A DNA stretch of 64,000 nucleotides from NCBI GenBank assembly GCA_028877275.1, contig JAPPFP010000009.1, positions 354,889 through 418,888 on the forward strand, given 5' to 3'. Below, one piece after another: positions 1 to 64,000 of this stretch. The notes beneath the pieces were generated by a model. That model saw only the letters and a program-made list of their open reading frames with translations, did not search any database and was not told where the DNA came from. This DNA comes from Acidobacteriota bacterium. GTDB lineage: Bacteria > Acidobacteriota > Thermoanaerobaculia > Multivoradales > Multivoraceae. Numbering within the stretch: the first letter of the stretch is position 1; the number at the start of each line of letters is the position of its first letter. A program made the translations under genes and the position numbers.

Positions 1-1129
1 GGCCGCTGCCCCCGGTCGACGACGAGGTCACGGCGGTCCACCGGCCTCGCCGTTCCGGCCTGATCGCCGCCCGGGCCAGGTCCTGCAGTTCCTCGAAGTA
101 GCTGCGGAACGTCTCCTGGGGCCTGGGCGAGCGCTCCGAGAGGGTGATCATCGTCATCACGATGTCGGCTTCCGGGTCGACGCCGATGTACTGGCCGTTG
201 TAGCCGTGGGCGAGGTAGCGCCCCCGTGGCCTTATCCACCACTGGTAGCCGTAGCTCGGCGCGCCCGCGATGTTCGCGGTCTGGTTGCGCGTGGACTCCG
301 CGATCCACTCGCGGGAGACGAGGCGCCGGCCTTCCCAAAGGCCTTCCTGCAGGGCGAGCTGGCCGATCTTCGCCATGTCGCGTGGCCGGATGCGGAGACC
401 GGTGCCGCCCCAGTGGCGGCCGCTGAGGTCCGGGTCCCAGGTCGCGCTATGGATACCCAGCGGTTCGAACAGGTGCCTCCTGACAAAGGCGAGGTGGGTC
501 TGCCCGGAAGCGCGGTTGTTCGCTTCGGCGATCACGTGGGAGAGGCCGCTCGAGTAGGCGAATTCGGCCCCAGGTTGCGCCACCACTTCGCGGGTCAGCA
601 CGTAGTCGACGCTGTCAGGGTTGTTCCAGAACGCCTGGTCGGTGTCGCTCCATGCCAGGCCAGCCGTCATCGTCAGGGCGTGGCGCAGCGTCAGCCGGTT
701 CTTTGGCGCCTCCGAGAGGCGGTGCGCGTAGTGCGGAATGAGATCCGCCAGCCTGGCGTCGACGGAGGGGATGAGGCCGCGGTCGAGCGCGATTCCCGTC
801 GCGAGCGAGGTCACGCTCTTGCTGACGGAGTGGACGTTCTTGAGTGTCGTGTTCGTGAAGCCGCCGAAGTAGGTCTCGGCGACCAGGGTTCCGTGGCGAA
901 CGATGACGATGCCGCGCACGTTCTGGAACTCGGGGCGGGAGGCGGCGCGGTCGAAGATGTCCTGGACGACTCCCTGATCCAGACCCTGGTGGTCCGGGAC
1001 GGAGCGGGCCCAGCCGTCGCCGATGTCGGGTGGCTGTGCCAGACCGGGCAGGGCCGCCAGGGCGAGGAGCGCAACGAAGGCCGCTGCTGCGCCTCCACCT
1101 GGATCAAGGTTCGACATGGGGTTCGACAT
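1..1129 (-). CDS. Serine hydrolase / beta-lactamase-family protein. N-terminus is at 1129; the C-terminal end runs off the left edge of the window.
   Basis: Minus-strand translation from ATG 1129..1127 gives MSNPMSNLDPGGGAAAAFVALLALAALPGLA (signal-like), then an S-x-x-K motif (HSVSKSVT) and an open, high-GC3 frame to position 1. The ORF track lists only the antisense frame 206..1225, which I reject. Confidence 0.7.
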   Translation of the reverse strand, partial: MSNPMSNLDPGGGAAAAFVALLALAALPGLAQPPDIGDGWARSVPDHQGLDQGVVQDIFDRAASRPEFQNVRGIVIVRHGTLVAETYFGGFTNTTLKNVHSVSKSVTSLATGIALDRGLIPSVDARLADLIPHYAHRLSEAPKNRLTLRHALTMTAGLAWSDTDQAFWNNPDSVDYVLTREVVAQPGAEFAYSSGLSHVIAEANNRASGQTHLAFVRRHLFEPLGIHSATWDPDLSGRHWGGTGLRIRPRDMAKIGQLALQEGLWEGRRLVSREWIAESTRNQTANIAGAPSYGYQWWIRPRGRYLAHGYNGQYIGVDPEADIVMTMITLSERSPRPQETFRSYFEELQDLARAAIRPERRGRWTAVTSSSTGGSG

Positions 1130-1221
1130 GAGCGCTATTCTTGGGCACTGAGCTTAGTCACAGGCGGAGCAAAGGGTCCGAATCGCCGGTCTGCGCGGAG
1201 CCGGCTGGAAGGAGTTCCACA

Positions 1222-2856
1222 ATGAACCGAAGAAAGTCTCTTGTCGCAGCCCTCATCGTAGTTCCGACGGTCTGGCTGGCGGCAGCGGGGTGTGCCGTCA
1301 GCGGTGGTTCGGAGGCGGAAGCCGCGACCGACGTGTCCGACTTCGACGCCTCGGTCGATGTCGGATCGATCCATTTTCCGACATCGGCGGGTGAGGAGGC
1401 GCAGAAGCACTTCATCCGCGGCGTCGCGATCCTTCACAGCTTCGGCTACGAGCAGGCCCGCGAGCAGTTCCACGCGGCGCAGGAACTGGAGCCCGAGTTT
1501 GCGCTCGCCTACTGGGGCGAGACCCTGACCTACAACCACCCGCTGCTGCCGGAGCGTGATCTCGAGTCACCCCGCGACGCCCTGGAGCGACTGGGCGCTA
1601 CGCGAGAGGAACGGGCGGCCAAGGCTGGTGACGAGCGTGAGCGCGGCTTCCTGGCCGCGGTCGAGGACCTGTTCGACGAGGGTGAGCTCGCCGAGCGCCG
1701 GATCGCCTACATGGAAGCGATGGAGCGGCTCTACGACAGGTACCCGGACGACGACGAGGTGGCCGCGTTCTACGCCCTGTCCCTGCTGCAGGCGGTGGGG
1801 CCGCTCGGCGACGACTCCTTCCGGCTGAACGTGCTGGCCGGATCGATCGCGCTCGGCGTCTTCGAGCGCAACCCGGTTCACCCGGGCGCGGCCCACTACA
1901 TCATCCACGCCTTCGACGACCCGGTGCACGCGCCGCTGGCGCTGCCGGCGGCCTATCGTTTCGCCGACATCGCGGCCGCCGTGTCCCACGCCCGGCACAT
2001 GCCGTCGCACATCTTCATCCAGCGCGGCATGTGGGATCGGGTGTCGCAGTCGAACGACTCGGCGTACGAGGCCGCGGTAGCGCTTTGGGATCCGGGCGAA
2101 CGCGTCGGCGACATGGTCCACTCCCTCGACTGGGGGCAGTACGGCGACCTGCAGCGCGGCGACTACGCCAAGGCCCGCGAGTGGATCGCGGAACTCGACG
2201 ACCTGGTGGAGCGCACCGGCGACGAGGGCCGCGGCAAGAGCACGGTGCCCCTGGTGCGCGCCCGCTACATCGTGGAGACGGAGGAGTGGGAGACGCGCGA
2301 GATCACGGACGACACGCCCAGTTCGGAGTTGCTGGCGACCGGGATTTCGGCGGTTCACACCGGCGAGCTCGACCTGGCCCGTGAAGCCGCCGCGCGGCTC
2401 AGGAAGGCGGGCGAGCGGCAGAGCGGCGACAGCTCGACGTTCCAGCGCGGTCCCAAGCCCGCCCAGGTCATGCACCACGAGGTCGCCGGCCTGGTCCGGC
2501 TCGCCGAGGGCGACGCCGACGGCGCTGTCGAGATGTTCGACAAGGGGCTGGCGATTGCTTCGACGATGGGGCCGCCGCGCGGCGCGGCGTCGCCGATCAA
2601 GCCGATCAGGGAACTCTACGGCGAGGTGCTGCTGCAGCTCGAGCGCCCGGAGGACGCGATCGCGCAGTTCGAAGACCAGTTGCTGTACACCCCCAACCGG
2701 CCTCGTACGCTGTTGGGGCTGGCCCGCGCGCAGTCCGCCGCGGGCAACAGGGCGGCCGCCTCCGAGGCATATCAGAGGCTGCTCGAGATGTGGTCAGGCA
2801 CGACCGAGCCGAAGGAGCTTGCCGAGGCGCGGGAGTTCGTCGCCGCCTCCGCGTGA
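1222..2856 (+). CDS. TPR-like helical-repeat lipoprotein, function unknown
   Basis: ATG at 1222 is preceded by GGAAGGAG. N-terminus MNRRKSLVAALIVVPTVWLAAAGC is a lipobox-type signal. Alpha-helical repeat composition. The ORF track start at 1141 is probably too far upstream. Confidence 0.6.
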   Translation: MNRRKSLVAALIVVPTVWLAAAGCAVSGGSEAEAATDVSDFDASVDVGSIHFPTSAGEEAQKHFIRGVAILHSFGYEQAREQFHAAQELEPEFALAYWGETLTYNHPLLPERDLESPRDALERLGATREERAAKAGDERERGFLAAVEDLFDEGELAERRIAYMEAMERLYDRYPDDDEVAAFYALSLLQAVGPLGDDSFRLNVLAGSIALGVFERNPVHPGAAHYIIHAFDDPVHAPLALPAAYRFADIAAAVSHARHMPSHIFIQRGMWDRVSQSNDSAYEAAVALWDPGERVGDMVHSLDWGQYGDLQRGDYAKAREWIAELDDLVERTGDEGRGKSTVPLVRARYIVETEEWETREITDDTPSSELLATGISAVHTGELDLAREAAARLRKAGERQSGDSSTFQRGPKPAQVMHHEVAGLVRLAEGDADGAVEMFDKGLAIASTMGPPRGAASPIKPIRELYGEVLLQLERPEDAIAQFEDQLLYTPNRPRTLLGLARAQSAAGNRAAASEAYQRLLEMWSGTTEPKELAEAREFVAASA

Positions 2857-2866
2857 GGTCGGCAGC

Positions 2867-3271
2867 TTGACCTTCGAGACCGGGTTCGAGACCAGACACA
2901 GCGACTGCTTCGCCGCCACCGGCTTCGTCCACGCCGGTGTGCTGCTGGCGCTGACCGAGATGGCCTACGCGCGGTTCGAGCAGCATTGCGGCATCGATGC
3001 CGGACTGAAGCCCGAGCACATCTACGCAGTGCAGCGGTCGACGACGGCGACCTACTACTCGCCGCTCCGTTGGCAGGAGGGGGCTCGCATACGGGTCCGC
3101 ACGACCGAAGCGAACGAGCGCGGGTTCGATCAGGACTTCGAGGTTCTCTCCGCCGCCGACGGTCGCGAGGTCGCCCGGTTCACCCACCGCTGGGTGTTGT
3201 TCGACACCCGGGCCGGACGCCCGGTGCCTCTGTCCGAGGACCTTCGGCAGCGGCTGCTGGCCCCGGATTGA
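2867..3271 (+). CDS. Hotdog-fold acyl-CoA thioesterase (4HBT/YbgC-like)
   Basis: In-frame TTG at 2867 just after the upstream stop. The C-terminal roughly 135 aa (FVHAGVLLALTEMAYARF...HRWVLFDTRAGRPVPL) looks hotdog-like. The ORF track N-terminal extension from 2381 overlaps the upstream gene and is rejected. Confidence 0.5.
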   Translation: MTFETGFETRHSDCFAATGFVHAGVLLALTEMAYARFEQHCGIDAGLKPEHIYAVQRSTTATYYSPLRWQEGARIRVRTTEANERGFDQDFEVLSAADGREVARFTHRWVLFDTRAGRPVPLSEDLRQRLLAPD

Positions 3272-3293
3272 GTACTGGCTGGAAGGAGTTGCC

Positions 3294-4943
3294 ATGAACC
3301 GTAGACCGCCTTGTGCTCTCGTGGCCGCGATCGTCGTGGCCGTAGCCGCCTGTGAGGTGTCGGGAGACCCCGGGGCTGAGGGTCCGGGCCTGGTCGTCGA
3401 GACCTCCTACGGGGCGGTCGAGGGCGCGGCCGTCGACGACGGCCGCGGCCCCGCCGGCGACGTGCTCGCCTTCCGCGGCATTCCCTACGCCGTACCGCCG
3501 GTGGGCGACCTGCGCTGGCGGCCTCCGCAGCCGCCGGCATCGTGGGAGGGCGTGCGGCCGGCGCTGGAGTCCGGTGCGCCGTGCTGGCAGCGGATCAGTC
3601 CGGACACGTCCATCTGGAGCCGCGGCGAGCTCGACCGCAGCGAGGACTGCCTCTATCTCGATCTGTGGACGGCGTCCGTCGGCGACGCCGATCCGCGGCC
3701 GGTCATGGTCTGGTTCCACGGCGGCAGCCACGAGGTGGGCCACGGTTCGTCGCTCATCTTCGACGGCGCGGCGCTTGCCCGCAAGGGCGTCGTCCTGGTG
3801 TCGATCAACTACCGGCTCGGGTCCTTCGGGTTCCTGGCACACGCCGGGCTGAGTGCCGAGTCGGAGCACGGGTCTTCCGGCAACTACGGCCTGCTCGACA
3901 AGATCGCCGCACTGCGATGGGTGCGGGACAACGCGGCGGCGTTCGGTGGCGACCCGGCGCGAGTGACCATCTTTGGCCAGTCGGCGGGCTCGATGAGCGT
4001 CTGCAGCCTGGTCGCGTCGCCGCTGGCGACCGGTCTGTTCCATCGCGCGATCGGTCAGTCCGCCGGTTGCTTCACTCCGCTCGAGGGCCTGGAGCAGGCG
4101 GAGCGGCGCGGTGTGCTGCTCGCCGACGAGCTGGGCGTCGCGGCGGATGCCGCCGCCGCTGAGATCGCCGCCGCGATGAGGGCCGCTTCGGCCGAGGACG
4201 TGCTGGGCGCCGCCGGCAGTTCCGGGTGGTCCGACGGTTCGAAGACGGTGGTCGACGGCTGGTACCTGCCGGACCAACCGTCGGCGATCTACGCCCGCGG
4301 CGAGCACAACCGTGTACCGATGATGGTGGGCTTCATGGGCGACGAGTCGCGCGCCCTGTTCGCGCCCGGTCCGCCGCTCGAACGCCCGGCGCTCGAACGG
4401 CAGTTGGAGGAGCAGTACGGGAAGGCGGCCGCCGGGCTCCTGGCCGCCTACGCCGCGGAGGCGGAGAAGGCGCCCGGGGCGGTGCCAAGCCTGATCTTCT
4501 CCGACACGATCTTCGGCTGGGGTAGCCGGACCTGGGTCCGCCACGTCGCGGCCGCCGGCGGCGACGCGTACCTCTACTACATCCCGCACGCGCCGCCCGT
4601 GTTCCGGCTCTACCTGCCGGACCGGCCGGACCTGGGCGGCGAGGGCGGTCCGCGCCGGATGGGCGCCTACCATTCCGGCGATCTGGCCTACGTCTTCGGC
4701 AACACCGATCTGGTGGGCATCGACTGGGAGGACTGGGACCACGAGATCGCCGACCTGCTGTCGAGCTACTGGACGAACTTTGCGAAGACCGGTGACCCGA
4801 ACGGCGAGGGGCTTCCGGAGTGGCCGAGATACCGGTCCGAAACCGATCTGGCGCTCGTTGTGCGCGACACGGTCGGTGTCGAGTCGGGTGTGCTGAGAGA
4901 GAAGCTCGACGCCCTGGACGGAGCGCTGGGCGGAGGCGGATAG
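3294..4943 (+). CDS. Type-B carboxylesterase/lipase (para-nitrobenzyl-esterase-like), lipoprotein
   Basis: GQSAGS nucleophile elbow, HGGS oxyanion-hole motif and RGIPYA... N-terminal block typical of the family. Lipobox AVAAC after MNRRPP. The same GCTGGAAGGAGTT leader as the gene at 1222. Confidence 0.85.
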   Translation: MNRRPPCALVAAIVVAVAACEVSGDPGAEGPGLVVETSYGAVEGAAVDDGRGPAGDVLAFRGIPYAVPPVGDLRWRPPQPPASWEGVRPALESGAPCWQRISPDTSIWSRGELDRSEDCLYLDLWTASVGDADPRPVMVWFHGGSHEVGHGSSLIFDGAALARKGVVLVSINYRLGSFGFLAHAGLSAESEHGSSGNYGLLDKIAALRWVRDNAAAFGGDPARVTIFGQSAGSMSVCSLVASPLATGLFHRAIGQSAGCFTPLEGLEQAERRGVLLADELGVAADAAAAEIAAAMRAASAEDVLGAAGSSGWSDGSKTVVDGWYLPDQPSAIYARGEHNRVPMMVGFMGDESRALFAPGPPLERPALERQLEEQYGKAAAGLLAAYAAEAEKAPGAVPSLIFSDTIFGWGSRTWVRHVAAAGGDAYLYYIPHAPPVFRLYLPDRPDLGGEGGPRRMGAYHSGDLAYVFGNTDLVGIDWEDWDHEIADLLSSYWTNFAKTGDPNGEGLPEWPRYRSETDLALVVRDTVGVESGVLREKLDALDGALGGGG

Positions 4944-4951
4944 CTCGTGCC

Positions 4952-6166
4952 ATGACCGCGATTGCCGAGCCACTGCCGGCGGAAGTCGACGATTTCCGGC
5001 AGCGGGCGCTGGAGTTCGCCGAGCGCGAGGTGCTACCGCGGCACGAGCGGCATGGCGCACTGCTCGACGATCCGCGTGAGCGCTACGACGCCGGCGGGCG
5101 ACTCCAACCGGCCGTCGTCGACCTCATCAGGGAAGTACGCACGGCGTCTGCCCGCGAAGGGATTTTCACCGCGTGCGTACCCGAGGAGCTCGGTGGCGGC
5201 GGCCACGGTCATCTGGCCTACTACGCCGGCTGGCAGGCGCTCTTTCACAGTCTGGGGCCGCGGCCGTGGCTTCTGTTGCACGTCCTGGCGCACTGGGCGT
5301 TCGGTCCCAGCCGGCTGCTGTCGCAGCTTTCCGAGCGGGCGCGCGAGCGCTTCCTGCCGGGGTTGATGGATGGCTCGAAGATCATGTGCTTCGGGCTCTC
5401 GGAGCCGGGTGCCGGCTCCGACCTCTCGGCGCTGGCGACGAGAGCGGAGCGGGATGGTGACGGCTGGCGGATCACCGGCCGGAAGATCTGGACCACGCAC
5501 GGACCCATCGCCGACTACTGCGTGCTCTTTGCGCGCACCGGCGAGCAGGGGATCACCGCCTTCATCGTTCCGACCGAGGCTGACGGCTTCCGGAGGATGC
5601 GCGTGGTCGAACTCTTCGGCGACATCGGCGGCGACGAGGCCGAGATCGCGCTGGAGGGCCTGTACGTAGAGCCCTGGCAGGTCATCGGCGAGGTCGACCG
5701 CGGTCTGGCCGCGGCGCTCTACGGTGTGTCGCTCGGCCGCGTCTACAACTCGGCGCGAGCGGTGGGGACCGGTCGTTGGGCGATCGAGACGGCGCTCGCC
5801 TACGCCCAGAAGCGTGAAGCCTTCGGCTCCCCGATCGCCGAGTACCAGGGAGTCAGCTTTCCCCTGGCCGAGTCCGCAACGGAACTCCATGCTGCCCACC
5901 TGATGGGGCGAAACGCTGCCCGGCTGCTCGATGGCGGCAGCCGCGCGATCAAGGAGCTGAGCATGACGAAGGCCTACTCGGTCCAGGTAGGGCTGCGGGC
6001 CGTCGACCGGGCGATGCAGACCCACGGCGCCCTTGGCTTCACGAACGACCTCGGTCTCACCGAGGCCTGGAAGGCGCTCCGGGTTGTCAACGTCGCCGAC
6101 GGCTCGAACGAGATCATGAACCGGATGATCGCCCGCCAGCTACTCCGGGGCGACACCGATCTCTGA
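4952..6166 (+). CDS. Acyl-CoA dehydrogenase family protein
   Basis: ACAD-like layout: N-terminal helical domain, middle block (GLSEPGAGSD) and C-terminal helical domain. ATG at 4952 lies 8 nt after the upstream stop. Confidence 0.8.
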   Translation: MTAIAEPLPAEVDDFRQRALEFAEREVLPRHERHGALLDDPRERYDAGGRLQPAVVDLIREVRTASAREGIFTACVPEELGGGGHGHLAYYAGWQALFHSLGPRPWLLLHVLAHWAFGPSRLLSQLSERARERFLPGLMDGSKIMCFGLSEPGAGSDLSALATRAERDGDGWRITGRKIWTTHGPIADYCVLFARTGEQGITAFIVPTEADGFRRMRVVELFGDIGGDEAEIALEGLYVEPWQVIGEVDRGLAAALYGVSLGRVYNSARAVGTGRWAIETALAYAQKREAFGSPIAEYQGVSFPLAESATELHAAHLMGRNAARLLDGGSRAIKELSMTKAYSVQVGLRAVDRAMQTHGALGFTNDLGLTEAWKALRVVNVADGSNEIMNRMIARQLLRGDTDL

Positions 6167-6176
6167 GGGTGCCTCC

Positions 6177-6716
6177 TCAGTACTTCCCCATCTCCAGCGT
6201 CCCGGACGCCAGCTCGTGGGTCTCCTCTCCCATGCGGTGGACCGCCTTGACGGTCAGGTAGTAGCTGTTGCCGCGGCCGCCTGAGCAAGGCGGCAGGTAG
6301 GCGCCGGCTTTGTCCCAGGTTGGCGCCTTGTGCTCTTCGACGACGAAGAAGCCGGCCGGCAGGTCGCTCGTGTGGCCGGGCACGGAACCGACGTCGATGC
6401 TCGTCGTCCCGGGCTCGACCTCCAGGCCGAACTTGCCGTGGCCGCCGTTGTCCATGGGCGGAAAGTCGCGGTCGCTGAACTCGATGATCAGCGCGTTCGC
6501 CTGCTCGGGAATGCCTGCGACGTGAAGGGCGGGAGACCCCGCCTCTCCTCCAAACTTCTGGCACTGGCTGCCCGCCGGTACGGCCTCACCGTTCCATGCC
6601 TCGTCGAGGAAGCGGACTTCGAGGTCTTCTGCCGAGAGCGCAGCGCCGGTGGTGGCGACAACGGTGATGACCAGTGTGGCGGCTGCGACGTGTACGGCGA
6701 CGGCTCGATGAGGCAT
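6177..6716 (-). CDS. YbhB/YbcL (PEBP) family secreted protein
   Basis: Start at MPHRAVAVHVAAATLVITVVATTGAALSAE (signal peptide). C-terminal block AYLPPCSGGRGNSYYLTVKAV resembles the PEBP G-P-x-P-P-x-G-x-H-R-Y motif region. The longer 261-aa ORF-track N-terminus is rejected. Confidence 0.55.
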   Translation of the reverse strand: MPHRAVAVHVAAATLVITVVATTGAALSAEDLEVRFLDEAWNGEAVPAGSQCQKFGGEAGSPALHVAGIPEQANALIIEFSDRDFPPMDNGGHGKFGLEVEPGTTSIDVGSVPGHTSDLPAGFFVVEEHKAPTWDKAGAYLPPCSGGRGNSYYLTVKAVHRMGEETHELASGTLEMGKY

Positions 6717-6765
6717 AGACTGCTCCTGCTTTGTACGTTGAACCTGTCCCGATCCGGGAGTCGAG

Positions 6766-8169
6766 ATGAGCCTACCCGCCGAAGCGACTTCGTTCGCCCC
6801 CTCCACGTCAGATCGCGACCATCTGTCCGTCCTGCATCCGACAACCGACCTGCCGGCGCTGCGGCGCGACGGTCCGCTGGTGATCGAACGGGGGCAGGGC
6901 ATCCGTGTCTGGGACGAGGACGGCAACGAGTACATCGAGGGGTTGGCGGGCCTCTGGTGCACCGCTCTGGGCTATGGCGTCGAGGAGCTCGCGGAAGCCG
7001 CCGCCGAGCAGATTCGGAAGCTCTCCTTCGCTCATCTCTTCGCGGGTCGCAGCCACGAACCGGCGGTCGCGCTGGCCGAGAAGCTGCGCGAGATCGCGCC
7101 GATTCCGAACGCGAAGGCGTTCTTCGGCACCTCCGGCTCCGACGCGAACGACACCCAGGTCAAGCTCGTCTGGTACTACAACAACGCGCTCGGCCGGCCG
7201 GAGAAGAAGAAGATCATCAGCCGCCGGCGGGGCTACCACGGGGTTTCCGTGGCCGCCGGCAGCATGACCGGGCTGCCGCCGTTCCACAAGAGTTTCGACC
7301 TGCCGCTGCCGCAGTTCCGCCATGTGACCTGCCCGCACTACTACCGCGAGGGTGAGCCGGGGGAGACGGAAGCGGAGTTCACGGCCCGGCTGGCGGCCGA
7401 ACTCGACGAGCTGATCCGCGCCGAGGGGCCCGAGACCGTCGCGGCCTTCATCGCCGAGCCGGTCCTGGGCGCCGGGGGCGTCGTCGTGCCGCCCGAGGGC
7501 TACTACCCGGCGATCCAGGCGGTCCTGGACGAGCACGATGTCCTGCTGATCGACGACGAGGTGATCTGCGGTTTCGGCCGGCTCGGCACGCCGTTCGGCG
7601 CCGAGGCGATGGAGATGAGGCCGGACACCGCCTCGGTCGCGAAAGCGCTGTCCTCCGCTTATCTGCCGATCAGCGCGGTGCTCGTGCCGGACGAGATGGT
7701 CGACGTCTTCGTCGAGGCCGGGGAGCGCTGGGGCGTGTTCGGTCACGGCTTCACCTACACCGGCCATCCCGTCTGTGCGGCCGTGGCGCTCAAGGCGCTC
7801 GAGCTGATGGAGGAGCGGAACCTCTTCGCTCACGCCGCCCGGGTCGGGCACTACTTTCAGGCCGGGCTGCGGCGCTTTGCTGATCATCCGCTGGTGGGGG
7901 AAACGCGGGGCAAGGGACTGCTCGGCGCCTGCGAGCTCGTGGCGGACAGGCAGAGCCGCGAGGCCTTTCCGATCCAGCGCGGAGTGGGGGCGTACTGCAT
8001 GCAACGCTGCCTGGACCACGGTCTGATCGTGCGGGCGCTGGGCGACACGGTGGCGTTCTGCCCGCCGTTGATCGTCACCGAGTCGGACGTCGACGAGATC
8101 CTGGAGCGCTTCGGTCGCGGCCTGAACGACACGCTTGCCTGGGTCGAGACCGGAGGCGCGGCGTCATGA
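6766..8169 (+). CDS. Class-III (omega) aminotransferase, PLP-dependent
   Basis: Family hallmarks: GLWCTALGYG, DEVICGFGRLG, TYTGHP. Confidence 0.85.
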   Translation: MSLPAEATSFAPSTSDRDHLSVLHPTTDLPALRRDGPLVIERGQGIRVWDEDGNEYIEGLAGLWCTALGYGVEELAEAAAEQIRKLSFAHLFAGRSHEPAVALAEKLREIAPIPNAKAFFGTSGSDANDTQVKLVWYYNNALGRPEKKKIISRRRGYHGVSVAAGSMTGLPPFHKSFDLPLPQFRHVTCPHYYREGEPGETEAEFTARLAAELDELIRAEGPETVAAFIAEPVLGAGGVVVPPEGYYPAIQAVLDEHDVLLIDDEVICGFGRLGTPFGAEAMEMRPDTASVAKALSSAYLPISAVLVPDEMVDVFVEAGERWGVFGHGFTYTGHPVCAAVALKALELMEERNLFAHAARVGHYFQAGLRRFADHPLVGETRGKGLLGACELVADRQSREAFPIQRGVGAYCMQRCLDHGLIVRALGDTVAFCPPLIVTESDVDEILERFGRGLNDTLAWVETGGAAS

Positions 8170-8945
8170 CGGAACTGAGCACGTTGAGCCGGTCGGTGGC
8201 GGGGAAGACGGCGCTGATCACGGGCTGCGCCTCGGGCATGGGCAGGGCGACCGCGATGCTGTTCGCGGCGGAGGGCGCCAACGTCGCCGCGACCGACATC
8301 AACGGCCCGGGCGTTGAAGCGGTGGTTGCCGGAATCCGCGAGGCTGGCCGGGAAGCCACCGCCTGGACCCTCGACGTGGGCGACGGCGATGCGATCGAAC
8401 GCGTCGTCGGCGAGGTGGCCGACCGTTACGGCTGCCTGGACATCCTGGTGAACAACGCCGGCATCTCGCGCGGCGGCCCGATCGACGCGGACGAGTACGA
8501 GGCGCGCTGGCAGGAGACGGTCAACGTGCTCCTGACCGCCCACCAGCGGACGATCCGGGCGGCGCTGCCCTATCTGCGCAAGTCGGACTCGCCGCGGATC
8601 GTCAACATCGCTTCGACCGAGGGGCTGGGAGCGACGGCCATGAACAGCGCCTACTCGGCCGCCAAGACGGGGGTGATCGGCTTGACCAGGGGGCTGGCGG
8701 TGGAGCTCGGCAAGGAGGGCATCACCGTGAACTGCATCTGCCCTGGCCCGATCCGCACCGCGATGACGGAGCGGATCCCCGAGGAGCACAAGCAGATCTA
8801 CGCCCGCCGCCGCACCGCGTTACGCCGCTACGGCGATCCCGAGGAGGTAGCCCACGGCACGCTGCACCTTTGCCTGCCGGCGTCGTCGTTCATCACCGGC
8901 GTGGCGCTGCCAGTCGACGGCGGATTGACCGTTCGCCGCGCCTGA
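8166..8945 (+). CDS. SDR family oxidoreductase
   Basis: TALITGCASGMGRA Rossmann motif, NNAG, YSAAK catalytic Tyr/Lys. Start overlaps the upstream stop (ATGA). Confidence 0.85.
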   Translation: MTELSTLSRSVAGKTALITGCASGMGRATAMLFAAEGANVAATDINGPGVEAVVAGIREAGREATAWTLDVGDGDAIERVVGEVADRYGCLDILVNNAGISRGGPIDADEYEARWQETVNVLLTAHQRTIRAALPYLRKSDSPRIVNIASTEGLGATAMNSAYSAAKTGVIGLTRGLAVELGKEGITVNCICPGPIRTAMTERIPEEHKQIYARRRTALRRYGDPEEVAHGTLHLCLPASSFITGVALPVDGGLTVRRA

Positions 8946-8951
8946 GTGTGA

Positions 8952-8973
8952 CCGTGGGTCTTCTGACCCACGG
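8952..8973. terminator. Candidate bidirectional terminator hairpin between convergent genes
   Basis: Perfect 9-bp inverted repeat CCGTGGGTC ttct GACCCACGG, 7 nt after the SDR stop and about 30 nt from the convergent sulfatase-like stop. No U-tract, which is common in high-GC taxa. Confidence 0.35.
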
Positions 8974-9002
8974 AAGACGACGCGCCGCGTAGCGGCGACG
9001 AT

Positions 9003-11273
9003 TCAGTCCAGGTAGCCGAGCGCCTCGAGCGCCCGGCGTTGCTCGGGCGGCATGTCCGGTTCCAGGCCGGGTTCGAGTTGCTGCCGCGAGCCGCGGCGCA
9101 TGAGTCTGCCGATCGCCCGGAGGTAACCGGCCCAATGCGGTTCCCTCGCGCCCAGGTTGCGCAGTTCGGCCGGGTCGTTGGTTGTGTCGAAGAGCTGGTG
9201 AGCCTCTCCGAACGAGGCGCTCCAGTAGTCGATCAGCTTGCGGCGGGGTTCGTCGTCCTGCTCGAGCAGTAGCGCGTCCACGGCCTCTCCGTCGTTGCGG
9301 AGGTCGGACATGGCGATCCGGACCTCCTCCCGGCTGCCTCGGGAGCGCATGAGAGGCAGAAGCGACCGGCCGTCGGTCTCGATCAGACCGGAGCGACCGA
9401 TCGCTTCAAGAATCGTCGGCGCGATATCGATCTGCTGCACCTGTTCTTCGACCACCGAGCGTTCGACCGCCGCGCGCAGCCGGGCGGGGAGCTGGACGAT
9501 CAGGGGTACGTGGATCTGTTCACGGTAGAGGTTCGAACCGTGGCCGTGGTTGCCGTGGTCCTGAAACTCCTCGCCGTGGTCGGAAACGAACACGACCAGG
9601 GTGTCGTCGAGGAAGCCTCGCCGGTCGAGTTCCTCGAGCAGGCGGCCGAAGTGCTCGTCCACCGCGGCGATTTCGGCGTCGTAGAGATCGCTCAGGTGAG
9701 GGATCTCGAAGGGTTGCAACTTGCCCATGTTCTTCCCCAGGGCGCCGGCGGGAGCGTCAGGCGCAAAGCGCGACCGGTGCGGCTCCGGGGGGTAGTAAGG
9801 CGCGTGCGGATCCATCGCGTGCATGTACACGAAGAAGGAATCTTCGGGGCCTATCCGCTCCAGCCACTCCAGCGTCTCGTTGACGACCCGCCACACCGGA
9901 ATGTGGATGCCAGGGCTCGAGAGGTTCTCCGGCAGTTGCTTGAAGTGGCTGAAGCCGCGGCGGAACCCGAAGGTCGGTCCGGCGATGCTGTTGCTGGACA
10001 CGCCGAGCGCCCGATAGCCGATGGAGCGGAGAACCTCGGGCAGGTAGGCCACGTCGCGGGCCAGAACGTGGTTTCGGCTGCGGGCGCCGTGGCTGTGCGG
10101 GTAGAGGCCGGTGAGGATGCTGGCCGTCGACGGCCGGGTCCACGAAGACTGGGCCACCGCGTGCTCGAACCGAACGGCTCCGGCGGCGAACCGGTCGATG
10201 TTCGGGGAGGTCGGACGGTCGTAGCCGTAGCAGCCGAGTCGATCGGCGCGGAGCGTATCGACGAGGAAGATGAGTACGTGGGGAGGCTTCGCCCCAGGGC
10301 TGTCGGCGTCGCCTTCCGGTGCGGACGTCGCGGTCGCCGGCGCCGCGGCGGCGGGTGAAGCCGCGTGCGGCCACGGGTTGGCCGCGCTGTGCAGTGCGCC
10401 GGAGAAGCGGAATCCGGCCTCGGCCTGGGGCAATCGCGCGCCGGCCACCGGCTCGATGCGGACCCTGATCGGGAGGTGGTGCGGTCGCAAGCGGACGCGC
10501 TTGCGCCCCTCCGTGATCGTCTCGCTCACCGCGGCCGGCGCCGCCGGGTAGCGATGGACGGAGACCAGAAGCGCGGGGGCGGGCTCGGTGTTTCGCCAGG
10601 CGCCCTGGGGACCGTAGAGCGCGATGTCGTCCAGCGCGAGAGAGCCGCCGTCGGGCAGCATGACGTAGAAGTCGACTGCCGTTCGGAACGGCAGATGCAG
10701 GCTCCCATCGGCGGTCGTCGTCGGCTTGGCGCCGACACCGGCGCCCTCGACCCGGATATGACTCCAGGCGACCTCCGGCGGTGTCGGCGAGGACGCGCCC
10801 CCGGTGGAGTAGTCGAGAAGAACCGTGTTGGCGCCGATCCGCTGCACCTCAACCGGCACTTCCAGCCGGTGGTCTTGCACCCCGGCGCCCGCGGTCAGGT
10901 GGAGGTCGCCGAGCAGTTCACCGTTCCAGGACACCGCCACCCTGGTCGGCGCGCCGTTCGCCGCCGTCAAGGAACGACCGCTGAGCACGAGCTCGAGCGG
11001 TCGGGTCCAGGCGAGGCGCCAGGCGATCTCCGACCGCGGTCCTTCGTTCGTGGCGAAGGCGCCCTCCGCGTCCTGGTTGGGCGGAGACCAGCCGGCCATC
11101 AGTTCCCGTCGCTGGTCGTAGTCGCCCGGAACGACCTCGCTCGACTCGGCCGTGAGGTCGGCAAGGTCCAGATGCGAGGCGAGATCGGTAGCGAGCGGCG
11201 GCGAGCCGCCTCCGCAGGCGAGAAACGCCAGGGCGACCGCGCCCAGGGCGCGGCGGGGCTCGGGCATCGCCAT
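9003..11273 (-). CDS. Sulfatase-family (alkaline-phosphatase superfamily) lipoprotein with a roughly 300-aa N-terminal extension
   Basis: Lipobox LAFLACGGGS. C-terminal half carries DTLRADRLGCYGYDRPTSPNIDRF and SDHGEE family motifs. The canonical C/S-x-P-x-R formylglycine signature seems replaced (TRPSTASILTG). Confidence 0.75.
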   Translation of the reverse strand: MAMPEPRRALGAVALAFLACGGGSPPLATDLASHLDLADLTAESSEVVPGDYDQRRELMAGWSPPNQDAEGAFATNEGPRSEIAWRLAWTRPLELVLSGRSLTAANGAPTRVAVSWNGELLGDLHLTAGAGVQDHRLEVPVEVQRIGANTVLLDYSTGGASSPTPPEVAWSHIRVEGAGVGAKPTTTADGSLHLPFRTAVDFYVMLPDGGSLALDDIALYGPQGAWRNTEPAPALLVSVHRYPAAPAAVSETITEGRKRVRLRPHHLPIRVRIEPVAGARLPQAEAGFRFSGALHSAANPWPHAASPAAAAPATATSAPEGDADSPGAKPPHVLIFLVDTLRADRLGCYGYDRPTSPNIDRFAAGAVRFEHAVAQSSWTRPSTASILTGLYPHSHGARSRNHVLARDVAYLPEVLRSIGYRALGVSSNSIAGPTFGFRRGFSHFKQLPENLSSPGIHIPVWRVVNETLEWLERIGPEDSFFVYMHAMDPHAPYYPPEPHRSRFAPDAPAGALGKNMGKLQPFEIPHLSDLYDAEIAAVDEHFGRLLEELDRRGFLDDTLVVFVSDHGEEFQDHGNHGHGSNLYREQIHVPLIVQLPARLRAAVERSVVEEQVQQIDIAPTILEAIGRSGLIETDGRSLLPLMRSRGSREEVRIAMSDLRNDGEAVDALLLEQDDEPRRKLIDYWSASFGEAHQLFDTTNDPAELRNLGAREPHWAGYLRAIGRLMRRGSRQQLEPGLEPDMPPEQRRALEALGYLD

Positions 11274-11275
11274 CG

Positions 11276-12043
11276 TTACCGGCTGCCGCCGTCGATCCGC
11301 AGGATCGCCCCCGTCGTGTAGCTCGAAGCGTCGGAGGCGAGGTAGAGCGCCGCGCCCACGACCTCGTCAGGCTCCCCGCCGCGGCCGAGCGCGATGGAGG
11401 TCTTCGCACGGCGGTTGAACGCCTCCAGGTCCCACGCTTTCGAGATGTCGGTCAGGAACGGTCCGGGCATGATCGCGTTGACCCGGACCCTGGGGCCATA
11501 GGCGTGAGCGAGAGACTCGGTCAGGGCGTTCAGTCCGGCCTTGGCCGCGCCATAGGGTTCGGCATTGGCGCTCGGGTGGATCGCGGCGGTGCTGGTCACG
11601 TTGATGATGCTGCCGCCGTCGCCTTCCGCCATCCGCGAGCCGATCACCGCGGCAAGTCGAAAGGGTCCTTTCAGGTTGACGCCGACGACCTTGTCGAACA
11701 GCTCCTCGCTGACCTCGGAGAGGCTCGGGTAGAGCGGCGACATGCCGGCGTTGTTGACGAGGACGTCGACCTTGCCGAAGCGTTCGTAGGCGGCATCGAT
11801 CAGGGCGTCGACGTCGTTCCAGTGGCCGACGTGGCAGGCGTGGGCAAGGCCGTTCCCGCCCATCGCTTCGATCTCCGAGACGACACGGCGACAGGAGTCG
11901 ATCTTCCGGCTGGTGACGACGACGTTCGCTCCGGCGGCGGCGAAGGCGAGCGACATCTCGCGGCCGAGACCGCGGCTGCCGCCGGTGACGAGGGCGGTGC
12001 GTCCTGACAGGTCGAAGATGCTGCGTGCGTCTCTGGTCGTCAT
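11276..12043 (-). CDS. SDR family oxidoreductase
   Basis: TALVTGGSRGLG, NNAG, YGAAKAG motifs. Stop lies 3 nt from the sulfatase-like start, so the two are likely co-transcribed. Confidence 0.85.
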   Translation of the reverse strand: MTTRDARSIFDLSGRTALVTGGSRGLGREMSLAFAAAGANVVVTSRKIDSCRRVVSEIEAMGGNGLAHACHVGHWNDVDALIDAAYERFGKVDVLVNNAGMSPLYPSLSEVSEELFDKVVGVNLKGPFRLAAVIGSRMAEGDGGSIINVTSTAAIHPSANAEPYGAAKAGLNALTESLAHAYGPRVRVNAIMPGPFLTDISKAWDLEAFNRRAKTSIALGRGGEPDEVVGAALYLASDASSYTTGAILRIDGGSR

Positions 12044-12091
12044 GGCGCGAGATTACAACCGCGGCCGGGGCCGGGGTAGATTCCGCGGACG

Positions 12092-12775
12092 ATGAGCGCC
12101 GGAGAACCACGACTGATCCAGATCCAGGCCGGACCGATGGCGAATTTCGTCTACGTTCTGGCCGATCCGTCGACCCGTCACGCCTGGGTCGTCGATCCGG
12201 CCTGGGAGCCGCTCGGCGTCGTCAGGATCGCCGGGGAGCAGGGCTACGAGGTGGTCGGTGTGCTGGCGACCCACTTTCACCAGGATCACATCGGCGGCGA
12301 CATCTTTGGGCAGCACGTGCCGGGAGTGCGGGAGCTGCGCGCCGAGTTCGACCTGCCGATGCTGATTCATGAGGCCGAAGCGGAGCGCGGCGCCGAGATC
12401 GCCGGTTGCCCGCCCCACCGCGTGGAGTCGTTCCGGGACGGCGACGTCCTTGAACTGGGCGAGCTGGCGGTCGAGGTGCTGCACACCCCGGGCCACTCGC
12501 CGGGCAGTTGCTGTTTCCGCGCCGGCAGCCACGTACTCACCGCGGACACGCTGTTCGTGCAGGGCATCGGCCGGATCGACCTGCCGCACAGCGATGTCGA
12601 CGCGATGTACCGCTCGCTGCAGCGGCTGAAGACCCTGCCGCCGGAACTCACGATCTACCCGGGCCACGACTACGGCCCCGAGTCCAGCTCGACGATCGGT
12701 CGCGAACTCATGTGGAACGCCTACCTCCGACCGGACAGCCTCGAGCAGTGGCGGGCGATGCTGGGCTTCCTTTGA
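12092..12775 (+). CDS. MBL-fold metallo-hydrolase (glyoxalase-II-like)
   Basis: HFHQDHIGG metal-binding motif, TPGHSPGS, and distal H/D ligands. Confidence 0.8.
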   Translation: MSAGEPRLIQIQAGPMANFVYVLADPSTRHAWVVDPAWEPLGVVRIAGEQGYEVVGVLATHFHQDHIGGDIFGQHVPGVRELRAEFDLPMLIHEAEAERGAEIAGCPPHRVESFRDGDVLELGELAVEVLHTPGHSPGSCCFRAGSHVLTADTLFVQGIGRIDLPHSDVDAMYRSLQRLKTLPPELTIYPGHDYGPESSSTIGRELMWNAYLRPDSLEQWRAMLGFL

Positions 12776-13500
12776 GTCCCGAAGAGGCGGCCGGGTCGGC
12801 GGCACCCGTGTCGCAGGGGGCTCCGGCCCGCCTCGAGACGCGCGGACTGCGTCGCGAACTGCGTTCAGGAGAACGCACCCTCGTCGTGGTCGACGACGTC
12901 GATCTCGAAGTGGCCGCAGGTGAGTGCGTTTCCGTCCGGGGCCCCTCCGGGGCCGGCAAGTCGACGCTCCTTGCCCTGCTTGCCGGACTCGACCGGCCGA
13001 CCGCCGGGAGCGTCCTGATCGACGGCCAGCCGATCGAGCATCTGAGCGAGGACGAACTGGCCCTGCTGCGGCGGGAGAAGATCGGCTTCGTCTTCCAGGC
13101 GTTTCAGTTGCTCCCAAACCTGACCGCTCGCGAGAACGTCCAGTTTCCGCTCGACCTCCTGGGGCGCAGGCGTTCCGGCCGGCGGGCGGAGGAGCTCCTG
13201 GCGGAGGTCGGTCTGGCGGAACGCGTCCACCACTATCCGTCGCAACTCTCGGGCGGGGAGCAGCAGCGCGTGGCTCTGGCCAGGGCGTTCGCGGCGGAGC
13301 CCCGGATCCTCCTGGGGGACGAGCCCACAGGGAACCTGGACTCGGTGACCGGCGCGGCGGTTCTCGATGTGATGATGGCGTTGCGGGATCGATTCGGATC
13401 GACCCTGGTGCTGGTGACCCATGACCCGGCTGTGGCCGCGCGCGCCGACCGAGAGCTGGTCATGGTGGACGGCCGCATTGCGGAAGCAAGCGCGCGGTGA
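12772..13500 (+). CDS. ABC transporter ATP-binding protein (LolD/MacB/YbbA-like)
   Basis: Walker A GPSGAGKST, signature LSGGEQQRV, Walker B LLGDEPTGNLD. In-frame TTG at 12772 overlaps the MBL stop; GTG at 12808 is an alternative start. The upstream part of the ORF-track ORF is rejected. Confidence 0.8.
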   Translation: MSPEEAAGSAAPVSQGAPARLETRGLRRELRSGERTLVVVDDVDLEVAAGECVSVRGPSGAGKSTLLALLAGLDRPTAGSVLIDGQPIEHLSEDELALLRREKIGFVFQAFQLLPNLTARENVQFPLDLLGRRRSGRRAEELLAEVGLAERVHHYPSQLSGGEQQRVALARAFAAEPRILLGDEPTGNLDSVTGAAVLDVMMALRDRFGSTLVLVTHDPAVAARADRELVMVDGRIAEASAR

Positions 13501-16079
13501 GCCCGCGGGTCGCGCTCCGGTACTCGCTGCGGGAGCTTCGCGGTTCCCTGGGGCGGGTCTGGGTCTGGGTGGCGTGCCTCTCGGTCGGGGTCGGCGCCGT
13601 GGTTTCGGTGGCGGGACTCGCGTCGAGCGTCGACGGCGCGATCCGGGGGGAGGCCCGGAAGCTGCTGGCGGCTGACCTGGCGGTTCGCTCACGGAGCCCG
13701 ATTCCGGAACACGTGCTGGAGACGATCGATGGAGTCCCCGGGGCCGTTCGTGCCGAGGTCCGCGAGATGGCGGCGATGGTGGGCCGCGCCGCGCCCCGCG
13801 CGGTCTCGCCTGGAGAATCGGGCGGCGACGGGCCGTCGAGCCTGCTGGCCGAACTGAAGGCGGTCTCAGGCGGCTATCCGTTCTATGGCGATCTCGTAAC
13901 GGAGCCGCCGCTACCGGCGGGAACGAGCCCTGCGGACGTTCTGGGGGACCACTCGGCGCTCGTGTCGCCCGAGGCGCTGTCCCGGCTCCGTCTGGAGGTT
14001 GGCGACGATCTTCGTCTCGGCGGGCGGACGCTGCGGATCATCGGTTCGCTTGAAGGGGAGCCGGACCGGCTGCCCACCGGCTTCGCGTTCGGGCCGCGGG
14101 TCGTGGTGGGCGTCGCGGCGCAGGAGGCGGCGCGGGTCTTCCCCTTCGCCGGCTTCGGCGGCTACCGGATGCTGGTCCGGTTGCCCGGGGAGTACTCGCT
14201 CGAGGAGCTTGAACTCCGGGCGAATGCCCTGCGCGAAGAAATCGACGACAGCGCGGCGGTGCGTGTCGAGACCTACGCCGATGCCCAGCCCGGCATTCGA
14301 GAGGACCTCGAGCGGCTCTCGCGCTACCTGGGGCTGGTCGCGCTGCTGTCGCTTCTGGTGGGCGGCGTCGGCGTGGCCCAGGGCATTCGCGCCTGGCTGA
14401 CCCAGCGTCTCGACGCGCTCGCGGTGCTCAAGTGCCTGGGAGCCCGGCCACGCGATCTGATGCGCACCTACGTCGTCCAGGCGGTCCTGCTGGGCCTCGT
14501 GGCGGGGGTGATCGGAGGCGTCGCCGGGCTGCTCTCCATCCTCCTCGTGCCGGCGATCCTGGGCGGCGCGCTGCCGGTCGAGGCTGTTTCGATCTGGCAG
14601 CCCTGGGCCTTCGTCCGAGGCGTGGCCCTGGGCATCGGCGCATCGACCGCGTTTTCGGCTCCGGCGCTGCTCGTCGTGTTGAGGGCGCCGCCGGTGCGCG
14701 TGTTCCGCAGCGGCGCCGAACCGCTGCCGGGTTCACGGCTGGCCAGCGCGCTGTCCGTGTTCGCCGTAGGCGGGGGCGTGGCCGGTTCGACGGCGCTTCA
14801 GGCCGGGTCGCTGTGGCTGGCCCTTCGGTTCATGGGCGCGGTGGCGGCGTCTGTCGTCGCCCTGATTCTGGCGGCCCTGGTGTTGCGGAGGCTGGCCCGG
14901 TTCCTGGCGCCCAGATGCCGCTCCTCCTGGCTCCGCTATGGCGTCGCGGCGCTGGCGCGCCCTGAATCGGGAACGCTGGCGGCCTCGGTCGCACTGGGAA
15001 TGGGCCTGATGGTGTTGCTTGCCATGTTCGTGGTCCAGGGACACCTTCATGACGAACTGGCCGCCGGGCTTCCGGACGAGGCGCCGAGCGCGTTCCTCCT
15101 GAATGTGCCTGCGACGGGCTGGGCCGATCTCGCCGGACTTCTGGAGCGTCAGGGGGCGGAGAGGGTGCAGTCGGCGCCGGTGGTGATGGCCCGTGTCAGG
15201 GCGATCGACGGAGTTCCGGTGGCGGAACGGTTGAACGAGCGCAACCGCTGGGCGTTGAGGCGGCAACTGCGGCTGACCTTTCTCGATGAGCTGCCCGCCG
15301 ACAACGTGATCCTCGACGCATCAGGGCCGGCGACGGCGCCGCGACCGTGGGTCGATCCCGCGCTTGGCGAGGTCAGTGTCGAGCAGGACTTCGCGGAGAC
15401 GATCGGAGTGAGCGTCGGCTCGACGATCGACCTGGAGGTCGGCGGTCGGGAGACCAGGATCACCGTGACCAGCCTGCGACGGGTGGACTGGGAGGGTTTC
15501 GGCATCAACTTCTTCCTCGTGGTCGAACCGGCCGCGCTGGACTGGGCGCCGCACACCCGGCTCGCGGCGGCCTGGCTCCCACAGGAGCGGGAACAGCGGA
15601 TCCAGGACGAGATCTACGTCGCGTATCCCGGTGTCGCCGTGGTCCGGATCCGGGAAGTGCTCCAGAAGGTGGTCGACCTGGTGGGAAACCTCCAGGTTGG
15701 CGTGCGGGTTCTCGGCAGCTTCACGGTGGCCGCGGCCCTGCTGACGCTGGCCGGCGCGGTCGCTGCCAGCTCGGCCCGACGTGGCCGTGAGGCGGCCCTG
15801 CTCAAGACGATCGGCTCGACCCGCTTCGATGTGCTGCGCGCGTTCGCTGCCGAGTACGCCCTGGTCGGCCTGTCGGCGGCGGTCGTGGCGGCCGTGCTCG
15901 GCTCGGCGGCGGCATGGTGGCTGGTCACGCGGGAGCTTGAACTTGCCTGGTCGTTCAGGCCCTGGGCGGTGTTCGGGGCGCTCGCCGCGGGCAGCCTGCT
16001 GTCGCTCGCGACCGGGCTCCTCGCAAGCGTTGGCGCGTTGCAGAGGCCCCCGATCGACTCCCTGCGCGAGGCGCGTTGA
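13497..16079 (+). CDS. ABC transporter permease with two FtsX domains (YbbP-like)
   Basis: 860 aa with two blocks of four TM helices, each ending in an FtsX-type segment. Start overlaps the ATPase stop. Confidence 0.8.
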   Translation: MSPRVALRYSLRELRGSLGRVWVWVACLSVGVGAVVSVAGLASSVDGAIRGEARKLLAADLAVRSRSPIPEHVLETIDGVPGAVRAEVREMAAMVGRAAPRAVSPGESGGDGPSSLLAELKAVSGGYPFYGDLVTEPPLPAGTSPADVLGDHSALVSPEALSRLRLEVGDDLRLGGRTLRIIGSLEGEPDRLPTGFAFGPRVVVGVAAQEAARVFPFAGFGGYRMLVRLPGEYSLEELELRANALREEIDDSAAVRVETYADAQPGIREDLERLSRYLGLVALLSLLVGGVGVAQGIRAWLTQRLDALAVLKCLGARPRDLMRTYVVQAVLLGLVAGVIGGVAGLLSILLVPAILGGALPVEAVSIWQPWAFVRGVALGIGASTAFSAPALLVVLRAPPVRVFRSGAEPLPGSRLASALSVFAVGGGVAGSTALQAGSLWLALRFMGAVAASVVALILAALVLRRLARFLAPRCRSSWLRYGVAALARPESGTLAASVALGMGLMVLLAMFVVQGHLHDELAAGLPDEAPSAFLLNVPATGWADLAGLLERQGAERVQSAPVVMARVRAIDGVPVAERLNERNRWALRRQLRLTFLDELPADNVILDASGPATAPRPWVDPALGEVSVEQDFAETIGVSVGSTIDLEVGGRETRITVTSLRRVDWEGFGINFFLVVEPAALDWAPHTRLAAAWLPQEREQRIQDEIYVAYPGVAVVRIREVLQKVVDLVGNLQVGVRVLGSFTVAAALLTLAGAVAASSARRGREAALLKTIGSTRFDVLRAFAAEYALVGLSAAVVAAVLGSAAAWWLVTRELELAWSFRPWAVFGALAAGSLLSLATGLLASVGALQRPPIDSLREAR

Positions 16080-17278
16080 TGCGGCGCATCTCCACTCGTT
16101 GGCAGATCGTGGGCGCACTGTTCGCGATGATGATGTTCTCCTCCGGCCTCGGCTTCTACAACCAGTCGGTGCTGCTCGAGGCGCTGACGCGTGAACGCGG
16201 GCTGACCGTCTTCGCGGCCTCCCTTGCGCCGACGATCTTCTTCGCCGTGAGCGGTTTCGCCGGGCTCGGTGTCGCCAGCGTGATCGAACGGGTCGATGCC
16301 CGCTGGTCGGTCGCGGCGGGTGTCGCGATCTGCGCCGCGTCTCTCGTCCTGATCGGTCGTGTGGAGACGATCCTGCAGGTCTACCTTGCCTTCGCTCTCT
16401 TCGGTTTCGGATTCTCCGCCACGAACATGCTGACCGCGAGCACGGTCGTCACGAGGTGGTTCGCGCGCCGGCGGGCCCTTGCCCTGTCGGTCGTGTTCAC
16501 GGGGCTCTCGGTCGGCGGCATCGCGGTCGCTCCCTTCGCCGCCTGGGTGATGGGTGAGTACGGACTGCGGCGCGGCAGCGAGATCGTGGCCGCCGTGTAT
16601 GTCGTGGGCATCCTGCCCCTGTCGCTGTGGCGGCTGATTCCGCGGCCGCGCGGAGAGATGGACCGGGTGGGGGAGTTCGAGGGCGCCGAGGAGCCGGGTG
16701 TCGCCGCCCGGGAGGCGTTCCGCTCACGCTACTTCCTGGGCATCGCGGGCACGTTCTTCTTCGGTCTGATGGCGCAGGTCGGCGCCATCGCCCACCAGTT
16801 TCGCCTGGTCAGCGTTCATGAGCCCGGCGTGGCGGGCCTCGCGGTCTCGGTGCTGGCCGCCTCGAGCGTGGTGGGACGGCTGGCCTCCGGCGCCTTGCTG
16901 GAGCGGATTCCCTACCGTGGGTTCGCCTTGGTGCTGCTGGTTTTTCAGGGACTCACACTGGTCGTCCTGGGATCGAGCACCAGCGCGGCGAGCCTGCTGA
17001 TCGCGTCGGGCGCCTTCGGGCTCACCATCGGCAGTTTCCTCATGATGCAGCCGCTCCTGATCGCCGAGGCTTTCGGCACCCGGAGCTACGCGCGGATCTA
17101 CTCGGTGAGCACGCTGTTGGCCTCGATCGGCGTCGCGCTGGGACCCTTCCTGCTGGGCTGGGCTCACGACCTGGCGGGCGGCTACCGGAACGCCTACGCG
17201 CTGGGAGCGGTCATGTCCTGGCTCGGCTGCGTTGCCCTGTGGGCGGCGGGGAGAGACTTCGTGCGCCGGACAGCGTGA
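16079..17278 (+). CDS. MFS transporter
   Basis: 12-TM hydrophobic profile. ATG overlaps the permease stop (TTGATG context); TTG at 16076 is an alternative start. Confidence 0.8.
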   Translation: MRRISTRWQIVGALFAMMMFSSGLGFYNQSVLLEALTRERGLTVFAASLAPTIFFAVSGFAGLGVASVIERVDARWSVAAGVAICAASLVLIGRVETILQVYLAFALFGFGFSATNMLTASTVVTRWFARRRALALSVVFTGLSVGGIAVAPFAAWVMGEYGLRRGSEIVAAVYVVGILPLSLWRLIPRPRGEMDRVGEFEGAEEPGVAAREAFRSRYFLGIAGTFFFGLMAQVGAIAHQFRLVSVHEPGVAGLAVSVLAASSVVGRLASGALLERIPYRGFALVLLVFQGLTLVVLGSSTSAASLLIASGAFGLTIGSFLMMQPLLIAEAFGTRSYARIYSVSTLLASIGVALGPFLLGWAHDLAGGYRNAYALGAVMSWLGCVALWAAGRDFVRRTA

Positions 17279-17383
17279 GACTGGCGGATCTTCGTGGCAC
17301 CAACAAAGATGGAACAATGGTGGATCGACTGTAGACTCTGCGACGCTCTCGGGCGGCGCGGGCTCCCGGGATGAGGAGGTTCC

Positions 17384-18055
17384 TTGGCGGGTAGAAGAGA
17401 ACAGAACATGCGCCGGCGCAAGCGGCGGATCCTGGAGGCGGCGACGAAGTTGATCTCCAATGGAGGCGTCGAGGCGTGCACGATGCGCGAGCTGGCACGG
17501 AAGTCCCGGCTCGACGTGACGACGCTCTACAACTACTACGGCTCCAAGGATGAGATCCTCGAGGCCCTGCGGCGATCGGGCGCCAGGAAGCTCGAACGCC
17601 GGATCGCGCAACTCGAGGAAACGGATCCCGTCGATCGCATTCGGGCGATCGTCGACCTGATGCTGGGCGTGCGGGAGTCGCCCGCCCGTCTGGCGAGGCC
17701 CATCAATCTTCCGGGACCGCGGCGCCGTCCGGGCACCGGGCCGATCGAACTCGTCGCAAAGGCGCAGTTGGAACACGAACTCCGGCGGGCCAGCGCGGCG
17801 GGCGACCTGGCTGCCTCTGTCGACCCGGAACAAATGGCCTTGGTGATCCTTGGCCACTCCGTCGTGTGGCTACCCTTGTGGGCACGGCGCGTGATCGACG
17901 CCGAAGAGACGGCGGCTCGGGTCGGCCATCTCGTGAGCCTCTGCCTGCTGGCGGTCGCGACGGACCAGTCGAGACCGCGACTCGAGCAGGCGATGCTCGA
18001 AAGTCAGGGTCGGCTGGCCGCTCTCGACGCGGAACTCGAAGCCGCGGCGGTCTGA
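17384..18055 (+). CDS. TetR/AcrR family transcriptional regulator
   Basis: N-terminal HTH (ILEAATKLISNGGVEACTMRELARKSRLDVTTLYNYYGSKDEIL). Confidence 0.8.
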   Translation: MAGRREQNMRRRKRRILEAATKLISNGGVEACTMRELARKSRLDVTTLYNYYGSKDEILEALRRSGARKLERRIAQLEETDPVDRIRAIVDLMLGVRESPARLARPINLPGPRRRPGTGPIELVAKAQLEHELRRASAAGDLAASVDPEQMALVILGHSVVWLPLWARRVIDAEETAARVGHLVSLCLLAVATDQSRPRLEQAMLESQGRLAALDAELEAAAV

Positions 18056-18074
18056 CGCGGCTCCAAGCACACTT

Positions 18075-18815
18075 CTAGATCAGCCCCTGGTAGGCGCCGC
18101 CGTCGAGCAGGAGGCTTGTGCCCGTGATGAACCGCGCCGGTTCCGAGCACAGGAAGGCTACGGCCTTGCCGAAGTCGTCGGCTGTACCCAGCGTGCCGGT
18201 GGGTACTCGCTGCGCCACGACGTCCGTGTTGCCGAGTCCTTTGATCCGGTCGGTGGCGTGGATCCCGGGCTGGGCCGAGTTGACCGTCACGCCGTCCCGG
18301 GCGACCTCCGCGGACAGGGTCTTGAGAAAGCTGCTGACGCCAGCGCGGGCGACCGAGGACGCGGCGAGGTTGCCGATCGGCTGGCGGGCACCGATCGAAG
18401 TGATCGCCACGATTCGCCCCCAGCCGCGCTCGCGCATTCCGGGTAGGGCGGCCTGACACATGACGATGGTCGACAGCAGGTTCAAGTCGATCGCCTCGCG
18501 GTAGCCGTCGATCGACGTGGTCGCCGGCGAGCCGGGCGGGGGCCCGCCGGCATTGGCGACCAGGATGTCCACCTGACCCAGCTTCGCGATCGCCTGTTCG
18601 ACGAAGGAACGCGCGCCGTCCTCCGTCGACATGTCGGCGACGATCGGCACGGCGCCGGCGCCCAGCTCTGCAGCGGCTTCCCTGATCCGCTCCTCGCTGC
18701 GGCTGCAGATCGCGACGTCCACGCCGTCCTCGAGCAGCGCCTTGGCGCAGCCGAAGCCGAGTCCCGTCGATGCCGCGGCCACGGCGGCCTTCTTTCCGTG
18801 GATTCCCAGATCCAT
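18075..18815 (-). CDS. SDR family oxidoreductase
   Basis: Start at MDLGIHGKKAAVAAASTGLGFG with GAAGGAG-type RBS. NAG and S...Y-x-x-x-K-type catalytic region. The ORF-track 5' extension is rejected. Confidence 0.8.
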   Translation of the reverse strand: MDLGIHGKKAAVAAASTGLGFGCAKALLEDGVDVAICSRSEERIREAAAELGAGAVPIVADMSTEDGARSFVEQAIAKLGQVDILVANAGGPPPGSPATTSIDGYREAIDLNLLSTIVMCQAALPGMRERGWGRIVAITSIGARQPIGNLAASSVARAGVSSFLKTLSAEVARDGVTVNSAQPGIHATDRIKGLGNTDVVAQRVPTGTLGTADDFGKAVAFLCSEPARFITGTSLLLDGGAYQGLI

Positions 18816-18829
18816 CCTTGTCTCTCCTT

Positions 18830-19825
18830 CTAGCCCCGGCGAGCCTGTGCCAGTTCGGCCATGCGGGTGAACAGTTCCTGCATGTGCGTGCGGTCGCCGG
18901 CGCCGCCGCTGAACTCGCGGTACAGGGAGTCGACGTTGATCGCGATCCGCTCGCTGTCGCCCCACGACTCGAAGTCGCCGAGAGCGATGTCGAACGCCGC
19001 GTCGCGCGCGGAAAGCCCCGCGTCGTAGCGCTTTCTCGCCTCGTCGCGGATGTAGACCAGATAGGCGCGCATGGCCTCGACGCCGCGATTGTCGGTGATG
19101 GGACCGTGACCGGGCACGATCGTCTCGAGGTCCCAGCTCAGCAGCAGGTCGCAGGCGTCGATCCAGTTCTGGACGGGGCCCGCCCAGATGATCGGGGCGC
19201 CCTCGATGAACAGGATGTCGCCGGTGAACACGGTCCGGTCGTCGGGGACGTGGACCATGATGTCGCCGCCGGTGTGGGCCGGACCGACCTCGGTCAGCTC
19301 GACGCGCTTGTCGCCCACCGTGAGCGTCAACTGGCCCTCAAAGGTCCGGCTGGGCAGTGTGTGAGTGATCCCCTCGAAGTCGAAGCTGCCGAAGCACTCC
19401 ACCAGAAAGTCGCCGACCAGGCCGCCGTTCTCGCGGGCGCCTCGCATCAGCGCCGCGAGGCCCGCCGGCGTGGTTGCTTCCATCTCGGCGGCCGCGGTCG
19501 CCGACGCGACGATCTCGGCCCCGGCGACGAGTTCGTTGCCGTGCGTGTGGTCCCCGTTCGAGTGGGTGTTCACTAGCCGATCGATGTCGGCGGCGGCGTT
19601 GTGCGCACTCTTCATCGCGGCGAGCATCTCGCGCGTGTTCGGTAGGTCGAACAGGGTGTCGACGAGCAGCGACTCGTCGCCGCTCACGATCAGCCCGGCG
19701 TTGCTCCAGCCCCAGCCTCCGTCCGGCTGCAGCCAGGCGAACGAATTGTTGCCGAGGTCGTGGAGACCCCGTTCGAAGGCGAACCGTGGACTTCCGAGGC
19801 CGGTCCAGGGCGAAGTGTCAAGCAT
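18830..19825 (-). CDS. MBL-fold metallo-hydrolase
   Basis: THSNGDHTHGN (H-x-H-x-D-H), then downstream H and D ligands. Confidence 0.8.
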   Translation of the reverse strand: MLDTSPWTGLGSPRFAFERGLHDLGNNSFAWLQPDGGWGWSNAGLIVSGDESLLVDTLFDLPNTREMLAAMKSAHNAAADIDRLVNTHSNGDHTHGNELVAGAEIVASATAAAEMEATTPAGLAALMRGARENGGLVGDFLVECFGSFDFEGITHTLPSRTFEGQLTLTVGDKRVELTEVGPAHTGGDIMVHVPDDRTVFTGDILFIEGAPIIWAGPVQNWIDACDLLLSWDLETIVPGHGPITDNRGVEAMRAYLVYIRDEARKRYDAGLSARDAAFDIALGDFESWGDSERIAINVDSLYREFSGGAGDRTHMQELFTRMAELAQARRG

Positions 19826-19871
19826 GGGCGCACTTTAGCCAAAACGCCTCGGGCGTAGATACGATTGCGCG

Positions 19872-20273
19872 ATGACTGCCCCGACCGCGGTCGAGCGTTC
19901 CCGGGCCACGCTCGATCTCGACGCGTTCTGGAACTGGCTCGTCCTCCATCCAAACTGCGTCGTCCGGGCCGGATCGGTCGACGCGCTGCTCTGCGACGAC
20001 GAGGACTTCCACTGGCAGTTCGTCGCGGAGGAGAACAACCTCCTCATCGCACAGCTCGTCTACGGCAAGCGCCTGGTGGGAGAGATCCTGATCGACCGCG
20101 AGCGGGTCGCCTACGTCCAGGCTTTCCAGGGGGAGCAGGACGGCGAGTACGTGTTCGAGTTGATCTCGGAGACGGAGCGGGAGCGCACGGCGGCGTGGGT
20201 CTTCGTCATGTCCCACGGCCTGGACGACGAACCCCAGGAGTCGGCTCATTCCACTCCTACGCTGGTTCACTGA
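19872..20273 (+). CDS. Hypothetical protein (133 aa)
   Basis: Strong GC3 bias in this frame. Overlapping alternative-frame ORFs are arginine-rich artefacts. Confidence 0.5.
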   Translation: MTAPTAVERSRATLDLDAFWNWLVLHPNCVVRAGSVDALLCDDEDFHWQFVAEENNLLIAQLVYGKRLVGEILIDRERVAYVQAFQGEQDGEYVFELISETERERTAAWVFVMSHGLDDEPQESAHSTPTLVH

Positions 20274-20324
20274 CGGTCGCACGGACCCAATGGTGGGTGG
20301 GCGCGGGCAGACGGAGGCCCTGAG

Positions 20325-20993
20325 TTGACGCTGCGCATCCTCGGGGTCGTCGACCTGCACTGGTCCGGAAAGAGACCGCCACGGCTGCCGGACCCGTCCG
20401 GCTTCGATCTGGTCCTTCTGGCCGGAGACCTGACGAACTTCCTCGGTCCGGAACACGCCCGCCGCATCGTCGAGCCGCTTCGGGACTCCGGCGTTCCGCT
20501 GCTGGCGGTGTGCGGCAACTGCGATCAGCGGTCGGTGGATGACTACTTCCGCGAGATCGACATCGACCTCGACCGTCGCGCTCGCGTCATCGACGGCGTC
20601 CGCTTCCTCGGTCTCTCCGGCGGTCTCCCCTTCGGTGACCTTCCCTACGAACGGACCGAGGAAGACTACGAGCGGGTGGCCGCCGACACCTTCGAGCAGG
20701 CCGCTGCAGTCGAGGGAAGGCCCACCATCCTGGTCTCCCACCAGCCGCCCTTCGGCACCGCCTGCGACCTGGCCCGCGGCCAGCACGTCGGCTCGACGTC
20801 GCTCCGCGCCGCCGTCGAACGCCACCAGCCCGACCTCGTCTTTTCCGGCCACATCCACGAGTCCATCGGCGCCGGCACGATCGGCCCCACCCGCCTCGTC
20901 AACCCCGGCCCCTGGTTCCAGGGCCGCTCCGTCGTCATCGAAGCCGATCCGGATGCTGGGACCGTCGACTTCGAGATCCGCGCGCCGGACTAG
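20325..20993 (+). CDS. Metallophosphoesterase (calcineurin-like)
   Basis: DLH, GD, GNCD, and GHIH-type motifs in order. TTG start. Confidence 0.7.
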   Translation: MTLRILGVVDLHWSGKRPPRLPDPSGFDLVLLAGDLTNFLGPEHARRIVEPLRDSGVPLLAVCGNCDQRSVDDYFREIDIDLDRRARVIDGVRFLGLSGGLPFGDLPYERTEEDYERVAADTFEQAAAVEGRPTILVSHQPPFGTACDLARGQHVGSTSLRAAVERHQPDLVFSGHIHESIGAGTIGPTRLVNPGPWFQGRSVVIEADPDAGTVDFEIRAPD

Positions 20994-21015
20994 CGGCGCG
21001 CGCGCGGCGCTGTTT

Positions 21016-21218
21016 GGTTCGGGCCGCCTGCCGGCGTGGCCGGAGGGGAGGTTCCCATCGGACGCTCACGCTTGTTGGGTGGACGGGGGTTCAGCGCTCG
21101 CTTCGGTCGGCTGCGCTGCGGTAGGTCGTCGGTCGAGGTGACGGTCTGGGGAGACGCTTGCCTCCAGCCCGCTGGGAACCTCCCCCCGCACTCGCCGGCA
21201 GGCGGCCATCACCGAACC
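21016..21218. repeat. Long imperfect inverted-repeat element: about 36-nt arms (21022-21057 and 21173-21208) around a roughly 115-nt core
   Basis: Arms contain two perfectly complementary blocks, GGCCGCCTGCCGGCG (15 nt) and about 13 nt of GGGGAGGTTCCCA, plus flanking GGTTCGG/CCGAACC. Lies between convergent stops at 20993 and 21209. Internal mini-hairpin CAGCGC...GCGCTG. Confidence 0.5.
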
Positions 21219-22363
21219 CGTCGCAGCCGCGCCACGAGTTCATCGATCGCCGGCAGGTCGACGTTGGCGAAGGCGAGGCGGAGGTAGCGGTCCTGGCCGG
21301 GGCCGAACATGGAGCCGGCGAGGCAGAGGATGCCGTGGTCCTCGGCGAGTTTGCGGCCGACTTCGACGGAGGAGCGGTCGGTGAAGGGGTGGCGGAGGTA
21401 GACGAAGTAGCCGCCGGAGGAGACGACGTCGAAGCCCGTGTTCGCTTCGCGGAGGCGGCGGGCGGCGTAGGCGACGCGGTCGCGGACGGTGCGGCGGTAC
21501 TCCCGCTTCCAGTCGTCGAGGTGCTCGAGGCAGAAGGTGGCCGCCAACTGGCCGATGTGCGACGGGCAGAGGGCTACGCAGTCGGCGATCTTGAGCGTCT
21601 CCCGGAGCAGGGCAGGATTCGTGGCCATGCAGCCGATCCGGTAGCCCGCCATGCAGTAGGCCTTGGAGAAGCTGTAGAGGTGGATCAGCGTCTCACTCCA
21701 GTCGGGACGGGCGAAGAGCGTGTGCGGCGGCTCGGAGTGCTCGCGGAACTCGCGGTAGGTCTCGTCGATCACCAGGACCAGTCCGCGTTCGCGGGCGAGT
21801 TCGAAGAAGCTCTCGATGAGGGCCGGCGGGTAGACAGCGCCGGTCGGGTTGTTCGGCGTCACCAGGACGATCGCGCGTGTTCGGTCGGTGATGGACGCCG
21901 CCGCCCCTTGCGGGTCGGGGAGCATGTCCGGACCGGGCTCCAGGTAGACCGGCTCGACATCCTGGGAACGCAGCCACATGTCGTGGTTGAAGTAGGAGGG
22001 CAGGGGCAGCAGGACCTCGTCACCTGGTTCGGTCAGCGCCATCATCGCCAGGCAGAAGGCCTGGTTGCAGCCGGCGGTGACAGCCATGTGCTCGACGGCT
22101 ACCGGGGCGTCGTAGTCCGCGGTCAGAGCACGGGCCAGCGCTACGCGCAGCTCCGGGACTCCCTGCTGGTCGGTGTAGGTCGCGGTGGCCGGGCTCTGGG
22201 CCTGGGCCGCGATGTGGTTGCGCAGTTCCCGGGCGGGCGGGTAGGTAGGCGCTGCCTGGGAGACGTCGATGAGGGGCAGGTCCGGGGAGGCGTCGTTCTT
22301 CCACCGCCCGACCTGGGTGATCGGCGAATCGATCACCCGATGCACTACCTCCCTGATACGCAT
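21209..22363 (-). CDS. Class I/II PLP-dependent aminotransferase
   Basis: Fold-type-I aminotransferase architecture with SFSKAY lysine motif. Confidence 0.85.
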   Translation of the reverse strand: MRIREVVHRVIDSPITQVGRWKNDASPDLPLIDVSQAAPTYPPARELRNHIAAQAQSPATATYTDQQGVPELRVALARALTADYDAPVAVEHMAVTAGCNQAFCLAMMALTEPGDEVLLPLPSYFNHDMWLRSQDVEPVYLEPGPDMLPDPQGAAASITDRTRAIVLVTPNNPTGAVYPPALIESFFELARERGLVLVIDETYREFREHSEPPHTLFARPDWSETLIHLYSFSKAYCMAGYRIGCMATNPALLRETLKIADCVALCPSHIGQLAATFCLEHLDDWKREYRRTVRDRVAYAARRLREANTGFDVVSSGGYFVYLRHPFTDRSSVEVGRKLAEDHGILCLAGSMFGPGQDRYLRLAFANVDLPAIDELVARLRRVR

Positions 22364-22429
22364 TGAGGGCGTAAGCTACCGGATCGATTCGGCGGCTGCG
22401 GGGTTGACCGGGATGGAGGAAGACGAAGG

Positions 22430-22870
22430 ATGAAGTACCTGCACACGATGGTCCGGGTCCACAGCCTGGAGAAGGCGCTCGACTTCTACTGCGGCAAACT
22501 GGGCATGGTCGAGCTGCGGCGGTTCGACAGCGAGCAGGGGCGGTTCACGCTCGTTTTCCTGGCCGCTCCCTCGGACCTCGAACTCGCTCGCGAGCGGACC
22601 GCGCCGTTGCTCGAGCTGACGCACAACTGGGATCCGGAGGACTACACCGGGGGGCGCAACTTCGGGCATCTCGCCTTCGAGGTCGAGGACATCTACGGCA
22701 CCTGCCGCTCGCTGCAGGAACAGGGCGTTGTCATCAACCGCCCGCCGCGGGACGGTCGCATGGCGTTCATCCGCTCGCCGGACGGGATCTCGATCGAACT
22801 CCTGCAGGCCGGCGGCTCCCTGCCGGTCGAGGAGCCGTGGGCCTCGATGCCGAACGAAGGCACCTGGTAG
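22430..22870 (+). CDS. gloA: Lactoylglutathione lyase-like VOC protein (glyoxalase I)
   Basis: [26 protein letters not shown]..., [20 protein letters not shown]. Confidence 0.75.
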
Positions 22871-22876
22871 TGGCGA

Positions 22877-22895
22877 GGCCGCCGGCCTGGCGGCC
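22877..22895. terminator. Short GC hairpin between convergent genes
   Basis: GGCCGCC ggcct GGCGGCC (7-bp stem) directly after the gloA-like stop. Confidence 0.25.
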
Positions 22896-22918
22896 CGCGC
22901 GCCCAATCTGCGACCGCC

Positions 22919-23311
22919 TCAGTAGTCGGCGTAGTCCTTCTCTTCGACCAGTTCGGAGCCCAGCAGTTCGTTGATGCTCCGTTTGGCCGCGGCGCGCCGG
23001 TCGTTCGTGCGGTAGACCGCCCGCGCGAGTTCGATGAAGCGCTCGCCGAAGTCGCCGTTCCGCTCGCAGTCGCGGATGTCGTCCTCGATCTCCCACAGCC
23101 GCTCGTTGATCCGGCGCAGTTCCGTGGTGAACTCGTCGAGCTCAGGCGAGGCGTCCAGCGCTTCTTCGCGAGTGGCGGTCAGGCTCCGCAGCTCGCGGTG
23201 GACGTTGGCGAGCTTCCGCGGGTCGGCGATCCGCTCGGCCTTGATCTCGAGGATCGTGATCTTGTCGATCAACTCGCCCGGCGACACTTCGACCTGCAGC
23301 ACGGTCCCCAC
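22919..23311 (-). CDS. Conserved hypothetical protein often found beside glycosyltransferases (DUF6165-like, by recollection)
   Basis: 130 aa, acidic, coding-biased frame. Lies directly downstream of a GT4 gene. Confidence 0.5.
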   Translation of the reverse strand: MGTVLQVEVSPGELIDKITILEIKAERIADPRKLANVHRELRSLTATREEALDASPELDEFTTELRRINERLWEIEDDIRDCERNGDFGERFIELARAVYRTNDRRAAAKRSINELLGSELVEEKDYADY

Positions 23312-23353
23312 AACGGCGGAGACACTACAGGACTTCGCGTGTCCGGTTGCCGC

Positions 23354-24574
23354 TCAACTTCTCTCCCGCCGCACGAGGACGTTCCCGGCCTCGATGACTC
23401 GGGCGGCCACTTGCCGCCAGTCGTAGCCGGCTGCCCGCTCGACGGCAGAGCTCGAAGCGGCGGCGAGTTCTCCGGGTTCGGCGAGCAACCGTTCCAGCAA
23501 CCCGGTCAGGTCGCCGGCGTGGGGGTCGACGGCCCAGCCTTCCCGGCCGTCGCGGACGAGTTCGGACACCGCGCTGTTCGGCGACCGGCAGTGGACCACC
23601 GGCACGCCGGCGGCCATCGCTTCCAGCGGGAAGAGTCCGAAGCCCTCGCGTGCGGAGGGTTGGACCGCGAGGCGGGCGCCGGCCACGGCGCGCCACACGT
23701 CCTCGTTCTCGGGCAGTCTGCCGGCGAAGTCGACGATCGCGTTGAGATTCTCCCGCTCGATGTGGGCGCGGAGATCGTCCTCCGCCGGGCCGCCGCCGAT
23801 GATCCGGAGCAGGGCCCCGCGTTCGGTGGCGAGCTTGCGGCCCGTCTCCGTGGCCGCCAGCCTGGCCGTGGCGTCGAGCAGCAGGTCGATCCGTTTCTCC
23901 GGGATCAGTCTGCCTGCGTAGACCAGGGGCGGCGCGGTCGCGTCCGCGTCGGCCGCGAGGGTGCGGATTCTCTCGAACGGAATGCCGTTCGGAATCACAT
24001 CGACCGTTTCGCCGCGGACCGTCGAGACACGGTCCGCGGTGAGCCGGCTGACCGCGGCCGCCTGGGTGCCGAAGCGCGCCGACCAGTGTTCGCAGAGGGC
24101 GTAGAGGCGCCACATGCCGGGGCTGAACGGCCCTGGAGGCCGGTGCTCCCGCCAATAGCGCCCCCAGTGCTCGTGCCAGGTGACGAGCAGCGGGATGCGC
24201 CGCCTGCGGCAGCGCCGGGCGAGCAGGGGCAGGTGGAGATAGGGGATGTTCGCGGTCTCGACGATGTCGACGCCGTCCAGCGGAATGCGGCGCACCTGGG
24301 AGGCAAGCGTCAGCGCTTCGATTCCCGATCTGCGGCCGCGCGCCACGTAGCGGCGGCTCGCCCTCGCCACCGGTTGAACGCGGACGTTCGGGTGGGGTTC
24401 GGCCGGAGACTCGGCCCAGCCCGACAGCAGGACCTCATGGCCGAGCCGGCCCAGCTCCCGCGCCAGCTCGTAGTTCCGGTGCTCGACGCCGCCGACCGAC
24501 TCCGGGTAGATGCAGTCGTAGAAGAACAGCCAGCGCAGGGGGCGTCCCGTCATCGCGGAAAGCGTACCCGCCAC
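23354..24574 (-). CDS. GT4 family glycosyltransferase
   Basis: GT-B fold with E-x7-E-like C-terminal motif region (EGFGLFPLEAMAAGVPVV). Confidence 0.8.
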   Translation of the reverse strand: MAGTLSAMTGRPLRWLFFYDCIYPESVGGVEHRNYELARELGRLGHEVLLSGWAESPAEPHPNVRVQPVARASRRYVARGRRSGIEALTLASQVRRIPLDGVDIVETANIPYLHLPLLARRCRRRRIPLLVTWHEHWGRYWREHRPPGPFSPGMWRLYALCEHWSARFGTQAAAVSRLTADRVSTVRGETVDVIPNGIPFERIRTLAADADATAPPLVYAGRLIPEKRIDLLLDATARLAATETGRKLATERGALLRIIGGGPAEDDLRAHIERENLNAIVDFAGRLPENEDVWRAVAGARLAVQPSAREGFGLFPLEAMAAGVPVVHCRSPNSAVSELVRDGREGWAVDPHAGDLTGLLERLLAEPGELAAASSSAVERAAGYDWRQVAARVIEAGNVLVRRERS

Positions 24575-24644
24575 TGGCTGCTGCTAGCGTCTCGGCTGCA
24601 TGGCGCCGCGGTCGGAACGGGGAAGAGTCTCGCGGGGACGCGGG

Positions 24645-25937
24645 ATGCGGATCGCCCTGCTCGTTGCCGTGGGCTGGGCGCTGGTGGCTACCATTCTGGC
24701 GATCGGACCGGATCGGATCGCGAGATGGCTGGGGGTGCCGAAGGAAGCAGAGACGCCGGTACCGCCCGAGGCCGCTGCGATTGCCGTCTACGGACCGCCG
24801 GTCGAGGTCGCGGCGCTGCCGGGCTGGGCCGGTGACGATGTGTCGGAGGCTTTGCCGGCCCTGCTCAGGAGTTGCGATCGACTGCTGGCGCAGCCCGCGG
24901 ACCGGCCGCTCCAGCCGGTCGAGCTGGGCGGCACGCCCGACGACTGGCGTCCGTTGTGCGGCGCACTGCGTGGCTTGGGCGACGCGGCCGGGGAGGAGGA
25001 GGTGCGCGCGATCATCGAGCGGGAGGCGGTCGCGGTACCGCTTTCCCGGGCCGACGTGGAGGCGGCCGGCGGCCGGCCGGGCGAAGGCTCGGTCTGGTCG
25101 CGCCGGATCGGCCTCTTCACCGGCTACTTCGAGCCCCTGCTGCATGGCAGCCGCCGTCGCAGCGCCCGCTACAGGGTGCCGCTCTACATGCAGCCCCCGG
25201 ACCTCGTCTCGGTCGACCTGGGGCGGTTTCGGGACGATCTGCGGGGGCGCCGCGTGGCCGGGAGAGTCCGGGAGCGCAGCCTGGAGCCCTACGACGACCG
25301 CCAGGCGATCACGTCCGGTTCGCTGGCCGGCCGCAACCTCGAACTTGTGTGGGTCGACGACGCGATCGACGCCTTCTTTCTTCACATCCAGGGTTCGGGG
25401 AGGATCGAACTCGACGACGGCTCCAGCTTCCGGGTCGGCTATGCGGCACAGAACGGCCACCCCTACCACGCGATCGGCCGCACCCTGGTCGACCGGGGGG
25501 AGCTGACGCTGGAGGAGGTGTCATTGCAATCGATCGATGCCTGGCTGCGGGAGCATTCCGACCGTGCCGGCGAGGTCATGGCGACGAACGACTCCTACGT
25601 TTTCTTTCGTGAGATCCGCGGCGAAGGCCCGGTGGGCGCCCAGGGCGTCGCGCTGACCCCGGAGCGTTCCCTGGCGGTCGACCGTCAGCACGTTCCGCTC
25701 GGCGTTCCCGTCTGGCTCGATGCGATGATCCCGGCAGCCAGCGTCAACGCGCCGGACGAGCGCCGCCAGTGGCTCCTCGTGGCCCAGGACGTCGGCGGCG
25801 CGATCCGCGGCGCCGTACGCGGCGACGTCTTCTGGGGGGCCGGCGAACGAGCCCGTGCGATTGCAGGCCGCATGGCGCACCGGGGCCGCTACTGGGCGCT
25901 GGTGCCCCGGGGCGTGGCGCTGGCACTCAATCTGTAG
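24645..25937 (+). CDS. mltA: Membrane-bound lytic murein transglycosylase A
   Basis: MltA blocks (LVWVDDAIDAFFLHIQGSGRI, VGYAAQNGHPY, 3D-domain C-terminus). Start at MRIALLVAV; the ORF-track 5' extension is rejected. Confidence 0.75.
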   Translation: MRIALLVAVGWALVATILAIGPDRIARWLGVPKEAETPVPPEAAAIAVYGPPVEVAALPGWAGDDVSEALPALLRSCDRLLAQPADRPLQPVELGGTPDDWRPLCGALRGLGDAAGEEEVRAIIEREAVAVPLSRADVEAAGGRPGEGSVWSRRIGLFTGYFEPLLHGSRRRSARYRVPLYMQPPDLVSVDLGRFRDDLRGRRVAGRVRERSLEPYDDRQAITSGSLAGRNLELVWVDDAIDAFFLHIQGSGRIELDDGSSFRVGYAAQNGHPYHAIGRTLVDRGELTLEEVSLQSIDAWLREHSDRAGEVMATNDSYVFFREIRGEGPVGAQGVALTPERSLAVDRQHVPLGVPVWLDAMIPAASVNAPDERRQWLLVAQDVGGAIRGAVRGDVFWGAGERARAIAGRMAHRGRYWALVPRGVALALNL

Positions 25938-25969
25938 CGTTCTGCGGCGCAAGCCCATAGTGTCGGGCC

Positions 25970-27157
25970 ATGGAGACGGTGCGCAACCTGGAACCGACGG
26001 ACGCAAGCGGCGGCATCGGCGTCGTCGAGACCCGGTTCGAGCATTTCGACGAACCGCTCGAACTCCGCTGCGGCGACACGCTGTCCGGTTTCACCCTGGC
26101 CTGGGAGCAGTACGGCGAACTGAACGCCGCGCGCGACAACGTCGTCCTCCTGTTCCACGCCCTGACCGGGAGCCACCACGCGGCGGGGACGAACCACGGC
26201 GTGGCCGGCATCGGAGACGCCTGGACCGACGAGATGGTCGTTGGCTGGTGGCACGAGTTCATCGGACCGGGGCGTGCGATCGACACGGACCACTTCTGCG
26301 TCATCTGCGTCAACTACATCGGCGGCTGCTACGGCTCGACCGGCCCGCTGTCGATCGACCCGGCCACGGGGGAGCGCTGGGGCCCGTCCTTCCCCCGGGT
26401 GCGCTTTTCGGACTCGGTGCGGGCGGCGATGCGCCTCGTCGACCGGCTGGGAATCGACGTGCTGCACGCTGGAATCGGTCCCTCGACCGGGGGCATGGCG
26501 GTGCTCGATCTCGCGGTCATGTTCCCGGAGCGGGTGCGTAACGTCGTCGTCGTCGCCGCCGGCATGGAGGTGACGCCGCTCCAGCGGATCCACAACTTCG
26601 AGCAGATCCAGGCGATCTGCAACGATCCGCGATTCGACGGCGGCAACTACCCGCCGGACACGGAACTCGAAGGGATGAAGATCGCGCGCCAGATCAACCA
26701 CAAGACGTTCGTGTCGCTGCGCACGTTGCGGCGGCGGGCGCGGAGCACGGTTGCCGAGGCGTCGGGCGTGCCGTGGTACGGCGTGAACCACCCGATCGAG
26801 TCCTACATGCGGCACCAGGGCCGGAAGTTCGCGGCCCGGTTCGACGCCAACTCCTACCTGCGGATTCTCGACGCCTGGAGCCAGTTCGAGCTGGCCGCGG
26901 CCGCCGGTGCCGGTTCTCTCCGGGAGGCGTTCGAGCGCTGCCGCGATCAGCGCTTCCTGATCTTCTCGATCAACTCCGACGTCTGCTACTACCCCGAAGA
27001 ACAGGGCGAGCTGATGGCGACGCTCGAGGAGGCCGGCGTCAGTTGCATGAGGATCATCGTCCACTCCGACAAGGGGCACGACTCCTTCCTGCTGGAGCCG
27101 GCGCTGTATCACCCGCACCTGACCTTCATGCTGGAGGGGCGGGGTTCCTGGCCGTAG
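25970..27157 (+). CDS. metX: Homoserine O-acetyltransferase (alpha/beta hydrolase MetX family)
   Basis: MetX-type layout: catalytic Ser in a GPSTGG-type segment, then downstream Asp/His blocks. Confidence 0.8.
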   Translation: METVRNLEPTDASGGIGVVETRFEHFDEPLELRCGDTLSGFTLAWEQYGELNAARDNVVLLFHALTGSHHAAGTNHGVAGIGDAWTDEMVVGWWHEFIGPGRAIDTDHFCVICVNYIGGCYGSTGPLSIDPATGERWGPSFPRVRFSDSVRAAMRLVDRLGIDVLHAGIGPSTGGMAVLDLAVMFPERVRNVVVVAAGMEVTPLQRIHNFEQIQAICNDPRFDGGNYPPDTELEGMKIARQINHKTFVSLRTLRRRARSTVAEASGVPWYGVNHPIESYMRHQGRKFAARFDANSYLRILDAWSQFELAAAAGAGSLREAFERCRDQRFLIFSINSDVCYYPEEQGELMATLEEAGVSCMRIIVHSDKGHDSFLLEPALYHPHLTFMLEGRGSWP

Positions 27158-27190
27158 TCCTGGCACTCGTTACACAAGGGAGAACTCACT

Positions 27191-27955
27191 ATGTGGTTGC
27201 GCTTGCGGCAGATCTGTCTGGTAGCCGAGAAACTCGCCCCGGTCGTCGACGACCTGGAGGCTGTCTTCGACATCGAGGTCTGCTTCAACGATCCCGGCAT
27301 CGTTCGGTTCGGGCTCGAGAACGCTCTGCTGCCGATCGGTAACCAGTTGCTCGAGGTCGTGGCCCCGATCGAGGAGAACACCGCCGGCGGGCGCTACCTG
27401 GAGAAGCGCGGCGGCGACGGCGGCTACATGTTCATCACCCAGTGCGACGACCATGCCCCGCGCCGGCGCCGGGTCGCCGAACTGGGGATTCGCCTGGTCA
27501 ACGAGTTCGAGCGCCACGGCTTCCAGAACATGCAGCTCCATCCCAAGGACACGGGCGGGACGTTCTTCGAGATCGACTGCCAGACGAACGGCCTGGAGCC
27601 GGGCGGGCCCTGGGAACCGGCGGGAGAGAACTGGCAGCGCTGCAGGCGGACTGACGTCGTCGACGCGATCGTGGCGGGGGAGATTCAGACCCCGGACCCG
27701 GACCGCCTTGCCGCCCGCTGGAGCGAGATCGCCGAGATTCCGCTGCACGATGTCGACGGCGTGCCGACGATCCCGTTCGAGAATGCTGACCTGCGGTTCG
27801 TTCTGCCGACCGACGGCCGGCCCGAAGGCCTGGGTGGCATCGATCTGCGCGCGGTCGACGCGGACCGCGCCCGTTCAGCCGCGGGCGAGCGGGGCTGCCT
27901 CGGCGCCGACGGCGTGATCCACATCTGCGGTACCCGCATCCGGCTCGTCGACTGA
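27191..27955 (+). CDS. VOC/glyoxalase-like domain protein
   Basis: Glyoxalase-like fold signals. The 3' end overlaps the convergent sqdB by about 80 nt. Confidence 0.6.
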   Translation: MWLRLRQICLVAEKLAPVVDDLEAVFDIEVCFNDPGIVRFGLENALLPIGNQLLEVVAPIEENTAGGRYLEKRGGDGGYMFITQCDDHAPRRRRVAELGIRLVNEFERHGFQNMQLHPKDTGGTFFEIDCQTNGLEPGGPWEPAGENWQRCRRTDVVDAIVAGEIQTPDPDRLAARWSEIAEIPLHDVDGVPTIPFENADLRFVLPTDGRPEGLGGIDLRAVDADRARSAAGERGCLGADGVIHICGTRIRLVD

Positions 27956-29215
27956 CGGCTTCGCGGCGGCGGGCTCGTCCGGTCCCGCACCGTTGCCGCC
28001 TTCCAGACGGGTCGTTCCATCCAGGAAACCGGACCTCCGCCGGCTGCCGTCCCAACGGATGTCGGGCAGCAGTACGTCCCGCTTCGACGCGATCCGGTCG
28101 TGGTGCGGCAGGAGGTCCTCGAGCATCGCCCGGAGCTCCGAGTCCATGTCGCGGGTCGGCTGGTAACCCAGGGCCAGCAGGTGGTCGTGGTCCGGGTTGT
28201 AGTGGTGCTCTTCCATTTCCTTGCGGGGATTCTCGATGCGCCGGATTCGCGGATCGAGGCCCATTTCGGAAGCGACGGCAGCGACCTTGGCGGCGAGCTC
28301 CGAGATGGTGTACGTCTCCTCGAACTGATTGAAGACGCGGTAGTCGCCTGCCTCGGGCGGGTTGTCGACCGCCAGAGTCAGGCACTGCATCGAGTCGCAG
28401 ATCGGCAGGAAGCCGCGGCGCTGGTTGCCGAGCCCGAAGAGGGTCAGCGGTTCCCCGATCACGGACTGGCAGCAGAAGCGGTTGAGGGCCGTGCCGAAAG
28501 CCTGGTCGAAGTCGAGCCGGGTGTGGAGCGCGGGATCGGCGGGGTGGTCGGCGGCGCTGCCGAAGAAGCGGGTGCCGTAGACGACGCCCTGCATCACGTC
28601 GGTGGCCCGCAGCCCGAAGATGCGGCACGCGAACATCACGTTGTTGCTGTCGTGGACCTTGCTCCAGTGGTACCAGGAGCCGGCTTGCCGCGGGAAGGGC
28701 AAGCGGTCGCGACGACCGCGGTACTCGACTTCGAAGAAGCCCTCGGGGATGTCGAGGTTCGGCGTGCCGTACTCGCCCATCGTGCCGAGCTTGACCAGGT
28801 GCGCCGCGGGGGCCAGATCGCGCATCGCGTAGAGCACGTTCATCGTGCCCTCGATGTTGTTGCGCTGCACCCAGATGGCGTGGTCCGCGTCCATCATGGA
28901 GTAGGGCGCCGAGGGGCATTCGCCCAGGTGGACAATCGCCTCCGGTCGGACGTCCTCGAACAGCCGGTACACCACGGCCTTGTCGGTCACGTCGCCCTGC
29001 ACCAGGTGCGGACGCCGGCCGTGGGCGGACTCGAAAGCGTCGAGGCGGGCCTCGACGGAGGCGACCGGCAAGGCGGAATGGCCGCCCATTTCGGCGACCC
29101 ACTCGCGGCGGAAGCCGGCATCGATGCCGGAAACCTCGTGGCCGCGGGCAGTCAGGTACTGCGCCAACGGCCAGCCGAGATAGCCGTCGATGCCTGCTAT
29201 GAGAACGCGCGTGAT
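27875..29215 (-). CDS. sqdB: UDP-sulfoquinovose synthase (SQD1/SqdB family). Proposed non-canonical ATC start at 29215; the ORF-track TTG start is 29167.
   Basis: Collinear similarity (recalled) to SQD1: GECPSAPYSM, QRNNIEGTMNVL, HLVKLGTMGEYGTPNLDIPEGFFEV, WYHWSKVHDSNN (catalytic Y-x-x-x-K), RLDFDQAFGTALNRFCCQ, YRVFNQF. The Rossmann loop IAGIDGYLGW is in frame upstream of TTG 29167, only 7 codons after a TGA. Confidence 0.8.
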   Translation of the reverse strand: MTRVLIAGIDGYLGWPLAQYLTARGHEVSGIDAGFRREWVAEMGGHSALPVASVEARLDAFESAHGRRPHLVQGDVTDKAVVYRLFEDVRPEAIVHLGECPSAPYSMMDADHAIWVQRNNIEGTMNVLYAMRDLAPAAHLVKLGTMGEYGTPNLDIPEGFFEVEYRGRRDRLPFPRQAGSWYHWSKVHDSNNVMFACRIFGLRATDVMQGVVYGTRFFGSAADHPADPALHTRLDFDQAFGTALNRFCCQSVIGEPLTLFGLGNQRRGFLPICDSMQCLTLAVDNPPEAGDYRVFNQFEETYTISELAAKVAAVASEMGLDPRIRRIENPRKEMEEHHYNPDHDHLLALGYQPTRDMDSELRAMLEDLLPHHDRIASKRDVLLPDIRWDGSRRRSGFLDGTTRLEGGNGAGPDEPAAAKPSVDEPDAGTADVDHAVGAEAAPLARG

Positions 29216-29340
29216 GTCACCCCCGAATCAAGCAAGTCGATTGTAGGGGCTTGCACGGCGGAACGCTACGGGTAAGGTCCCGTGGTGCTACCTTCCGCCC
29301 TCGTGCTCTGGTCGGGAACAAGACCGCCCCCCACCCCGTC

Positions 29341-30405
29341 ATGAGGATTCTCTACGGAGTGCAGGGCACGGGCCACGGTCACCTGGTGCGGTCGGCGGCG
29401 ATGGTGGCGGGCTTGCGAAGTCGGGGCCACGATGTGCACTGCCTGTTGACCGGCCGGTCTTCGGCGGCGTTCGCTGACCCTGAGATCCGGGCCAGCCACA
29501 CCCTGCTCGAGGGCTTCACCGGCCAGGCGGCCGGTGGGCGAGTGCGGTTGCTCCAGACCATTCGGCAGTTGCGGGTGGTTCGCTTTCTGCGCGACGTGCG
29601 CAGCTTCGACGCGTCCGGTTTCGACCTCGTGCTGACCGACTACGAACCGGTGTCCGCGTGGATCGCTCGTCGCTGCCGCCGGCGCAGCATCGGCGTCGGC
29701 CATCTGTACGCGTTCCACCGGCGGCTGAGACTGCCGGGCCGGACCGGGCCGGCCCGCTGGATGCTGCGCCTGTTCGCCCCGCTCTATACCCCTGTACGCA
29801 CCGCGGTCGGCCTTCACTGGCATCGATTCGGCGGCACGAATCTGCCACCGACGATCAGCCCCGACCTCGTCGCGGCGGCCGCCGGCGGTTCTGCCCGTAG
29901 CGATGGCCGGCGGTTCCTCGTCTACCTGCCCGCGGAGAGCGAACAGAGCATCGTGGAGCTTCTGGGGCGACTGCCGGGTCAGCGGTTTGTCGCCTACCGG
30001 CCGGTGCCCGAGCCGCTGGAGCGCGGCAACGTCTCGATTCGCCCCTACGATCGCGAGGCTTTCGTGGCCGATCTGGTCGACTGCGCGGGAGTCATCACGA
30101 ATGCGGGTTTCTCGCTCGTCAGTGAGGCGCTCCATCTGGGTCGCCGTCTCCTGGTGCAGCCCATTCGCCGCCATCCGGAGCAGTTCCTCAACGGCCGGGC
30201 TCTCACGGCCCTGGGTCTTGGCACCGTCGTCGAGCGGCTGACGGTGGAGGGGATCGAGTCCTGGATCGATACTCCGGAGCCGGCTCCCATGAACTATCCG
30301 GACGTAACGCGCCACCTGGTCGGCTGGATCGACGGTGGCGCCGAGCGTCCGCTCGGCGACCTGGCGTCCGATGCGTGGGACGAAGTGTCCTGGCGGCCGG
30401 CATGA
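29341..30405 (+). CDS. MurG/MGD-type (GT28-like) glycosyltransferase
   Basis: N-terminus MRILYGVQGTGHGHLVRS (G-rich GT-B N-domain like MurG/MGD). C-domain GVITNAGFSLVSEALHLGRRLLVQP. Divergent from sqdB with a 125-bp gap. Confidence 0.7.
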   Translation: MRILYGVQGTGHGHLVRSAAMVAGLRSRGHDVHCLLTGRSSAAFADPEIRASHTLLEGFTGQAAGGRVRLLQTIRQLRVVRFLRDVRSFDASGFDLVLTDYEPVSAWIARRCRRRSIGVGHLYAFHRRLRLPGRTGPARWMLRLFAPLYTPVRTAVGLHWHRFGGTNLPPTISPDLVAAAAGGSARSDGRRFLVYLPAESEQSIVELLGRLPGQRFVAYRPVPEPLERGNVSIRPYDREAFVADLVDCAGVITNAGFSLVSEALHLGRRLLVQPIRRHPEQFLNGRALTALGLGTVVERLTVEGIESWIDTPEPAPMNYPDVTRHLVGWIDGGAERPLGDLASDAWDEVSWRPA

Positions 30406-31208
30406 ACAGACCGCGAGCGGAACGTCCGGCCGATCCCGACCTCGACTTCACACTGGATCACTACCGGGAGATCCTGGCCCGGATTACCTCGACGCACCGC
30501 ACCCTCTCGTTCGGCGAGGCGGCTCCGCTGGATGAGGCGTTGCTCGAGGTGGAGCGCTTCGTCCTGATGCGGCACGACGTCGAGTTCAGTCTCGACGCCG
30601 CCCTGACCATGGCGCGAGCCGACCACGACGCCGGCGTCCGCTCGACCTTCTTCGTCCAGATCGGTTCCGACTACAACCTGTTCGAGGCCGACGGTGCGGA
30701 GGCTGTCGAGCAGATCCTCGATCTGGGGCACGACCTGGGATTCCACTACGATCTCGGACTGCTGGAGCGTTCCGGCGGCGACCCGGTGGCGCTGGCCGGC
30801 CGGGCGATCGACCTGATCGAGGGCTTCTTCGACACGCGCATCCGGGCCGCCAGCCCCCACATGCCGATGCGGTCGGGCCGGACGCTGCCGATTCCCGGCG
30901 TCGTCGACGCCTACGACCCGCTCTACTTCGAGCGGATCAAGTACCTCTCCGACAGCACCCAGGTCTGGCGCGAGGGCGTGGTGACGTCGCTGCTCGACCG
31001 CTACGACCAGATCCAGCTCCTCACCCACGAGTACCACTGGACGGAGGAGGGCCTGGGTTGGGACAAGTTGCTGTTGCTCGAGGCCGAGTTCAAGTACCGG
31101 CGGCTCAGGCGCCGCGCCGAGGCCAACATCGAGCGCTTTCGGGAGGGGCTGCGCCTGCGGGCCGAGCGCGACGCCGCGTTTCGCGCAGGGCGCGGCGGGT
31201 CGAAGTAG
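30402..31208 (+). CDS. Polysaccharide-deacetylase-like protein / hypothetical
   Basis: ATGA-coupled to the GT. Conserved acidic/His blocks (LMRHDVEFSLD, HDAGVRSTFF, HDLGFHYD) reminiscent of NodB-type deacetylases. Assignment is weak. Confidence 0.45.
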   Translation: MNRPRAERPADPDLDFTLDHYREILARITSTHRTLSFGEAAPLDEALLEVERFVLMRHDVEFSLDAALTMARADHDAGVRSTFFVQIGSDYNLFEADGAEAVEQILDLGHDLGFHYDLGLLERSGGDPVALAGRAIDLIEGFFDTRIRAASPHMPMRSGRTLPIPGVVDAYDPLYFERIKYLSDSTQVWREGVVTSLLDRYDQIQLLTHEYHWTEEGLGWDKLLLLEAEFKYRRLRRRAEANIERFREGLRLRAERDAAFRAGRGGSK

Positions 31209-31219
31209 CCTTCGGGTCG

Positions 31220-32152
31220 ATGGATCGGGTGCGCACGGTTCGGGACGTCCTGCTGCGCCCGACGGCCGAGAACGAACTCCCGCGTCTCTCCGAACTGACG
31301 GAGGTCGTCTACGGCGTCCGGCGCGAGCCGGAGGTGCTGCGCTGGCTTCTCTTCCATTCCGGTCCGGGGCCGGAGGTCGAGTCTTCCGTCGCCGAACGGC
31401 ATGGCCGAATCGTCGGCCACGTGGCTTCGTTGCACTGCCGCTACCGGATCCATGGCGGAACGGTGACGGGTGCTCACCGGATGCTGTGGATGGTTGAACA
31501 CGCCGCGAGGGGCAGGGCCGGCGTCCCCCTTGCCGGTCGCACCCCCGACACGGACTTCGAGGTCGTGCTCGGCGGCACCGCCGCCACCAAGGCGATGCTG
31601 GTCATGCGCGGATTCCGCGAGGCCGGCGAAGCGCTCGAAGTACGTCTGAGCACCGCGGCGCCGGGCCCCGCCACGACCAGGCCGACCGGCCTGGAGCTGG
31701 TCAACTTCGATCCTGCCGCGGTCGGCCCGGTCGCTCCTCCGGACACGCTGGTCAATCTCGCCGAGCCCGACCACCTGACGTGGCTGGCGGCCTGTCCGGA
31801 GCACGACGGACTACTGTTCACCCTGGAACGCTCGGGCGAGCCGCTGGGTCCGGTCCTGCTCTACGTCAACCGGGCGAACGATCCGCCCACCGGCCGGATC
31901 GTCCACATGCCGTGGCTTGAAGACGATGCGGATCTGGCGCTGCTTGCCCTCCTCGACCGATTGGGCCGGGAAGGCTGCGCCGAGGCGACCATCCTGACCA
32001 CGGAAGAGGGCCTGTTGCGGGCCACGGAGTCGCTAGGGGGCGAGGTCTTCTACAGGCGTCCGCTCTGGTTCCGCAACCCGAACGGCGCGGTCGAGCCTGC
32101 CCGCTTCTTTCTCACCTACATGGAGGGGGACCTCGCCTACCGGCGGGTATAG
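31220..32152 (+). CDS. GNAT-fold acyltransferase (FemAB/BioF2-like), hypothetical
   Basis: ATG at 31220, 12 nt after the upstream stop. Coding bias. Weak family resemblance only. Confidence 0.45.
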   Translation: MDRVRTVRDVLLRPTAENELPRLSELTEVVYGVRREPEVLRWLLFHSGPGPEVESSVAERHGRIVGHVASLHCRYRIHGGTVTGAHRMLWMVEHAARGRAGVPLAGRTPDTDFEVVLGGTAATKAMLVMRGFREAGEALEVRLSTAAPGPATTRPTGLELVNFDPAAVGPVAPPDTLVNLAEPDHLTWLAACPEHDGLLFTLERSGEPLGPVLLYVNRANDPPTGRIVHMPWLEDDADLALLALLDRLGREGCAEATILTTEEGLLRATESLGGEVFYRRPLWFRNPNGAVEPARFFLTYMEGDLAYRRV

Positions 32153-32158
32153 AGGTGG

Positions 32159-33307
32159 CTACCCGTGCGGCGTCACGAGGTACTTCTCGCCGGTCGCCTG
32201 CTTCGCGTAGACCGCGATGGACGCCGGGTCGAGAGCCTGCCGCAGGGTGATCGTCTTCGCGTAGCTCGACGCGAACGTCGTCGTGATCTCGGCGGCGACC
32301 CGCTTGCGGAGGCGTTCCGAGGCCTCGTAGCCGATGCGGCGCAGGAAGTGGGGCAGCAGCCAGCCGCCCAGGCCCCAGGCCATGCCGAAGTTGCGGGTCA
32401 GGACGGTCTGTCTGCGGTCGAGTCCGCCGTAGATGTAGACCTGCTTGAGTGTCGCCGAGCCGTAGCGGCTGTACTCGGGAGCGTTGGCGGAGAGCGCCGC
32501 CTCCATCGCGGTCAGGATCTGGCCGGCCAGCACACCGCCGCCGGTGGCGTCGAAGCCGAGCGTGGCAGAGGTCGCCGCGAGGGCGGCAATCAGGTCGGCC
32601 ATGAAGGTCTCGGAACTCGAGTTCACGACGTGGGTGGCGCCGATGCCGCGCAGGAGTTCCTCGTGTTCCTGCCGGCGGACGACGTTGACCAGCGGCACGC
32701 CGTCCGCGGTGCAGATCTTCTGGAGCATCTGGCCGAGGTTGGAGGCGGCGGCGGTGTGGACCAGGGCGGTGTGGCCCTCGAGGCGCATCGTTTCGACCAT
32801 GCCCAGGGCGGTCAGCGGGTTGACGAAGCAGGAGGCTCCTTCCGCGGGTGTCGTGCCCTCGGGCAGCGACAGGCACTGCCGGGCCTCGGCCAGCCGGTAC
32901 TCCGCGTACATCGAGCCGCCGAGGACGGCAACCGTGCGGCCGATCAGGGCCTGGGCGGCCGGCGACGAGCCGGCGGCGACGACGACGCCGGCGCCCTCGT
33001 TGCCGGTCGGTATTGCCTGGTCGAGACGACCGGCCACCAGCCGCGCCAGTCCCTTGGGGAGGTCGGCGACTACGACCGGGCCGTGCTCGCCGTTCGAGGC
33101 GCGGACCGTGGAGACGTCGGCCGGACCGAACAGCACGCCCAGGTCGGACGGGTTGATCGGCGACGCCTCGACGCGGATCACGACCTGGTCCGGTCCGGGT
33201 TCGGGTACCGGGACCCTGATCAGCGCCAGTTCGACGGTGCCGCCGCCGCTATCGTCGGCGCGGATCGTGGAGTGGAGTGTCAGGCCATCGGCGGGAAGTT
33301 CGGTCAT
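32159..33307 (-). CDS. MDR-superfamily oxidoreductase (quinone-oxidoreductase/alcohol-dehydrogenase-like)
   Basis: GroES-like N-domain plus Rossmann domain pattern. Confidence 0.75.
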   Translation of the reverse strand: MTELPADGLTLHSTIRADDSGGGTVELALIRVPVPEPGPDQVVIRVEASPINPSDLGVLFGPADVSTVRASNGEHGPVVVADLPKGLARLVAGRLDQAIPTGNEGAGVVVAAGSSPAAQALIGRTVAVLGGSMYAEYRLAEARQCLSLPEGTTPAEGASCFVNPLTALGMVETMRLEGHTALVHTAAASNLGQMLQKICTADGVPLVNVVRRQEHEELLRGIGATHVVNSSSETFMADLIAALAATSATLGFDATGGGVLAGQILTAMEAALSANAPEYSRYGSATLKQVYIYGGLDRRQTVLTRNFGMAWGLGGWLLPHFLRRIGYEASERLRKRVAAEITTTFASSYAKTITLRQALDPASIAVYAKQATGEKYLVTPHG

Positions 33308-33402
33308 GGTCGGTTTCCGGTTGGTTGAGGTGTGAGCGGCGGCGAAGGCTATCGCGGCTCAGTCGCGCTGGACGACTATGCTCCCCGAACGGAGCCCAAC
33401 CG

Positions 33403-33939
33403 ATGACCGCGACCTACCACGCCTTCGACACGCCGATCGGCACCCTCCGCCTGGTGGGCGGAGAGGACTCGATCGATTGCATCGACTTGCCGAATCGGGC
33501 GGTGGAACCAGCGAATCCGGCCTGGAAGCCCTCGAGTGAGGTGCTTCCGGCCGCGCTGGCGGAAGCGAAACGGCAGCTCGAGGAGTACTTCGCCGGCGAG
33601 CGGCAGGACTTCGACCTGCCGCTCTCTCCCCACGGCACAGCGTTCCAGCGCCGCGTCTGGACCGAACTGCGGCGCATCCCGTTTGGCGAGACGATCTCCT
33701 ACGGGGAACTCGCGGCGCGGATCGGCAAGCCGTCGGCCTCGAGGGCCGTTGGCGCCGCGAACGGCCGCAACCCGCTGCCGGTCGTCGTGCCCTGCCATCG
33801 GGTGATCGGCAGCGACGGCCGACTGACCGGCTTCGGCGGCGGTCTGCCAACGAAGCAGGCGTTGCTGGACCTGGAACGGCGGGTGGCCGGAAGGCAGCTA
33901 CTCCTTGCGCCGGTGCTAAGCTCGCGCGCGACTTCGTAG
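33403..33939 (+). CDS. ogt: Methylated-DNA--protein-cysteine methyltransferase
   Basis: PCHRVIG active-site motif and HTH region FQRRVWTELRRIPFGETISYGELA. Confidence 0.85.
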   Translation: MTATYHAFDTPIGTLRLVGGEDSIDCIDLPNRAVEPANPAWKPSSEVLPAALAEAKRQLEEYFAGERQDFDLPLSPHGTAFQRRVWTELRRIPFGETISYGELAARIGKPSASRAVGAANGRNPLPVVVPCHRVIGSDGRLTGFGGGLPTKQALLDLERRVAGRQLLLAPVLSSRATS

Positions 33940-33956
33940 GCAGTTTCCCAGCCCGA

Positions 33957-35351
33957 GTGACCTCCACCTGGAGAATCCGGATGCGCACATCTCGACACGT
34001 GTTCCCCGCGGCCACAGCCGCCCTCCTCTTCGCCGGTGCCGCCCTCGCCGCGCCGCCGGCCACGGAAAACTGGCCGGCTTTCCGCGGCCCGGATGCCATG
34101 AGCGTCGCCGACGACGACCCGCGTCTGCCGGAGTCCTGGAGCACGGAGGAGAACGTGGCCTGGGTCGTTGACGTGCCGGGTCTGGGGTGGTCTTCGCCGA
34201 TCGTGCAGGGCGATCGCGTCTACCTGACCACTGTGTGGAGCGAGGGCGAGGTCGAGGAGCCGAAGAAGGGCCTCTATCTCGGCGGAAACCGGATGCAGCC
34301 GTCGGCCGACCAGCACCACTGGTCGGTCTACTGCCTGGAGGTGGAGACCGGCGAGAAGTGCTGGGAGCGCGAGGTACTGGTCGGGGCGCCGGACTTCCCG
34401 CGCCACCTGAAGAACACCTACGCCTCGGAGACTCCGGTCACGGACGGCGAGCGGATCTACGCCTACTTCGGCAACGTCGGCGTCTTCGCCTTCACGCTGG
34501 ACGGCGAGCCGCTCTGGGAGCAGCGCTTCGAGGTCGTGCGGACGCGCTTCGGGTGGGGGACGGCGGCGTCGCCGGTCGTGCACAACGGGCAGCTCTACGT
34601 CGTGAACGACAACGAGGACCAGTCCTTCCTGATGGCCCTCGACGCGGCGACCGGCGAGGAACTGTGGCGCGACGCTCGGGAGGAGGGGAGCAACTGGGCG
34701 ACCCCCTTCGTGTGGGAGAACGAACTCCGGACGGAGGTGATTACGCCGGGTACCGACCAGGTTCGCTCGTACGACGAGCAGGGCAACCTCCTGTGGCACT
34801 TCGGCGGCATGTCGTCCATCGCGATTCCGCAGCCGTTCTCGAAGTACGGCCTGCTCTACGTGTCGTCGGGCTACATCGGTGACCAGGTCCGCCCGGTGTA
34901 CGCGATCAAGCCGGGCGCCGAAGGCGACATCACGCTGGAGAAGGACCAGCAGAGCAACCGCTGGGTGGTTTGGTACCAGCCCCAGGCCGGCGCCTACAAC
35001 CCGACGCCGCTGATCTACCGCGACCGCTTCTACACCCTGCTCGACCGGGGCTTCTTCACCGCGCACGATCCGAAGACGGGCGCCGAGGTCTACGGCAAGC
35101 AGCGGATCGAACGCGGATCGGGCGCCTTCACGGCGTCGCCCTGGGCCTACAACGGCAAGGTCTTCGTTCTCAGCGAGGACGGCGACACGTTCGTGATCGA
35201 GGCCGGCGACGAGTTCAAGGTCGTCGGCAAGAACTCGCTCGACGAGATGGCGATGTCGACGCCGGCGATCGCCGACGGCAGCCTCTACATCCGTACCCGG
35301 AGCAAGCTGTACCGGATCACGAATCAGGCGGGCGGCGCGAGCGGACCCTGA
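33957..35351 (+). CDS. Secreted PQQ-like beta-propeller repeat protein
   Basis: Signal peptide, then repeated W/Y-rich beta-propeller blades (RVYLTT, GERIYAYFG, GQLYVVNDN, GLLYVSSG, DGSLYIRT). Confidence 0.7.
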   Translation: MTSTWRIRMRTSRHVFPAATAALLFAGAALAAPPATENWPAFRGPDAMSVADDDPRLPESWSTEENVAWVVDVPGLGWSSPIVQGDRVYLTTVWSEGEVEEPKKGLYLGGNRMQPSADQHHWSVYCLEVETGEKCWEREVLVGAPDFPRHLKNTYASETPVTDGERIYAYFGNVGVFAFTLDGEPLWEQRFEVVRTRFGWGTAASPVVHNGQLYVVNDNEDQSFLMALDAATGEELWRDAREEGSNWATPFVWENELRTEVITPGTDQVRSYDEQGNLLWHFGGMSSIAIPQPFSKYGLLYVSSGYIGDQVRPVYAIKPGAEGDITLEKDQQSNRWVVWYQPQAGAYNPTPLIYRDRFYTLLDRGFFTAHDPKTGAEVYGKQRIERGSGAFTASPWAYNGKVFVLSEDGDTFVIEAGDEFKVVGKNSLDEMAMSTPAIADGSLYIRTRSKLYRITNQAGGASGP

Positions 35352-36556
35352 ACGCCGGGGCTGTCGCGGCCGCGCTTTGGTTCGGCCTGACGGCGCTCGC
35401 CCAGTCCGCTGCCGCGGTCGACTTCGACGCGGTAGCGGAGGTGTTCCGGAGCCGCTGCTCCGGTTGTCACACGGAGGGCGGTCCGGCGCCGTTCGCGCTG
35501 CGGACGTTCGAGCAGGCGCGCGCCTGGTCGTCCTCGATCCGCCGGGCGGTCACCTCGGGAGCGATGCCTCCATGGCACGCCGACCCGCGTTACGGCGAGT
35601 TCGCGAACGACCGGCGTCTGCCGGCGTCGGAGAAAGCGAAGCTGCTGGCCTGGATCGATGGCGGCAGCCTGCCCGGGTCTTCTTCGCTTGAGGCAGCGCC
35701 GGAAGAACGGCCCGCATCCTCCCGGAGAATCGACTGGAGCATCGGTGTTCCCGATCTCGTCTTCGAACTGCCGGAAGACGTGACGGTACCCGCGGCCGGT
35801 GACGTTCCGTACCACGGCTACCGCGTGGAAACGGGTCTGACCGAGGACGTGTGGATCCAGGCGGCGGAGACGAAGCCGGGCAACCCGGCCGTGGTCCATC
35901 ACGTCATCGTGCAGGCGTTCCGGGGAGCCGGCGCCGTCCGGGAGAGCCCCGGCGGCGATCCGCGCACGGCGGGGGATCTCGGCGGTTACGCGCCGGGCAC
36001 CGGACCCCTGGTCATGCCACCGGGGGTCGGCCGCCGGCTTCCGGCCGGCGCCGTGCTCGACTTCCAGATGCACTACACGCCGACGGGAAGGGAGGAGACG
36101 GACCGGAGCCGGATCGGCCTGATCCTGGCGGCCGAGCCGCCTCGCCACGAGTCCCTCACGGCGCTCTGCTCGACGCCCTTCCTGTGGATTCCGGCGGGCG
36201 AGCGGGACATCCGGTTCGAGGCCGACCTGACCTTCCCGCGCGCCGCCCGCCTGCTGTCGCTCAGGCCGCACATGCACCTGCGGGGCGACACGTTCGAGTT
36301 CCGGGCGGAGTACCCGGACGGACGCTCCGAGATTCTGCTCCTGGTCACCGGCTACGACTTCAACTGGCAGACGACCTACCGGTTCGCCGAGCCCAGGCTG
36401 CTTCCTGCCGGCACACGGCTTCGCTGCACGGCGACCTACAACAACAGCGACGCCAATCCACAGAACCCCGATCCCACCCGGGACGTCTCCTGGGGACGCG
36501 AGACGACGGACGAGATGATGATCGGGTTCGTCGACTACTACGAGGTGGGGGACTAG
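35348..36556 (+). CDS. Secreted c-type heme (CxxCH) plus copper type-II monooxygenase-like domain fusion protein. Start uncertain: CTG 35348 or GTG 35441.
   Basis: CSGCH heme-binding motif and MPPW. Downstream HH...H...HMH...M pattern (VVHHVIV, QMHYTP, RPHMHLRGD, DEMMIGF) resembles PHM/DBH copper sites. Signal-like AVAAALWFGLTALAQSAAA lies upstream of the first canonical start. Confidence 0.5.
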   Translation: MNAGAVAAALWFGLTALAQSAAAVDFDAVAEVFRSRCSGCHTEGGPAPFALRTFEQARAWSSSIRRAVTSGAMPPWHADPRYGEFANDRRLPASEKAKLLAWIDGGSLPGSSSLEAAPEERPASSRRIDWSIGVPDLVFELPEDVTVPAAGDVPYHGYRVETGLTEDVWIQAAETKPGNPAVVHHVIVQAFRGAGAVRESPGGDPRTAGDLGGYAPGTGPLVMPPGVGRRLPAGAVLDFQMHYTPTGREETDRSRIGLILAAEPPRHESLTALCSTPFLWIPAGERDIRFEADLTFPRAARLLSLRPHMHLRGDTFEFRAEYPDGRSEILLLVTGYDFNWQTTYRFAEPRLLPAGTRLRCTATYNNSDANPQNPDPTRDVSWGRETTDEMMIGFVDYYEVGD

Positions 36557-36574
36557 AGCCGCCGCCGCTGGGGC

Positions 36575-37822
36575 CTAGGCGGGGCTCCATTCGCCGCGAG
36601 CGACGGCGGGCACGAACTCGTCGAGACCTTGGGGCGGGTAGTCGACGGCCCGGCCGAGTTCGGCGCTCATGTAGGCGGCCATCAGCAGGCGGGTGACCTC
36701 CAGGCCGTCCTCGAAGGTCTCCCGCGGTCGCTCCCCGCGCCGGAAGCTCGCCACCATGTGCCGATTCTCGGCGTCGTAGCCGTAGGCGGCCGGCTCGTTC
36801 GGAAGCACCGGCATGAGGCCCATCTCGGCGTTCTGCTTCTCGACCAGATCCTCGCCGCTGTACTGCTCGAGGTCACGACTGAAGAAGAGTTCGAGCTCCG
36901 TGTCGAGGCTGTTGGCCCGCATCGAGTACTCCGGCCCCAGCAGCTCCATCGACAGACGCAGGCCGGCGCCGACGTAGCTCCACGAGGTTGTCGCCTCGAC
37001 CACCAGCGGCGTGCCGTTCTCGTCTTCGTACTCCACCATCGCCCGGGCGAAGTCCTCGGCCGGTCGCTGCTCATAGTCGACGGCCTCTCCGTACTCGTCG
37101 CGCAGCTTGCGGGCGTACTCGGGACGCTGCCACTTGAGGCAGTGGATCTGGGCGTGGACGCGCTTCGGGGTCAGGCTGCTGCGCGGCTTGCCGGGTTCGG
37201 TGAGCAGGAAGCGCGCCGCCTCGACCGAGTGGCACATCATGTCGTTCAGCACCCCGCCGCCCTGGAGTTCGCCCTGCCAGAACCAGGCGTTGTGCGGGCC
37301 GGAGTGTTCCTCGGCGGCACGGGCCAGGTACGGGCGGCCGGCTGCCCGGGCGCCGCGCTCCCATGCCAGCTCGCGGCCTCTGACGACCGCCGGGCTGAAC
37401 ACCTGGTTCTCGAGGTAGCCGTCGAGTACGCCGATCTCGTTCGCGAGCTCGACCATTCGCCTCGCTTCGCCCGCGTTGCGGGCAAGCGGCTTCTCGCAGG
37501 CGATGCCGACCAGGCGGCCGCGGCCACTGGCGACGGCCTCGGCGATCTCCTCCATGTTGGCGATCCGGCGGTCGTTGCGGCCGCAGATCCAGATCGCGTC
37601 GATGGCGTCGTCGGCGACCATCGCCGCGATCGACTCGTAGGCCCCGGCGCCGCCGACGTCCAGCTCGGTGGCCAGAGCCGCCGCGGACTCGGCGCTTTCG
37701 CGGTTCGGGCTCCACACCCCCCGTACATCGGCGCCGCGGACGGCGGTCCAGGAACGGATGTGGAAGCGGGTGATGAAGCCGCTGCCGACGAAACCGATGC
37801 CGAGAGTTCGCTGGGCAGGCAC
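36575..37822 (-). CDS. Gfo/Idh/MocA family oxidoreductase
   Basis: N-terminal Rossmann GFVGSGFITRFH and a C-terminal alpha/beta domain. Confidence 0.8.
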   Translation of the reverse strand: MPAQRTLGIGFVGSGFITRFHIRSWTAVRGADVRGVWSPNRESAESAAALATELDVGGAGAYESIAAMVADDAIDAIWICGRNDRRIANMEEIAEAVASGRGRLVGIACEKPLARNAGEARRMVELANEIGVLDGYLENQVFSPAVVRGRELAWERGARAAGRPYLARAAEEHSGPHNAWFWQGELQGGGVLNDMMCHSVEAARFLLTEPGKPRSSLTPKRVHAQIHCLKWQRPEYARKLRDEYGEAVDYEQRPAEDFARAMVEYEDENGTPLVVEATTSWSYVGAGLRLSMELLGPEYSMRANSLDTELELFFSRDLEQYSGEDLVEKQNAEMGLMPVLPNEPAAYGYDAENRHMVASFRRGERPRETFEDGLEVTRLLMAAYMSAELGRAVDYPPQGLDEFVPAVARGEWSPA

Positions 37823-37835
37823 CGCGTGTGCGGCC

Positions 37836-38243
37836 TCAGCTGGCCGCCTCCTTCAGCTCCTTCGCCTTCGCGATCCAGCGTTCCACCATCGGCACCGACG
37901 GCGCGCGGCGGCTCAGCTTCTTCTTCGCGTTGACGGCGCTCACCTTGAGCGCGAGGTTCAGGGGCCGGCGGCGGCTCAGGTCGCGTACGGTGCTGACCCC
38001 CGAGGCGACGAGCAGTTCCGCGAAGTCCCCGCCGACGCCGCGAATGCGCATCAGGTCCGCCCGGTTGACGAACCTCTGGATCTGGCGCTCGGGCAGTCCG
38101 GTGCGTTCCGACAGGAGTCGGCGCTCGCGGCGGTCGCGGCAGGCGGCGAGGAGACCGTCCGTGGTTCGGATTCCGGCCTTCGCCAGCTTGGCGGCAACTG
38201 CGGGACCGACGCCTCCGATCTTCCGGACGCCGTAGGGCATCAA
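37836..38243 (-). CDS. DUF4332-like helix-hairpin-helix protein
   Basis: Two HhH-like G-I-G segments (IGGVGPAVAAKLAKAGI, IRGVGGDFAELLVASGV). Confidence 0.55.
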   Translation of the reverse strand: MMPYGVRKIGGVGPAVAAKLAKAGIRTTDGLLAACRDRRERRLLSERTGLPERQIQRFVNRADLMRIRGVGGDFAELLVASGVSTVRDLSRRRPLNLALKVSAVNAKKKLSRRAPSVPMVERWIAKAKELKEAAS

Positions 38244-38272
38244 CCTACGGAGTGGAAGGGCGTCGTCGTCAC

Positions 38273-39004
38273 TTACTCGCTGCCTTCGAAGGTGAGGTTC
38301 AGACCCTCGACGTCGGCGGTGACTTCGACTTCAAGGATCTGTTCGCCGAGCTTCTCGTGCCAGAACACCAGTTCGTAGGAGCCGGCGGGAAGCGCGTCGA
38401 TGCGGTACTTGCCGTCGCTGCCGGTAGTCGAGTGGAACGAGTGTTCCATGACGAAGACATAGGCGGACATCCAGGGATGGACGTCGCACTTCACCTGAAT
38501 CGGCTTTTCGGGCGCCCTGAAGGACTTGATCCTCGTGCCGCGCGCGGGCTGGCCGATGTTGAACGGGCGGTTCGCCTTGGCCAGGGCGCGGACGTTGTGC
38601 AGAGTCGGGTCGTCGTTGACGATCTCGATGTCCTGTTCCACGCGGACGCCGATGATCCGCGGCGTGTAGAGGCAGCCACGCTGCTCCAGCCGGACGGTTT
38701 CCTCGGGCGTGTCGCCGGCGGCGCCTTCGGGCGCCTCCCGCAGATAGACGAAGACGTTCCGGACCGCGCCGTCGTCGCCGACCAGGCTGTCGCGCGAGAG
38801 GACGCGCTTCCCTTCGTACATCGCGGCGCAGTTCGGGTCGGCGTCCATGCGCAGCGGGTAGCGCTTGAGCGGTTCGCCCTCGTAGGTGACCGTGCCGCTG
38901 ATGCTGAAGTCCGCGGCGGCGGCACTGCCGGAGACCAGGAGAGCCGCGGCCAGCGCCCAGGCGGCGATGGCTGGGCCTGAGCGGCGGGCGCGCAGGTGGA
39001 GCAT
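38273..39004 (-). CDS. Secreted carboxypeptidase-regulatory-like / cupredoxin-like protein with a putative type-1 copper site
   Basis: Signal peptide, then a SGTVTYEGEPL Ig-like block. A C-terminal H ... C-D-V-H-P-W-M arrangement matches the cupredoxin ligand spacing. Confidence 0.55.
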   Translation of the reverse strand: MLHLRARRSGPAIAAWALAAALLVSGSAAAADFSISGTVTYEGEPLKRYPLRMDADPNCAAMYEGKRVLSRDSLVGDDGAVRNVFVYLREAPEGAAGDTPEETVRLEQRGCLYTPRIIGVRVEQDIEIVNDDPTLHNVRALAKANRPFNIGQPARGTRIKSFRAPEKPIQVKCDVHPWMSAYVFVMEHSFHSTTGSDGKYRIDALPAGSYELVFWHEKLGEQILEVEVTADVEGLNLTFEGSE

Positions 39005-39024
39005 CGATCGTCGTTACCCGCTCG

Positions 39025-39618
39025 TCAGCGGGAGTAGAACTCGATGACCAGCGGCACTTCGCACACGATCGGGACTTCGTCCCGAACCGGTGTGCTGCGC
39101 AGGGTCGCCTGATAACCGGTTTCGTCCGTCTCTACGTAGGTAGGGACCGTCACGCCGCGCGGCTCGTTGAAGCAGCGGAGTTTCCGGCTCTTCTCCCGCA
39201 CCTCGACGACATCGCCTTCCTTCACCCCGTAGGACGGGATGTTGACACGCCGCCCGTTGACCAGGATGTGGCCGTGGCCGACGAACTGGCGAGCGGCGAA
39301 CACGCTGGGCGCGAAGGCCCGGTGCACGACCGAGTCGAGACGGGTCTCCAGGAGACCGACCAGATTGTCGCCGGTCACGCCCCTCATCCTCGACGCCCGC
39401 TTGTAGTAGTTGCGGAGCTGGCGCTCGCTGACGTTGTACTGGTAGCGCAGCCGTTGCTTCTCGAGCAACTGCCGCCCGTAGTTGCTCTGGCGTCGCCGTC
39501 GCTTGAGACCGTGCATGCCCGGCGGATGGCCCTTCTTTTCCATGTAGCGCGCGGCCTTGGGCGTCAGTGGTATGCCCAGCTTGCGCGAGAGCTTGACCTT
39601 GGGCCCGTTGAACTTCAC
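39025..39618 (-). CDS. rpsD: 30S ribosomal protein S4 (zinc-ribbon-less form)
   Basis: GTG start with GGAG 9 nt upstream. VKFNGPKVKLSRKLG..., S4-domain blocks QRLRYQYNVSERQLRNYY, LLETRLDSVV, GHILVNGRRVNIPSY. The 657-aa ORF-track ORF is an artefact of the open frame upstream. Confidence 0.9.
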   Translation of the reverse strand: MKFNGPKVKLSRKLGIPLTPKAARYMEKKGHPPGMHGLKRRRRQSNYGRQLLEKQRLRYQYNVSERQLRNYYKRASRMRGVTGDNLVGLLETRLDSVVHRAFAPSVFAARQFVGHGHILVNGRRVNIPSYGVKEGDVVEVREKSRKLRCFNEPRGVTVPTYVETDETGYQATLRSTPVRDEVPIVCEVPLVIEFYSR

Positions 39619-39836
39619 GTGGTGTATCTCCGAGTGTCCTGTGCCGAATGTCTTGGGGGTAATGCGCCGCTTGATCCGCGCGCGGGCCCCGGGCCGATCT
39701 CTTGCCCCGATGGGTCGGTTCGACCGGCGTCGTGGCCCCTGGTCGCCTGGCCGGGGCTGGCTGGCGCCTGCAGCGGACCGCGGATTGTAGCAGCGAGTCG
39801 CCGCCGGCCCAAGCCCTCCTCCGGCCCGGTTTGGTT
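39619..39836 (-). promoter_or_regulatory. rpsD 5' leader / promoter region (about 218 nt)
   Basis: Unusually long untranslated gap between the radical SAM stop and the rpsD start. S4 genes are often autoregulated through a structured leader. Confidence 0.3.
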
Positions 39837-40979
39837 TCAGGGATGTGCTTCCGGAGCGGCGGCTTCGTCGAAGAGACTTCGCTGGTCCGTGCGCCGCCGG
39901 AAAGCCGACGCGGAGGGGCTGCCGAGCCGCCTGCTCCGACCGCCGTCGAGCCCGACGCGGCGGCGCACCGTCTCGAACAGCCTGCCGATCTGCTCGGCGT
40001 ACTCCCCGCCGCCCTTCATGCGGTGGTGGAAGCGGGGGTCGTTCAGGTTGCCGTCGCGCGCTTCCCGAAGCCGGTTCAGCACCCGGTCGCGGCGGTCGGG
40101 GAAGTGGGTCGCGAGCCAGTTGGAGAAGAGCTCCCGCAGGCCGTGGGGCAGGCGCACCAAGATGTAGCCCGCCCGGTTCGCTCCGGCTTCGGCTGCGGCT
40201 TCCAGGATGGCGGGGATCTGGTCGTCGTTCAGACCCGGGATGATTGGTGCGGCCATCACGCCGCAGGGGATGCCGGCGGCGCTCAGTTCTCGCAGTGCGT
40301 CTAACCGCCGCCGTGGCGTCGAGGCCCGCGGTTCCATTCGCGCCGAGAGCGAGGCGGAGACCGACGTGATCGAGAGGTAGACGCCGCAGGCCTGGAATCG
40401 GTTGAGTTCCAGGAGCAGGTCGAGGTCGCGGGTCACGAGGTGGTTCTTCGTGATGATCGCCACCGGGTTGCGGAACTCGGCGAGGATCTCCAGGCAGCGC
40501 CGGGTGATCTGGAGCTTCCGTTCGATCGGCTGGTAGGGATCGGTGACGCCGGAGAGGACGATGACCTGGGGTTTCCAGCGCGGGTTCAGGAGCGCCTTTC
40601 GCAGCAGTTCCGGCGCACGCTCCTTGACGAGGATCCGGCTCTCGAAGTCCAGCCCGGCGGAGAAGCCGAGGAACTCGTGGGTGGGACGGGCGTAGCAGTA
40701 GATGCAGCCGTGCTCGCAGCCGCGGTAGGGGTTCAGGCTGTACTCGAAGCCGATGTCTGGTGAGTCGTTTCGGGACAGGATGGTCTTCGAGTGATCCCGG
40801 AACAACTCGGTAGAAGGCGAAACGCCGCGCTCGGCGACGCTCTCTCCCGGTTCGAAGTCGATGTCGATCCTCTCGAAGCGGTTGCGGGGGTTGGCGGCTG
40901 TGCCGCGGCCGCGTACCGAGCCCGCGGGCGCCCCAGGGGGTTTCGAGCGGCGGTCGGGGAGACGGTCGGGAGTCTTCAC
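39837..40979 (-). CDS. Radical SAM protein, PA0069 family (SplB-like)
   Basis: NRFERIDIDFE..., LNPYRGCEHGCIYCYA (C-x3-C-x2-C). Confidence 0.8.
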   Translation of the reverse strand: MKTPDRLPDRRSKPPGAPAGSVRGRGTAANPRNRFERIDIDFEPGESVAERGVSPSTELFRDHSKTILSRNDSPDIGFEYSLNPYRGCEHGCIYCYARPTHEFLGFSAGLDFESRILVKERAPELLRKALLNPRWKPQVIVLSGVTDPYQPIERKLQITRRCLEILAEFRNPVAIITKNHLVTRDLDLLLELNRFQACGVYLSITSVSASLSARMEPRASTPRRRLDALRELSAAGIPCGVMAAPIIPGLNDDQIPAILEAAAEAGANRAGYILVRLPHGLRELFSNWLATHFPDRRDRVLNRLREARDGNLNDPRFHHRMKGGGEYAEQIGRLFETVRRRVGLDGGRSRRLGSPSASAFRRRTDQRSLFDEAAAPEAHP

Positions 40980-41044
40980 GGGGAAGGCAGCCTAGCATGA
41001 CTTACGCCCTGTTTGCGGTCGGCAAGCCGGCCGACTTGGCGCCG

Positions 41045-43294
41045 TCAAGCCAGAATCAGCCTCGGGCTGCCGGAAGACGCGGGCCTCGCGCGGGCGATGA
41101 CCGAGGCTGCCTGGAGGCCGTTGTTCCGGAGGGCGCGGACCAGACTGTCGGCGCCCTCCGGAGAGACCGCCGCCACCAGTCCGCCGGCCGTCTGGGGATC
41201 GAAGGCCAGCTCCAGGCGTGGTCCCGCGGCGGCCAGGCGCTCGACCTCGACCGGCAGCCGGGTGTTCTGATCGTGGCTCGTGCTGCGCTCGCCGCGGCCC
41301 AGCAGTTCGATCGCGCCGGGAAGCGCGGGCAGGGCGTCGACATAGACCTCGAGGTCCACGCCGCTCGCCTGCGCCATCTCGCCCAGGTGACCGGCGAGGC
41401 CGAAACCGCTCACGTCGGTCGCAGCGGTTACGCCGGCTCGTCTGGCCGCTTCCATCGCGCCACGGTTGCTGGTCTGCATCGAGGCGAGGCAGGCCCGCAG
41501 CCAGCGACCGGGACAGAGCCCCATCCTGTCGGCGGCGAGCAGGACGCCGGAGCCCAGTGGCTTGGTCAGGACCAGGGCGTCGCCGGGCCGGACCCGCCTC
41601 TTGAGCAGCAGGTCATGGCCGTCTTCCGACACGCCCTCGACGTGGAAGCCGACGACCAGTTCAGGCCCGGTGTTCGTGTGGCCGCCGAGGAGCCGGACAC
41701 CTTCCGGCTCAAGCGCCGCGCGGGCGCCTGCGAGGACCTGGGCCAGGAGCTCCTCGGCGGTTGCGCCGGCGGCAGCCTGCGGCAGAGTGACCAGAGCCTG
41801 GGCAAACCGGGGCGTCACCCCGGTGGCGTGGAGATCGGAGCAGGCGTTCACGGCAGCTACGCGGCCCACGAGCCAGGGGTCGTCGGTGAAGGCGGGGAAG
41901 GCGTCCAGAGAAGCCACGATGCGATCCCCGGCCGGCGTCCGGTAGGCCACCGCATCGTCCGGCGTCCGAGTGTCCAGAATGATCTGGTCCGGGAGGATCT
42001 GGTCGCCGGTCTCCGGCCGAGCGTGCAGACCCGCGCGCGCCAGGGCCCTGCCCAGCCGGTCGGGTCCTACTTTCGCCGCGCAACCGCCGCAGTACATGGG
42101 GACCGGCTGAGGCACGTCGTTCACCCCGTGCGTTTCGGGACCTGCCGTCATGACGCCGAACGCGGGCAGCGCCGCGCCGTCCGGAGCGAGGGCCTGGAAG
42201 CGTTCCATGAACCGGCGGTCGATCCGGTCCTTGAGCCGCATGACCCAGCGACCTTCGAAGGCGGCGCCCCACTTGGCGCCGGCGGCCCGGCCGTCGCCGA
42301 GATTGAGCAGAGCCAGGAAGTCGCCCTGCGGCCGGTACCGGAGGAGTCGCTGTCCCGACTGCAGGCGCTCCAGGTTCTCGATCAGGTAGGGCCCCATGCG
42401 CACCGCGTAGACGCCTGCCCGAGGGCGATTCGGCTGGTCGGTCAGGGTCGCGCAGTCGCCGACGGCGAAGATGTGGTCGTGGCCCTCCACCTGCAGAGTG
42501 GGCCGGGTGCGTGCGAAGCCACGATCGCAGAGGGGCAGGTCGGAACCCCGGAAGATCGGCAACGCGGCGGCGCCGGTTACCCAGAAGGTCAGGTCCGAGT
42601 CGAGGCTCTTGCCGTCTTCGAGCCGCACGCCGTGCTCCTCGACGGCGACGACGGCCGTATCGACCAGGGTGCGGAGGTCGCGCTCGCGTGCCGCCGCCTC
42701 GATGCGCCGCGCCAGTGCCGGGTGGTAGCCGGGCAGGATGTGGTGGCCGGCCTCGACGATCGTGACCCGGGGTTCCAGGTCCAGACCGCGCAGCCGGGCG
42801 TCGATGCAGAACGCGAGTTCGATGCCGCCCGCGCCGCTGCCGACGACGACCACGTTCGGCTGCCGGCTGGTCAGGCCCTCGAGACGGCCGGAGATCGCGG
42901 CCGCCAGCCGGTTGATCGGCCGCGTGGGAACCGCGTGCTCGCGCACGCCGGGCAGCTCGAGCCCGGCCACTGTCGACCCAACGTCGAAAGAGGCGACGTC
43001 GAACGGGAGTGGCTCCCGGCCCTCGACCAGAACGCGCCGGTCCGCCGCTTCGACGCCGGTGCAGGGCGCGAGCACCACGCGGACTCCCGCCCGGCGCGCA
43101 AGCGGCACCGCGTCGATCTCCAGTTCATGCCGTTCGTACTGTCCGGCGACGAGTCCGGGCGCCATGCCGGAGTAGACGGCGATGGGCGTGTCGACGACGA
43201 GGGTCGCCTCGATCGCCGGATCCGGGTGCATCATCCAGTGGCGCAGGACCTGGATGTGGGTGTGCCCGGCGCCGACCAGGACAACCTGCGGCAT
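41045..43294 (-). CDS. selD: Fusion protein: FAD/NAD(P)-binding pyridine-nucleotide-disulfide oxidoreductase domain plus selenide, water dikinase (SelD)
   Basis: N-terminus VVLVGAGHTHIQ (FAD Rossmann) and a second GxGxxG (VVVVGSGAGGIE). The C-terminal roughly 350 aa is SelD-like: MYCGGCAAKVGP (Cys-containing glycine-rich N-terminal loop) and TDVSGFGLAGHLGEMA (AIR-synthase-like). Start is coupled to the CaiB stop (TGATG). Confidence 0.8.
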   Translation of the reverse strand: MPQVVLVGAGHTHIQVLRHWMMHPDPAIEATLVVDTPIAVYSGMAPGLVAGQYERHELEIDAVPLARRAGVRVVLAPCTGVEAADRRVLVEGREPLPFDVASFDVGSTVAGLELPGVREHAVPTRPINRLAAAISGRLEGLTSRQPNVVVVGSGAGGIELAFCIDARLRGLDLEPRVTIVEAGHHILPGYHPALARRIEAAARERDLRTLVDTAVVAVEEHGVRLEDGKSLDSDLTFWVTGAAALPIFRGSDLPLCDRGFARTRPTLQVEGHDHIFAVGDCATLTDQPNRPRAGVYAVRMGPYLIENLERLQSGQRLLRYRPQGDFLALLNLGDGRAAGAKWGAAFEGRWVMRLKDRIDRRFMERFQALAPDGAALPAFGVMTAGPETHGVNDVPQPVPMYCGGCAAKVGPDRLGRALARAGLHARPETGDQILPDQIILDTRTPDDAVAYRTPAGDRIVASLDAFPAFTDDPWLVGRVAAVNACSDLHATGVTPRFAQALVTLPQAAAGATAEELLAQVLAGARAALEPEGVRLLGGHTNTGPELVVGFHVEGVSEDGHDLLLKRRVRPGDALVLTKPLGSGVLLAADRMGLCPGRWLRACLASMQTSNRGAMEAARRAGVTAATDVSGFGLAGHLGEMAQASGVDLEVYVDALPALPGAIELLGRGERSTSHDQNTRLPVEVERLAAAGPRLELAFDPQTAGGLVAAVSPEGADSLVRALRNNGLQAASVIARARPASSGSPRLILA

Positions 43295-44514
43295 CAGTTC
43301 GTGTCTGCTGTGTCCGCGGCCCGCACCGCGCCGGACGCTTCGAGACCGGCGATTCGCTCCGAGCCGTAGCCCAACTCCGCGAGCACTTCGCCCGTGTGCT
43401 CGCCTAGACGCGGGGCGGGCCTTCGGATGGCTCCCGGTGTCTGAGAGAAACGCCAGGGCACGCCGGCCATGCGCAGGTTGCCGAGTTGCGGGTGACGGAC
43501 GACCTGGCTCATCGCCATCGCCTCGACCTGCGGGTCGTCGAAGAACTCCTCGGCCGAGCGGACGGCGGCGCAGGGAACGCCGACCGCGACCAGCTCCGCC
43601 TCCAGTTCCCGTGCCGGTCTTCCTGCCACGATCGGGTCGATCTCGGCGCTCAGCGCGGCGGCGTTGCTGACCCGCTGGGGGTTCGTCTCGTAGCGCGGGT
43701 CATTGGCCAGGTCGTCGCGACCGATCGCTTCGCAGAACAGCTTCCAGAACTTGTCCGTGCCGGCGGCGATGAAGATCGGCCCGTCGGCGGCGGCGAACAT
43801 CCGGTAGGGGAAGATGCCGGGAGGCCCGGTGATCTCGGCCTCGAGGGGCTGGAGGTAGGACTGCGCCTGGGCCGTCATGATCGCCTGCAGCAGAGAGGTC
43901 TCGATGTGCTGGCCAACGCCGGTGCGCTCGCGGTGGAGGAGGGCGGCGTTGATCGAGCAGACCGTCAGCACGGCGGCCATGTAGTCGGAGACCGCCACCG
44001 GGCAGATGGCGGCGACGCCGTTCATCAGTTGCTGCAGGTGGGCGGCGCCGGCCATCGACTGCAGCACCGGGTCGTAGCCGGGCCGCTGCGCGTACGGTCC
44101 GCTGCCGCCGAAGGCGCTCGAGGAGGCGTAGATGAGTCCGGGGTTGTGGCGGCTCAGGGTGTCGTAGTCGATGCCGAGTCTGGCGGCGACGCCCGGACGG
44201 AAGTTCTCCATCGCGACGTCGGCATCCCCGGCCAGGTCGTAGATCACCTGCCGGCCCTCCGTCGTCTTCAGGTTGACAGAGATGCCGCGCTTGTTTCGGT
44301 TCCAGGCCTGGAACATCCGGCTTTCGCCCTCGATGAAGGGTCCCCAGTGGCGGGCGTTGTCGCCGCCGGGCGATTCGATCTTCAGGACATCGGCGCCCAT
44401 GTCGCCGAGCAGCATGGCGCCGTAGGAGCCGGCGATGAAGCTCGTGAAGTCGAGGACCCGGATGCCGTCGAGCGGGCCGCCCGAACCGGCCTCGGGCGAA
44501 GGCGTCTCAGACAT
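43294..44514 (-). CDS. CaiB/BaiF family (class III) CoA-transferase
   Basis: GIRVLDFTSFIAGSYGAMLLGDMGADVLKIE N-terminal signature and a catalytic Asp region. Confidence 0.85.
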   Translation of the reverse strand: MSETPSPEAGSGGPLDGIRVLDFTSFIAGSYGAMLLGDMGADVLKIESPGGDNARHWGPFIEGESRMFQAWNRNKRGISVNLKTTEGRQVIYDLAGDADVAMENFRPGVAARLGIDYDTLSRHNPGLIYASSSAFGGSGPYAQRPGYDPVLQSMAGAAHLQQLMNGVAAICPVAVSDYMAAVLTVCSINAALLHRERTGVGQHIETSLLQAIMTAQAQSYLQPLEAEITGPPGIFPYRMFAAADGPIFIAAGTDKFWKLFCEAIGRDDLANDPRYETNPQRVSNAAALSAEIDPIVAGRPARELEAELVAVGVPCAAVRSAEEFFDDPQVEAMAMSQVVRHPQLGNLRMAGVPWRFSQTPGAIRRPAPRLGEHTGEVLAELGYGSERIAGLEASGAVRAADTADTN

Positions 44515-44548
44515 TCGGCGATTGTAGCTCCGCCGAACCTCCCCGCGC

Positions 44549-46348
44549 CTACTCCACGAGCTCGACGTTGTCGATCTCGAGCCGGAACGGGCCGTGATCG
44601 GTAGGGCCGCCGATGAAGAACGCCCAGGCGCCCGAGGGATCGAGACCGTTGAACGAGGACAGCGGGATCTCGATCCGGCCCCAGGCCTCTCCGGCCTCGA
44701 AGGAGACGGCGGCCGGTTGCATTCCCAGGCTCTCGGCGAACACCATCGCCTGGTAGGCCGCGCCCTCGCCGCGGGCGTCGAAGGCCAGAGCGCGGAGACC
44801 GCTGGCGTCGACCGGGTCGTTGAACCGGGAGCCGAGCAGGACCATCACACCTGACCACGGAAAGGCGAAGCCCTCCTTGATCTCGCCTTCGATCCGCAGG
44901 GCGTTGCCGCCCCCGTCGCCGGGCGCTGCGCCGGTTGTCACCGTCGACTTGCCGCCGGCGAAGGCGTCGGTCGAGTGCGACCACTTGGGGGGCAGTGCGC
45001 CGGCGGCCAGGTTCTCGAAATCGCTGAGCAGGGTGGGTTCAAGGCGGGGCCGGCCGCTAGCGGGTGCGGTGATCCGTCGCTCGAAGCGGATCCCGTCCTT
45101 CCAGATCGCCGCGACGTCGCGGGTGGCGCGCACGTCGGCGGTCGCGTCGTCGCGAACCAGGAGCAGGTCGGCCTTGAGGCCGGCCGCTACCCGGCCGCGG
45201 TCCTCCAGGCCGAATGCGTCGACGGGCGCGGTGGTGGCCGCTCGCAGGGCCTCGACCGGCGTCAGACCGGCGCGGACCAGCAGTTCGAGTTCCCGGTGGA
45301 CGCTCGCGCCATGAGTCGTTCCAGGATTCGGCGCGTCCGAACCGGCCAGAATCGGCACTCCGGCGGCGTGCAGCGCGCCTACATCGGCCAGGATGTTCGC
45401 CATCAACTCGGGGTCCGGTTCCCGGCCGAAGTTCTGACCCAGACCGCCTCGCTGTTCGGGCGTCAGAAAGGGGGCGATGAGCGGATCCGCGGCCAGCTCC
45501 GGACCGCCGCCGGTGGCCGCGATCGTTTCGAGCACGGCGAGCGTGGGGACGACGAAGATCCCCGCCTCGCGGGCCGCTTCGACAATCTCTCCGCTTCCGG
45601 CGCGGTCGAAGTGCATGTGGACCAGGCCGTCGGCGCCCGCGGCGATGACCTCCCCAGCCGCTTCCTCCGTGCTGATGTGGAAGACAGCCAGCAGATCGTT
45701 ACTGTGCGCGGCGGCCACGATCCGGGGCAGGGTCGAGACCGCGAACGTGGGAAGCGGGCGTCCGGCGGTTCCGGCTTCGTAGATCACCTTGATGAAGTCG
45801 GCGCCCGCGGCCGCCCGGTCGCCGATGAAGGCCTCGGTCTGCTCCGGGTCGTCCAGAGTGGGCAACGCGACGCCGAACTGCGTGCCGTGCCCGCCCGTGA
45901 CGGTTACGGGACCGCCGGCGAAGACGTCGGCCCGGCCCGGAACCGCTCCCGCTGCCTGCTGCCGCCGCCACTGTGCCGCCATGGCCTCGGCGGTGAGCAT
46001 GTCCAGAACGGTCGTGACGCCGAAGTTCAGCGCCTGTTCGAGCGCCGGTCCGAAGTTGTGGGTGTGGCTGTCGATCAGCCCTGGCAGCAGGGTCATGTCG
46101 GCGCCGTCGACGACCTCCGCTTCGGCGCCGGCGGTCGCTGGAATGTCGGCGCCTGTCGTCACCGACTCGATCGTCCGGCCGCGGATCACGACGGTGCCTG
46201 TCGGGAGTACCTCGTCGCCCGTGAAGACGCGCGCGCCCTGGATCACCGTGGCCTGCGCGAGGGCGACGCTGGAGAGACCGGTCAGACCGCATACCGCGAC
46301 GGCGGCGATGCGGAGAAGGCGGAACGACGTGCGGCGACAGACCCCCAT
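44549..46348 (-). CDS. Secreted amidohydrolase-family protein with a C-terminal roughly 150-aa beta-rich extra domain (CIA30/CBM-like)
   Basis: Signal peptide. DSHTHN metal-binding start of the amidohydrolase TIM barrel and a later HAAGVPILAGSDAPN block. The C-terminal domain is outside the barrel. Confidence 0.75.
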   Translation of the reverse strand: MGVCRRTSFRLLRIAAVAVCGLTGLSSVALAQATVIQGARVFTGDEVLPTGTVVIRGRTIESVTTGADIPATAGAEAEVVDGADMTLLPGLIDSHTHNFGPALEQALNFGVTTVLDMLTAEAMAAQWRRQQAAGAVPGRADVFAGGPVTVTGGHGTQFGVALPTLDDPEQTEAFIGDRAAAGADFIKVIYEAGTAGRPLPTFAVSTLPRIVAAAHSNDLLAVFHISTEEAAGEVIAAGADGLVHMHFDRAGSGEIVEAAREAGIFVVPTLAVLETIAATGGGPELAADPLIAPFLTPEQRGGLGQNFGREPDPELMANILADVGALHAAGVPILAGSDAPNPGTTHGASVHRELELLVRAGLTPVEALRAATTAPVDAFGLEDRGRVAAGLKADLLLVRDDATADVRATRDVAAIWKDGIRFERRITAPASGRPRLEPTLLSDFENLAAGALPPKWSHSTDAFAGGKSTVTTGAAPGDGGGNALRIEGEIKEGFAFPWSGVMVLLGSRFNDPVDASGLRALAFDARGEGAAYQAMVFAESLGMQPAAVSFEAGEAWGRIEIPLSSFNGLDPSGAWAFFIGGPTDHGPFRLEIDNVELVE

Positions 46349-46389
46349 GCGGCGTATGCTAGCGACGGTTTCAGAGGAAGGGAGAACCC

Positions 46390-46620
46390 GTGAAGATCAA
46401 ACTCGATATCGACTGTACGCCCGAAGAGGCGCGCGCCTTTCTCGGCCTCCCCGACGTCGCCGGAGTCCAGAACGAGATGCTGGAGAAGGTTCGCGACCGC
46501 ATGGTCGCCAACCTGAAGTACGCGGACCCGCAGGAGATGTTCCGGTTCTGGTTCCCGGGCGCCGCGGCGCGCATCGCGGCGCGGAGCGGCTCCGGCGCCG
46601 ACTCCGAGGACGGCGAGTAG
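46390..46620 (+). CDS. Small conserved hypothetical protein (76 aa)
   Basis: GTG start with GGAAGGGAG RBS. Coding-biased frame. Confidence 0.45.
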   Translation: MKIKLDIDCTPEEARAFLGLPDVAGVQNEMLEKVRDRMVANLKYADPQEMFRFWFPGAAARIAARSGSGADSEDGE

Positions 46621-46629
46621 GGGCGCCGG

Positions 46630-47199
46630 CTAGGCGCCCGCCCCCGCTTCCAGGCCCGTCACGTCGTACGACATGAGGATCAGGTCGTGCGTGGCGTCGT
46701 TCGGGTCGATGACCCAGTCGGCCAGCAGGGCCTCCACCGAGAAGCCCAGGTTCTGGAACATCTGACGGGCGCCGCGCTGCTCCCGGGCCATCTGGGCGAT
46801 GATCTTGGTCAGCCCGATCTGCTGGGCCAGGTGGAACACGTCGTGCGCCAGTTGGCCGCCGAGGCCGACCTGGCGGACCTCGGGCAGGACCATGATCCTG
46901 ATCTCGCCCAGGTGCCTCATCCAGGCCGACTCCCGCCGGTTCAGGCTGCCGTAGCCGACGACACGATCGCCGAGATGAGCGAGCACCGCGACGCGGGTTC
47001 CGGCCATCGCGCCTTCGACCCAGTTGTCGACGACCTTCGGATCCGTCATGTCGACGCGCAGGAATCGGAGGTCCTCTTCCGGCAGCGCCCGGGCAAAGGC
47101 GAGCACGTCATCGCGGTCTTCCTGCCTCAGAAGGCTGAACTGGAAGGACTGGTTCTCGAGGCGGACCGTCCGCGGGTACTGGGTCGCCATGTCGTTCAC
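46630..47199 (-). CDS. GNAT family N-acetyltransferase
   Basis: GNAT motif A region (VRQVGLGGQL...). GTG start overlaps the upstream stop (GTGA). Confidence 0.8.
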   Translation of the reverse strand: MNDMATQYPRTVRLENQSFQFSLLRQEDRDDVLAFARALPEEDLRFLRVDMTDPKVVDNWVEGAMAGTRVAVLAHLGDRVVGYGSLNRRESAWMRHLGEIRIMVLPEVRQVGLGGQLAHDVFHLAQQIGLTKIIAQMAREQRGARQMFQNLGFSVEALLADWVIDPNDATHDLILMSYDVTGLEAGAGA

Positions 47200-47564
47200 T
47201 CGGCTGTCTCCTCTTGGACTTGGGGCGTGGGTGGGGCCTGGTCGGTTGCCTCGTCGGTGGCGGAGCCGTCGGCGAGGCGATCGAGGTAGGTAGTGACGGC
47301 ATCGAAGGATCCGTCGATCGTGTTCTTGAACTGGCGCTGGCCTTCCTGTGCGGCGCCCCGCCAGGTCTGGATCAGATCACGTGCCTCCTCGGGGAGGTTC
47401 GGGACCTGGTTCATCATCCGGTCGGCGAGTTCGAGCTGACGGTCCTGGAGGGCGACGATCGCGTCGTAGCCGTTCTCGAAAGCGGCCCTCTGGAACTCGA
47501 GGACCTGCCTCTGGAAGGCAAGCACCTGTCTTGGGATGTTGCTCGGAATGTTGGCTCGGGTCAT
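47196..47564 (-). CDS. Phasin-like (granule/lipid-body-associated) small protein
   Basis: 122 aa, amphipathic helical. LAFQRQVLEFQRAAFENGYDAIVALQDRQLELADRMMNQ is reminiscent of phasin_2-type repeats. ATGA coupling on both sides. Confidence 0.5.
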   Translation of the reverse strand: MTRANIPSNIPRQVLAFQRQVLEFQRAAFENGYDAIVALQDRQLELADRMMNQVPNLPEEARDLIQTWRGAAQEGQRQFKNTIDGSFDAVTTYLDRLADGSATDEATDQAPPTPQVQEETAE

Positions 47565-48949
47565 GGTGTCTCCAGGTTGTGGAACTGCCGCGGTTTGGAC
47601 GGGGCCGGAACACTGCGCCGCCGTCGTCGGGGAGCGCGACCTGCCGCTTCGCGAAGTTCGTCGAACGACTCCGCGAGCAGGTCGGGCAGCACTTCGGCGT
47701 CGGGACAGGCTCGTTCGTCCACCGTGACGCCGACGTGCAGCGCCTGGTTGTAGGCGAAGAACGCGCAGGAGAGGCCCTGGCCGTAACCGATAGGCCAGGA
47801 GGGCGTGTAGCCGGAAAGCGGCCGGCCGGCCAGGAACTGGGGGATCTGGGGACCGTTCGCGTTGGCGACGGTCAGATGGAACGGCGGCCGCAACGAAGAG
47901 GTCATCGCGGTCGCGGCGGCCGCCAGCGGGCCGGCGGCGCCCTGCACGCCGGCGAAGCGCGACAGCACGTCCGCCACCCGCGCCGTCCGCATCAGGCGCG
48001 CGAGCTGGTGCACCGTACGGAGCCGGTCCGCTGCGCCGACGCTCAGGGGAACTTCGATGGGCAGCAGGCTTCGTCGTTTCCGATCGCGTTCGGGGAGGTC
48101 GGTGGCCAGAGCCACGCGCAGACTTCGGCCTCTGGTCGAGACGCCTCTCAGGTCCAGATAGCGTTCGAGTGCGCCGCCGGCCAGGGCGACGACCACATCC
48201 GAGAGCGCGCCGCCCAGCCGGGCCCGGATCAGCCGGATGTCGCGGTAGGAGAAGGCGCACCGAATCAGGCGGCGCCGTCCCCCCAGCTTTCGGTTGAACG
48301 GCATGGGCACCGGCGGCAGTGCGAGATCGGGCATCGTTTCGTTCAGGGTCAGGAGCGCGGTCCGCGTGTCTTCCGAGGTGAGTTCCTGGAGGCCCGCGGC
48401 CAGATGCTGGCCAATCAGTGTCCAGTTCTGGAGCCACTCCGCCCCGCGAGCGCCGCATCGGGCGCCGTTCGACGCCGGTTCGCCGGCCTTCTTCTCCTCG
48501 ACCGTCGTACCGCTCGCAAACAGCGCGTGGAAGAGGTCGCCGGTGCCCAGTCCGTCGACGGCGACCAGGTGGGATTTGACCAGCAGAGCGTCGCCGCCGT
48601 CGTGGTAGCCGGGCGCCAGATGGAACTCCCACAGCGGCCGGCGGGGATCGAGCGGCTTGCCGAGGGCTTCGTCGAACGCGGAAGCAGGGTCGCCGTTCGC
48701 GACGACGTGCAGGTGCTTGTCGAGTTCGAACGGCGCCGGGCGCCAGCGCGGAGGGCCATAGGGCGGTCCGTCGACACGGAGGCTGAACCGCGGCAGCCTG
48801 CGCAGCCGACCCATCCAGTGCAGGAGTTCCTGCCGGTCGATCTCGCCATCGACGAGCGCCAGACCCGCGACGTGCAGTCCGGGGCCGCGGCGCTCGAGGT
48901 TCCACAGGACCGCCTGGTCGGGCGTCAGGAGGGTGTTGGGAGCGGTCAC
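47561..48949 (-). CDS. Wax ester synthase/diacylglycerol acyltransferase (WS/DGAT) paralogue with a variant active-site motif
   Basis: WS/DGAT-like length and blocks. The H-H-x-x-x-D-G motif appears as SHLVAVDG. ATGA-coupled to the upstream hydrolase gene. Confidence 0.75.
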   Translation of the reverse strand: MTAPNTLLTPDQAVLWNLERRGPGLHVAGLALVDGEIDRQELLHWMGRLRRLPRFSLRVDGPPYGPPRWRPAPFELDKHLHVVANGDPASAFDEALGKPLDPRRPLWEFHLAPGYHDGGDALLVKSHLVAVDGLGTGDLFHALFASGTTVEEKKAGEPASNGARCGARGAEWLQNWTLIGQHLAAGLQELTSEDTRTALLTLNETMPDLALPPVPMPFNRKLGGRRRLIRCAFSYRDIRLIRARLGGALSDVVVALAGGALERYLDLRGVSTRGRSLRVALATDLPERDRKRRSLLPIEVPLSVGAADRLRTVHQLARLMRTARVADVLSRFAGVQGAAGPLAAAATAMTSSLRPPFHLTVANANGPQIPQFLAGRPLSGYTPSWPIGYGQGLSCAFFAYNQALHVGVTVDERACPDAEVLPDLLAESFDELREAAGRAPRRRRRSVPAPSKPRQFHNLETP

Positions 48950-49770
48950 GTGGCCGTCTCCGCGGTGAGCGCGGGACTCGGGTGGCGCTTCAGGAACCGT
49001 GCGAGATGCCAGTACGCGAGGGCGTTGGCGGCCAGGCCGGAATGGGTGCCGAGGACCTCCCGATTCAGCGACGGGTCGTGTAGCCGCGTGTAGCGCCAGG
49101 CGACGACGCCGTCCCGCCGGGTGAAGATGGCGAGCTGCGGCACCTCTTCCGGAAACGGGCTCTGCACCGAGCGGACCAGGTCGCAGCGGCAGTCACCCGA
49201 GAAGCAGGCGGGTTCCCGGGCGCCGTCCCGTTCGACGACGCGGCGGCGTACCGCCTCCGCCAGCCGCATCACCATGGGATGGGAGCGGACGCCCCGGATC
49301 GGTGAGCCCATCGTGGTGACGGACGCGACCAGATCGGGACGCAGGCTCGTTACACCGCGCGAGAGCATGCCGCCCAGGCTGTGGCCGACCAGGTGCGCGC
49401 GCCGGCCGGTCTCGTCCGCGGCCTTCTGGAGCGTTCCGATCAGCCGGTTGCCCAGCCGGTCGAGACAGTCGGCGTTCTGCCCGATGGCCGAACGGTAGGG
49501 GCGGTAGCCGATGCGGCCAAGCCAGCGGCGCATCGGCGCCAGGTAGCCGTCGGTTCCGGTGAAGCCGGGAACGACGATCACCGCGGCGCCGTCGCCGCGC
49601 GGCACGCCCATGCCGTGGTAGATGGGCGTGAACGGCAGGAAGGCAAACTCGGCGGCCGCGAACGGCTCGCGCCAAAGCGGCAGCGCCGCCGGCACCGAAT
49701 CCCGCAGGAGACGCGGGTTCGCGCTCCAGATCGGGCTGGCCTGACGCCCCCGCCGGGCCGACGCCGTCAC
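48946..49770 (-). CDS. Alpha/beta-hydrolase lipase/esterase (GHSLGG)
   Basis: VIVVPGFTG..., nucleophile elbow GHSLGG. GTG start overlaps the WS/DGAT stop (TAGTG). The ORF-track 5' extension is rejected. Confidence 0.7.
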   Translation of the reverse strand: MTASARRGRQASPIWSANPRLLRDSVPAALPLWREPFAAAEFAFLPFTPIYHGMGVPRGDGAAVIVVPGFTGTDGYLAPMRRWLGRIGYRPYRSAIGQNADCLDRLGNRLIGTLQKAADETGRRAHLVGHSLGGMLSRGVTSLRPDLVASVTTMGSPIRGVRSHPMVMRLAEAVRRRVVERDGAREPACFSGDCRCDLVRSVQSPFPEEVPQLAIFTRRDGVVAWRYTRLHDPSLNREVLGTHSGLAANALAYWHLARFLKRHPSPALTAETAT

Positions 49771-51284
49771 TAGGCGACTCCTCGCAGGGACGCGTCGGAA
49801 TGGGAGTCGGTCGCGGCGGCCTCTTCGGCCTGCGGCAGATCGACCTGGGGTGACGCTGCCGCGAAGCAGCGCGCGCCGCTCGGCTCCTCGCTCTCCACCC
49901 CGGCCGCCTCCCGGAGTTCGGCGTACGACTCCTCCAGGCACTGGGCGAGGAACCACGCGTCGGGGATGAGCTTGGCGTCCACCGTCACTCCCAGGGTGAT
50001 GCGCTGGTTGTAGCTCAGGATGGCGACGAACAGGCCGATGTTGTTCGAAACGATGCCGAGTGGTAGCCAGTCGACCAGCTTGTGGGGTCCGAAGTACAGC
50101 GGAATCATCGGCCCGGGCACGTTGGTCGAGACGGTGTTGAACAGGGTCTGGGAGAAGGGCATCGTCGCGGCGACGGCAGCCATGAGCGGCGGGACCCGGT
50201 CGCTGAACTGGGTCATCTGGTAAAAGGCCTTCGCCTGCCCGGCCTCCTTCAGCTTGTTCATCGCGTCCCGTTCCCTGCCGAGGCGTTCGACCGGGTCGTC
50301 GACCCCGACGAAGAGCGGAGCGATCATGTTCGAGACGAGATTCCCGAGCTGACCCCGTTCGTCCTGCTGGCGCATGCTGACCGGGCACATGGCGCGCAGC
50401 TCGAGTCCCTTCGGGTCCTGGCCGCGCTCACGCAGGTAGCGACCGATGCCGCCGGCGAGCACGGTGAGCACGACGTCGTTGACGGTGCCGCTCAGGGCGG
50501 ACTTGACGGCGCGCAGTTCGGGGAAGGAGAACTGGGCCCATGCGAACCCCCGCTCCTTGCTGACCGGTCGATTGAAGACGGTGCGCGGCGCAGGAGCGGC
50601 GGAGACCGGCAGGGTCGCGGCGCTGGCCGCCACCATCTCGCGTACGCGGTCCGCCATCTGGCGAGGGCGCGCGGCGTCGAAGGCGGCGTTCGTCCAGGAC
50701 TCGTTCAGTTGTCCGAGGCGATGCTGCATCGCTTCCTGGAGGAGGCTCAGAGAGTCCGGCAGCGGCTTCGGCGCCCAGGGCTCGGCGGGTGCGTCCGGCA
50801 GTTCCTCGGTGGGTGAGAAGTCGCTCAGCACCATCGACAGGTCGACGCCGGAGACGCCGTCGACCATCGCGTGGTGGATCTTCCAGACGACCGCCGTGTG
50901 TCCCGGGATGCCGCGGAGCAGAATCCCCTTCCAGAGCGGCCGGTTGCGGTCGAGCATGCCGCCGTAGGCCTCGGCGGCGGCGCGGGCCAGTACCTGGTGG
51001 TCGCTGTCCTCAGGGATCCAGACCTCCTCGACGTGGTTCTCCAGGTTGAAGGACGGGTCATCGACCCACACCGGGTGGGAGACGAGGAAGGGCGGGAACA
51101 GCACGCGCTGGCGGTAGCGGGGCAGCAGGTGCATGCGGGCGGCAAGCTGTTCGACCATGTACTCGCGCGAGAACTCGCCTTCGTAGACCATGCAGCCGCC
51201 GATGTGCATCGTCTCGTGGGGGCGTTCGACATAGAGGAAGGCGGCGTCGAGCGGGGTCAGGAATCGGTTCAGTTCCGTGGCCAT
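49770..51284 (-). CDS. Wax ester synthase/diacylglycerol acyltransferase (WS/DGAT)
   Basis: Canonical HHAMVDGVSG active-site motif and WS/DGAT N-terminal block LTPLDAAFLYVE. Confidence 0.85.
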   Translation of the reverse strand: MATELNRFLTPLDAAFLYVERPHETMHIGGCMVYEGEFSREYMVEQLAARMHLLPRYRQRVLFPPFLVSHPVWVDDPSFNLENHVEEVWIPEDSDHQVLARAAAEAYGGMLDRNRPLWKGILLRGIPGHTAVVWKIHHAMVDGVSGVDLSMVLSDFSPTEELPDAPAEPWAPKPLPDSLSLLQEAMQHRLGQLNESWTNAAFDAARPRQMADRVREMVAASAATLPVSAAPAPRTVFNRPVSKERGFAWAQFSFPELRAVKSALSGTVNDVVLTVLAGGIGRYLRERGQDPKGLELRAMCPVSMRQQDERGQLGNLVSNMIAPLFVGVDDPVERLGRERDAMNKLKEAGQAKAFYQMTQFSDRVPPLMAAVAATMPFSQTLFNTVSTNVPGPMIPLYFGPHKLVDWLPLGIVSNNIGLFVAILSYNQRITLGVTVDAKLIPDAWFLAQCLEESYAELREAAGVESEEPSGARCFAAASPQVDLPQAEEAAATDSHSDASLRGVA

Positions 51285-51397
51285 TTTGGGGTCTCCAGAA
51301 CGGGCGGATCGCGTATGGGTAGGGGTTTATGCTGCGCTGCTTGCTGCAACGCAGCAGAAGCCTCGCACAGAAACGGGCGATTGGCAAGGGTTGGCCC

Positions 51398-53404
51398 CTA
51401 GGCCGGTCGCCGCCACCGGAACACGGCTACGTCGATGACCTCCCGCGCCGGCTCGACCAGGATCCGTATCGGTGACTGCGGCACGTCGAAACGCTGCGTT
51501 AGACAGCGGCGCCGTTCCCTGCCTCTCTGGGTGTGGCGGCAGGGCAGCGGATTGCCATCGACTTCAATGGAGATCTCCACCGCGTCGCGTGAGGGACTGC
51601 GGACTGCGATCTCCAGCGACACGAGGCCAGGGCCTGCTGCGGGTGCGTCGGTCCCTGCTGGCAGCGCCGCCGGATCGACTTCGTAGAGTCCCTCGCCCGT
51701 ACGGGAGAAGGCGGTGGGCGCGGGTGGTCCCAGCGCCTCGAAGGGTCGGCGCACGAGGACGACGGGATCTCCGCGCAGCCGGAACAGCTTCGGATCGAAA
51801 CGCTGAACGGTCACACCCGGCTGAGCCGCGGCCAACTCCCGGTAGGCGGAGTCCTGGTCGGGTTCAAGCCGCGAAGCCGGGAAGAGCAGGATGTCGGCCG
51901 CCTCCCGCTCCGACCGGGACTCGGCGGCGATGCTGTCCGCGCGGATGAGTGTGGTTACGTAGTTCCCGTTCCAGATCCGGGGGTCGAAGTCCTGGATCCC
52001 GAGCGGCAGTTCGGTCATGAACGTCCGTCCCCTGAGCGGCTTCGGCCTCCCGGCCGTTCGGGCGGCCTCCGCCGAAGTCAGCGGGACGTTCTCTTCGTAC
52101 ACCGCGGTGTGGACGAAGCGGGCCTTGTCGAGTCCGGCCAGTCCGGCGCCGGCAGCCAGGACGGCCAGGGAGACGATCGTCCACCGGCGTTGCGGCAGGC
52201 CGCGGGCTGCGCGCACCAGCTTGCCGAGGAACCAGGCGCCGGCCAGGGCGACCACCGGAGCGACGATCAGCCAGTTGGGCGGCTTCGGATACCGGGTGAC
52301 GACCCACAGGGAGGCGACGTAGCCGCCGAAGAAGACGCCCAGGACGAGCGCGTCGGCAACCGTGGCGCCGCCCCGTTCGCCCGGCAGCCGCCCCCGGACA
52401 TCGCGCCGGGCCCGCAGCGCGAGAACGAGCATCCAGCCCAGGCCGAGGAGCCCGCAGGCGCCCAGCACGGGGCTGAAGTAGACGCTGCCTGCGAGGCTCG
52501 TCACCGCGTTCAGCGGCTGGTCGAAGAGCCCGGCGCCTACTTCGGCGAGTCGCTCCCGGTAGTGGCTCACGGTCGACCCGAGATGGCGCCGGTACATCTC
52601 GGGTGCCAGCACCAGCCAGGGATTGAGCAGGAGCAGCACGCCGGCGCCGCCGGCGGCCGCGGCCGCGGTACGGCGGACCAGCAGACCGATGTCGCGGACG
52701 CCGCCCAGGGCGATCGCAACGAGCAGCGGTAGCGCCAGCGCCGCGCCGTTCCACTTGGCGGCGGCGGTTGCGCCGACCATGGCGCCGGCGATCGCGTACC
52801 CTCGGAGACTCTCGCTTCGCCGCGCGGCGAGGATCGCGTAGAGGGTCAGGACGGCAGTCAGGACCAGCATGATGTCGGGCTTGAACACGCCCGACTGGCG
52901 CATGTGCCAGGGGGCGACGGCGAGCAGGAAGGCCGCGCCCAGACCGACCCAGGGGCCGAACAGCCGCCGGCCGATCACGAACACGACGAACAGCGAGGCG
53001 GTGCCCAGCAGCGTCTGGATGATCCGGGAGACGCGCACGGCGATCCGGGTGAGATAGGGCCGTCCGTCCGGTGCGATCCCGAACGTCGTCGGCAGGGAGG
53101 AGAGCCAGGGCAGGGAGCGGGCCGTTTCGTATGCCTTGAGGGCCGCCGCGTGGGGCAGGTAGGAGAGCGTCGGGTAGTGCGTGCGCACCGGTCGCCACTG
53201 GTCGTGGGCCAGGACCGCGGCGACGTTGCCGGCGTTGTAGCGCTCGTCCCAGAGCCGGTTCATCGTCGGGTCCGGCCAACTGAAGAGCACGCGGACCGCA
53301 AGCGCCCACAGGAGCAGCAACCCGAGCAGCCACTTCTGCAGGCTCGTCGTCCGGAGCGGCGTCCCTTCCGGGTCCAGATGACTCCCCGGCTCTACCGCGC
53401 TCAT
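51398..53404 (-). CDS. GT39/GT83-like (PMT/ArnT-type) polyprenyl-phosphate-sugar-dependent glycosyltransferase, integral membrane
   Basis: Multi-TM N-terminal region with the ArnT/PMT-like loop pattern and a large C-terminal periplasmic domain. Confidence 0.7.
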   Translation of the reverse strand: MSAVEPGSHLDPEGTPLRTTSLQKWLLGLLLLWALAVRVLFSWPDPTMNRLWDERYNAGNVAAVLAHDQWRPVRTHYPTLSYLPHAAALKAYETARSLPWLSSLPTTFGIAPDGRPYLTRIAVRVSRIIQTLLGTASLFVVFVIGRRLFGPWVGLGAAFLLAVAPWHMRQSGVFKPDIMLVLTAVLTLYAILAARRSESLRGYAIAGAMVGATAAAKWNGAALALPLLVAIALGGVRDIGLLVRRTAAAAAGGAGVLLLLNPWLVLAPEMYRRHLGSTVSHYRERLAEVGAGLFDQPLNAVTSLAGSVYFSPVLGACGLLGLGWMLVLALRARRDVRGRLPGERGGATVADALVLGVFFGGYVASLWVVTRYPKPPNWLIVAPVVALAGAWFLGKLVRAARGLPQRRWTIVSLAVLAAGAGLAGLDKARFVHTAVYEENVPLTSAEAARTAGRPKPLRGRTFMTELPLGIQDFDPRIWNGNYVTTLIRADSIAAESRSEREAADILLFPASRLEPDQDSAYRELAAAQPGVTVQRFDPKLFRLRGDPVVLVRRPFEALGPPAPTAFSRTGEGLYEVDPAALPAGTDAPAAGPGLVSLEIAVRSPSRDAVEISIEVDGNPLPCRHTQRGRERRRCLTQRFDVPQSPIRILVEPAREVIDVAVFRWRRPA

Positions 53405-53414
53405 CCCTAAGCCC

Positions 53415-54314
53415 TCAGCTCAGGATGGGATAGCCGCTGACGGCGGTCAGCTTGCGGAACAGGCCCTGCAGCCGCTCGAGCACGGGCCGGTCGGTGCCGC
53501 CGATCGGACGGCCGTCCACCTCCGCGACGGCCACCAGTTCGCCCATCGTGCCGGTACAGAAGGCCTCGTCGGCACGGTAGAGCTCGGCCTGCGTGAAGTC
53601 GGCGACTTCATGAGGGATGCCGTGGTTTCGGCAGAGTTCGAGCACGGTCGAGCGGGTGACGCCCTCGGGACAGGCGTGGCAATGGCTGGTCACCACGACT
53701 CCGTCGCGCACCAGGAAGACGTGGGTCGCGTTCGTTTCCGCCACGAAGCCCTGGCGGTCGAGCATCAGGGCGTCGTCGGCGCCGGCGGCGTTCGCCTCGA
53801 TCTTGGCCAGGATCGACTGGATCAGGTTGTTGTGGTGGATCTTCGGATCCATGCAGTCGGGCGGAAAGCGGCGGATCGAGGAGGTCATCAGCCGGATGGG
53901 TTGTGAGCCGTAGACCGGCGCCTTGTGCTCGGCGAGGACGATCAGGGTGGGTCCGGCGGTGTTGAGGCGGGGGTCCATGCCGGACGTGATCTTGACGCCC
54001 CGGGTCAGGGTCAGGCGGATGTGGACATCGTCCCGCATCCCGTTCGCCTCCAGGGTGCGGCGGATCTCGTCGATGATCTCCTCGTGCTGCGGGATCTCCG
54101 CGAAGGCCAGAGCCAGCGCCGAGTGGCGGAGGCGGTCCAGGTGCTGCTCGAGCCTGAAGATGCGGCCGTCGTACAGGCGCAGCCCCTCCCAGACGGCGTC
54201 GCCGCCCTGGACGGCCGAATCGAAGGGGCTGATGCCCGCCTGGTCGCGGTGGATCAGGTCGCCGTTGATGTTGATCAGCAGGTCGCGGTTTCTGGGGTTG
54301 GCCTTCTGCAGCAT
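53415..54314 (-). CDS. Class IV (branched-chain / D-amino-acid) aminotransferase
   Basis: Start at MLQKANPRNRDLLININGDL. Fold-type-IV blocks HVFLVRDGVVVT, EAFCTGTMGELV. The ORF-track 5' extension is rejected. Confidence 0.8.
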   Translation of the reverse strand: MLQKANPRNRDLLININGDLIHRDQAGISPFDSAVQGGDAVWEGLRLYDGRIFRLEQHLDRLRHSALALAFAEIPQHEEIIDEIRRTLEANGMRDDVHIRLTLTRGVKITSGMDPRLNTAGPTLIVLAEHKAPVYGSQPIRLMTSSIRRFPPDCMDPKIHHNNLIQSILAKIEANAAGADDALMLDRQGFVAETNATHVFLVRDGVVVTSHCHACPEGVTRSTVLELCRNHGIPHEVADFTQAELYRADEAFCTGTMGELVAVAEVDGRPIGGTDRPVLERLQGLFRKLTAVSGYPILS

Positions 54315-54367
54315 GACGGGTTCGCTGGCGGCTGGGGCGGGCGGTCTCTCGGTTCGGAAGACGAGGC

Positions 54368-55111
54368 TCAGAAGAGGAGACGATGCGCGGCGAGGTGATC
54401 GTAGTGCTCCTGGCACTCCTCGAGCACGTCGGCAAGGAACTCCGGAACCGGCTCGTTCTTGGGCCGGTAGGGCGCGAAGCCCGTGCTCTTCTCGACCGCA
54501 CCGTACCAGTGCGGCGCCCAGATGCCGTCCGTCTCGCGGCGGCCGGACGGCCAGTGCAGCATCGCTTCGTCGAACTCGGCTCCGACCGCGCGGCAGAGAC
54601 TCTCGAGGCCCGCTCGGGGGTCCCGCAGCACGTCGGCCGAGTCGATGACCGCCGGAGCCTGGCCGAGCCGCTCGCACTCCAGGTCGAAGAGCTCCCGCTG
54701 CTGGGGCAGGCCGGTATCGGGCAGCCCGGGTTGCGGGAGGATGTGGATCAGGGACGTCAGCATCTCCGCCGGGTCGCGGATCAGGAAGACGTTCGTGAGC
54801 TTCGCCACCCAGGACCGGTCCGTTTCCGGCAGCAGGTGGTGCGCCATGTGCTTCTGGTAGAAGACCGTCCGGCCAAAGGAGGTGTCCTCCGTCAACCAGT
54901 GGACGACCTGCCGCAGGTCACTGTCATGGTGGGCGAGGATCTCGTCCCGGCCAGGGTGGTCGAGCCCGTGCTGGAGCAGGTAGTTGGCGTAGAGCGGCTC
55001 ATCGCACACGAAGGTGTCGTCGCGGTTCCCCCAGGCCCGGAGCATCGCGGTCGAGATGTTCCGGGGGCCGGACCACATCGCGATCCTCAGCACCTGTCGT
55101 TCGCCTGGCAC
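54368..55111 (-). CDS. PAPS-type sulfotransferase family protein
   Basis: N-terminal IAMWSGPRNISTA resembles the 5'-phosphosulfate-binding loop of cytosolic-type sulfotransferases. Confidence 0.6.
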   Translation of the reverse strand: MPGERQVLRIAMWSGPRNISTAMLRAWGNRDDTFVCDEPLYANYLLQHGLDHPGRDEILAHHDSDLRQVVHWLTEDTSFGRTVFYQKHMAHHLLPETDRSWVAKLTNVFLIRDPAEMLTSLIHILPQPGLPDTGLPQQRELFDLECERLGQAPAVIDSADVLRDPRAGLESLCRAVGAEFDEAMLHWPSGRRETDGIWAPHWYGAVEKSTGFAPYRPKNEPVPEFLADVLEECQEHYDHLAAHRLLF

Positions 55112-55118
55112 TTCGTTG

Positions 55119-55964
55119 TTACGAAGGCGCCGCCGCGGTCGCTTCGCCGGCCGTTCCGTACCCGGCTCGCATCCGGGCGAACAGGGCGGTCATGTCGTCG
55201 TGGGTGGCCTCGGTCAGGAAGCGCTGGGTCCACATGATCCTCGGCGCTGCCGACACGTTCGGAGCGGGTGAGTGCAGCAGACGCATGTCGATCAGGTAGA
55301 CGTCCCCGCGCCGCCCCGTCAGCTCGACGACGCGAAGGTCGGCGTCGCCGCAGCGCACGGTCTCGCGCAGGAACCGGCCGCGGTGCTTCACCTGCTTCGA
55401 CATGAGTTCCCGGAAGTAGCGCTCCCGGCGAAGGCGTTCCGTGATCTGCCGGGAACCGAGCCACGGAATGTCGTACAGGAGCCGGTGGCCGCCCTGGACG
55501 ACGACCGTGCCGCCGCTGCCCGGCTCGACCGTGTCGAGCATCGCGAACGCCTGCACGCCTGGAGTGGTCCGGCGATTGGGCAGTTTCGGCAGGTCGACGT
55601 GCCAGGTGGTCTCGGGCAGGGACCAGGCGCCCGGTTGCGGAAACGAGAAGAGGAGTTGCGGCCACTTCATCATCGGCCTGGCCGGGCCGCCAGCCGCCGC
55701 CTCGACCGCGGCCTCGAGGCCCGGTGTGACCAGATCGGCGAGCACGCAGGCGTGTCGGATTCCCTCGAGCAGCCGCTTGTTGTGGCGCTGGAGAGGCTCG
55801 TCGGTCAGTTGGTCCAGTAGCCAGACGCCGTTCCGGCGCACCCCTGCCTGCTCCGACTTCTCGTAGACGAGTCTCAGCGCGCGGCTGGTCAGCTCGTCCG
55901 GGAGCAGCCCGGGCAACTTGACCAGTCCGGCGGCCTCGAATCGTTCGCGGGCGGTCCGGTTCAT
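55119..55964 (-). CDS. Phytanoyl-CoA dioxygenase (PhyH) family Fe(II)/2-oxoglutarate oxygenase
   Basis: Start chosen at MNRTARERFEAAGLVKLPGLL (typical PhyH N-terminus). WHVD (H-x-D) and a distal His region. Confidence 0.7.
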   Translation of the reverse strand: MNRTARERFEAAGLVKLPGLLPDELTSRALRLVYEKSEQAGVRRNGVWLLDQLTDEPLQRHNKRLLEGIRHACVLADLVTPGLEAAVEAAAGGPARPMMKWPQLLFSFPQPGAWSLPETTWHVDLPKLPNRRTTPGVQAFAMLDTVEPGSGGTVVVQGGHRLLYDIPWLGSRQITERLRRERYFRELMSKQVKHRGRFLRETVRCGDADLRVVELTGRRGDVYLIDMRLLHSPAPNVSAAPRIMWTQRFLTEATHDDMTALFARMRAGYGTAGEATAAAPS

Positions 55965-56015
55965 TGCGTCCCTCGGGACAAGCATACGGCGTTCACCCGG
56001 TGATAGCTTGCGCCG

Positions 56016-57182
56016 ATGAGTCGGCGGGCCGAGTTCGAGGCTGAGCACCCGGAAGTTCACGTCCTGTCGGCCGACCAGGCGGGGCGAGTGGACCTGGTGA
56101 TGGGCGCGGTCGGGTGGTTAGGTGACGAGGAGCAGGTCACGACCTGTGCCTCCCTGGGCGGCGAGTCGAGCACCGTGATGCGGGTCGAACTCCAGGAACT
56201 GCGCGGAGGGTGGCGTACCGCGGTTCTGAAGCAGTCGCTTCCCTGGCTGCGGCGAGACGAGTCGATCGCCATGCCGACCGGCCGCTGGAGCGGCGAGCGC
56301 GCCTTCTATGCGGAGGTAGCCCGTGTGCCCGAGGTCGCGGCCCGCATGCCGCGCCTGATGGCGGCCAACGAAGCGAGGTTCCTGTTGCTGCTCGAGGACT
56401 TTCGCGGCGCTCCGAATCTCGTGTCGCTCTACCGGGGCGGTTCGCTGGCCGATCAGGCCGCGAGTGCTCTGGGCGCGTTCCTTGGGGCGCTTCGCCGCGG
56501 GACGCGCGGCCAGGAGGAGCCGGACCGTGCGAACACCGGCATGAAGGCTCTGAACCATCGGCTCCTGTTCGAGGCGCCGTTCGCTTCTTCGATGGTGAGA
56601 GGCGACGGCTTCGGGCCCGACGGTCCGGCGCCGGAAAGCGCCGCCCTCGACGCAACCGAACCCGGGCTCGGCGAGGCGGCGGCGGCCCTGCGGTCGGATC
56701 GTGTCTTCGGGGAGGCCGTCTCGGAGCTGGGGAGCCGCTTTCTCGGCGCCGGCGCCTGCCTGGTTCACGGCGCGTTCCATCCCGCCAACTGGCTGGTCGC
56801 GCAGGACGGCGGCGTTCGCGTGGTAGACCCGCAGTACGGCGGCTGGGGCGATTCCGAGTTCGACATCGGCACGGGGCTCGCGCACCTGCTGCTTGCCCGG
56901 CAGCCGGCGGAGGTTGTCGCGGCGTTCCTGGCGGCGGCCGTCGGCTTGGAGGAGGCCGGTGGAGAAGAGCCGGGGGACGCCGAAGGCGGGGAACCCGGCG
57001 TCGACCGACCACTCGTGGCCCGGTACGCGGGAGTCGAGATCGTCCGCCGGCTGATTGGCGGCGGCCAGCTGCCGCTCGAGGCGGCTGAACTTTCCGAGCC
57101 GGAGGCGGGTTTTCGCTGCGGTCTGCTGGAGACGGCCCGGAAGGCCGTTCTGTCGGGCCGCCTGGAGGTACTGGAAACATGA
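56016..57182 (+). CDS. Phosphotransferase-family protein (APH / choline-kinase / MTR-kinase-like fold)
   Basis: HGAFHPANWLV (Brenner-type H-x-D/N loop) followed by a D-x-E/D region. Confidence 0.55.
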   Translation: MSRRAEFEAEHPEVHVLSADQAGRVDLVMGAVGWLGDEEQVTTCASLGGESSTVMRVELQELRGGWRTAVLKQSLPWLRRDESIAMPTGRWSGERAFYAEVARVPEVAARMPRLMAANEARFLLLLEDFRGAPNLVSLYRGGSLADQAASALGAFLGALRRGTRGQEEPDRANTGMKALNHRLLFEAPFASSMVRGDGFGPDGPAPESAALDATEPGLGEAAAALRSDRVFGEAVSELGSRFLGAGACLVHGAFHPANWLVAQDGGVRVVDPQYGGWGDSEFDIGTGLAHLLLARQPAEVVAAFLAAAVGLEEAGGEEPGDAEGGEPGVDRPLVARYAGVEIVRRLIGGGQLPLEAAELSEPEAGFRCGLLETARKAVLSGRLEVLET

Positions 57183-58573
57183 AGCGCTCTCCCGTGCGCC
57201 GGCTGGTCGTTGCCCTCGGTCTGGTCACGCTCGGCGCGGCGCCCGCAATCGCCCAGGGCACGGACTTCGAGCAGGGACGGGTGCTCCACGGACCCGGCCA
57301 TGTGCTGCCGCACCGGGACCGGGTGGAGCCCTTCAACCGCATGCTCGAGGAGCGGCTGAACGAACTCCTGCCGCGGTTGATGCGCGAAACCGGGATCGAC
57401 ATGTGGCTCGTCATCAACCGCGAGTACAACGAGGATCCGGTGTTCTTCAGCCTGGTGCCGCGGCCGGTGTTCGCCGCCCGCCGGACGACGATGCTCGTGT
57501 TCTTCGACCGAGGGGCGGACAACGGTGGCATCGAACTCCTGACGGTGAACCGCTACCCGTACGGCGCGCTCTACGAGTCGGCCTGGGAGGGCGGCGACCT
57601 GGAGGAGCAGTGGCGGGGACTGGGCGAGGTGATCGCCGCCCGCGACCCGAAACGGATCGGCGTCAACGTCTCGCGTCATTGGCCCGTCGCGGACGGTCTC
57701 TCGGCGGCGCTCCACGAGCGGCTGCTGGAGGTGCTCACGCCCGAACTCAAGGAGCGGTTGACCAGCGCCGAGGAGCTGGTCGTACGCTGGATCGAGACCC
57801 GCAGTCCGCTGCAGATGGAGGCCTATCCCCAGATCGTCTCCCTGGCACGCGGCGTGATCGCGGAGGCCTTCTCGGAACGCGTGATCACCGCGGGCGCCAC
57901 GACCACGGACGATGTCGCCTGGTACATCGCCCAGCGGTTCGAGGACCTGGGGCTCGACATCTGGTTCCTGCCCTCCGTCAACGCCCAGCGCCGGGCGTCC
58001 GAAGAGGACGACGCCTGCGGTCGCGGTGAGCCCTTCTGCGGTGGCAGCGGCGAGTTCGTCATCCAGCGCGGCGACGTCCTGCACACGGACGTCGGCATCT
58101 GTTACCTCGGCCTGTGCACCGACACCCAGGAGATGGGCTACGTACTACGCCTCGGCGAGAGCGAGGCGCCGGTCGAGCTCCAGGGCGCACTGGCCGCCGG
58201 CAACCGCTGGCAGGACATCCTCACCGGCGAGTTCAGGACCGGCCGAACCGGCAACGAGATCCTGGCGGCGACGATCGCGATCGCCACCGACGAGGGTCTG
58301 CGTTCCAGTACCTACACCCACCCGCTCGGCGTGTTCGGCCACGCTCCCGGACCGACGATCGGCATGTGGGACAACCAGGGAGCGACGCCGATTCGCGGCG
58401 ACTGGCCGCTTCACCCGGACACCGCCTACGCGATCGAGGGCAACGTCAAGGTCGAACTCGAGATGTGGGGCGGCCAGGACGTCCAGATCAAGCTGGAGCA
58501 GAGCGCCGTCTACGACGGCGAGCAGGTGCTCTACCTGGCGGGCCGCCAGACCGAGTGGCACCTGGTCCGCTGA
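57179..58573 (+). CDS. Secreted M24-like (creatinase/Xaa-Pro peptidase fold) metallopeptidase
   Basis: Signal peptide, then a creatinase-N-like domain and a pita-bread C-domain with His/Glu-rich blocks. ATGA-coupled to the upstream gene. Confidence 0.55.
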   Translation: MKRSPVRRLVVALGLVTLGAAPAIAQGTDFEQGRVLHGPGHVLPHRDRVEPFNRMLEERLNELLPRLMRETGIDMWLVINREYNEDPVFFSLVPRPVFAARRTTMLVFFDRGADNGGIELLTVNRYPYGALYESAWEGGDLEEQWRGLGEVIAARDPKRIGVNVSRHWPVADGLSAALHERLLEVLTPELKERLTSAEELVVRWIETRSPLQMEAYPQIVSLARGVIAEAFSERVITAGATTTDDVAWYIAQRFEDLGLDIWFLPSVNAQRRASEEDDACGRGEPFCGGSGEFVIQRGDVLHTDVGICYLGLCTDTQEMGYVLRLGESEAPVELQGALAAGNRWQDILTGEFRTGRTGNEILAATIAIATDEGLRSSTYTHPLGVFGHAPGPTIGMWDNQGATPIRGDWPLHPDTAYAIEGNVKVELEMWGGQDVQIKLEQSAVYDGEQVLYLAGRQTEWHLVR

Positions 58574-58576
58574 CGC

Positions 58577-58867
58577 CTAGAAGATCGCGCTCAGCAGACC
58601 GAAGCCGGCGCAGACGGCGGCCACGAGACCGCCGACGACCAGCAGTACGACGCCGACGGCGATCGTCACCGGAAGGGCCACGATGGCGATCGGAATCAGG
58701 ACCGCGGCCAGCAGGGTCGCGGCGATGAAGCCGATGATCTTGAACGGCAGCAGGACCAGCTTGAAGGCGATCTTCGCGACGAACGCGACGACGGCGAAGA
58801 CGGCAAGCAGTCCGAGGGCGATCGCTCCGAGGGTCAGGATGGTCAGGACTTCCATTTCGAGTTGCAC
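58577..58867 (-). CDS. Small hydrophobic membrane protein
   Basis: 96 aa, almost entirely two or three TM helices. Confidence 0.4.
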   Translation of the reverse strand: MQLEMEVLTILTLGAIALGLLAVFAVVAFVAKIAFKLVLLPFKIIGFIAATLLAAVLIPIAIVALPVTIAVGVVLLVVGGLVAAVCAGFGLLSAIF

Positions 58868-58953
58868 TCCTCCTGCCTCAGGACTACGGAGATGAAGCGT
58901 AGAGGTTTCGCGGCGCGCTACACTGCCTGGATTCTCTGCCGCAGGGAGACGCG

Positions 58954-59982
58954 ATGAAGATGGATCGCAGACGTTTTCTGCAAACCGGCGCCGTGCTCGG
59001 CGCGGCTGCCGCTGCCGGCTGCATGGACGGCGACGCCGGGTCCGGTGACGAGGCGGCGCCGGCCGCCGAGGCCGCGGTCGAGCCCCTCTACCGCATATCC
59101 CTGGCCGAGTGGTCCTACTTCCGTGAACTCTTCGGTGAGGGTGGCCGGGAGGCGCTGAGGGAGGGCACGTTCGGGGAAGTGCTCGGCAGCGACCCTCGTT
59201 CGCTCTACGGGGGCGAGCTGGATCACCTGGACTTCCCGGCGCGCGCCCGCGGCCTGGGGATCGAGGCGGTCGAGTACGTGAACACGTTCTTCTTCGACCG
59301 CGCGCGGGATGAGGAGTACCTGGCGGATCTCAAGTCGCGCTGCGACGGGGAGGGCGTGACCAGCCTGCTGATCATGTGCGACGCGGAGGGCGATATCGGG
59401 GCTCCTGATGCGGCTGCCCGCACGCAAACGGTCGAGAACCATCACAAGTGGGTCGAGGCGGCGGCCTTTCTCGGCTGTCATTCGGTGCGCGTGAACGCGG
59501 CTAGCGCGGGGTCCTTCGAGGAGCAGCAGAAGCTGGCGGCCGACGGTCTGCGACAGTTGTGCGAGTACGCCGACGGCTACGGCATCGACGTCCTGGTCGA
59601 GAACCACGGCGGCATCTCGAGCAACGGCGAGTGGCTGGCCGGCACCCTCGCCATGGTCGATCACCCCCGCATCGGATCCCTGCCCGACTTCGGCAACTTC
59701 CGGGTTTCCTACGAACCCGAAGAGTGGTACGACAGGTACAAGGGCGTCACCGAGCTGATGCCCTTCGCCCGCGCCGTCAGCGCCAAGAGCTACGACTTCG
59801 ACGAGGCCGGCGACGAGACGACGATCGACTACGAGCAGATGATGCGGATCGTCCTCGACGCGGGCTACCGCGGCTGGGTCGGCATCGAGTTCGAGGGGCC
59901 GATGGCCGCCGACGACGGCATCGTGAGGACGAAGGAACTGCTCGAACGGCTGCGGGACGATCTCGCGCCCGAGTACGTCTGA
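58954..59982 (+). CDS. Tat-exported xylose-isomerase-like TIM-barrel protein (sugar phosphate isomerase/epimerase family)
   Basis: Twin-arginine signal MDRRRFLQTGAVLGAAAAAG. TIM-barrel metal-ligand blocks (VENHGG...). Confidence 0.8.
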   Translation: MKMDRRRFLQTGAVLGAAAAAGCMDGDAGSGDEAAPAAEAAVEPLYRISLAEWSYFRELFGEGGREALREGTFGEVLGSDPRSLYGGELDHLDFPARARGLGIEAVEYVNTFFFDRARDEEYLADLKSRCDGEGVTSLLIMCDAEGDIGAPDAAARTQTVENHHKWVEAAAFLGCHSVRVNAASAGSFEEQQKLAADGLRQLCEYADGYGIDVLVENHGGISSNGEWLAGTLAMVDHPRIGSLPDFGNFRVSYEPEEWYDRYKGVTELMPFARAVSAKSYDFDEAGDETTIDYEQMMRIVLDAGYRGWVGIEFEGPMAADDGIVRTKELLERLRDDLAPEYV

Positions 59983-59986
59983 ACTC

Positions 59987-61447
59987 CTACGCCGGAAGGC
60001 GTACGCTGGCGTCCGCGCGTGAGCCCGTTTCCGGCGCACCCTCTGCCTGGAAGACGCGCCCGGGATTGAGGATGCCCCTCGGGTCGAGAGTCCGCTTGAG
60101 CGTCCTCATGAGGGCGATCTCCGCCGGCGTTCGGCTGCGCCCCAGGTGAGCCCGCTTCTCGAAGCCGATGCCGTGTTCGGCCGACACCGAACCGCCGATC
60201 GGCTCGAGGCCTCCGTAGACGACTTCCTCGACCGCGGTGCGCGCTTCAGGAGAACCGTCGCCGACGGCGACGACGACGTGGAGGTTGCCGTCGCCCAGAT
60301 GGCCGAAGACGACGCACTGGCTCTCCGGCCAGCGCTTGGCCAGGGCCGCCTTGATCCCGGCGACGTAGCTCTCCATGTCGGCGATCCGGAGGCTGACGTC
60401 GAACGTGAAGATCGGCGCCAGGTGGTTGAGCTGTTCGACGTCGTCGCGCAGCGCCCAGATCTCGTCGCGCTCCGCTTTGGACCGGCCGAGCACCGCGTCT
60501 CCGATCAAGCCGGCTTCCATGCAGCCGCCGAGCGTCTCCTCGAACTGCGCCGCGTCCTCCTCGGGCCGCGCACCGAGCGACTCGACCAGAACGTAGTAGG
60601 GATCGCCGTGCGGAATCGGGGGCGCCGTCCTCGCCTGCGGGCCGGTGACCAGTTCGTAGAACTCGCGCCACATGACCTCGAAGGCGCTCATCGAGCCGCC
60701 GATCTCCTCTTCCAGCCGGCGCAACAGTTCGACCACTTCGGCGAAGCCCGGCACCGCCAGCAGGGCGCAGTCGTGGCTGCGGGGCCGCCGCTCCAGACGC
60801 AGGACAACGCGGGTGACGATTCCAAGGGTGCCTTCGGAACCGACGAATAGGTGTTTCAGGTCATAGCCCGCGTTGTTCTTGACCATCTTGTTCAGGCTGG
60901 AGAGCACCGTGCCGTCAGCGAGCACGGCCTCCAGGCCGAGCACCGAATCGCGAGTCATGCCATAACGAATCGTTCGGTTGCCTCCGGCGTTGGTCGCCAC
61001 GTTGCCGCCGATCGTGCAGGATCCGCGGGCGCCCAGGTCGAGCGGAAACAGCAGCCCTTCGGCCTCGGCCGCCTCCTGAATGCTCTGCAGCGCGGCGCCC
61101 GCCTGAACCGTCATCGTCCGGCCCACCGGATCGATCTCCTCGATCGTGGTCATCCGTTCCAGGGTGATGGCGACCTCAAGATCACCGGCGACGCCGCCGC
61201 CGACGAGACCGGTCAGTCCGCCCTGCGGCACCACCGGCTGGTTGGCGGCGTGACAGGCCGCCAAGGCTGCCGAGAGTTGCTCCGTGGTGCGCGGGCGAAG
61301 CACTGCCCGGGCGACGCAGGGAACGGTGCCCGAGCCGTCGCCGGCCCTCGCCGTCACCGCCTCGCCAACGAGGACGCCGTCCTCCCCGAGAGCGTGGCGG
61401 AGTTCGGCGAGTAGGGCGTCGCTGGAGCGACGTGCGTGATCGGTCAT
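59987..61447 (-). CDS. FAD-binding oxidase (GlcD / D-lactate-dehydrogenase-like)
   Basis: FAD-binding PCMH domain (VVPQGGLTGLVGG) plus a C-terminal FAD-oxidase domain. Confidence 0.85.
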   Translation of the reverse strand: MTDHARRSSDALLAELRHALGEDGVLVGEAVTARAGDGSGTVPCVARAVLRPRTTEQLSAALAACHAANQPVVPQGGLTGLVGGGVAGDLEVAITLERMTTIEEIDPVGRTMTVQAGAALQSIQEAAEAEGLLFPLDLGARGSCTIGGNVATNAGGNRTIRYGMTRDSVLGLEAVLADGTVLSSLNKMVKNNAGYDLKHLFVGSEGTLGIVTRVVLRLERRPRSHDCALLAVPGFAEVVELLRRLEEEIGGSMSAFEVMWREFYELVTGPQARTAPPIPHGDPYYVLVESLGARPEEDAAQFEETLGGCMEAGLIGDAVLGRSKAERDEIWALRDDVEQLNHLAPIFTFDVSLRIADMESYVAGIKAALAKRWPESQCVVFGHLGDGNLHVVVAVGDGSPEARTAVEEVVYGGLEPIGGSVSAEHGIGFEKRAHLGRSRTPAEIALMRTLKRTLDPRGILNPGRVFQAEGAPETGSRADASVRLPA

Positions 61448-61502
61448 GGCAGTCCAGGGGAGCGCGTGGAGCGCGGATCATAGCGAGCCCAGCGGTGCCG
61501 CT

Positions 61503-62381
61503 TCACCCCGCGACGCTGTGCTCCCGCTCCCGCAACCGGATCAGGCATTCCTGGCTTGCCGAGGCGACGAGTTCGCCGTCGCGGTTGAACACGTGGCCGC
61601 GGACGAAGCCGCGGGCGCGGGCGGCTGTCGGGCTTTCCTTGCTGAAGAGGAGCCACTCGTCGGCGCGGAAGGGGCGGTGGAACCAGAGGGCGTGGTCCAG
61701 GCTGGCGCCCTGGATGCGGTAGCCCTTCATCGACGGACCGTGCGGCTGCATCGAGACGGCCATGAAGTCCAGGTCGGACATGTAGGCGAGAAAGGAGAGG
61801 TGGACGGTGTGGTCGTCGGGCAGCTCTTCGCGGCAGCGAAGCCAGGTGTTCTTTCGCGGTTCCCTTGCCTGCCGGCCCTCGCGCGGGAGCATCTGGATTC
61901 CCTCGACCTGGCGGCTGTCGATCACTTCGAAGCGGTGGGCGAAGCGCCTGTAGGACGGGTCGTCCTTCGCCATCTTCCGGTAGATGTCCCCGTCGGAGGG
62001 GAGGTCGTCGGGCGGCGGCACGTCCGGCATGTCGGACTGGTGCTCCAGACCGCCTTCCTCGACCTGGAAGGACGAGGACATGTTGAAGATGGCCCGGCCG
62101 TGCTGGATGCCGACGACGCGGCGGGTGGTGAAGCTCCTCCCGTCGCGGATCCGGTCGACGTCGAAGAGGATCGGCCGCTCCGGGTCGCCGCGGCGCAGGA
62201 AGTAGGCGTGGATGGAGTGCAGGTGACGGTTCTCGACCGTCTTCGAGGCGGCGACGATGGCCTGGCCCAGCACCTGGCCGCCGAACACGTGGTTGCCTGG
62301 TCCGTTCTGCGCCCGGAACAGGTTCTCCTCGATCTGCTCCATCTGCAGCAGGTCGATCATCTCCTGGACGGCGCCGTTCAT
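61503..62381 (-). CDS. tesB: Acyl-CoA thioesterase II
   Basis: Double hotdog with TesB blocks (LFRAQNGPGNHVFGGQVLGQA, LSFLAYMSD). Start at MNGAVQEM, coupled (ATGA) to the upstream stop. The ORF-track 5' extension is rejected. Confidence 0.8.
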   Translation of the reverse strand: MNGAVQEMIDLLQMEQIEENLFRAQNGPGNHVFGGQVLGQAIVAASKTVENRHLHSIHAYFLRRGDPERPILFDVDRIRDGRSFTTRRVVGIQHGRAIFNMSSSFQVEEGGLEHQSDMPDVPPPDDLPSDGDIYRKMAKDDPSYRRFAHRFEVIDSRQVEGIQMLPREGRQAREPRKNTWLRCREELPDDHTVHLSFLAYMSDLDFMAVSMQPHGPSMKGYRIQGASLDHALWFHRPFRADEWLLFSKESPTAARARGFVRGHVFNRDGELVASASQECLIRLREREHSVAG

Positions 62382-62956
62382 CGGAGCGGGATGGTAACGG
62401 TACGTCGTAGCCAGTCGACGAGCTGGTCGAGGTCGGTGAACACGCGCGCGCCGGCCGCGGCCGCGGCGGTCGACTGGTCGCTGTCGCCCGGCGGCCGGTC
62501 GAAGACAGCCAGGGGACGCCCGTAGCGGAGCGACAGCTCGATCTCGCTCCAGGTGCCGGCGCTGCCCGGCAGGGCAACCACGGCGTCGGCGGAGAGGACG
62601 TTGATGTGGTTGCGCGAGAAGGGACCGGTGCCGGACGCGCCGGACAGCGGCAGGTGAGTGCGGATCACGACCTCCACCCACGGGTTGGGGTAGCCGTCGG
62701 GCGAGCCGTCGCCGTCCTGCTGGCTCGGAACGACTCCCAGGCACAGGCCCTCTCGTCCCTCGGTCTCGGCGAAGGCGCGGCTGGTGGCCGTCATCGTGCC
62801 GCGGCCGGCGCCGGTCAGCAGGTGCCAGCCGTTCCCGGCGATCGCCCGGCCCAGGGGCGCGGCCAGGTCCTCGTGGCTCTCGGCGCCCGAACCCATCACG
62901 CCGACGATGGGGCGCCGCTCGACTACTGGGACTTGCCCCGGGCGCTGATCGGCCAC
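62378..62956 (-). CDS. TIGR00725/LOG-like Rossmann-fold nucleotide-binding protein
   Basis: IVGVMGSG glycine loop, GWHLLTGAGRGTM, VVALPGSAGTWSEIELS. Proposed GTG at 62956 has GGAGG 5 nt upstream but overlaps the upstream gene by 34 nt. Alternative starts are 62899 and 62896. Confidence 0.6.
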   Translation of the reverse strand: MADQRPGQVPVVERRPIVGVMGSGAESHEDLAAPLGRAIAGNGWHLLTGAGRGTMTATSRAFAETEGREGLCLGVVPSQQDGDGSPDGYPNPWVEVVIRTHLPLSGASGTGPFSRNHINVLSADAVVALPGSAGTWSEIELSLRYGRPLAVFDRPPGDSDQSTAAAAAGARVFTDLDQLVDWLRRTVTIPLR

Positions 62957-63969
62957 AGTTCCTCCACCCGGCCGTCCCGTACCGGGTAGTACACGTCGTA
63001 GAGGTTGACCGTCGGGTCGCAGTGGGGCGTGATGCAGCGGAGCCGGTCGCCGAGTTGCACGGGTCTGGACGCATCGGCGATCCGGAGGATGCCGTGCTCG
63101 TCGCCGCCCCAGCCGTAGACCACGCCGCCGACGTCGGCGAGCTGCGGGCGGTCCGCGTCCGAGGCGAACGCCTTGTAGCCGCCGTCCGTCGTGATCAGTT
63201 CCGGCACGGGCTGGCTGATCGCCGTCACCTGCACGAAGAGCGAGGTCTCGAAGTCGTCGAAGACGTCCCCGCTGCGACCGCCGATCCGCAGGTACTGCTC
63301 GTCCATGAACAGGTAGGAACCGACCTGGAGGTCGGTCATGCCATCGACCTCCGAGTCGATGTCCCAGGTGCCGGTGCCGCCGCCGCTCAACACGCTGACG
63401 GAGATGCCGTCGGCCTCGATCAGCCGCCTCGTCTCGACCGCGGCCTTGAGTGCGTCGAGGGACCGGGCCTGTCGCTCGGCGTGGCCGTGGACGTGCATCA
63501 GATGGCCGGCGTAGGCCTGAAGACCGCGCAGGTCGAGATGGGGCAGGCCGTCGATCGTCCGCGCCAGCTCGAGCGCCGGCTCGCCGGTGGCGACACCGGT
63601 ACGCCGGGTACCGACATCGAGGTCGACCAGGACGCGCTGGGTGACGCCTTCGGAGGCCGCGGCCTGGTGGAGCCGTTCGGCCGCGGCCTGGTGGTCGACC
63701 ACCAGGGTGACCTCGGGGCTCTGTTTCGAGAGGGCGACGACCCGCCCGATCTTGTCGTCGGTCACGACCGGCGACGTGATCAGGACCTCGTCGATGCCCG
63801 CCTCGACCATGACCTCCGCCTCGCTGACCTTGGCGCAGCAGACGCCGACCGCGCCGAGTTCGATCTGGCGTTTCGCCAGGAGCGGGCACTTGTGGGTCTT
63901 CGTGTGGGGGCGCAGCGAGATGCCCCGTTCCTCGGCGTGGGCGGCCATCTTCGCCAGGTTCAACTCCAT
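62923..63969 (-). CDS. DSD1-family PLP enzyme (alanine-racemase-N-domain; D-serine deaminase / D-threonine aldolase-like)
   Basis: LRPHTKTHKC PLP-lysine motif and a TIM-barrel plus beta C-domain layout. Confidence 0.75.
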   Translation of the reverse strand: MELNLAKMAAHAEERGISLRPHTKTHKCPLLAKRQIELGAVGVCCAKVSEAEVMVEAGIDEVLITSPVVTDDKIGRVVALSKQSPEVTLVVDHQAAAERLHQAAASEGVTQRVLVDLDVGTRRTGVATGEPALELARTIDGLPHLDLRGLQAYAGHLMHVHGHAERQARSLDALKAAVETRRLIEADGISVSVLSGGGTGTWDIDSEVDGMTDLQVGSYLFMDEQYLRIGGRSGDVFDDFETSLFVQVTAISQPVPELITTDGGYKAFASDADRPQLADVGGVVYGWGGDEHGILRIADASRPVQLGDRLRCITPHCDPTVNLYDVYYPVRDGRVEELWPISARGKSQ

Positions 63970-64000
63970 CCTGGCGACGTCGACGAGCAGCGCCGGCGTC

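Follow-up and report, generated by a model that had tools for sequence, protein, structure and literature searches.

The window analysed here, a 64-kb stretch of acidobacterial DNA, contains a 749-aa open reading frame (ORF) joining a flavoprotein to a selenophosphate synthetase (SelD), and the question raised by this locus is whether such a fusion, found between a CoA-transferase gene and a radical SAM gene, belongs to a new selenium system. It does not: the fusion was already known and the gene is a typical representative of an established family, since curated NCBIfam models exist for it and such fusions were described in 2006–2008. We estimate a probability of roughly 80% that the gene is a genuine Ndh–SelD family member, that is, a selenophosphate synthetase with an N-terminal NDH-2-like FAD flavoprotein that feeds canonical consumers.

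Ndh–SelD (NADH-dehydrogenase-like/selenophosphate synthetase) fusions were described by Zhang & Gladyshev in 2008, with the first detection credited to Zhang et al. 2006 (PMC2398784), and are the commonest SelD fusion according to Mariotti et al. 2015 (PMC4561486). The protein studied here has the same domain order as these, passes both curated models, carries a Cys-type SelD with a CxxC motif and comes from an aquatic/marine source; no substantive difference was found, and what sets it apart is its host (Acidobacteriota, 'Ca. Multivorans'/Thermoanaerobaculia MAGs) and the genes around it. The locus had been correctly read, but it is a routine member of a family first published almost 20 years ago, and the role of the flavoprotein domain and of the additional CxxC cysteine is a question for the whole family rather than one raised by this locus.

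Integrity and organization of the fusion gene

The fusion gene lies at 41045..43294 of the minus strand (749 aa, stop codon included), which also carries the other three ORFs considered here, coding for a CaiB-like CoA-transferase, a PA0069 radical SAM protein and RpsD. The description of a single ORF combining a flavoprotein with SelD was confirmed by the ORF list, by an AF2 model and by the Pfam domains found, with Pyr_redox_2 at residues 3–301, Pyr_redox at 147–223, AIRS at 446–551 and AIRS_C at 569–739. Both halves also scored above curated HMM cutoffs: TIGR03169 ('Nterm_to_SelD') matched residues 4–366 over the full model with 376.3 bits (cutoff 310), and TIGR00476 (selD) matched residues 402–714 with 252.1 bits (cutoff 125). 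The concern that the fusion could be an assembly or frameshift artefact can be set aside, because five contigs encode the identical 749-aa protein, among them a 1.35-Mb ENA scaffold and a Logan contig from a separate assembly, the gene is a single uninterrupted ORF in 36 of 38 related acidobacterial loci (the other two run into a contig end), and the four-domain architecture is common to >1,500 homologues. Among the matches listed, 120/120 homologues share this domain architecture, and orthologues at 88–90% identity are named 'selenide, water dikinase SelD' by NCBI.

The NDH-2-like flavoprotein domain spans residues 1–366 (42197..43294, minus strand) and is followed by an inter-domain linker of variable length (about residues 367–401; 42092..42196), the SelD active-site loop (42071..42091) and the rest of the SelD (AIR-synthase-like) domain (41048..42070). 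The AF2 model has a pLDDT of 90 and a pTM of 0.90, and only residues 384–404 are predicted to be disordered (pLDDT <50); the linker differs in length between orthologues, whose total length is 744–813 aa. The disordered linker of ~35 residues runs into the mobile N-terminal loop of SelD, which carries Cys402, Cys405 and Lys408.

The initial annotation had read the C-terminal half as a complete SelD, and this held. E. coli SelD (3u0o) was matched by sequence at 6e-40 with 31% identity, and Foldseek aligned the domain to 3u0o and to Aquifex aeolicus 2yye with a TMt of 0.87. In the alignment to 3u0o, Cys405 and Lys408 of the CGGCAAK loop (C402–K408) correspond to E. coli Cys17 and Lys20, and both are invariant in our alignment A1. 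All of the metal/ATP ligands are present as well, with D447, D464, N483, D487 and D627 equivalent to E. coli D51, D68, N87, D91 and D227 and either invariant or >=90% conserved in the same alignment, and so is the motif TDVSGFGLAGH. The fusion therefore has the same catalytic and ligand residues as the single-domain SelDs 3u0o and 2yye, and a Gly-rich N-terminal loop that is likewise predicted to be mobile, but it has an extra 400 residues of flavoprotein and linker. The loop itself also differs, since E. coli SelD has GCGC where the fusion has CGGC, with Cys402 as a second, fusion-specific cysteine three residues before the catalytic Cys405. This C402-G-G-C405 motif is invariant in alignment A1; CGGCAAK occurs in 118/120 homologues among the matches listed, and CxxCxxK in 74 of 78 fused 50%-cluster representatives.

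The flavoprotein domain and the proposed delivery of reduced selenium

The fold of the N-terminal domain is that of NDH-2, and its dinucleotide-binding loops are of the FAD and NAD(P)H types. Two GxGxxG loops had been reported in this half, and the second is of that type (GSGAGG, residues 152–157, with G152, G154 and G157), whereas the first is GAGHTH (G8-x-G10-H11-x-H13), in keeping with a GxGHxH signature conserved across the family. This first loop is atypical, and FAD binding is assumed from the fold. The closest PDB sequences were NDH-2 4nwz (2e-17), followed by YjlD and FSP1, and Foldseek matched NDH-2-type structures with TMt values of 0.82–0.90. The domain shares the two-Rossmann fold, the GDCA motif (G279–A282) and the GxGxxG second loop with NDH-2 (type II NADH:quinone oxidoreductases; Caldalkalibacillus 4nwz, B. 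subtilis YjlD and S. aureus 5na1) and with FSP1/AIFM2, but identity is ~20–23% and the first loop is GxGHxH. The likeness to NDH-2 is one of fold, and membership in that family is not claimed. Cys281 of the GDCA motif is the sole invariant cysteine of residues 1–366 in alignment A1, and the domain lacks any conserved redox-active cysteine pair. Assignment to the class I pyridine nucleotide-disulfide oxidoreductases (GR/TrxR/LipDH type) was rejected on the lack of a cysteine pair in the FAD domain; the lipoamide dehydrogenase and CoA-disulfide reductase models scored 24–27 bits against cutoffs >400.

That a redox domain fused to SelD would supply it directly with reduced selenium is a sensible reading of the sequence, and the same hypothesis had already been published for the fusion family (PMC2432076, PMC2398784), generation of the SelD substrate having been proposed for the NADH oxidoreductase by Zhang et al. 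2008 (PMC2432076). In such a mechanism, NAD(P)H would reduce FAD in the flavoprotein domain, and the reduced flavin would donate electrons to oxidised selenium, probably in the form of a selenotrisulfide or a perselenide, that is either bound at the CxxC loop or brought to it. The presumed acceptor would then be this selenium species or the CxxC loop itself, in place of the quinone used by NDH-2. The enzyme-bound selenide would react with ATP to give selenophosphate, which may be passed on to SelA (Sec-tRNA) and/or SelU (2-selenouridine), probably encoded elsewhere in the genome. The same channelling logic applies to the NifS–SelD fusions of Geobacter sp. FRC-32 and some protists, in which a selenium-delivery enzyme is also N-terminal to SelD, although the partner there is a PLP-dependent selenocysteine lyase/desulfurase and here it is a flavoprotein. 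No biochemical test of the role of the flavoprotein domain or of the extra CxxC cysteine was found in the searchable literature, in which two papers name the fusion. If the fusion by itself were shown to combine NAD(P)H-driven selenium reduction with the kinase step, this would clarify how selenium enters ocean metabolism. Marine microbes carry the family in abundance: CxxC is present in all Ndh–SelD fusions, which make up ~40% of Cys-type SelDs in the Global Ocean Sampling (GOS) marine metagenomes (PMC2398784).

An alternative is that the two halves work independently of each other, or that the N domain serves a non-reductive purpose, for example as an NDH-2-like quinone reductase that tethers SelD to the membrane or senses redox state, or that it acts only to re-reduce the CxxC disulfide and does not reduce selenium. 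The domain has retained its NDH-2 fold, and stand-alone homologues unlinked to selD are common: 54 of its 148 closest relatives (about a third) are stand-alone proteins, and none of the three inspected adjoins selD. Because of these proteins, the N-domain family is not regarded as devoted to selenium alone. However, the fusion-specific CxxC shows strict conservation and its occurrence follows that of the N domain, being found in <5% of single-domain SelDs (PMC2398784), the pTM of 0.90 suggests a defined arrangement between the domains, and the fusion has been kept across phyla and also occurs in eukaryotes (PMC4561486). We therefore regard independent or non-reductive function as unlikely.

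Selenophosphate consumers and neighbouring genes

A genuine Ndh–SelD protein would be expected to feed canonical consumers, and the initial annotation had seen no selA, selB, ybbB/selU or yqeB/yqeC in the window. This was corroborated by NCBIfam scans of ~44 ORFs in the window (E ≤ 1e-12 or 1e-15), in which no selA, selB, selU, yqeB/C or senA/B was detected and neither the third selenium trait (YqeB/YqeC) nor the selenoneine pathway (SenA/SenB/SenC) had a match, and by tblastn with E. coli queries, which found no SelU, SelA or SelB in the window. Searches of the same stretch found no tRNA, zero Rfam matches and no in-frame TGA with flanking coding signal, and none of the 38 related acidobacterial loci had a known consumer gene within its 22-kb stretch. 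The idea of an open or non-canonical selenium trait draws only on this absence of consumers from 64 kb, which is weak evidence because the window represents ~1% of a ~5-Mb genome and because selD and its consumer genes are often unlinked. In the Beijerinckiaceae relative (L037), tRNA-Sec, selB and selA lie ~2 kb from the fusion. A published survey found SelA and/or YbbB in 93% of SelD-bearing species, and Sec machinery accompanied an extended or fused SelD in all genomes that had one (PMC4561486).

Directly upstream of the fusion is a family III (CaiB-type) CoA-transferase of 406 aa (43294..44514, minus strand), which matched PF02515 with 408 bits over model positions 1–366 of 366 and reached no substrate-specific NCBIfam equivalog at its cutoff (best score 279 against 750). 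Its stop codon and the start codon of the fusion overlap, as had been described: the junction is AACTGATGCCG, in which one base is common to the CaiB TGA and the fusion ATG (TGATG). The distance from the fusion stop to the next gene had been given as 66 nt and was measured here as 65 nt. That gene codes for a PA0069-family radical SAM protein of 380 aa with a GTG start (39837..40979, minus strand), which matched NF033668 with 467 bits (cutoff 360) and contains the cluster motif CEHGCIYC (CxxxCxxC) in its translation. It is followed by rpsD (ribosomal protein S4; 39025..39618, minus strand), supported by Pfam Ribosomal_S4 and S4 and by a gene call in L046.

A functional link of the fusion to the CoA-transferase and the radical SAM protein had been implied, and our comparisons do not bear it out. 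In 34 of 35 full-length related loci with a placeable fusion start, CaiB directly precedes the fusion in the same orientation, and 18 related loci keep the TGATG overlap, with a gap of 59–100 nt in the other clade. However, this adjacency carries no specific signal, because the close acidobacterial relatives are collinear over a whole block of ~15 kb that also contains rpsD, a GNAT and wax-ester synthases. The arrangement is also broken in several genomes: a transposase takes the place of CaiB in L011, the radical SAM gene is 1.0–1.4 kb away from the fusion in five genomes (L011, L019, L025, L026 and L033) and it is inverted in a sixth (L027). In the three loci inspected (L011, L019 and L026) that gap is filled by an opposite-strand gene, which was scanned in L026 and is AurF-like. 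Both neighbours are conserved only within one acidobacterial family, and fusions at 41–55% identity have wholly different neighbours, with the CoA-transferase and the radical SAM protein absent. The CoA-transferase, the radical SAM protein and rpsD are best read as lineage-specific synteny outside the selenium system.

These results bear on the proposal that selenophosphate is supplied to an unknown pathway (e.g. for a selenometabolite), perhaps with the CoA-transferase and the radical SAM protein, in a genome without SelA, SelB, SelU, YqeBC and SenAB. The lack of a known consumer in the window and around the related loci is consistent with it, as is the position of CaiB, and orphan SelDs have been documented (PMC2432076). 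Still, the part of the genome covered is small, the adjacency is uninformative and breaks down as described above, and nearly all SelD genomes in published surveys have canonical traits (PMC4561486), all of which makes an orphan trait very unlikely. Its more specific form, a sponge-associated 'Ca. Multivorans' without any known selenophosphate consumer, in which an Ndh–SelD translationally coupled to the CoA-transferase feeds an undescribed selenium (or sulfur) metabolite pathway, seems less probable still.

Sulfur chemistry as an alternative

The least probable reading is that the protein acts in sulfur chemistry, with a SelD-like domain that makes thiophosphate or handles persulfide (a role proposed for SelD-like paralogues) and a flavoprotein that reduces polysulfide/persulfide; a curated paralogous look-alike family, TIGR04369 ('fusion_not_SelD'), does align end to end (residues 6–721), and sulfide:quinone oxidoreductase (SQR) structures are second-tier Foldseek matches of the N domain (TMt 0.75, 15–16% identity), but the TIGR04369 score of 450.7 bits is far below its cutoff of 700 while the SelD equivalog model scores at twice its own, and the equivalents of Cys17 and Lys20 are invariant. 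Membership in TIGR04369, annotated as 'oxidoreductase/SelD-related fusion protein', was rejected on that score; its members have the same two-domain layout, but the fusion studied here passes the true SelD model instead. Identity as an SQR was also rejected, as no SQR was matched by sequence at E ≤ 1e-3 and none of the SQR catalytic cysteines is paired with a conserved residue in the N domain, where Cys281 is the single cysteine to be kept throughout.

The Ndh–SelD fusion and its family

The 749-aa ORF at 41045–43294 on the minus strand joins an N-terminal flavoprotein domain resembling type II NADH dehydrogenases (NDH-2) to a C-terminal SelD domain, and our results show that the single-gene fusion proposed in the initial annotation is real. 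The identical protein is present on five contigs; two of these are a 1.35-Mb ENA scaffold (ERZ23495468) and a contig assembled independently by Logan from run SRR10996927, and the flanking genes are the same. When one genome was scanned for each species, 38 Acidobacteriota MAG loci were found, labelled 'Candidatus Multivorans', Thermoanaerobaculia or Holophagales, whose fusions share 69–96% identity with the query; the ORF is single and uninterrupted in 36 of them and the other 2 are truncated by the contig end. A protein search with the fusion returned 1,506 homologues (E ≤ 1e-10), several of which already carry the name 'selenide, water dikinase SelD' at NCBI or JGI. Among the matches listed, the domain architecture is the same in 120/120 homologues, 104 with all four Pfam domains and 16 lacking only the nested PF00070 call. 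An assembly or frameshift artefact is thus ruled out by the independent assemblies, the 36 intact orthologous ORFs and the architecture common to the homologues.

Domain annotation recovered both the flavoprotein and the SelD half, with Pfam matches to Pyr_redox_2 (residues 3–301), Pyr_redox (147–223), AIRS (446–551) and AIRS_C (569–739). In NCBIfam, residues 4–366 match TIGR03169, 'Nterm_to_SelD' (376 bits, cutoff 310), and residues 402–714 match the SelD equivalog TIGR00476 (252 bits, cutoff 125), but the score against TIGR04369, 'fusion_not_SelD', a look-alike paralogous family, is 450 bits, well under its cutoff of 700. Since the first two models are above cutoff and the third is below, the protein is classified by these profiles as one of the true SelD fusions and not as a TIGR04369 member. 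The complete SelD with a CGGCAAK loop that had been read from the sequence was borne out by alignment to E. coli SelD (3u0o, E = 6e-40), in which Cys405 corresponds to the catalytic Cys17, Lys408 to Lys20, and D447, D464, N483, D487 and D627 to Asp51, Asp68, Asn87, Asp91 and Asp227. Each of these seven residues is invariant or at least 90% conserved in an alignment of 49 sequences with identity as low as 51%. A second cysteine, C402, forms a CxxC with C405; CGGCAAK is found in 118/120 homologues among the matches listed, and CxxCxxK in 74 of the 78 fused 50%-cluster representatives.

'Ndh-SelD' fusions were described by Zhang and Gladyshev (PLoS Genet 2008), with their first detection credited to the group's 2006 bacterial survey; the CxxC motif occurs in all of these fusions and is rare (<5%) in single-domain SelDs, and hundreds of Ndh-SelD fusions, accounting for ~40% of Cys-type SelDs, were present in the GOS marine samples (PMC2398784). 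Mariotti et al. (Genome Res 2015) reported that the NADH-dehydrogenase fusion is by far the commonest SelD fusion, that the partner is always N-terminal, and that fused SelDs, scattered over bacteria and protists, are always of the Cys type with the exception of one NifS fusion (PMC4561486). The fusion in the window shares with the published ones the N-terminal flavoprotein, the Cys-type SelD and the CxxC. The feature was correctly read, and it is already known: a typical case of a fusion family that has curated models and a published description.

The N-terminal flavoprotein domain

In sequence comparisons with solved structures, the N domain comes closest to type II NADH dehydrogenases, namely those of Caldalkalibacillus (4nwz, 2e-17), S. 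aureus (NDH-2) and B. subtilis (YjlD), followed by FSP1. An AlphaFold2 model built from the alignment was confident, having a mean pLDDT of 90 and a pTM of 0.90, with disorder confined to the linker and CxxC loop (384–404) and to residues 429–431. Foldseek searches of the PDB matched the N domain to NDH-2-type structures with TMt of 0.82–0.90, and the C domain to E. coli and Aquifex SelD with 0.87. Although the N domain and NDH-2 are alike in fold, the first dinucleotide-binding loop of the fusion reads GAGHTH (residues 8-13, 43256-43273 on the minus strand), that is, GxGHxH and not GxGxxG. This is a family-wide trait, found in 118/148 50%-cluster representatives, and G8, G10, H11 and H13 are conserved in the 49-sequence alignment. 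Two GxGxxG loops had been noted initially, and only the second, GSGAGG (152–157), holds as a classical one.

Sulfide:quinone oxidoreductases (SQR) also resemble the N domain in fold (TMt ~0.75, 15–16% identity), but their catalytic cysteines are missing from the fusion. In the 49-sequence alignment the only invariant cysteine of the N domain is C281, within the GDCA flavin motif; therefore, the conservation pattern argues that the domain is not strictly a disulfide reductase and does not carry SQR-type catalytic cysteines. A chemistry like that of SQR or of the disulfide reductases was rejected for this domain, as the conserved cysteines are lacking.

Stand-alone homologues of the N domain (45–55% identity) are common: judged by length, they make up 54 of its 148 nearest 50%-cluster representatives. 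Three were inspected (P0126, P0133 and P0139; L048, L049) and none has selD beside it, all on short contigs of 2–4 kb. Hence the flavoprotein family is not tied exclusively to selenium; as evidence for gene fission, that is, a stand-alone N-domain gene next to selD, the same three (0/3 adjacent, on contigs of 2–4 kb) were set aside.

Selenium utilization and the proposed mechanism

The initial annotation was correct in that none of the partner genes it listed for selenium utilization is visible in the window. An NCBIfam scan of ~44 window ORFs, together with tblastn searches of the window and 43 loci (967 kb in total) with SelU, SelA and SelB of E. coli, found no selU, selA, selB, yqeB/C or senA/B in the acidobacterial loci or in the window, whose 64 kb represent ~1% of a chromosome in related MAGs (4–5 Mb). 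Nothing observed speaks positively for the non-canonical trait suggested initially. The window likewise contains no tRNA, including tRNA-Sec, no Rfam match and no selenoprotein gene that would give direct evidence of a Sec trait, as none of its TGA codons is flanked on both sides by coding signal. Every genome with a fused SelD in the survey of Mariotti et al. had selenoproteins and other Sec machinery (PMC4561486), and in a Beijerinckiaceae MAG (L037) the fusion (7394–9616) lies ~2 kb from a tRNA-Sec (11528–11622) and forms with it, selB (11733–13604) and selA (13634–14995) a compact Sec-machinery cluster (7394-14995).

The suggestion that the redox domain delivers reduced selenide to SelD is a hypothesis already published, since Zhang et al. 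(BMC Genomics 2008) proposed that an NADH oxidoreductase supplies the SelD substrate by reducing a selenium compound (PMC2432076). Literature searched by the name of the fusion yielded only the papers cited here and no biochemical test of an Ndh-SelD protein. Both folds, the loops for the cofactors and a complete active site in SelD were observed here, together with the CxxC specific to the fusions, which sits on a disordered loop behind a variable linker. With this arrangement, NAD(P)H would reduce the FAD, and the flavin could in turn reduce either the CxxC loop itself or selenium bound to it as a selenotrisulfide or perselenide; selenide would then be phosphorylated with ATP, and the selenophosphate may be handed to SelA and/or SelU encoded elsewhere.

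Neighbouring genes

The ORF map agreed with the initial order of four minus-strand genes in the 39.0–44.5 kb interval: a family III CoA-transferase (CaiB; 43294–44514, 406 aa), the fusion, a PA0069-family radical SAM gene (39837–40979, 380 aa, GTG start; NF033668, 467 bits, cutoff 360) and rpsD (39025–39618). The CoA-transferase TGA and the fusion ATG overlap by one base (AACTGATGCCG), and 65 nt separate the end of the fusion from the start of the radical SAM gene. No terminator or promoter exceeded shuffled expectation in a scan of 38.9–46.7 kb.

The four genes belong to a ~15 kb collinear block that runs through the acidobacterial family, in the order two wax-ester synthase paralogues, GNAT, amidohydrolase, CaiB, fusion, radical SAM, rpsD and three more genes. 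Adjacency among such close relatives says nothing specific as to function, and the overlap itself, TGATG in 18 acidobacterial loci, gives way in the other clade to a spacing of 59–100 nt between the CaiB stop and the start of the fusion. In L011, from a 'Ca. Multivorans' MAG, a Mutator-family transposase (PF00872, 8309-9721, minus strand) takes the place of CaiB, and L027 has its radical SAM gene in inverted orientation. In five loci (L011, L019, L025, L026 and L033) the fusion and the radical SAM gene are 1.0–1.4 kb apart, and the three inspected (L011, L019 and L026) contain in this gap an opposite-strand gene of ~275–290 aa. The one scanned, in L026 (12347-13219, minus strand), is AurF-like, of the diiron-oxygenase family, and L011 and L019 hold the same ORF, which excluded a selU hidden in these gaps; the AurF-like gene is absent from the window. 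The neighbours are wholly different in five more distant fusions, of which one is at 41% identity and the four at 53–54% come from a Vicinamibacteria MAG, an alphaproteobacterial MAG and two long contigs. That the fusion forms a functional operon together with CaiB and the radical SAM gene was therefore rejected, with synteny confined to close relatives and missing in L037 and L040–L043, and because of these different neighbours and the loose family links the CoA-transferase and the PA0069-family gene are treated as bystanders that add nothing to the reading of the fusion.

Directly 5' of the CoA-transferase lies a 599-aa amidohydrolase (44549-46348, minus strand) whose N-terminus resembles a signal peptide and whose C-terminus has a CIA30-like domain (PF08547) slightly under cutoff. 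The two wax-ester synthase/DGAT paralogues (TIGR02946; 47561-48949 and 49770-51326, both on the minus strand) are ~0.8 kb apart and are kept in related loci. A 135-aa DUF4332/helix-hairpin-helix protein (37836-38243, minus strand), encoded downstream of both rpsD and the gene of a CarboxypepD_reg-like secreted protein, is kept in 33 of the 35 related loci that cover its position. Elsewhere in the window, a UDP-sulfoquinovose synthase-like gene (27875-29227, minus strand; NF041015, 523 bits, slightly under the NCBIfam cutoff of 575) is divergent to an MJ1255/VC2487-family glycosyltransferase gene (29215-30405, plus strand), and this pair (27875-30405) may represent a locus for sulfolipid or sulfoquinovose in a MAG of the Acidobacteriota.

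Follow-up and report, generated by a model that had tools for sequence, protein, structure and literature searches.

Five genes, here called A to E, lie on the minus strand between positions 46630 and 51284 of the window, that is, of the whole stretch of 64,000 nucleotides that was analysed. In the order in which they would be transcribed, with the gap that precedes them, they are:

Gap 5' of gene A, 51285-51397, minus strand: 113 nt, likely operon start
Gene A, 49770-51284, minus strand: 504 aa, predicted canonical WS/DGAT (wax ester synthase/diacylglycerol acyltransferase)
Gene B, 48946-49770, minus strand: 274 aa from a GTG start, alpha/beta hydrolase of the lipase/esterase type, predicted to be cytoplasmic
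Gene C, 47561-48949, minus strand: 462 aa from a GTG start, divergent WS/DGAT paralogue
Gene D, 47196-47564, minus strand: 122 aa from an ATG start, predicted two-helix hairpin with a disordered acidic tail
Gene E, 46630-47199, minus strand: 189 aa from a GTG start (another possible start, ATG, at 47190), GNAT acetyltransferase

Each gene overlaps the one that follows it. Read from the sequence, A and B are joined by TAGTG at 49772-49768 (an overlap of 1 nt), B and C by GTGA at 48949-48946, C and D by ATGA at 47564-47561, and D and E by GTGA at 47199-47196. The first-pass annotation of this DNA had described a tightly coupled five-gene unit and listed its junctions; TAGTG at 49770, ATGA at 47564 and GTGA at 47199 were given correctly, but the ATGA that it placed at 48949 was a small error for GTGA. 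The unit itself is borne out by related genomes, where a check of gene order had been proposed: 36 of the 39 species-level loci from Ca. Multivoraceae and relatives, Acidobacteriota of the sponge type, have the genes arranged as A-B-C-D-E, the 4-nt overlap between B and C is retained in 33 of 34 loci and the GTGA overlap between D and E in 38 of 40. The dN/dS values, 0.07-0.37 across the set, show purifying selection on every gene.

The flanking genes differ between loci and the five-gene block is constant. A PMT_2-like gene lies upstream of A and is missing from the same position in six of the loci, and among the genes upstream of the operon in relatives are a sulfotransferase, a PhyH dioxygenase, an aminotransferase and a PMT_2-like glycosyltransferase. 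A scan of the 113-nt gap 5' of A for the sigma-70 consensus returned 0 sites. Within ~10 kb of the operon there is neither a fatty acyl-CoA reductase gene nor one of the Kennedy pathway or of any other lipid function, and there is no phaR within the window.

The WS/DGAT and hydrolase genes

The product of A contains both WS/DGAT domains (PF03007, E=1.4e-47, 163 bits; PF06974, E=5.8e-32, 111 bits) and scores 385.6 bits against TIGR02946, over the curated subfamily cutoff of 309.95. The catalytic motif HHxxxDG is present as HHAMVDG (50856-50876, preceded by KI), and HHAM[VI]DG was found in 38 of 39 orthologues. These features agree with the first reading of A as a canonical WS/DGAT, and we regard it as a bona fide member of this family for which acyltransferase activity is predicted.

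B had been recognised as a lipase-type hydrolase, and this holds. A GHSLGG nucleophile elbow is encoded at 49369-49386, and the residues of the proposed triad, S131, D220 and H243, are invariant among 39 homologues together with four Cys. The Pfam match is to Abhydrolase_1 (27 bits), and the best PDB matches obtained with phmmer are the family-I lipases of Burkholderia cepacia/glumae and P. aeruginosa (E=3e-11), a similarity restricted to residues 64-162. The AF2 model (pLDDT 82) has an alpha/beta fold; in a Foldseek search lipases rank first, with E=1e-6 to lipases and esterases, although the TM is only ~0.5 and equal scores are reached by strigolactone-receptor and esterase folds. At least 1617 proteins make up the family, and they carry the source names 'esterase/lipase' or 'triacylglycerol lipase', and on a Hydrogenedentota contig a hydrolase 45% identical to B adjoins a WS/DGAT gene. 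B is a predicted Ser-Asp-His hydrolase, closest over that segment of its sequence to the family-I lipases.

C was first read as a second WS/DGAT with a variant motif. Both domains are present (PF03007, 71 bits; PF06974, 58.7 bits), the protein matches the solved WS/DGAT 6CHJ over its whole length (E=9.7e-13) and the motif is indeed divergent, but to count C as another synthase would be too simple. Its TIGR02946 score of 186.9 bits is under the cutoff that A exceeds, and in its motif SHLVAVDG (48551-48574, preceded by K) H127 is followed by L128, which aligns opposite the second His of HHxxxDG in A-type enzymes and 6CHJ. Every C orthologue has xHLxxxDG, and the counterparts in two sister lineages read KVHRALRPQ (locus L046) and KIHRALAPD (locus L044), with Arg replacing the second His. 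Both His residues of HHxxxDG have been reported to be essential (Stoveken et al., 2009, cited by PMC10549239 and PMC5407786). As the second of them is lost, C is probably non-catalytic, a pseudo-acyltransferase. It is the fastest-evolving gene of the operon, with dN/dS still at 0.15-0.37, and it is deleted in three loci.

Gene D, its relatives and gene E

The AF2 model of D (pLDDT 79.5) consists of two helices, residues 12-53 and 59-105, and the hydrophobic moment is the more marked in the second (z=4.4, compared with z=1.6 for helix 1). D belongs to an uncurated family of 470 representatives of 50%-identity clusters (E<=1e-3) whose conserved core is formed by F29, Q40, P58 and W68. The first-pass annotation had called D phasin-like and proposed a profile search against the phasin families, for which we considered PF09361 (Phasin_2)/TIGR01841, PF05597/TIGR01837 and PF09602/TIGR02131 (PhaP_Bmeg). 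This search was negative: D matched no curated phasin family in Pfam (E<=10) or NCBIfam (E<=1), and the profile-profile comparison, which covered TIGR01841-type phasins (eight annotated plasmid phasins and PhaP1), gave an hhalign probability of 2.1% for the D alignment; against a single sequence the probability was 0.4%. When 97 members of the family were searched, weak hits appeared to Phasin_2 in two, PF05597 in one and PhaP_Bmeg in one (Pfam), and to TIGR01837 in one and phaP_Bmeg in one (NCBIfam). Foldseek returned generic helical hairpins only (E>1). Assignment of D to WXG100/ESAT-6 was considered and rejected; its scores are below threshold (17.5 against 27.3 bits in Pfam, 16.7 against 44.85 in NCBIfam), W68 sits within helix 2, not in the inter-helix turn where the conserved W-x-G of that family would lie, and the Gly position after it can hold G, D, N or S.

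The description of D as phasin-like is supported all the same, by remote homology and genomic context. In 35 metagenome loci there are arrays of one to six D-like genes, which begin 109-522 bp away from a phaR (PF07879, 91.5 bits) in divergent orientation. An HMM built from 64 phaR-adjacent proteins only matches D with E=1.4e-17, and hhalign relates D to the phaR-adjacent proteins with a probability of 99% (E=2.6e-18). The next gene in 40 of 74 loci encodes a PhaC-like protein of 500-530 aa, a fraction that is not unbiased, since the metagenome context sample was drawn by patterns from one D subfamily and many contigs are short. This protein has a GYCQGG box, and its similarity to class-III PhaC is sub-threshold (E=4e-6 and 5e-8). 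It is homologues of D in other phyla, and not D itself, that occupy the phasin position near phaR and the PHA synthase. One such PHA cluster also contains a thiolase and a PHB_depo_C hydrolase, and there an E-like GNAT gene adjoins the thiolase gene. Outside the clade, D genes are also found beside WS/DGAT genes, directly downstream in four loci (L044, L046, L134 and L135) and adjacent and convergent in two (L050 and L052), and the closest non-clade relatives of D each directly follow a WS/DGAT gene. Judged by homology and gene context, D represents an undescribed, phasin-like family that is absent from Pfam and NCBIfam and stands outside every curated phasin family.

E matches the GNAT family (PF00583, E=2.3e-9), as had been annotated. 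No gene of the operon is more conserved (78-97% identity, dN/dS 0.07-0.19), and in 39 species E has been inherited vertically without a change of locus. Orthologues with 57% identity to E come directly after the D-family genes of L044 and L046, and others with 39-42% identity after those of L048 and L049; the last two pairs have no WS/DGAT or PHA genes within 6-7 kb. With L052, L054, L057 and L134, where an orthologous GNAT gene also lies beside a D-family gene, the pairing extends to at least eight non-clade loci in all. Such neighbourhoods mark E as a conserved partner of D across phyla and not an incidental fifth gene.

Proposed function of the operon

We propose that the five genes form one operon for cytoplasmic neutral-lipid inclusions (wax ester and/or TAG), with a coat protein, D, from a new phasin-like family; we would put the probability of this reading at about 0.6. 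Lipid synthesis would fall to A as the active, acyl-CoA-dependent WS/DGAT, and B would most likely mobilise or remodel the stored esters. C would most likely act without catalysis, perhaps as a lipid- or acyl-CoA-binding partner, a scaffold or a regulator on the inclusion surface. D, with its predicted amphipathic hairpin, would coat the lipid body, and E may draw on acetyl-CoA or acyl-CoA to modify D or some other component of the surface. There is no strictly conserved Lys in D (among 97 members, the K80 column has K 63 times and R 20 times), and a defined acetyl-lysine site is therefore not evident. The negative phasin-profile and Foldseek searches, the lack of other lipid genes within ~10 kb, the D-E pairs of L048 and L049 and the acidic tail of D, which most relatives do not share, also weigh against the proposal. 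A more ambitious version, which we offer as speculation, is that the D family is a widespread class of inclusion coat common to PHA granules and wax-ester/TAG bodies, that the GNAT is an acetyl-CoA-sensing switch which modifies the coat and so toggles between storage and mobilisation, and that the dead C serves the lipid body as a dedicated subunit, structural or regulatory. If true, this would amount to a protein machinery that serves lipid droplets in bacteria other than Actinobacteria.

An alternative that we consider unlikely is that D and E are an independent two-gene module in which D, a helical protein associated with the nucleoid or with nucleic acids, has E as its acetyltransferase, comparable to a histone-like protein with its acetylase and merely co-transcribed with the lipid genes, in which case D would be no coat. 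Many relatives of D do have histone-H1-like, K/A/P-rich tails: basic C-terminal tails are present in 85 of 231 and basic N-terminal extensions in 58 of 231, and there are matches to Pfam HC2 and to NCBIfam histone-H1-like models. The D-E pairs of L048 and L049, remote from WS/DGAT or PHA genes, would also fit. However, all 31 Multivorans-type members are acidic and without basic tails, which the short phaR-linked relatives also lack. The arrays between phaR and the PhaC-like gene in 35 loci and the linkage to WS/DGAT in six non-clade loci speak against this module as well. Basic K/A/P-rich tails are, moreover, the architecture of PhaF, PhaM, HBHA and TadA, and since PhaF and PhaM, phasins that tether inclusions, typically carry them, they are no argument against a coat role for D.

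We see slightly less reason to think that a specialised acylated lipid or metabolite is made or remodelled by the operon in place of storage lipid, for example an envelope or host-interaction lipid of a sponge symbiont, with A esterifying a dedicated alcohol, B acting as a thioesterase or transacylase and E as an N-acyltransferase. WS/DGAT-family enzymes are promiscuous, and the missing reductase and Kennedy-pathway genes, the assortment of upstream neighbours in relatives and the additional SDR and second hydrolase inside the L046 block could all be accommodated by such a product. Against it are the constancy of the five-gene block while its flanks vary, the score of A over the WS/DGAT subfamily cutoff, the ties of the D family to PHA storage loci and the presence of E-type GNATs in PHA clusters. 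It is very improbable that D is a helper or chaperone of the lipase-like B, in the manner of the Lif foldases needed by family I.1/I.2 lipases. The N-terminal half of B resembles these lipases, D is all-helical and one D relative adjoins a homologue of LMF1 (lipase maturation factor), but C stands between B and D, dozens of loci carry D-family genes without any B homologue, the Pfam search found no similarity of D to Lipase_chap (PF03280), B has no signal peptide and a Lif is about three times the size of D. Least probable of all is a GNAT-type toxin-antitoxin pair (TacAT/AtaRT-like, with D the antitoxin and E the toxin), suggested by a small upstream gene that overlaps a ~190-aa GNAT gene by 4 nt and contradicted by the lack of an RHH or DUF1778 match to D in Pfam, its predicted all-helical fold, the lack of a PADLOC match, the conservation and vertical inheritance of E and the D-like tandem arrays near phaR that have no adjacent GNAT.

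Returning to a neutral-lipid inclusion operon, the enzymology of bacterial wax-ester/TAG bodies is well studied; to our knowledge, dedicated coat proteins come from a few Actinobacteria only and none is genetically wired to a WS/DGAT. The locus offers three leads: a candidate family of coat proteins, with no fewer than 470 clusters at 50% identity, linking PHA and neutral-lipid storage, a conserved pseudo-WS/DGAT and a partner acetyltransferase. It also suggests neutral-lipid storage by a dominant sponge-symbiont lineage, which bears on holobiont carbon flow, and so compact a five-gene block could serve lipid-body engineering.

Comparison with known systems

Compared with AtfA of Acinetobacter baylyi and the Marinobacter enzyme (PDB 6CHJ), A shares both domains, passes TIGR02946 and has the HHxxxDG, PLW and NDxxL/PGP-type motifs in common with them. 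C has the same two-domain fold signature but differs from these enzymes in its Leu for the second His, its score below the TIGR02946 cutoff and its faster evolution relative to A. B is like the true lipases of family I.1/I.2 (LipA of Burkholderia cepacia/glumae and of P. aeruginosa) in that the oxyanion region and the GHSxGG nucleophile elbow align (E=3e-11) and the Asp and His are arranged as DGxV...H. It is unlike them in its length (274 compared with ~320 aa), in having neither signal peptide nor Lif partner, in its four invariant Cys, in a C-terminal half that is not alignable by sequence and in its Foldseek TM of ~0.5. A survey of WS/DGAT genes in sediment metagenomes found them beside genes for alpha/beta hydrolases or putative lipases, and on one scaffold with a putative phasin (PMC10351704). 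The neighbourhoods in that survey include no five-gene block, pseudo-WS/DGAT, D family or GNAT partner.

As the proposed structural protein of TAG/wax-ester bodies, D is comparable to the lipid-droplet proteins of Actinobacteria (TadA/HBHA-type, MLDS). The basic tails of its relatives resemble the Lys-rich C-termini of those proteins, but D comes from a different phylum and homology was not detected, the Pfam search (E<=10) giving only the sub-threshold match to WXG100. We know of no translationally coupled operon in which TadA/HBHA-type or MLDS proteins are encoded with a WS/DGAT. D may also be compared with the phasins of PHA granules (PhaP, PhaF/PhaI, PhaP_Bmeg and PhaM), which are likewise small, amphipathic and all-helical. 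Like phasin genes, members of the D family are found, often as tandem copies, between phaR and a PhaC-like gene, and many of the encoded proteins have K/A/P-rich tails as PhaF and PhaM do. Set against this, no similarity of D to curated phasin models was found in the Pfam and NCBIfam searches or in the profile-profile comparison with TIGR01841-type phasins, and D is predicted to fold as a simple hairpin of two helices. In the clade and its nearest relatives the D gene follows a WS/DGAT and not a PHA synthase, and D is further distinguished from phasins by its acidic tail and its dedicated GNAT partner.

A conserved five-gene block

Five consecutive open reading frames lie on the minus strand of the window at 46630-51284, in DNA of about 69% G+C.

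Genes and motifs of the operon (window positions; motifs as read in the sequence)
49770-51284, minus strand: A, WS/DGAT, 504 aa
50856-50876, minus strand: HHAMVDG motif in A
48946-49770, minus strand: B, alpha/beta hydrolase, 274 aa, GTG start
49369-49386, minus strand: GHSLGG motif in B
47561-48949, minus strand: C, WS/DGAT-like, 462 aa, GTG start
48551-48574, minus strand: SHLVAVDG, variant motif of C
47196-47564, minus strand: D, 122 aa, no family above threshold
46630-47199, minus strand: E, GNAT, 189 aa

The coordinates and all three motifs proposed in the first-pass annotation were borne out in the sequence. The A/B, B/C, C/D and D/E junctions are TAGTG (a 1-nt overlap), GTGA, ATGA and GTGA; three of these are as annotated, but the supposed ATGA at 48949 reads GTGA.

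Window D has an exact match (100% identity) in a hypothetical protein from an Acidobacteriota MAG, and when GTDB was scanned with a single genome for each species, D was found in 39 species, all of them MAGs labelled Ca. Multivorans, Multivoraceae, Thermoanaerobaculia or with older names (lineage Acidobacteriota; Thermoanaerobaculia; Ca. Multivoradales). Conservation of gene order had been put forward as a check, and tblastn with the five window proteins recovered A-B-C-D-E in 36 of the 39 loci. C is missing from three Ca. Multivorans species (loci L027, L032 and L034) that retain A-B and D-E, and so the histidine-less paralogue is dispensable in some lineages; the interval from B to D in these loci is about 240-420 nt. 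The 4-nt B-C overlap is retained in 33/34 loci and the GTGA overlap of D and E in 38/40. Across all five genes dN/dS (Nei-Gojobori) is 0.07-0.37; constraint is strongest on E and weakest on C and D. A scan for promoters and terminators found none above shuffle expectation.

The flanking genes differ among loci, so the block is bounded by A, where it starts, and E, where it ends. Upstream, an Aminotran_4 gene is usual, and in most loci a PMT_2-like gene lies between it and the operon; its absence from this position in six loci (L001, L004, L022, L023, L033 and L040) indicates a lineage-specific insertion. The window copy, at 51398-53404 (minus strand), encodes a PMT_2/STT3-like membrane glycosyltransferase of 668 aa. 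In an ENA assembly, a 'protein' of 211 aa (P0033) joins pieces of the PMT_2-like protein, the C-type WS/DGAT and D; this chimera evidently arose when a gene call was spliced across the operon and is no genuine fusion. The downstream flank is either an amidohydrolase and a CoA-transferase, as in the window, or PIN/MazE and CRISPR-Cas genes; in one relative (L003/L004:8978-16342) a PIN/MazE pair and a CRISPR-Cas set (Cas2, a Cas4-Cas1 fusion and Cas_GSU0053) follow the operon. Elsewhere in the window, a gene for a 749-aa protein that fuses a pyridine-nucleotide-disulphide oxidoreductase to AIR-synthase-related (SelD/HypE-like) domains (41045-43294, minus strand) adjoins a radical SAM protein gene (39837-40979, minus strand), a pair kept downstream in L001.

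Synthase, hydrolase and a histidine-less paralogue

The assignment of A as a WS/DGAT was upheld by profile search: it matches TIGR02946 at 385.6 bits, over the cutoff, and carries every hallmark of the family. B had been called a lipase. It is an alpha/beta hydrolase by Pfam and NCBIfam, its residues 64-162, spanning the oxyanion region and the GHSLGG elbow, align with Burkholderia and Pseudomonas family-I lipases (E=3e-11), and S131, D220 and H243 are invariant in 39 homologues. The AF2 model is an alpha/beta hydrolase (pLDDT 82); among its best Foldseek matches are P. aeruginosa LipA and a lipase from Streptomyces, but at TM ~0.5 and alongside many esterases. None of the at least 1617 family matches, labelled 'esterase/lipase' or 'triacylglycerol lipase' at source, is a characterised member. 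On these alignments and models the term 'lipase-type hydrolase' is justified as a name for the class of B rather than for its substrate. C102, C189, C194 and C196 are likewise invariant in the 39 homologues. Part of this set makes up a Cx4CxC cluster (ACFSGDCRC), and the four may bind a metal or form disulfides, in a protein that lacks a signal peptide. On a Hydrogenedentota contig a hydrolase 45% identical to B adjoins a WS/DGAT, and adjacency of such genes has been noted in a published survey (PMC10351704).

C is WS/DGAT-like by Pfam and NCBIfam and has the variant motif that had been described, although its TIGR02946 score (187 bits) is under the cutoff. In alignments with A-type enzymes and with a Marinobacter WS/DGAT of known structure (6CHJ), K-S-H-L-V-A-V-D-G of C stands opposite K-I-H-H-A-M-V-D-G, so that the first histidine is retained and the second is Leu128. 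In the CAT/condensation-domain superfamily the second histidine is the general base. All Multivorans-type orthologues of C, those of the window's clade, have xHLxxxDG, and in two loci outside the clade the C-type gene that immediately precedes D reads KVHRALRPQ (L046) or KIHRALAPD (L044), with the second histidine and the Asp-Gly both gone. Both motif histidines are essential for WS/DGAT catalysis according to Stoveken et al. (2009), as that work is cited in PMC10549239 and PMC5407786. C is thus probably a non-catalytic pseudoenzyme, and its dN/dS of 0.15-0.37, indicative of purifying selection, argues that it would have been retained for a non-catalytic role.

D and proteins in the phasin gene position

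With 31 orthologues as input, AF2 models D (pLDDT 79.5) as a pair of long helices, residues 12-53 and 59-105, ending in an acidic tail that is disordered; the second helix has a strongly amphipathic character (z=4.4). Against the PDB, Foldseek found only generic helical hairpins (best E=1.1) and the D-family profile matched no sequence. Pfam and NCBIfam gave nothing above threshold; the sole match, to WXG100, was sub-threshold, and a type VII substrate of this kind was rejected, since the WxG is not conserved and lies outside the turn. Among 1.84 billion cluster representatives, a profile search yielded 470 relatives at E<=1e-3, of 85-220 aa and with F29, Q40, P58 and W68 in common. When 97 relatives were compared with Pfam and NCBIfam, scattered weak matches (Phasin_2, PF05597/TIGR01837, PhaP_Bmeg), and histone-H1-like matches to the tails, were found but no consistent curated family. 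With hhalign the D family scored 0.4% against PhaP1, a sequence validated by tblastn matches to annotated phasins, and 2.1% against the TIGR01841 phasin alignment. Given the latter value and the lack of a consistent curated match, these profiles put D outside the curated phasin families. In 47/231 relatives two D-type hairpins lie in tandem in one polypeptide, of about 160 aa in a subfamily that includes L047 (Smithella sp. SDB) and P0182-P0217; JGI labels for these vary between 'gas vesicle protein' and 'anti-sigma28 factor'.

Gene context gave a different kind of evidence. The gene for each of D's closest relatives outside the clade comes straight after a WS/DGAT gene (L044, L046, L134 and L135), with an E-type GNAT next wherever the contig continues; the order in L046 is WS/DGAT-hydrolase-SDR-hydrolase-WS/DGAT-D-GNAT. 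Relatives with lysine-rich (K-) tails in L050 (Hydrogenedentota) and L052 adjoin a canonical WS/DGAT whose gene is convergently transcribed; the L050 neighbourhood adds an LRAT-family protein and a hydrolase resembling B. Scanning metagenomes with the K-tailed subfamily as seed, a choice that biases the sample of contexts, gave 74 loci. In 35 of these, one to six tandem D-like genes (83-113 aa) begin 109-522 bp from a phaR transcribed divergently (PF07879 at 91.5 bits in L087), and in 40 the next gene after the D-like array encodes a conserved protein of 500-530 aa that carries GYCQGG, a Cys 'lipase box'. The latter protein (for example L087:7661-9205 and L051:2231-3823, with homologues in 40 of loci L052-L125) has no Pfam match at E<=1e-3, resembles class-III PhaC consistently though below threshold (TIGR01836; E=4e-6 and 5e-8), and is possibly a divergent, uncurated class of PHA synthase. 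A thiolase is also encoded in L087, as is a hydrolase that combines PHB_depo_C with DUF3141. When an HMM was trained on the 64 non-redundant phaR-adjacent proteins alone, it matched window D at E=1.4e-17, with 99.0% in hhalign over 82 columns, and by these scores D is a true homologue of proteins in the phasin gene position. The earlier 'phasin-like' label therefore holds as homology to phaR-adjacent proteins but not as a match to a curated phasin model.

A proposed storage-inclusion model and its rivals

We propose that A would make neutral lipid and D would coat the nascent lipid body; C would serve as a non-catalytic binder of lipid, acyl-CoA or A, B would hydrolyse stored esters and E would tune the inclusion surface by acylation. 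The analysis shows the identities, motifs, conservation, homology and context of the genes; every step in function is our inference.

Basic K/A/P-rich C-terminal tails occur in 85/231 relatives of D and basic N-terminal extensions in 58/231; such a tail is the architecture of PhaF, PhaM, HBHA and TadA. Tails are acidic in 31/31 Multivorans-type proteins. Another possibility is that D and E are a nucleoid protein and its acetylase, a reading for which the histone-H1-like tails might be cited, but the context data fit it less well than storage. The same is true of a specialised-lipid pathway, which would also employ the enzymes of the operon, and of D as a lipase chaperone beside B, a Lif-type chaperone having been rejected on the Pfam scan and gene context. 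In L136 a bacterial homologue (2710-4155; PF06762/PF25179) of LMF1, the eukaryotic lipase maturation factor, lies just upstream of the D-family gene at 4385-4960, a K-tailed member.

The fifth gene was correctly annotated as a GNAT, as its Pfam and NCBIfam matches confirm. GNATs adjoining D-family genes are orthologous to E (57% identity in L044 and L046, 39-42% in L048 and L049), with similarity blocks running the whole length. D-E pairs also stand without any WS/DGAT or PHA gene in the surrounding 6-7 kb, and in several PHA clusters an E-like GNAT adjoins the thiolase. A PDB search found no close characterised relative of E, the best match being an uncharacterised acetyltransferase (E=3e-6), and D was found to have no strictly conserved lysine that could serve E for acetylation. 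A GNAT toxin-antitoxin pair, which the coupling of D and E might suggest, was rejected on Pfam and defence scans without a match and on gene context, which fits storage better; an anti-phage defence role was rejected on the defence scan and context.

The literature searched held nothing on the Multivorans operon, on wax-ester synthases of sponge Acidobacteria or on phasin-GNAT pairs. Within it, the fixed five-gene block, the conserved histidine-less WS/DGAT paralogue and the cross-phylum GNAT partner appear to be undescribed, as does a candidate coat family, without a Pfam or NCBIfam entry, that would bridge PHA and WS/DGAT loci. WS/DGAT-hydrolase neighbourhoods are already known (PMC10351704), and the broader class to which the locus belongs is that of storage-inclusion gene clusters.

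What the first reader, a model, noticed from the sequence alone, without database searches (positions are those of the whole stretch)
47196..47564. Phasin-like small protein embedded between WS/DGAT and GNAT genes
The protein (MTRANIPSNIPRQVLAFQRQVLEFQRAAFENGYDAIVALQDRQLELADRMMNQ...) is short, helical and amphipathic, with an acidic C-terminal tail like PHA phasins. There is no PHA synthase nearby; the neighbours make TAG or wax esters instead. It may be a lipid-droplet structural protein of a type better known for PHA granules.
Basis: inference. Interest (0 to 1): 0.5.

Follow-up and report, generated by a model that had tools for sequence, protein, structure and literature searches.

The report
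Phasin-family paralog in a wax-ester/TAG operon
This small helical protein is a real, conserved gene from an unnamed family whose other members sit in the classic "phasin" position of bioplastic (PHA) storage loci. Here a duplicated copy is built into a neutral-lipid (WS/DGAT) operon that carries a binding site for the PHA regulator PhaR, so it probably coats or organises storage-lipid bodies.

Summary
The ORF (window 47564..47196, minus strand, 122 aa) is real. It is translationally coupled to WS/DGAT2 upstream and a GNAT downstream, evolves under purifying selection, and is present in all 39 species-level genomes found, all sponge-associated Acidobacteriota ("Ca. Multivorans").

It matches no Pfam or NCBIfam phasin model, and a profile-profile test against TIGR01841 phasins is negative. 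A profile built from its close relatives alone does hit a large unannotated family (469 clusters). Members of that family sit divergent from phaR and next to phaE-phaC, both in Syntrophia-type genomes and in the same Multivorans genomes.

The PHA-locus paralog (32% identity) heads a phaP-like-phaE-phaC-GNAT operon, and that GNAT is a paralog of the window's GNAT (37% identity). A phasin-like plus GNAT pair therefore serves each storage locus.

The WS/DGAT operon promoter carries a unique palindrome, TGCTGC-N3-GCAGCA, which matches the published PhaR box. It is conserved in 36 of 38 orthologous loci.

WS/DGAT + phasin-like + GNAT also occurs in three other lineages.

Best reading: a PhaR-regulated phasin paralog adapted to neutral-lipid inclusions. 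Localisation is untested, and a role as a second PHA-granule phasin is not excluded.

The parts
47196..47564 (-). Gene for the 122-aa phasin-like protein. Two amphipathic helices (residues 12-53 and 59-101) are joined by a conserved P-N-L-P turn and followed by a disordered acidic tail (about 102-122).
   Evidence: Translation; conservation; codon-position bias; AlphaFold2 model; hydrophobic moment.
47570..47573 (-). Shine-Dalgarno GGAG, 5 nt upstream of the ATG, lying inside the 3' end of WS/DGAT2.
   Evidence: Read directly from the sequence.
47561..48949 (-). WS/DGAT2, a divergent WS/DGAT paralog. Its active-site motif is xH-x4-DG (SHLVAVDG) instead of HHxxxDG. Its stop codon overlaps the start of the small gene (ATGA).
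   Evidence: Pfam PF03007/PF06974; TIGR02946 scores 187 bits, below the 310 cut-off. The motif was surveyed across the orthologous loci, and the gene is absent from 3 of the 39 genome-scan loci.
48946..49770 (-). Alpha/beta-hydrolase with a GHSLG nucleophile elbow; a putative lipase or esterase.
   Evidence: Pfam Abhydrolase_1; gene calls; motif.
49770..51284 (-). WS/DGAT1, a canonical wax-ester synthase / DGAT with an HHAMVDG motif. It is the first gene of the operon.
   Evidence: TIGR02946 scores 386 bits, above the cut-off. The motif is conserved as HHAM[VI]DG in all 43 loci where it could be read.
46630..47199 (-). GNAT acetyltransferase, the last gene of the operon and the most conserved one. 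Its start overlaps the stop of the small gene (GTGA). It is a paralog of the GNAT in the PHA operon.
   Evidence: Pfam PF00583; 77-97% identity across orthologues; 37% identity and E 4e-38 to the PHA-locus GNAT.
51342..51356 (.). Palindrome TGCTGC-N3-GCAGCA (core CTGC-N3-GCAG), a candidate PhaR operator. It starts 3 nt after the putative -10 and is followed by the related repeats GCAGCGCAGCATAA (51329-51341).
   Evidence: The perfect match is unique in the window; counting up to one mismatch there are 2 sites against 0.12 expected. Conserved with invariant arms and a variable spacer in 36 of 38 orthologous loci. Shares 12-13-mers with phaR-phaP-like intergenic regions. Matches the published PhaR sites (PMC12542648).
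51359..51387 (-). Putative sigma-70-type promoter of the operon: -35 TTGCCA (51387-51382), 17-nt spacer, -10 GAGGCT (51364-51359).
   Evidence: Read from the sequence and conserved in the orthologue alignment printed. The consensus scanner did not call it, so it is an inference.

Best explanation
The gene encodes a member of a previously unnamed phasin-like family: an amphipathic two-helix hairpin of about 90 residues, with an optional charged tail. In the Ca. Multivorans lineage of Acidobacteriota the family has two paralogs.

One paralog heads the PHA operon (phaP-like-phaE-phaC-GNAT), divergent from phaR. The other, this gene, is translationally coupled inside a neutral-lipid operon (WS/DGAT1-hydrolase-WS/DGAT2-phasin-like-GNAT).

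Proposed mechanism:
1. PhaR represses the lipid operon through the TGCTGC-N3-GCAGCA operator that abuts the -10 element.
2. When storage inclusions start to form, PhaR is titrated away and the operon is expressed.
3. WS/DGAT1 makes wax esters or triacylglycerol.
4. The small protein opens its hairpin and lays its hydrophobic faces on the surface of the nascent lipid body.
5. The acidic disordered tail faces the cytoplasm and keeps the bodies from coalescing or sticking to other cell components.
6. The co-duplicated GNAT acts on the same surface or on the protein itself; what it does is unknown.

Shown: gene reality, operon structure, fold prediction, family membership, paralogy, genomic contexts, and presence and conservation of the operator.

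Inferred: PhaR binding, the chemistry of the lipid product, surface binding, the role of the tail, and the GNAT role.
For: 1. Homology to phasin-position genes.
- A profile built only from the window clade hits PhaR-adjacent proteins at E 5e-12, 3.5e-8 and 1.9e-7 for a 1.84-billion-protein library.
- Those proteins lie divergent from PF07879 PhaR, and in 2 of 3 loci within 4 kb of PhaE/PhaC/MaoC.

2. A paralog in the same genomes.
- P0276 and P0070 are 32-34% identical to the window protein (pairwise E 9e-18 for P0276).
- They sit in phaR<->phaP-like-phaE-phaC-GNAT loci.
- The PHA-locus GNAT is a paralog of the window GNAT (37% identity, E 4e-38).

3. Operator.
- The perfect palindrome is unique in the window.
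- It is present at -66 to -79 in 36 of 38 orthologous loci, with 9 different spacers.
- A TGC-N3-GCA core occurs exactly once in all six phaR<->phasin-like intergenic regions examined.
- It equals the R. sphaeroides PhaR site CTGCNNNGCAG and fits the EMSA-validated S. meliloti sites (PMC12542648).

4. Link to neutral lipid.
- The operon is conserved in all 39 genome-scan loci. The small gene is kept even where WS/DGAT2 is lost.
- WS/DGAT + phasin-like + GNAT recurs in three other lineages: L051, L064 and L142.
- Another family member sits next to a DUF3336-patatin lipase.
- In an NJ tree the WS/DGAT-linked proteins separate from both PHA-linked clades. The window clade joins the L051 group with 86% bootstrap support, and the PHA-linked clades each have 100%.

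5. Physical plausibility.
- The model is a strongly amphipathic helical hairpin.
- Phasins are defined as small amphiphilic granule-surface proteins, and the R. ruber phasin was also isolated from lipid inclusions (review PMC5658603).
Against: - There is no experimental localisation.
- The protein matches none of the four Pfam phasin families, and hhalign against TIGR01841 phasins is negative. "Phasin" therefore rests on context, not on homology to a characterised phasin.
- The PhaR box argues for co-regulation with PHA and would fit a second PHA-granule phasin equally well.
- Many polar residues are invariant (Q25, E30, Q40, R42, Q43, R49, E60, R69, Q76, D84, S86, D95, R96). This suggests a specific protein partner rather than generic surface coating.
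- The closest outgroup, P0271 (51% identity), has neither WS/DGAT nor GNAT nearby.
- Of 80 metagenomic loci with the related GNAT, 41 have a WS/DGAT but only 3 have the phasin-like gene. The protein is therefore an accessory to the system, not a core part.
- The product of these WS/DGATs is unknown.
Confidence: 0.5

Rival explanations
1. It is simply a second PHA-granule phasin. Many PHA producers have several phasins scattered around the genome. This one would be expressed from a PhaR-controlled operon that also carries lipid genes, and it would coat PHA granules or mixed PHA/lipid granules.
For: - A PhaR-box operator sits upstream of the operon.
- The family's other members are PHA-locus genes.
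- 8 of 80 related GNAT loci hold WS/DGAT and PhaE/PhaC side by side. The two storage systems are therefore genomically entangled.
Against: - The gene is translationally coupled to WS/DGAT2, not to any PHA gene.
- The genome already has a dedicated PHA-locus paralog.
- Three other lineages pair the protein with WS/DGAT. Two of them (L064, L142) lack a PhaR box in the upstream region examined, and none shows a PHA gene on the available contig.
- WS/DGAT-linked copies form their own branches in the tree.
Confidence: 0.22
2. It is not a surface coat. It would be a specific protein partner: an adaptor or activator that tethers or regulates WS/DGAT, or the substrate or regulatory subunit of the adjacent GNAT. 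Lys80 is the only lysine and is nearly invariant, so it is a candidate acetylation site.
For: - Start and stop codons overlap with both neighbours.
- The phasin-like and GNAT genes are adjacent, overlapping or abutting in two of the three, in L051, L064 and L142.
- The phasin-like and GNAT genes were duplicated together.
- Many invariant polar residues and a nearly invariant K80.
Against: - The GNAT occurs without this protein in 77 of 80 related loci.
- The protein persists where WS/DGAT2 is lost.
- Family members in Syntrophia-type PHA loci have no GNAT.
- The long amphipathic hairpin with a charged tail is the architecture of coat proteins.
Confidence: 0.2
3. It is a WXG100/ESAT-6-like helical-hairpin substrate of a specialised secretion system.
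For: - Sub-threshold hits to PF06013 (E 0.005, 17.5 bits) and TIGR03930.
- EsxB and EsxA hairpins appear among the weak fold matches.
- A W68-R69-G70 triplet is present.
Against: - The scores are far below the cut-offs (27.3 and 44.9 bits).
- The W-x-G lies inside helix 2, not in the turn (residues 54-58), and G70 is not conserved.
- Every informative genomic context is a storage locus.
Confidence: 0.01

Closest known systems
Phasins of PHA granules (PhaP; Pfam PF09361 Phasin_2 / TIGR01841, e.g. Cupriavidus necator PhaP1/PhaP2)
   Same: - A small, non-enzymatic, amphipathic all-helical protein.
- The family's PHA-locus members sit beside phaR and phaC like classical phaP genes.
- The promoter carries a PhaR-type operator.
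   Different: - No detectable sequence relationship (hhalign probability 1-5%; no Pfam hit).
- About 90-residue two-helix core, against about 190 residues.
- This copy is encoded in a WS/DGAT operon with no PHA synthase within 64 kb.
PhaF/PhaI-type phasins (PF05597 / TIGR01837 / COG3937) of Pseudomonas
   Same: - Modular design: a helical granule-binding domain plus a charged tail.
- 55 of 279 non-clade family members carry Lys/Ala-rich histone-H1-like tails like PhaF.
- JGI labels several distant family members with the name 'polyhydroxyalkanoate synthesis regulator phasin'.
- One family member hits TIGR01837 at 9e-5.
   Different: - The window clade has an acidic rather than a basic tail, so DNA tethering is unlikely.
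- The window protein itself does not hit PF05597 or TIGR01837.
- A profile-profile test against PF05597 could not be run here.
Actinobacterial lipid-droplet proteins TadA/HBHA and MLDS (Rhodococcus, Mycobacterium)
   Same: Proposed role: a structural or organising protein on prokaryotic triacylglycerol bodies. Both rely on amphipathic helices and charged tails (PMC10699116, PMC5504291).
   Different: - No sequence similarity was detected; no Pfam family is shared.
- Different phylum (Acidobacteriota).
- Here the gene is inside the biosynthetic operon and evolutionarily derived from a PHA-locus gene family.
PhaR (AniA) regulon of alpha-proteobacteria
   Same: The operator core CTGC-N3-GCAG / YGCRNYGCR lies close to the core promoter, as at S. 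meliloti phaP1, phaP2 and SMa1961 (PMC12542648).
   Different: - The target operon encodes WS/DGAT neutral-lipid enzymes.
- No paper in the searchable library links PhaR to wax-ester synthase.
- Binding is not demonstrated for the Acidobacteriota PhaR.

Membership tests
Phasin (functional class: PHA-granule surface protein) | Small, non-catalytic, amphipathic alpha-helical protein. | tested here: met
   122 aa. Two helices with pLDDT above 90. Mean hydrophobic moment 0.47 against 0.24 in shuffles. No enzymatic domain.
Phasin (functional class: PHA-granule surface protein) | Sequence membership in a recognised phasin family: PF05597, PF09602, PF09650, PF09361, or TIGR01841/01837/02131. | tested here: not met
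   - No hit at E of 1 or below for the window protein.
- 10 relatives were scanned; only one shows a Phasin_2 hit, at E 0.11.
- Of 146 relatives, 3 hit Phasin_2 (best 1.2e-4), 2 hit PhaP_Bmeg and 1 hits TIGR01837, all below the cut-offs.
- hhalign against 8 annotated TIGR01841 phasins gives probability 1-5%.
Phasin (functional class: PHA-granule surface protein) | Gene located beside PHA synthase and/or divergent from phaR. | tested here: not met
   For this gene: no PhaC, PhaE or PhaR anywhere in the window. For its family the feature is met: the paralogs P0276 and P0070, and the distant members P0213, P0258 and P0259, all lie divergent from PhaR; four of the five are also next to PhaE/PhaC.
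Phasin (functional class: PHA-granule surface protein) | Expression controlled by PhaR (PhaR operator in the promoter). | tested here: inconclusive
   At the sequence level the feature is present. A unique, conserved CTGC-N3-GCAG palindrome abuts the putative -10 of the operon and matches published PhaR sites. Actual binding and repression cannot be tested with these tools.
Phasin (functional class: PHA-granule surface protein) | Physical association with PHA granules. | not testable with these tools
   Needs localisation or binding assays.
Unnamed PhaR-linked phasin-like family (core motif FQK..FDN.F.A....Q.Q.E...P.EGK....W....GR..FK..VD.SF) | Significant profile-level homology across the two-helix core. 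| tested here: met
   The clade-only profile finds 469 representative proteins at E of 1e-3 or below, and 65 at 1e-10 or below, in 1.84 billion proteins. Q40, P58 and W68 are nearly invariant across 146 members.
Bacterial lipid-droplet structural proteins (TadA/HBHA, MLDS) | Sequence similarity to the characterised proteins. | tested here: not met
   Tested indirectly only. The Pfam and NCBIfam scans of the window protein return only sub-threshold WXG100. The TadA and MLDS sequences themselves were not compared.
Bacterial lipid-droplet structural proteins (TadA/HBHA, MLDS) | Localisation on triacylglycerol or wax-ester bodies, and an effect on their size or number. | not testable with these tools
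   Only gene linkage is available: WS/DGAT in four lineages and a patatin-type lipase in a fifth.
WXG100 / ESAT-6 | Score above the family threshold, with the W-x-G motif in the hairpin turn. | tested here: not met
   17.5 bits against a 27.3 cut-off, and 16.7 against 44.85. W68 lies in helix 2, the turn is at residues 54-58, and G70 is variable.

The most novel reading that the evidence does not exclude
Sponge-symbiont Acidobacteriota may run a single PhaR-controlled storage regulon. An ancestral phasin + GNAT gene pair was duplicated. One pair serves the class III PHA synthase; the other serves WS/DGAT neutral-lipid bodies.

On this reading the window protein would be the first dedicated phasin of wax-ester/TAG bodies outside Actinobacteria. 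It would be drawn from a large phasin family that no database model covers. The GNAT family would be a general, unrecognised component of bacterial storage-inclusion loci.
Probability: 0.4. Interest if true: 0.72.

Novelty: new variant of a known kind. Interest (0 to 1): 0.6.

Why it matters
Structural proteins of bacterial neutral-lipid bodies are known only from Actinobacteria (TadA, MLDS). How Gram-negative wax-ester or TAG producers organise their lipid bodies is an open question.

This locus offers a concrete candidate with an evolutionary explanation: a PHA-type coat protein duplicated into a WS/DGAT operon. It also offers a testable regulatory link, a PhaR operator on a lipid operon.

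Two further gaps come to light:
- A phasin-like family of at least 469 sequence clusters is absent from Pfam and NCBIfam.
- A GNAT family marks storage loci. It is adjacent to WS/DGAT in 36 of 80 metagenomic loci and has no known function.

Both matter for annotating carbon storage in uncultured bacteria and for engineering lipid or PHA bodies.

Tried and rejected
- PDB sequence searches with the family profiles hit only designed repeat proteins, and ESAT-6-like proteins at E 0.48.
- hhalign against eight annotated TIGR01841 phasins fetched from plasmids was negative.
The genome scan therefore used the close family only, and the metagenome scan used the GNAT instead.
- The source databases give no names for the ten nearest out-of-clade relatives.
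- P0033 (211 aa) looked like a fusion. It is a chimera of a PMT_2 N-terminus, a WS/DGAT2 C-terminus and the small protein's C-terminal half, most likely an assembly artefact, so it was dropped.
- The two other CTGC-N3-GCAG sites in the window (25140 and 62562) lie inside long ORFs and were treated as chance.
- The consensus promoter/terminator scan found nothing useful in this GC-rich region.
- Literature searches found no report of a phasin in a WS/DGAT operon or of PhaR control of wax-ester synthase.
- One script call was wasted on a coding slip.
Full report
**1. Observation**

Its ATG overlaps the stop of the upstream WS/DGAT gene (ATGA). Its TGA overlaps the GTG start of the downstream GNAT (GTGA). 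A GGAG lies 5 nt upstream of the ATG. All of this is typical of translational coupling.

It is a real gene:
- 33 close homologues were found, at 61-100% identity except for one chimeric entry.
- A scan of one genome per species found it in 39 species-level genomes. All are Thermoanaerobaculia MAGs of the Acidobacteriota, labelled Ca. Multivorans / Multivoraceae or 'Holophagales SB06xx'.
- Across those loci, differences fall 181/252/1086 on codon positions 1/2/3.

AlphaFold2 with the family alignment gives two long helices (12-53 and 59-101, pLDDT mostly above 90) joined by the invariant P55-x-x-P58 turn. The C-terminal tail is disordered.

The core is strongly amphipathic. Mean µH is 0.47 against 0.24 ± 0.04 in shuffles. 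The tail is acidic, with 6 D/E and no K/R, and the whole protein has pI 4.4.

**2. Operon**

On the minus strand the genes are, in order:
- WS/DGAT1 (51284..49770). It has a canonical HHAMVDG motif and scores above the TIGR02946 cut-off.
- An α/β-hydrolase (49770..48946) with a GHSLG motif.
- WS/DGAT2 (48949..47561), which is divergent.
- The small gene.
- A GNAT (47199..46630).

The five-gene block is present in the 39 genome-scan loci. Three of them lack WS/DGAT2 but keep the small gene and the GNAT. Flanking genes differ between lineages, so the block is the conserved unit.

**3. What the protein is related to**

The recognised phasin models do not match. Pfam and NCBIfam give only a sub-threshold WXG100 hit. 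Fold searches return generic helical hairpins.

A profile built from the close family alone finds 469 cluster representatives at E ≤ 1e-3, and 65 at ≤ 1e-10, among 1.84 billion proteins. This is a broad family of 90-200-aa proteins with the core motif FQK..FDN.F.A....Q.Q.E...P.EGK....W....GR..FK..VD.SF.

None of these proteins has a Pfam assignment. JGI labels several of them 'polyhydroxyalkanoate synthesis regulator phasin'.

Among 146 members scanned, the most recurrent Pfam families are Phasin_2 (3 members, best E 1.2e-4) and PhaP_Bmeg (2 members). One member hits TIGR01837. All are below the cut-offs.

A direct profile-profile test against eight annotated TIGR01841 phasins is negative, at probability 1-5%. 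The family is therefore not a detectable member of the PhaP1-type family. Phasins are already known to fall into four unrelated Pfam families (PMC5658603).

**4. Genomic context defines the family**

Three distant members were examined. The clade-only profile hits them at E 5e-12 to 1.9e-7.
- All three lie divergent from a PhaR gene (PF07879).
- In two loci they are within 4 kb of phaE, phaC, a MaoC hydratase and a GAF protein.

The Multivorans genomes themselves carry a paralog (P0276/P0070, about 111 aa, 32-34% identity, pairwise E 9e-18 for P0276). It sits in the locus phaR<->paralog-phaE-phaC-GNAT. In one MAG the PHA locus and the WS/DGAT operon are on the same contig, about 99 kb apart (L053 and L010).

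The GNAT in the PHA operon is a paralog of the window's GNAT, at 37% identity over 171 residues and E 4e-38. Each storage locus therefore has its own phasin-like + GNAT pair.

**5. Link to neutral lipid beyond this clade**

- L051: a WS/DGAT2-like gene, then P0034 (which has a Lys-rich tail), then a GNAT starting on the last base of P0034's stop codon. A second paralog lies convergent downstream.
- L064 (another Thermoanaerobaculia MAG): a canonical WS/DGAT, divergent from P0272, followed by an overlapping GNAT.
- L142: phasin-like gene, GNAT, then a convergent WS/DGAT.
- L065: P0053 is followed by a DUF3336-patatin lipase and a second lipase-like gene.

In an NJ tree the window clade groups with the L051 group at 86% bootstrap. 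The two PHA-linked groups form separate clades, each with 100% support.

The closest outgroup, P0271 (51% identity), has neither WS/DGAT nor GNAT nearby.

**6. A PhaR operator on the lipid operon**

I compared the phaR-phaP-like intergenic regions with the region upstream of WS/DGAT1. They share the 13-mer CAGCGCAGCATAA and the 12-mer TGCTGCGTTGCA.

The operon's upstream region reads TTGCCA-17 nt-GAGGCT-TTC-TGCTGC-GTT-GCAGCA-AGCAGCGCAGCATAA. The palindrome (window 51342-51356) has these properties:
- The perfect match is unique in the 64-kb window. Counting up to one mismatch there are 2 sites, against 0.12 expected.
- It lies 66-79 nt before the start codon in 36 of 38 orthologous loci.
- Its CTGC/GCAG arms are invariant while the 3-nt spacer takes nine different forms. 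The remaining two loci keep the TGC-N3-GCA core.

That pattern is the signature of a dimeric DNA-binding protein.

CTGC-N3-GCAG is the published binding sequence of R. sphaeroides PhaR. It also fits the EMSA-validated S. meliloti PhaR motif YGCRNYGCR, for example TTCTGCTGCAACGCC (PMC12542648; TGC-rich PhaR boxes, PMC10888616).

Every phaR<->phasin-like intergenic region examined holds exactly one TGC-N3-GCA site. This covers three Multivorans-type and three Syntrophia-type regions. The upstream regions examined in L064, L142 and L065 hold none.

The Multivorans WS/DGAT operon, including the small gene, is therefore very probably part of the PhaR regulon.

**7. Interpretation**

The protein is a phasin-family paralog, with 'phasin' defined here by context rather than by homology to a characterised phasin. 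It has been built into a neutral-lipid operon and is co-regulated with PHA storage.

The most likely function is to coat or organise the hydrophobic inclusions made by WS/DGAT. The acidic tail would act as the solvent-facing, repulsive element. 55 of 279 other family members instead have PhaF-like basic tails, and 182 have essentially no tail.

I put this at about 0.5. Two rivals keep real weight:
- The PhaR box, and the frequent genomic mixing of WS/DGAT with PhaEC (8 of 80 GNAT loci), support the view that it acts on PHA or mixed granules. I put that at about 0.22.
- The invariant polar residues, the single conserved lysine (K80) and the tight pairing with a GNAT support a partner, adaptor or substrate role. 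I put that at about 0.2.

WXG100 membership is rejected.

**8. The GNAT**

A metagenome scan with the GNAT alignment found more than 463 relatives. The best 80 loci break down as follows:
- 41 contain a WS/DGAT homologue, and in 36 it lies within 300 nt of the GNAT.
- 17 contain PhaC, PhaE or PhaR.
- Of the 39 loci of 5 kb or more, 32 have WS/DGAT or PHA genes.
- Only 3 have the phasin-like gene.

The GNAT is thus the broader and older partner of WS/DGAT, and the phasin-like gene is a lineage-specific addition. What the GNAT acetylates is unknown.

**9. Novelty**

Searches of the paper library found no description of a phasin-type gene inside a WS/DGAT operon, of PhaR control of wax-ester synthase, or of this GNAT family in storage loci.

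Known prokaryotic lipid-body proteins are actinobacterial and unrelated (PMC10699116). I rate the finding a new variant of a known kind. It combines a known concept (phasin, or lipid-droplet coat protein) with an unrecognised family and a new genomic and regulatory setting.

Noticed in passing
window 46630-47199 (GNAT); loci L066-L145: The GNAT family is itself a marker of storage loci. Among the 80 best metagenomic relatives, 41 loci hold a WS/DGAT (36 within 300 nt, often convergent and followed by an alpha/beta-hydrolase). 17 hold PhaC, PhaE or PhaR, and 8 hold both systems. Its substrate is unknown.
   Followed up: partly
window 47561-48949 (WS/DGAT2): The second WS/DGAT has a non-canonical active-site motif, xH-x4-DG (SHLVAVDG), in place of HHxxxDG. 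The first His is replaced (S/T/A/C/I) and there is one extra residue, in every orthologous locus where the motif could be read. It is among the least conserved genes of the operon and is missing from L030, L035 and L037. It may have altered activity or none.
   Followed up: partly
L109 3996-4949; also L121, L119, L076, L115, L118, L132, L136, L144: In other PhaR-adjacent loci the gene between phaR and the GNAT encodes a 200-307-aa repeat protein. It has 4-7 copies of 'A[RK]QG[MV]E.FV..QK.LLDLA..QN' and looks like yet another unannotated phasin type. Its only hits are sub-threshold: ApoB100_C at 7e-5 and Phasin_2 at 0.004. The family profile does not hit it.
   Followed up: partly
window 46390-46620 (+): A small DUF6489 (PF20099) gene lies convergent just downstream of the GNAT. 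It is present at variable distance (10 nt to about 3.5 kb) in roughly half of the orthologous loci and absent from the rest. Its function is unknown.
   Followed up: partly
L053 9346-9762; L063 6454-6897: The PhaE subunit of the Multivorans class III PHA synthase is only 138-147 aa, against 303 aa in the Syntrophia-type loci (L047, L049). The PhaC keeps its GYCMGG lipase box.
   Followed up: no
L051 2277-2576 (-): The lineage with the Lys-rich-tailed homologue P0034 carries a second, tail-less family member (P0050, 99 aa). It is convergent, immediately after the GNAT.
   Followed up: no
L065 1925-4113: Family member P0053 is followed by a DUF3336 + patatin protein, the domain pair I recall from yeast Tgl3/4/5-type triacylglycerol lipases (from memory, not checked here). 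A PAF-AH/PETase-like hydrolase comes next. Response-regulator genes flank the group.
   Followed up: no
protein P0033: A 211-aa database protein joins a PMT_2-like N-terminus, a WS/DGAT2 C-terminus and the C-terminal half of the small protein. It comes from a contig of about 4.5 kb and is most likely an assembly or gene-calling chimera, not a natural fusion.
   Followed up: partly
L088 3548-4615; L116 3382-4269: In several GNAT->|<-WS/DGAT loci the gene upstream of the GNAT is a PF21863 (HTH_67) protein (E 3e-78). It may be the regulator of those loci in place of PhaR.
   Followed up: no
window 25138-25152 and 62562-62572: Two further CTGC-N3-GCAG sites occur in the window. Both lie inside long ORFs and lack the extended arms, so they are probably chance matches.
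   Followed up: partly
L006/L007 10978-20342: In one Multivorans lineage the operon is followed by a PIN-MazE toxin-antitoxin pair and a CRISPR-Cas locus (Cas1-Cas4 fusion, Cas2, Cas3). This shows that only the five-gene block is syntenic.
   Followed up: no
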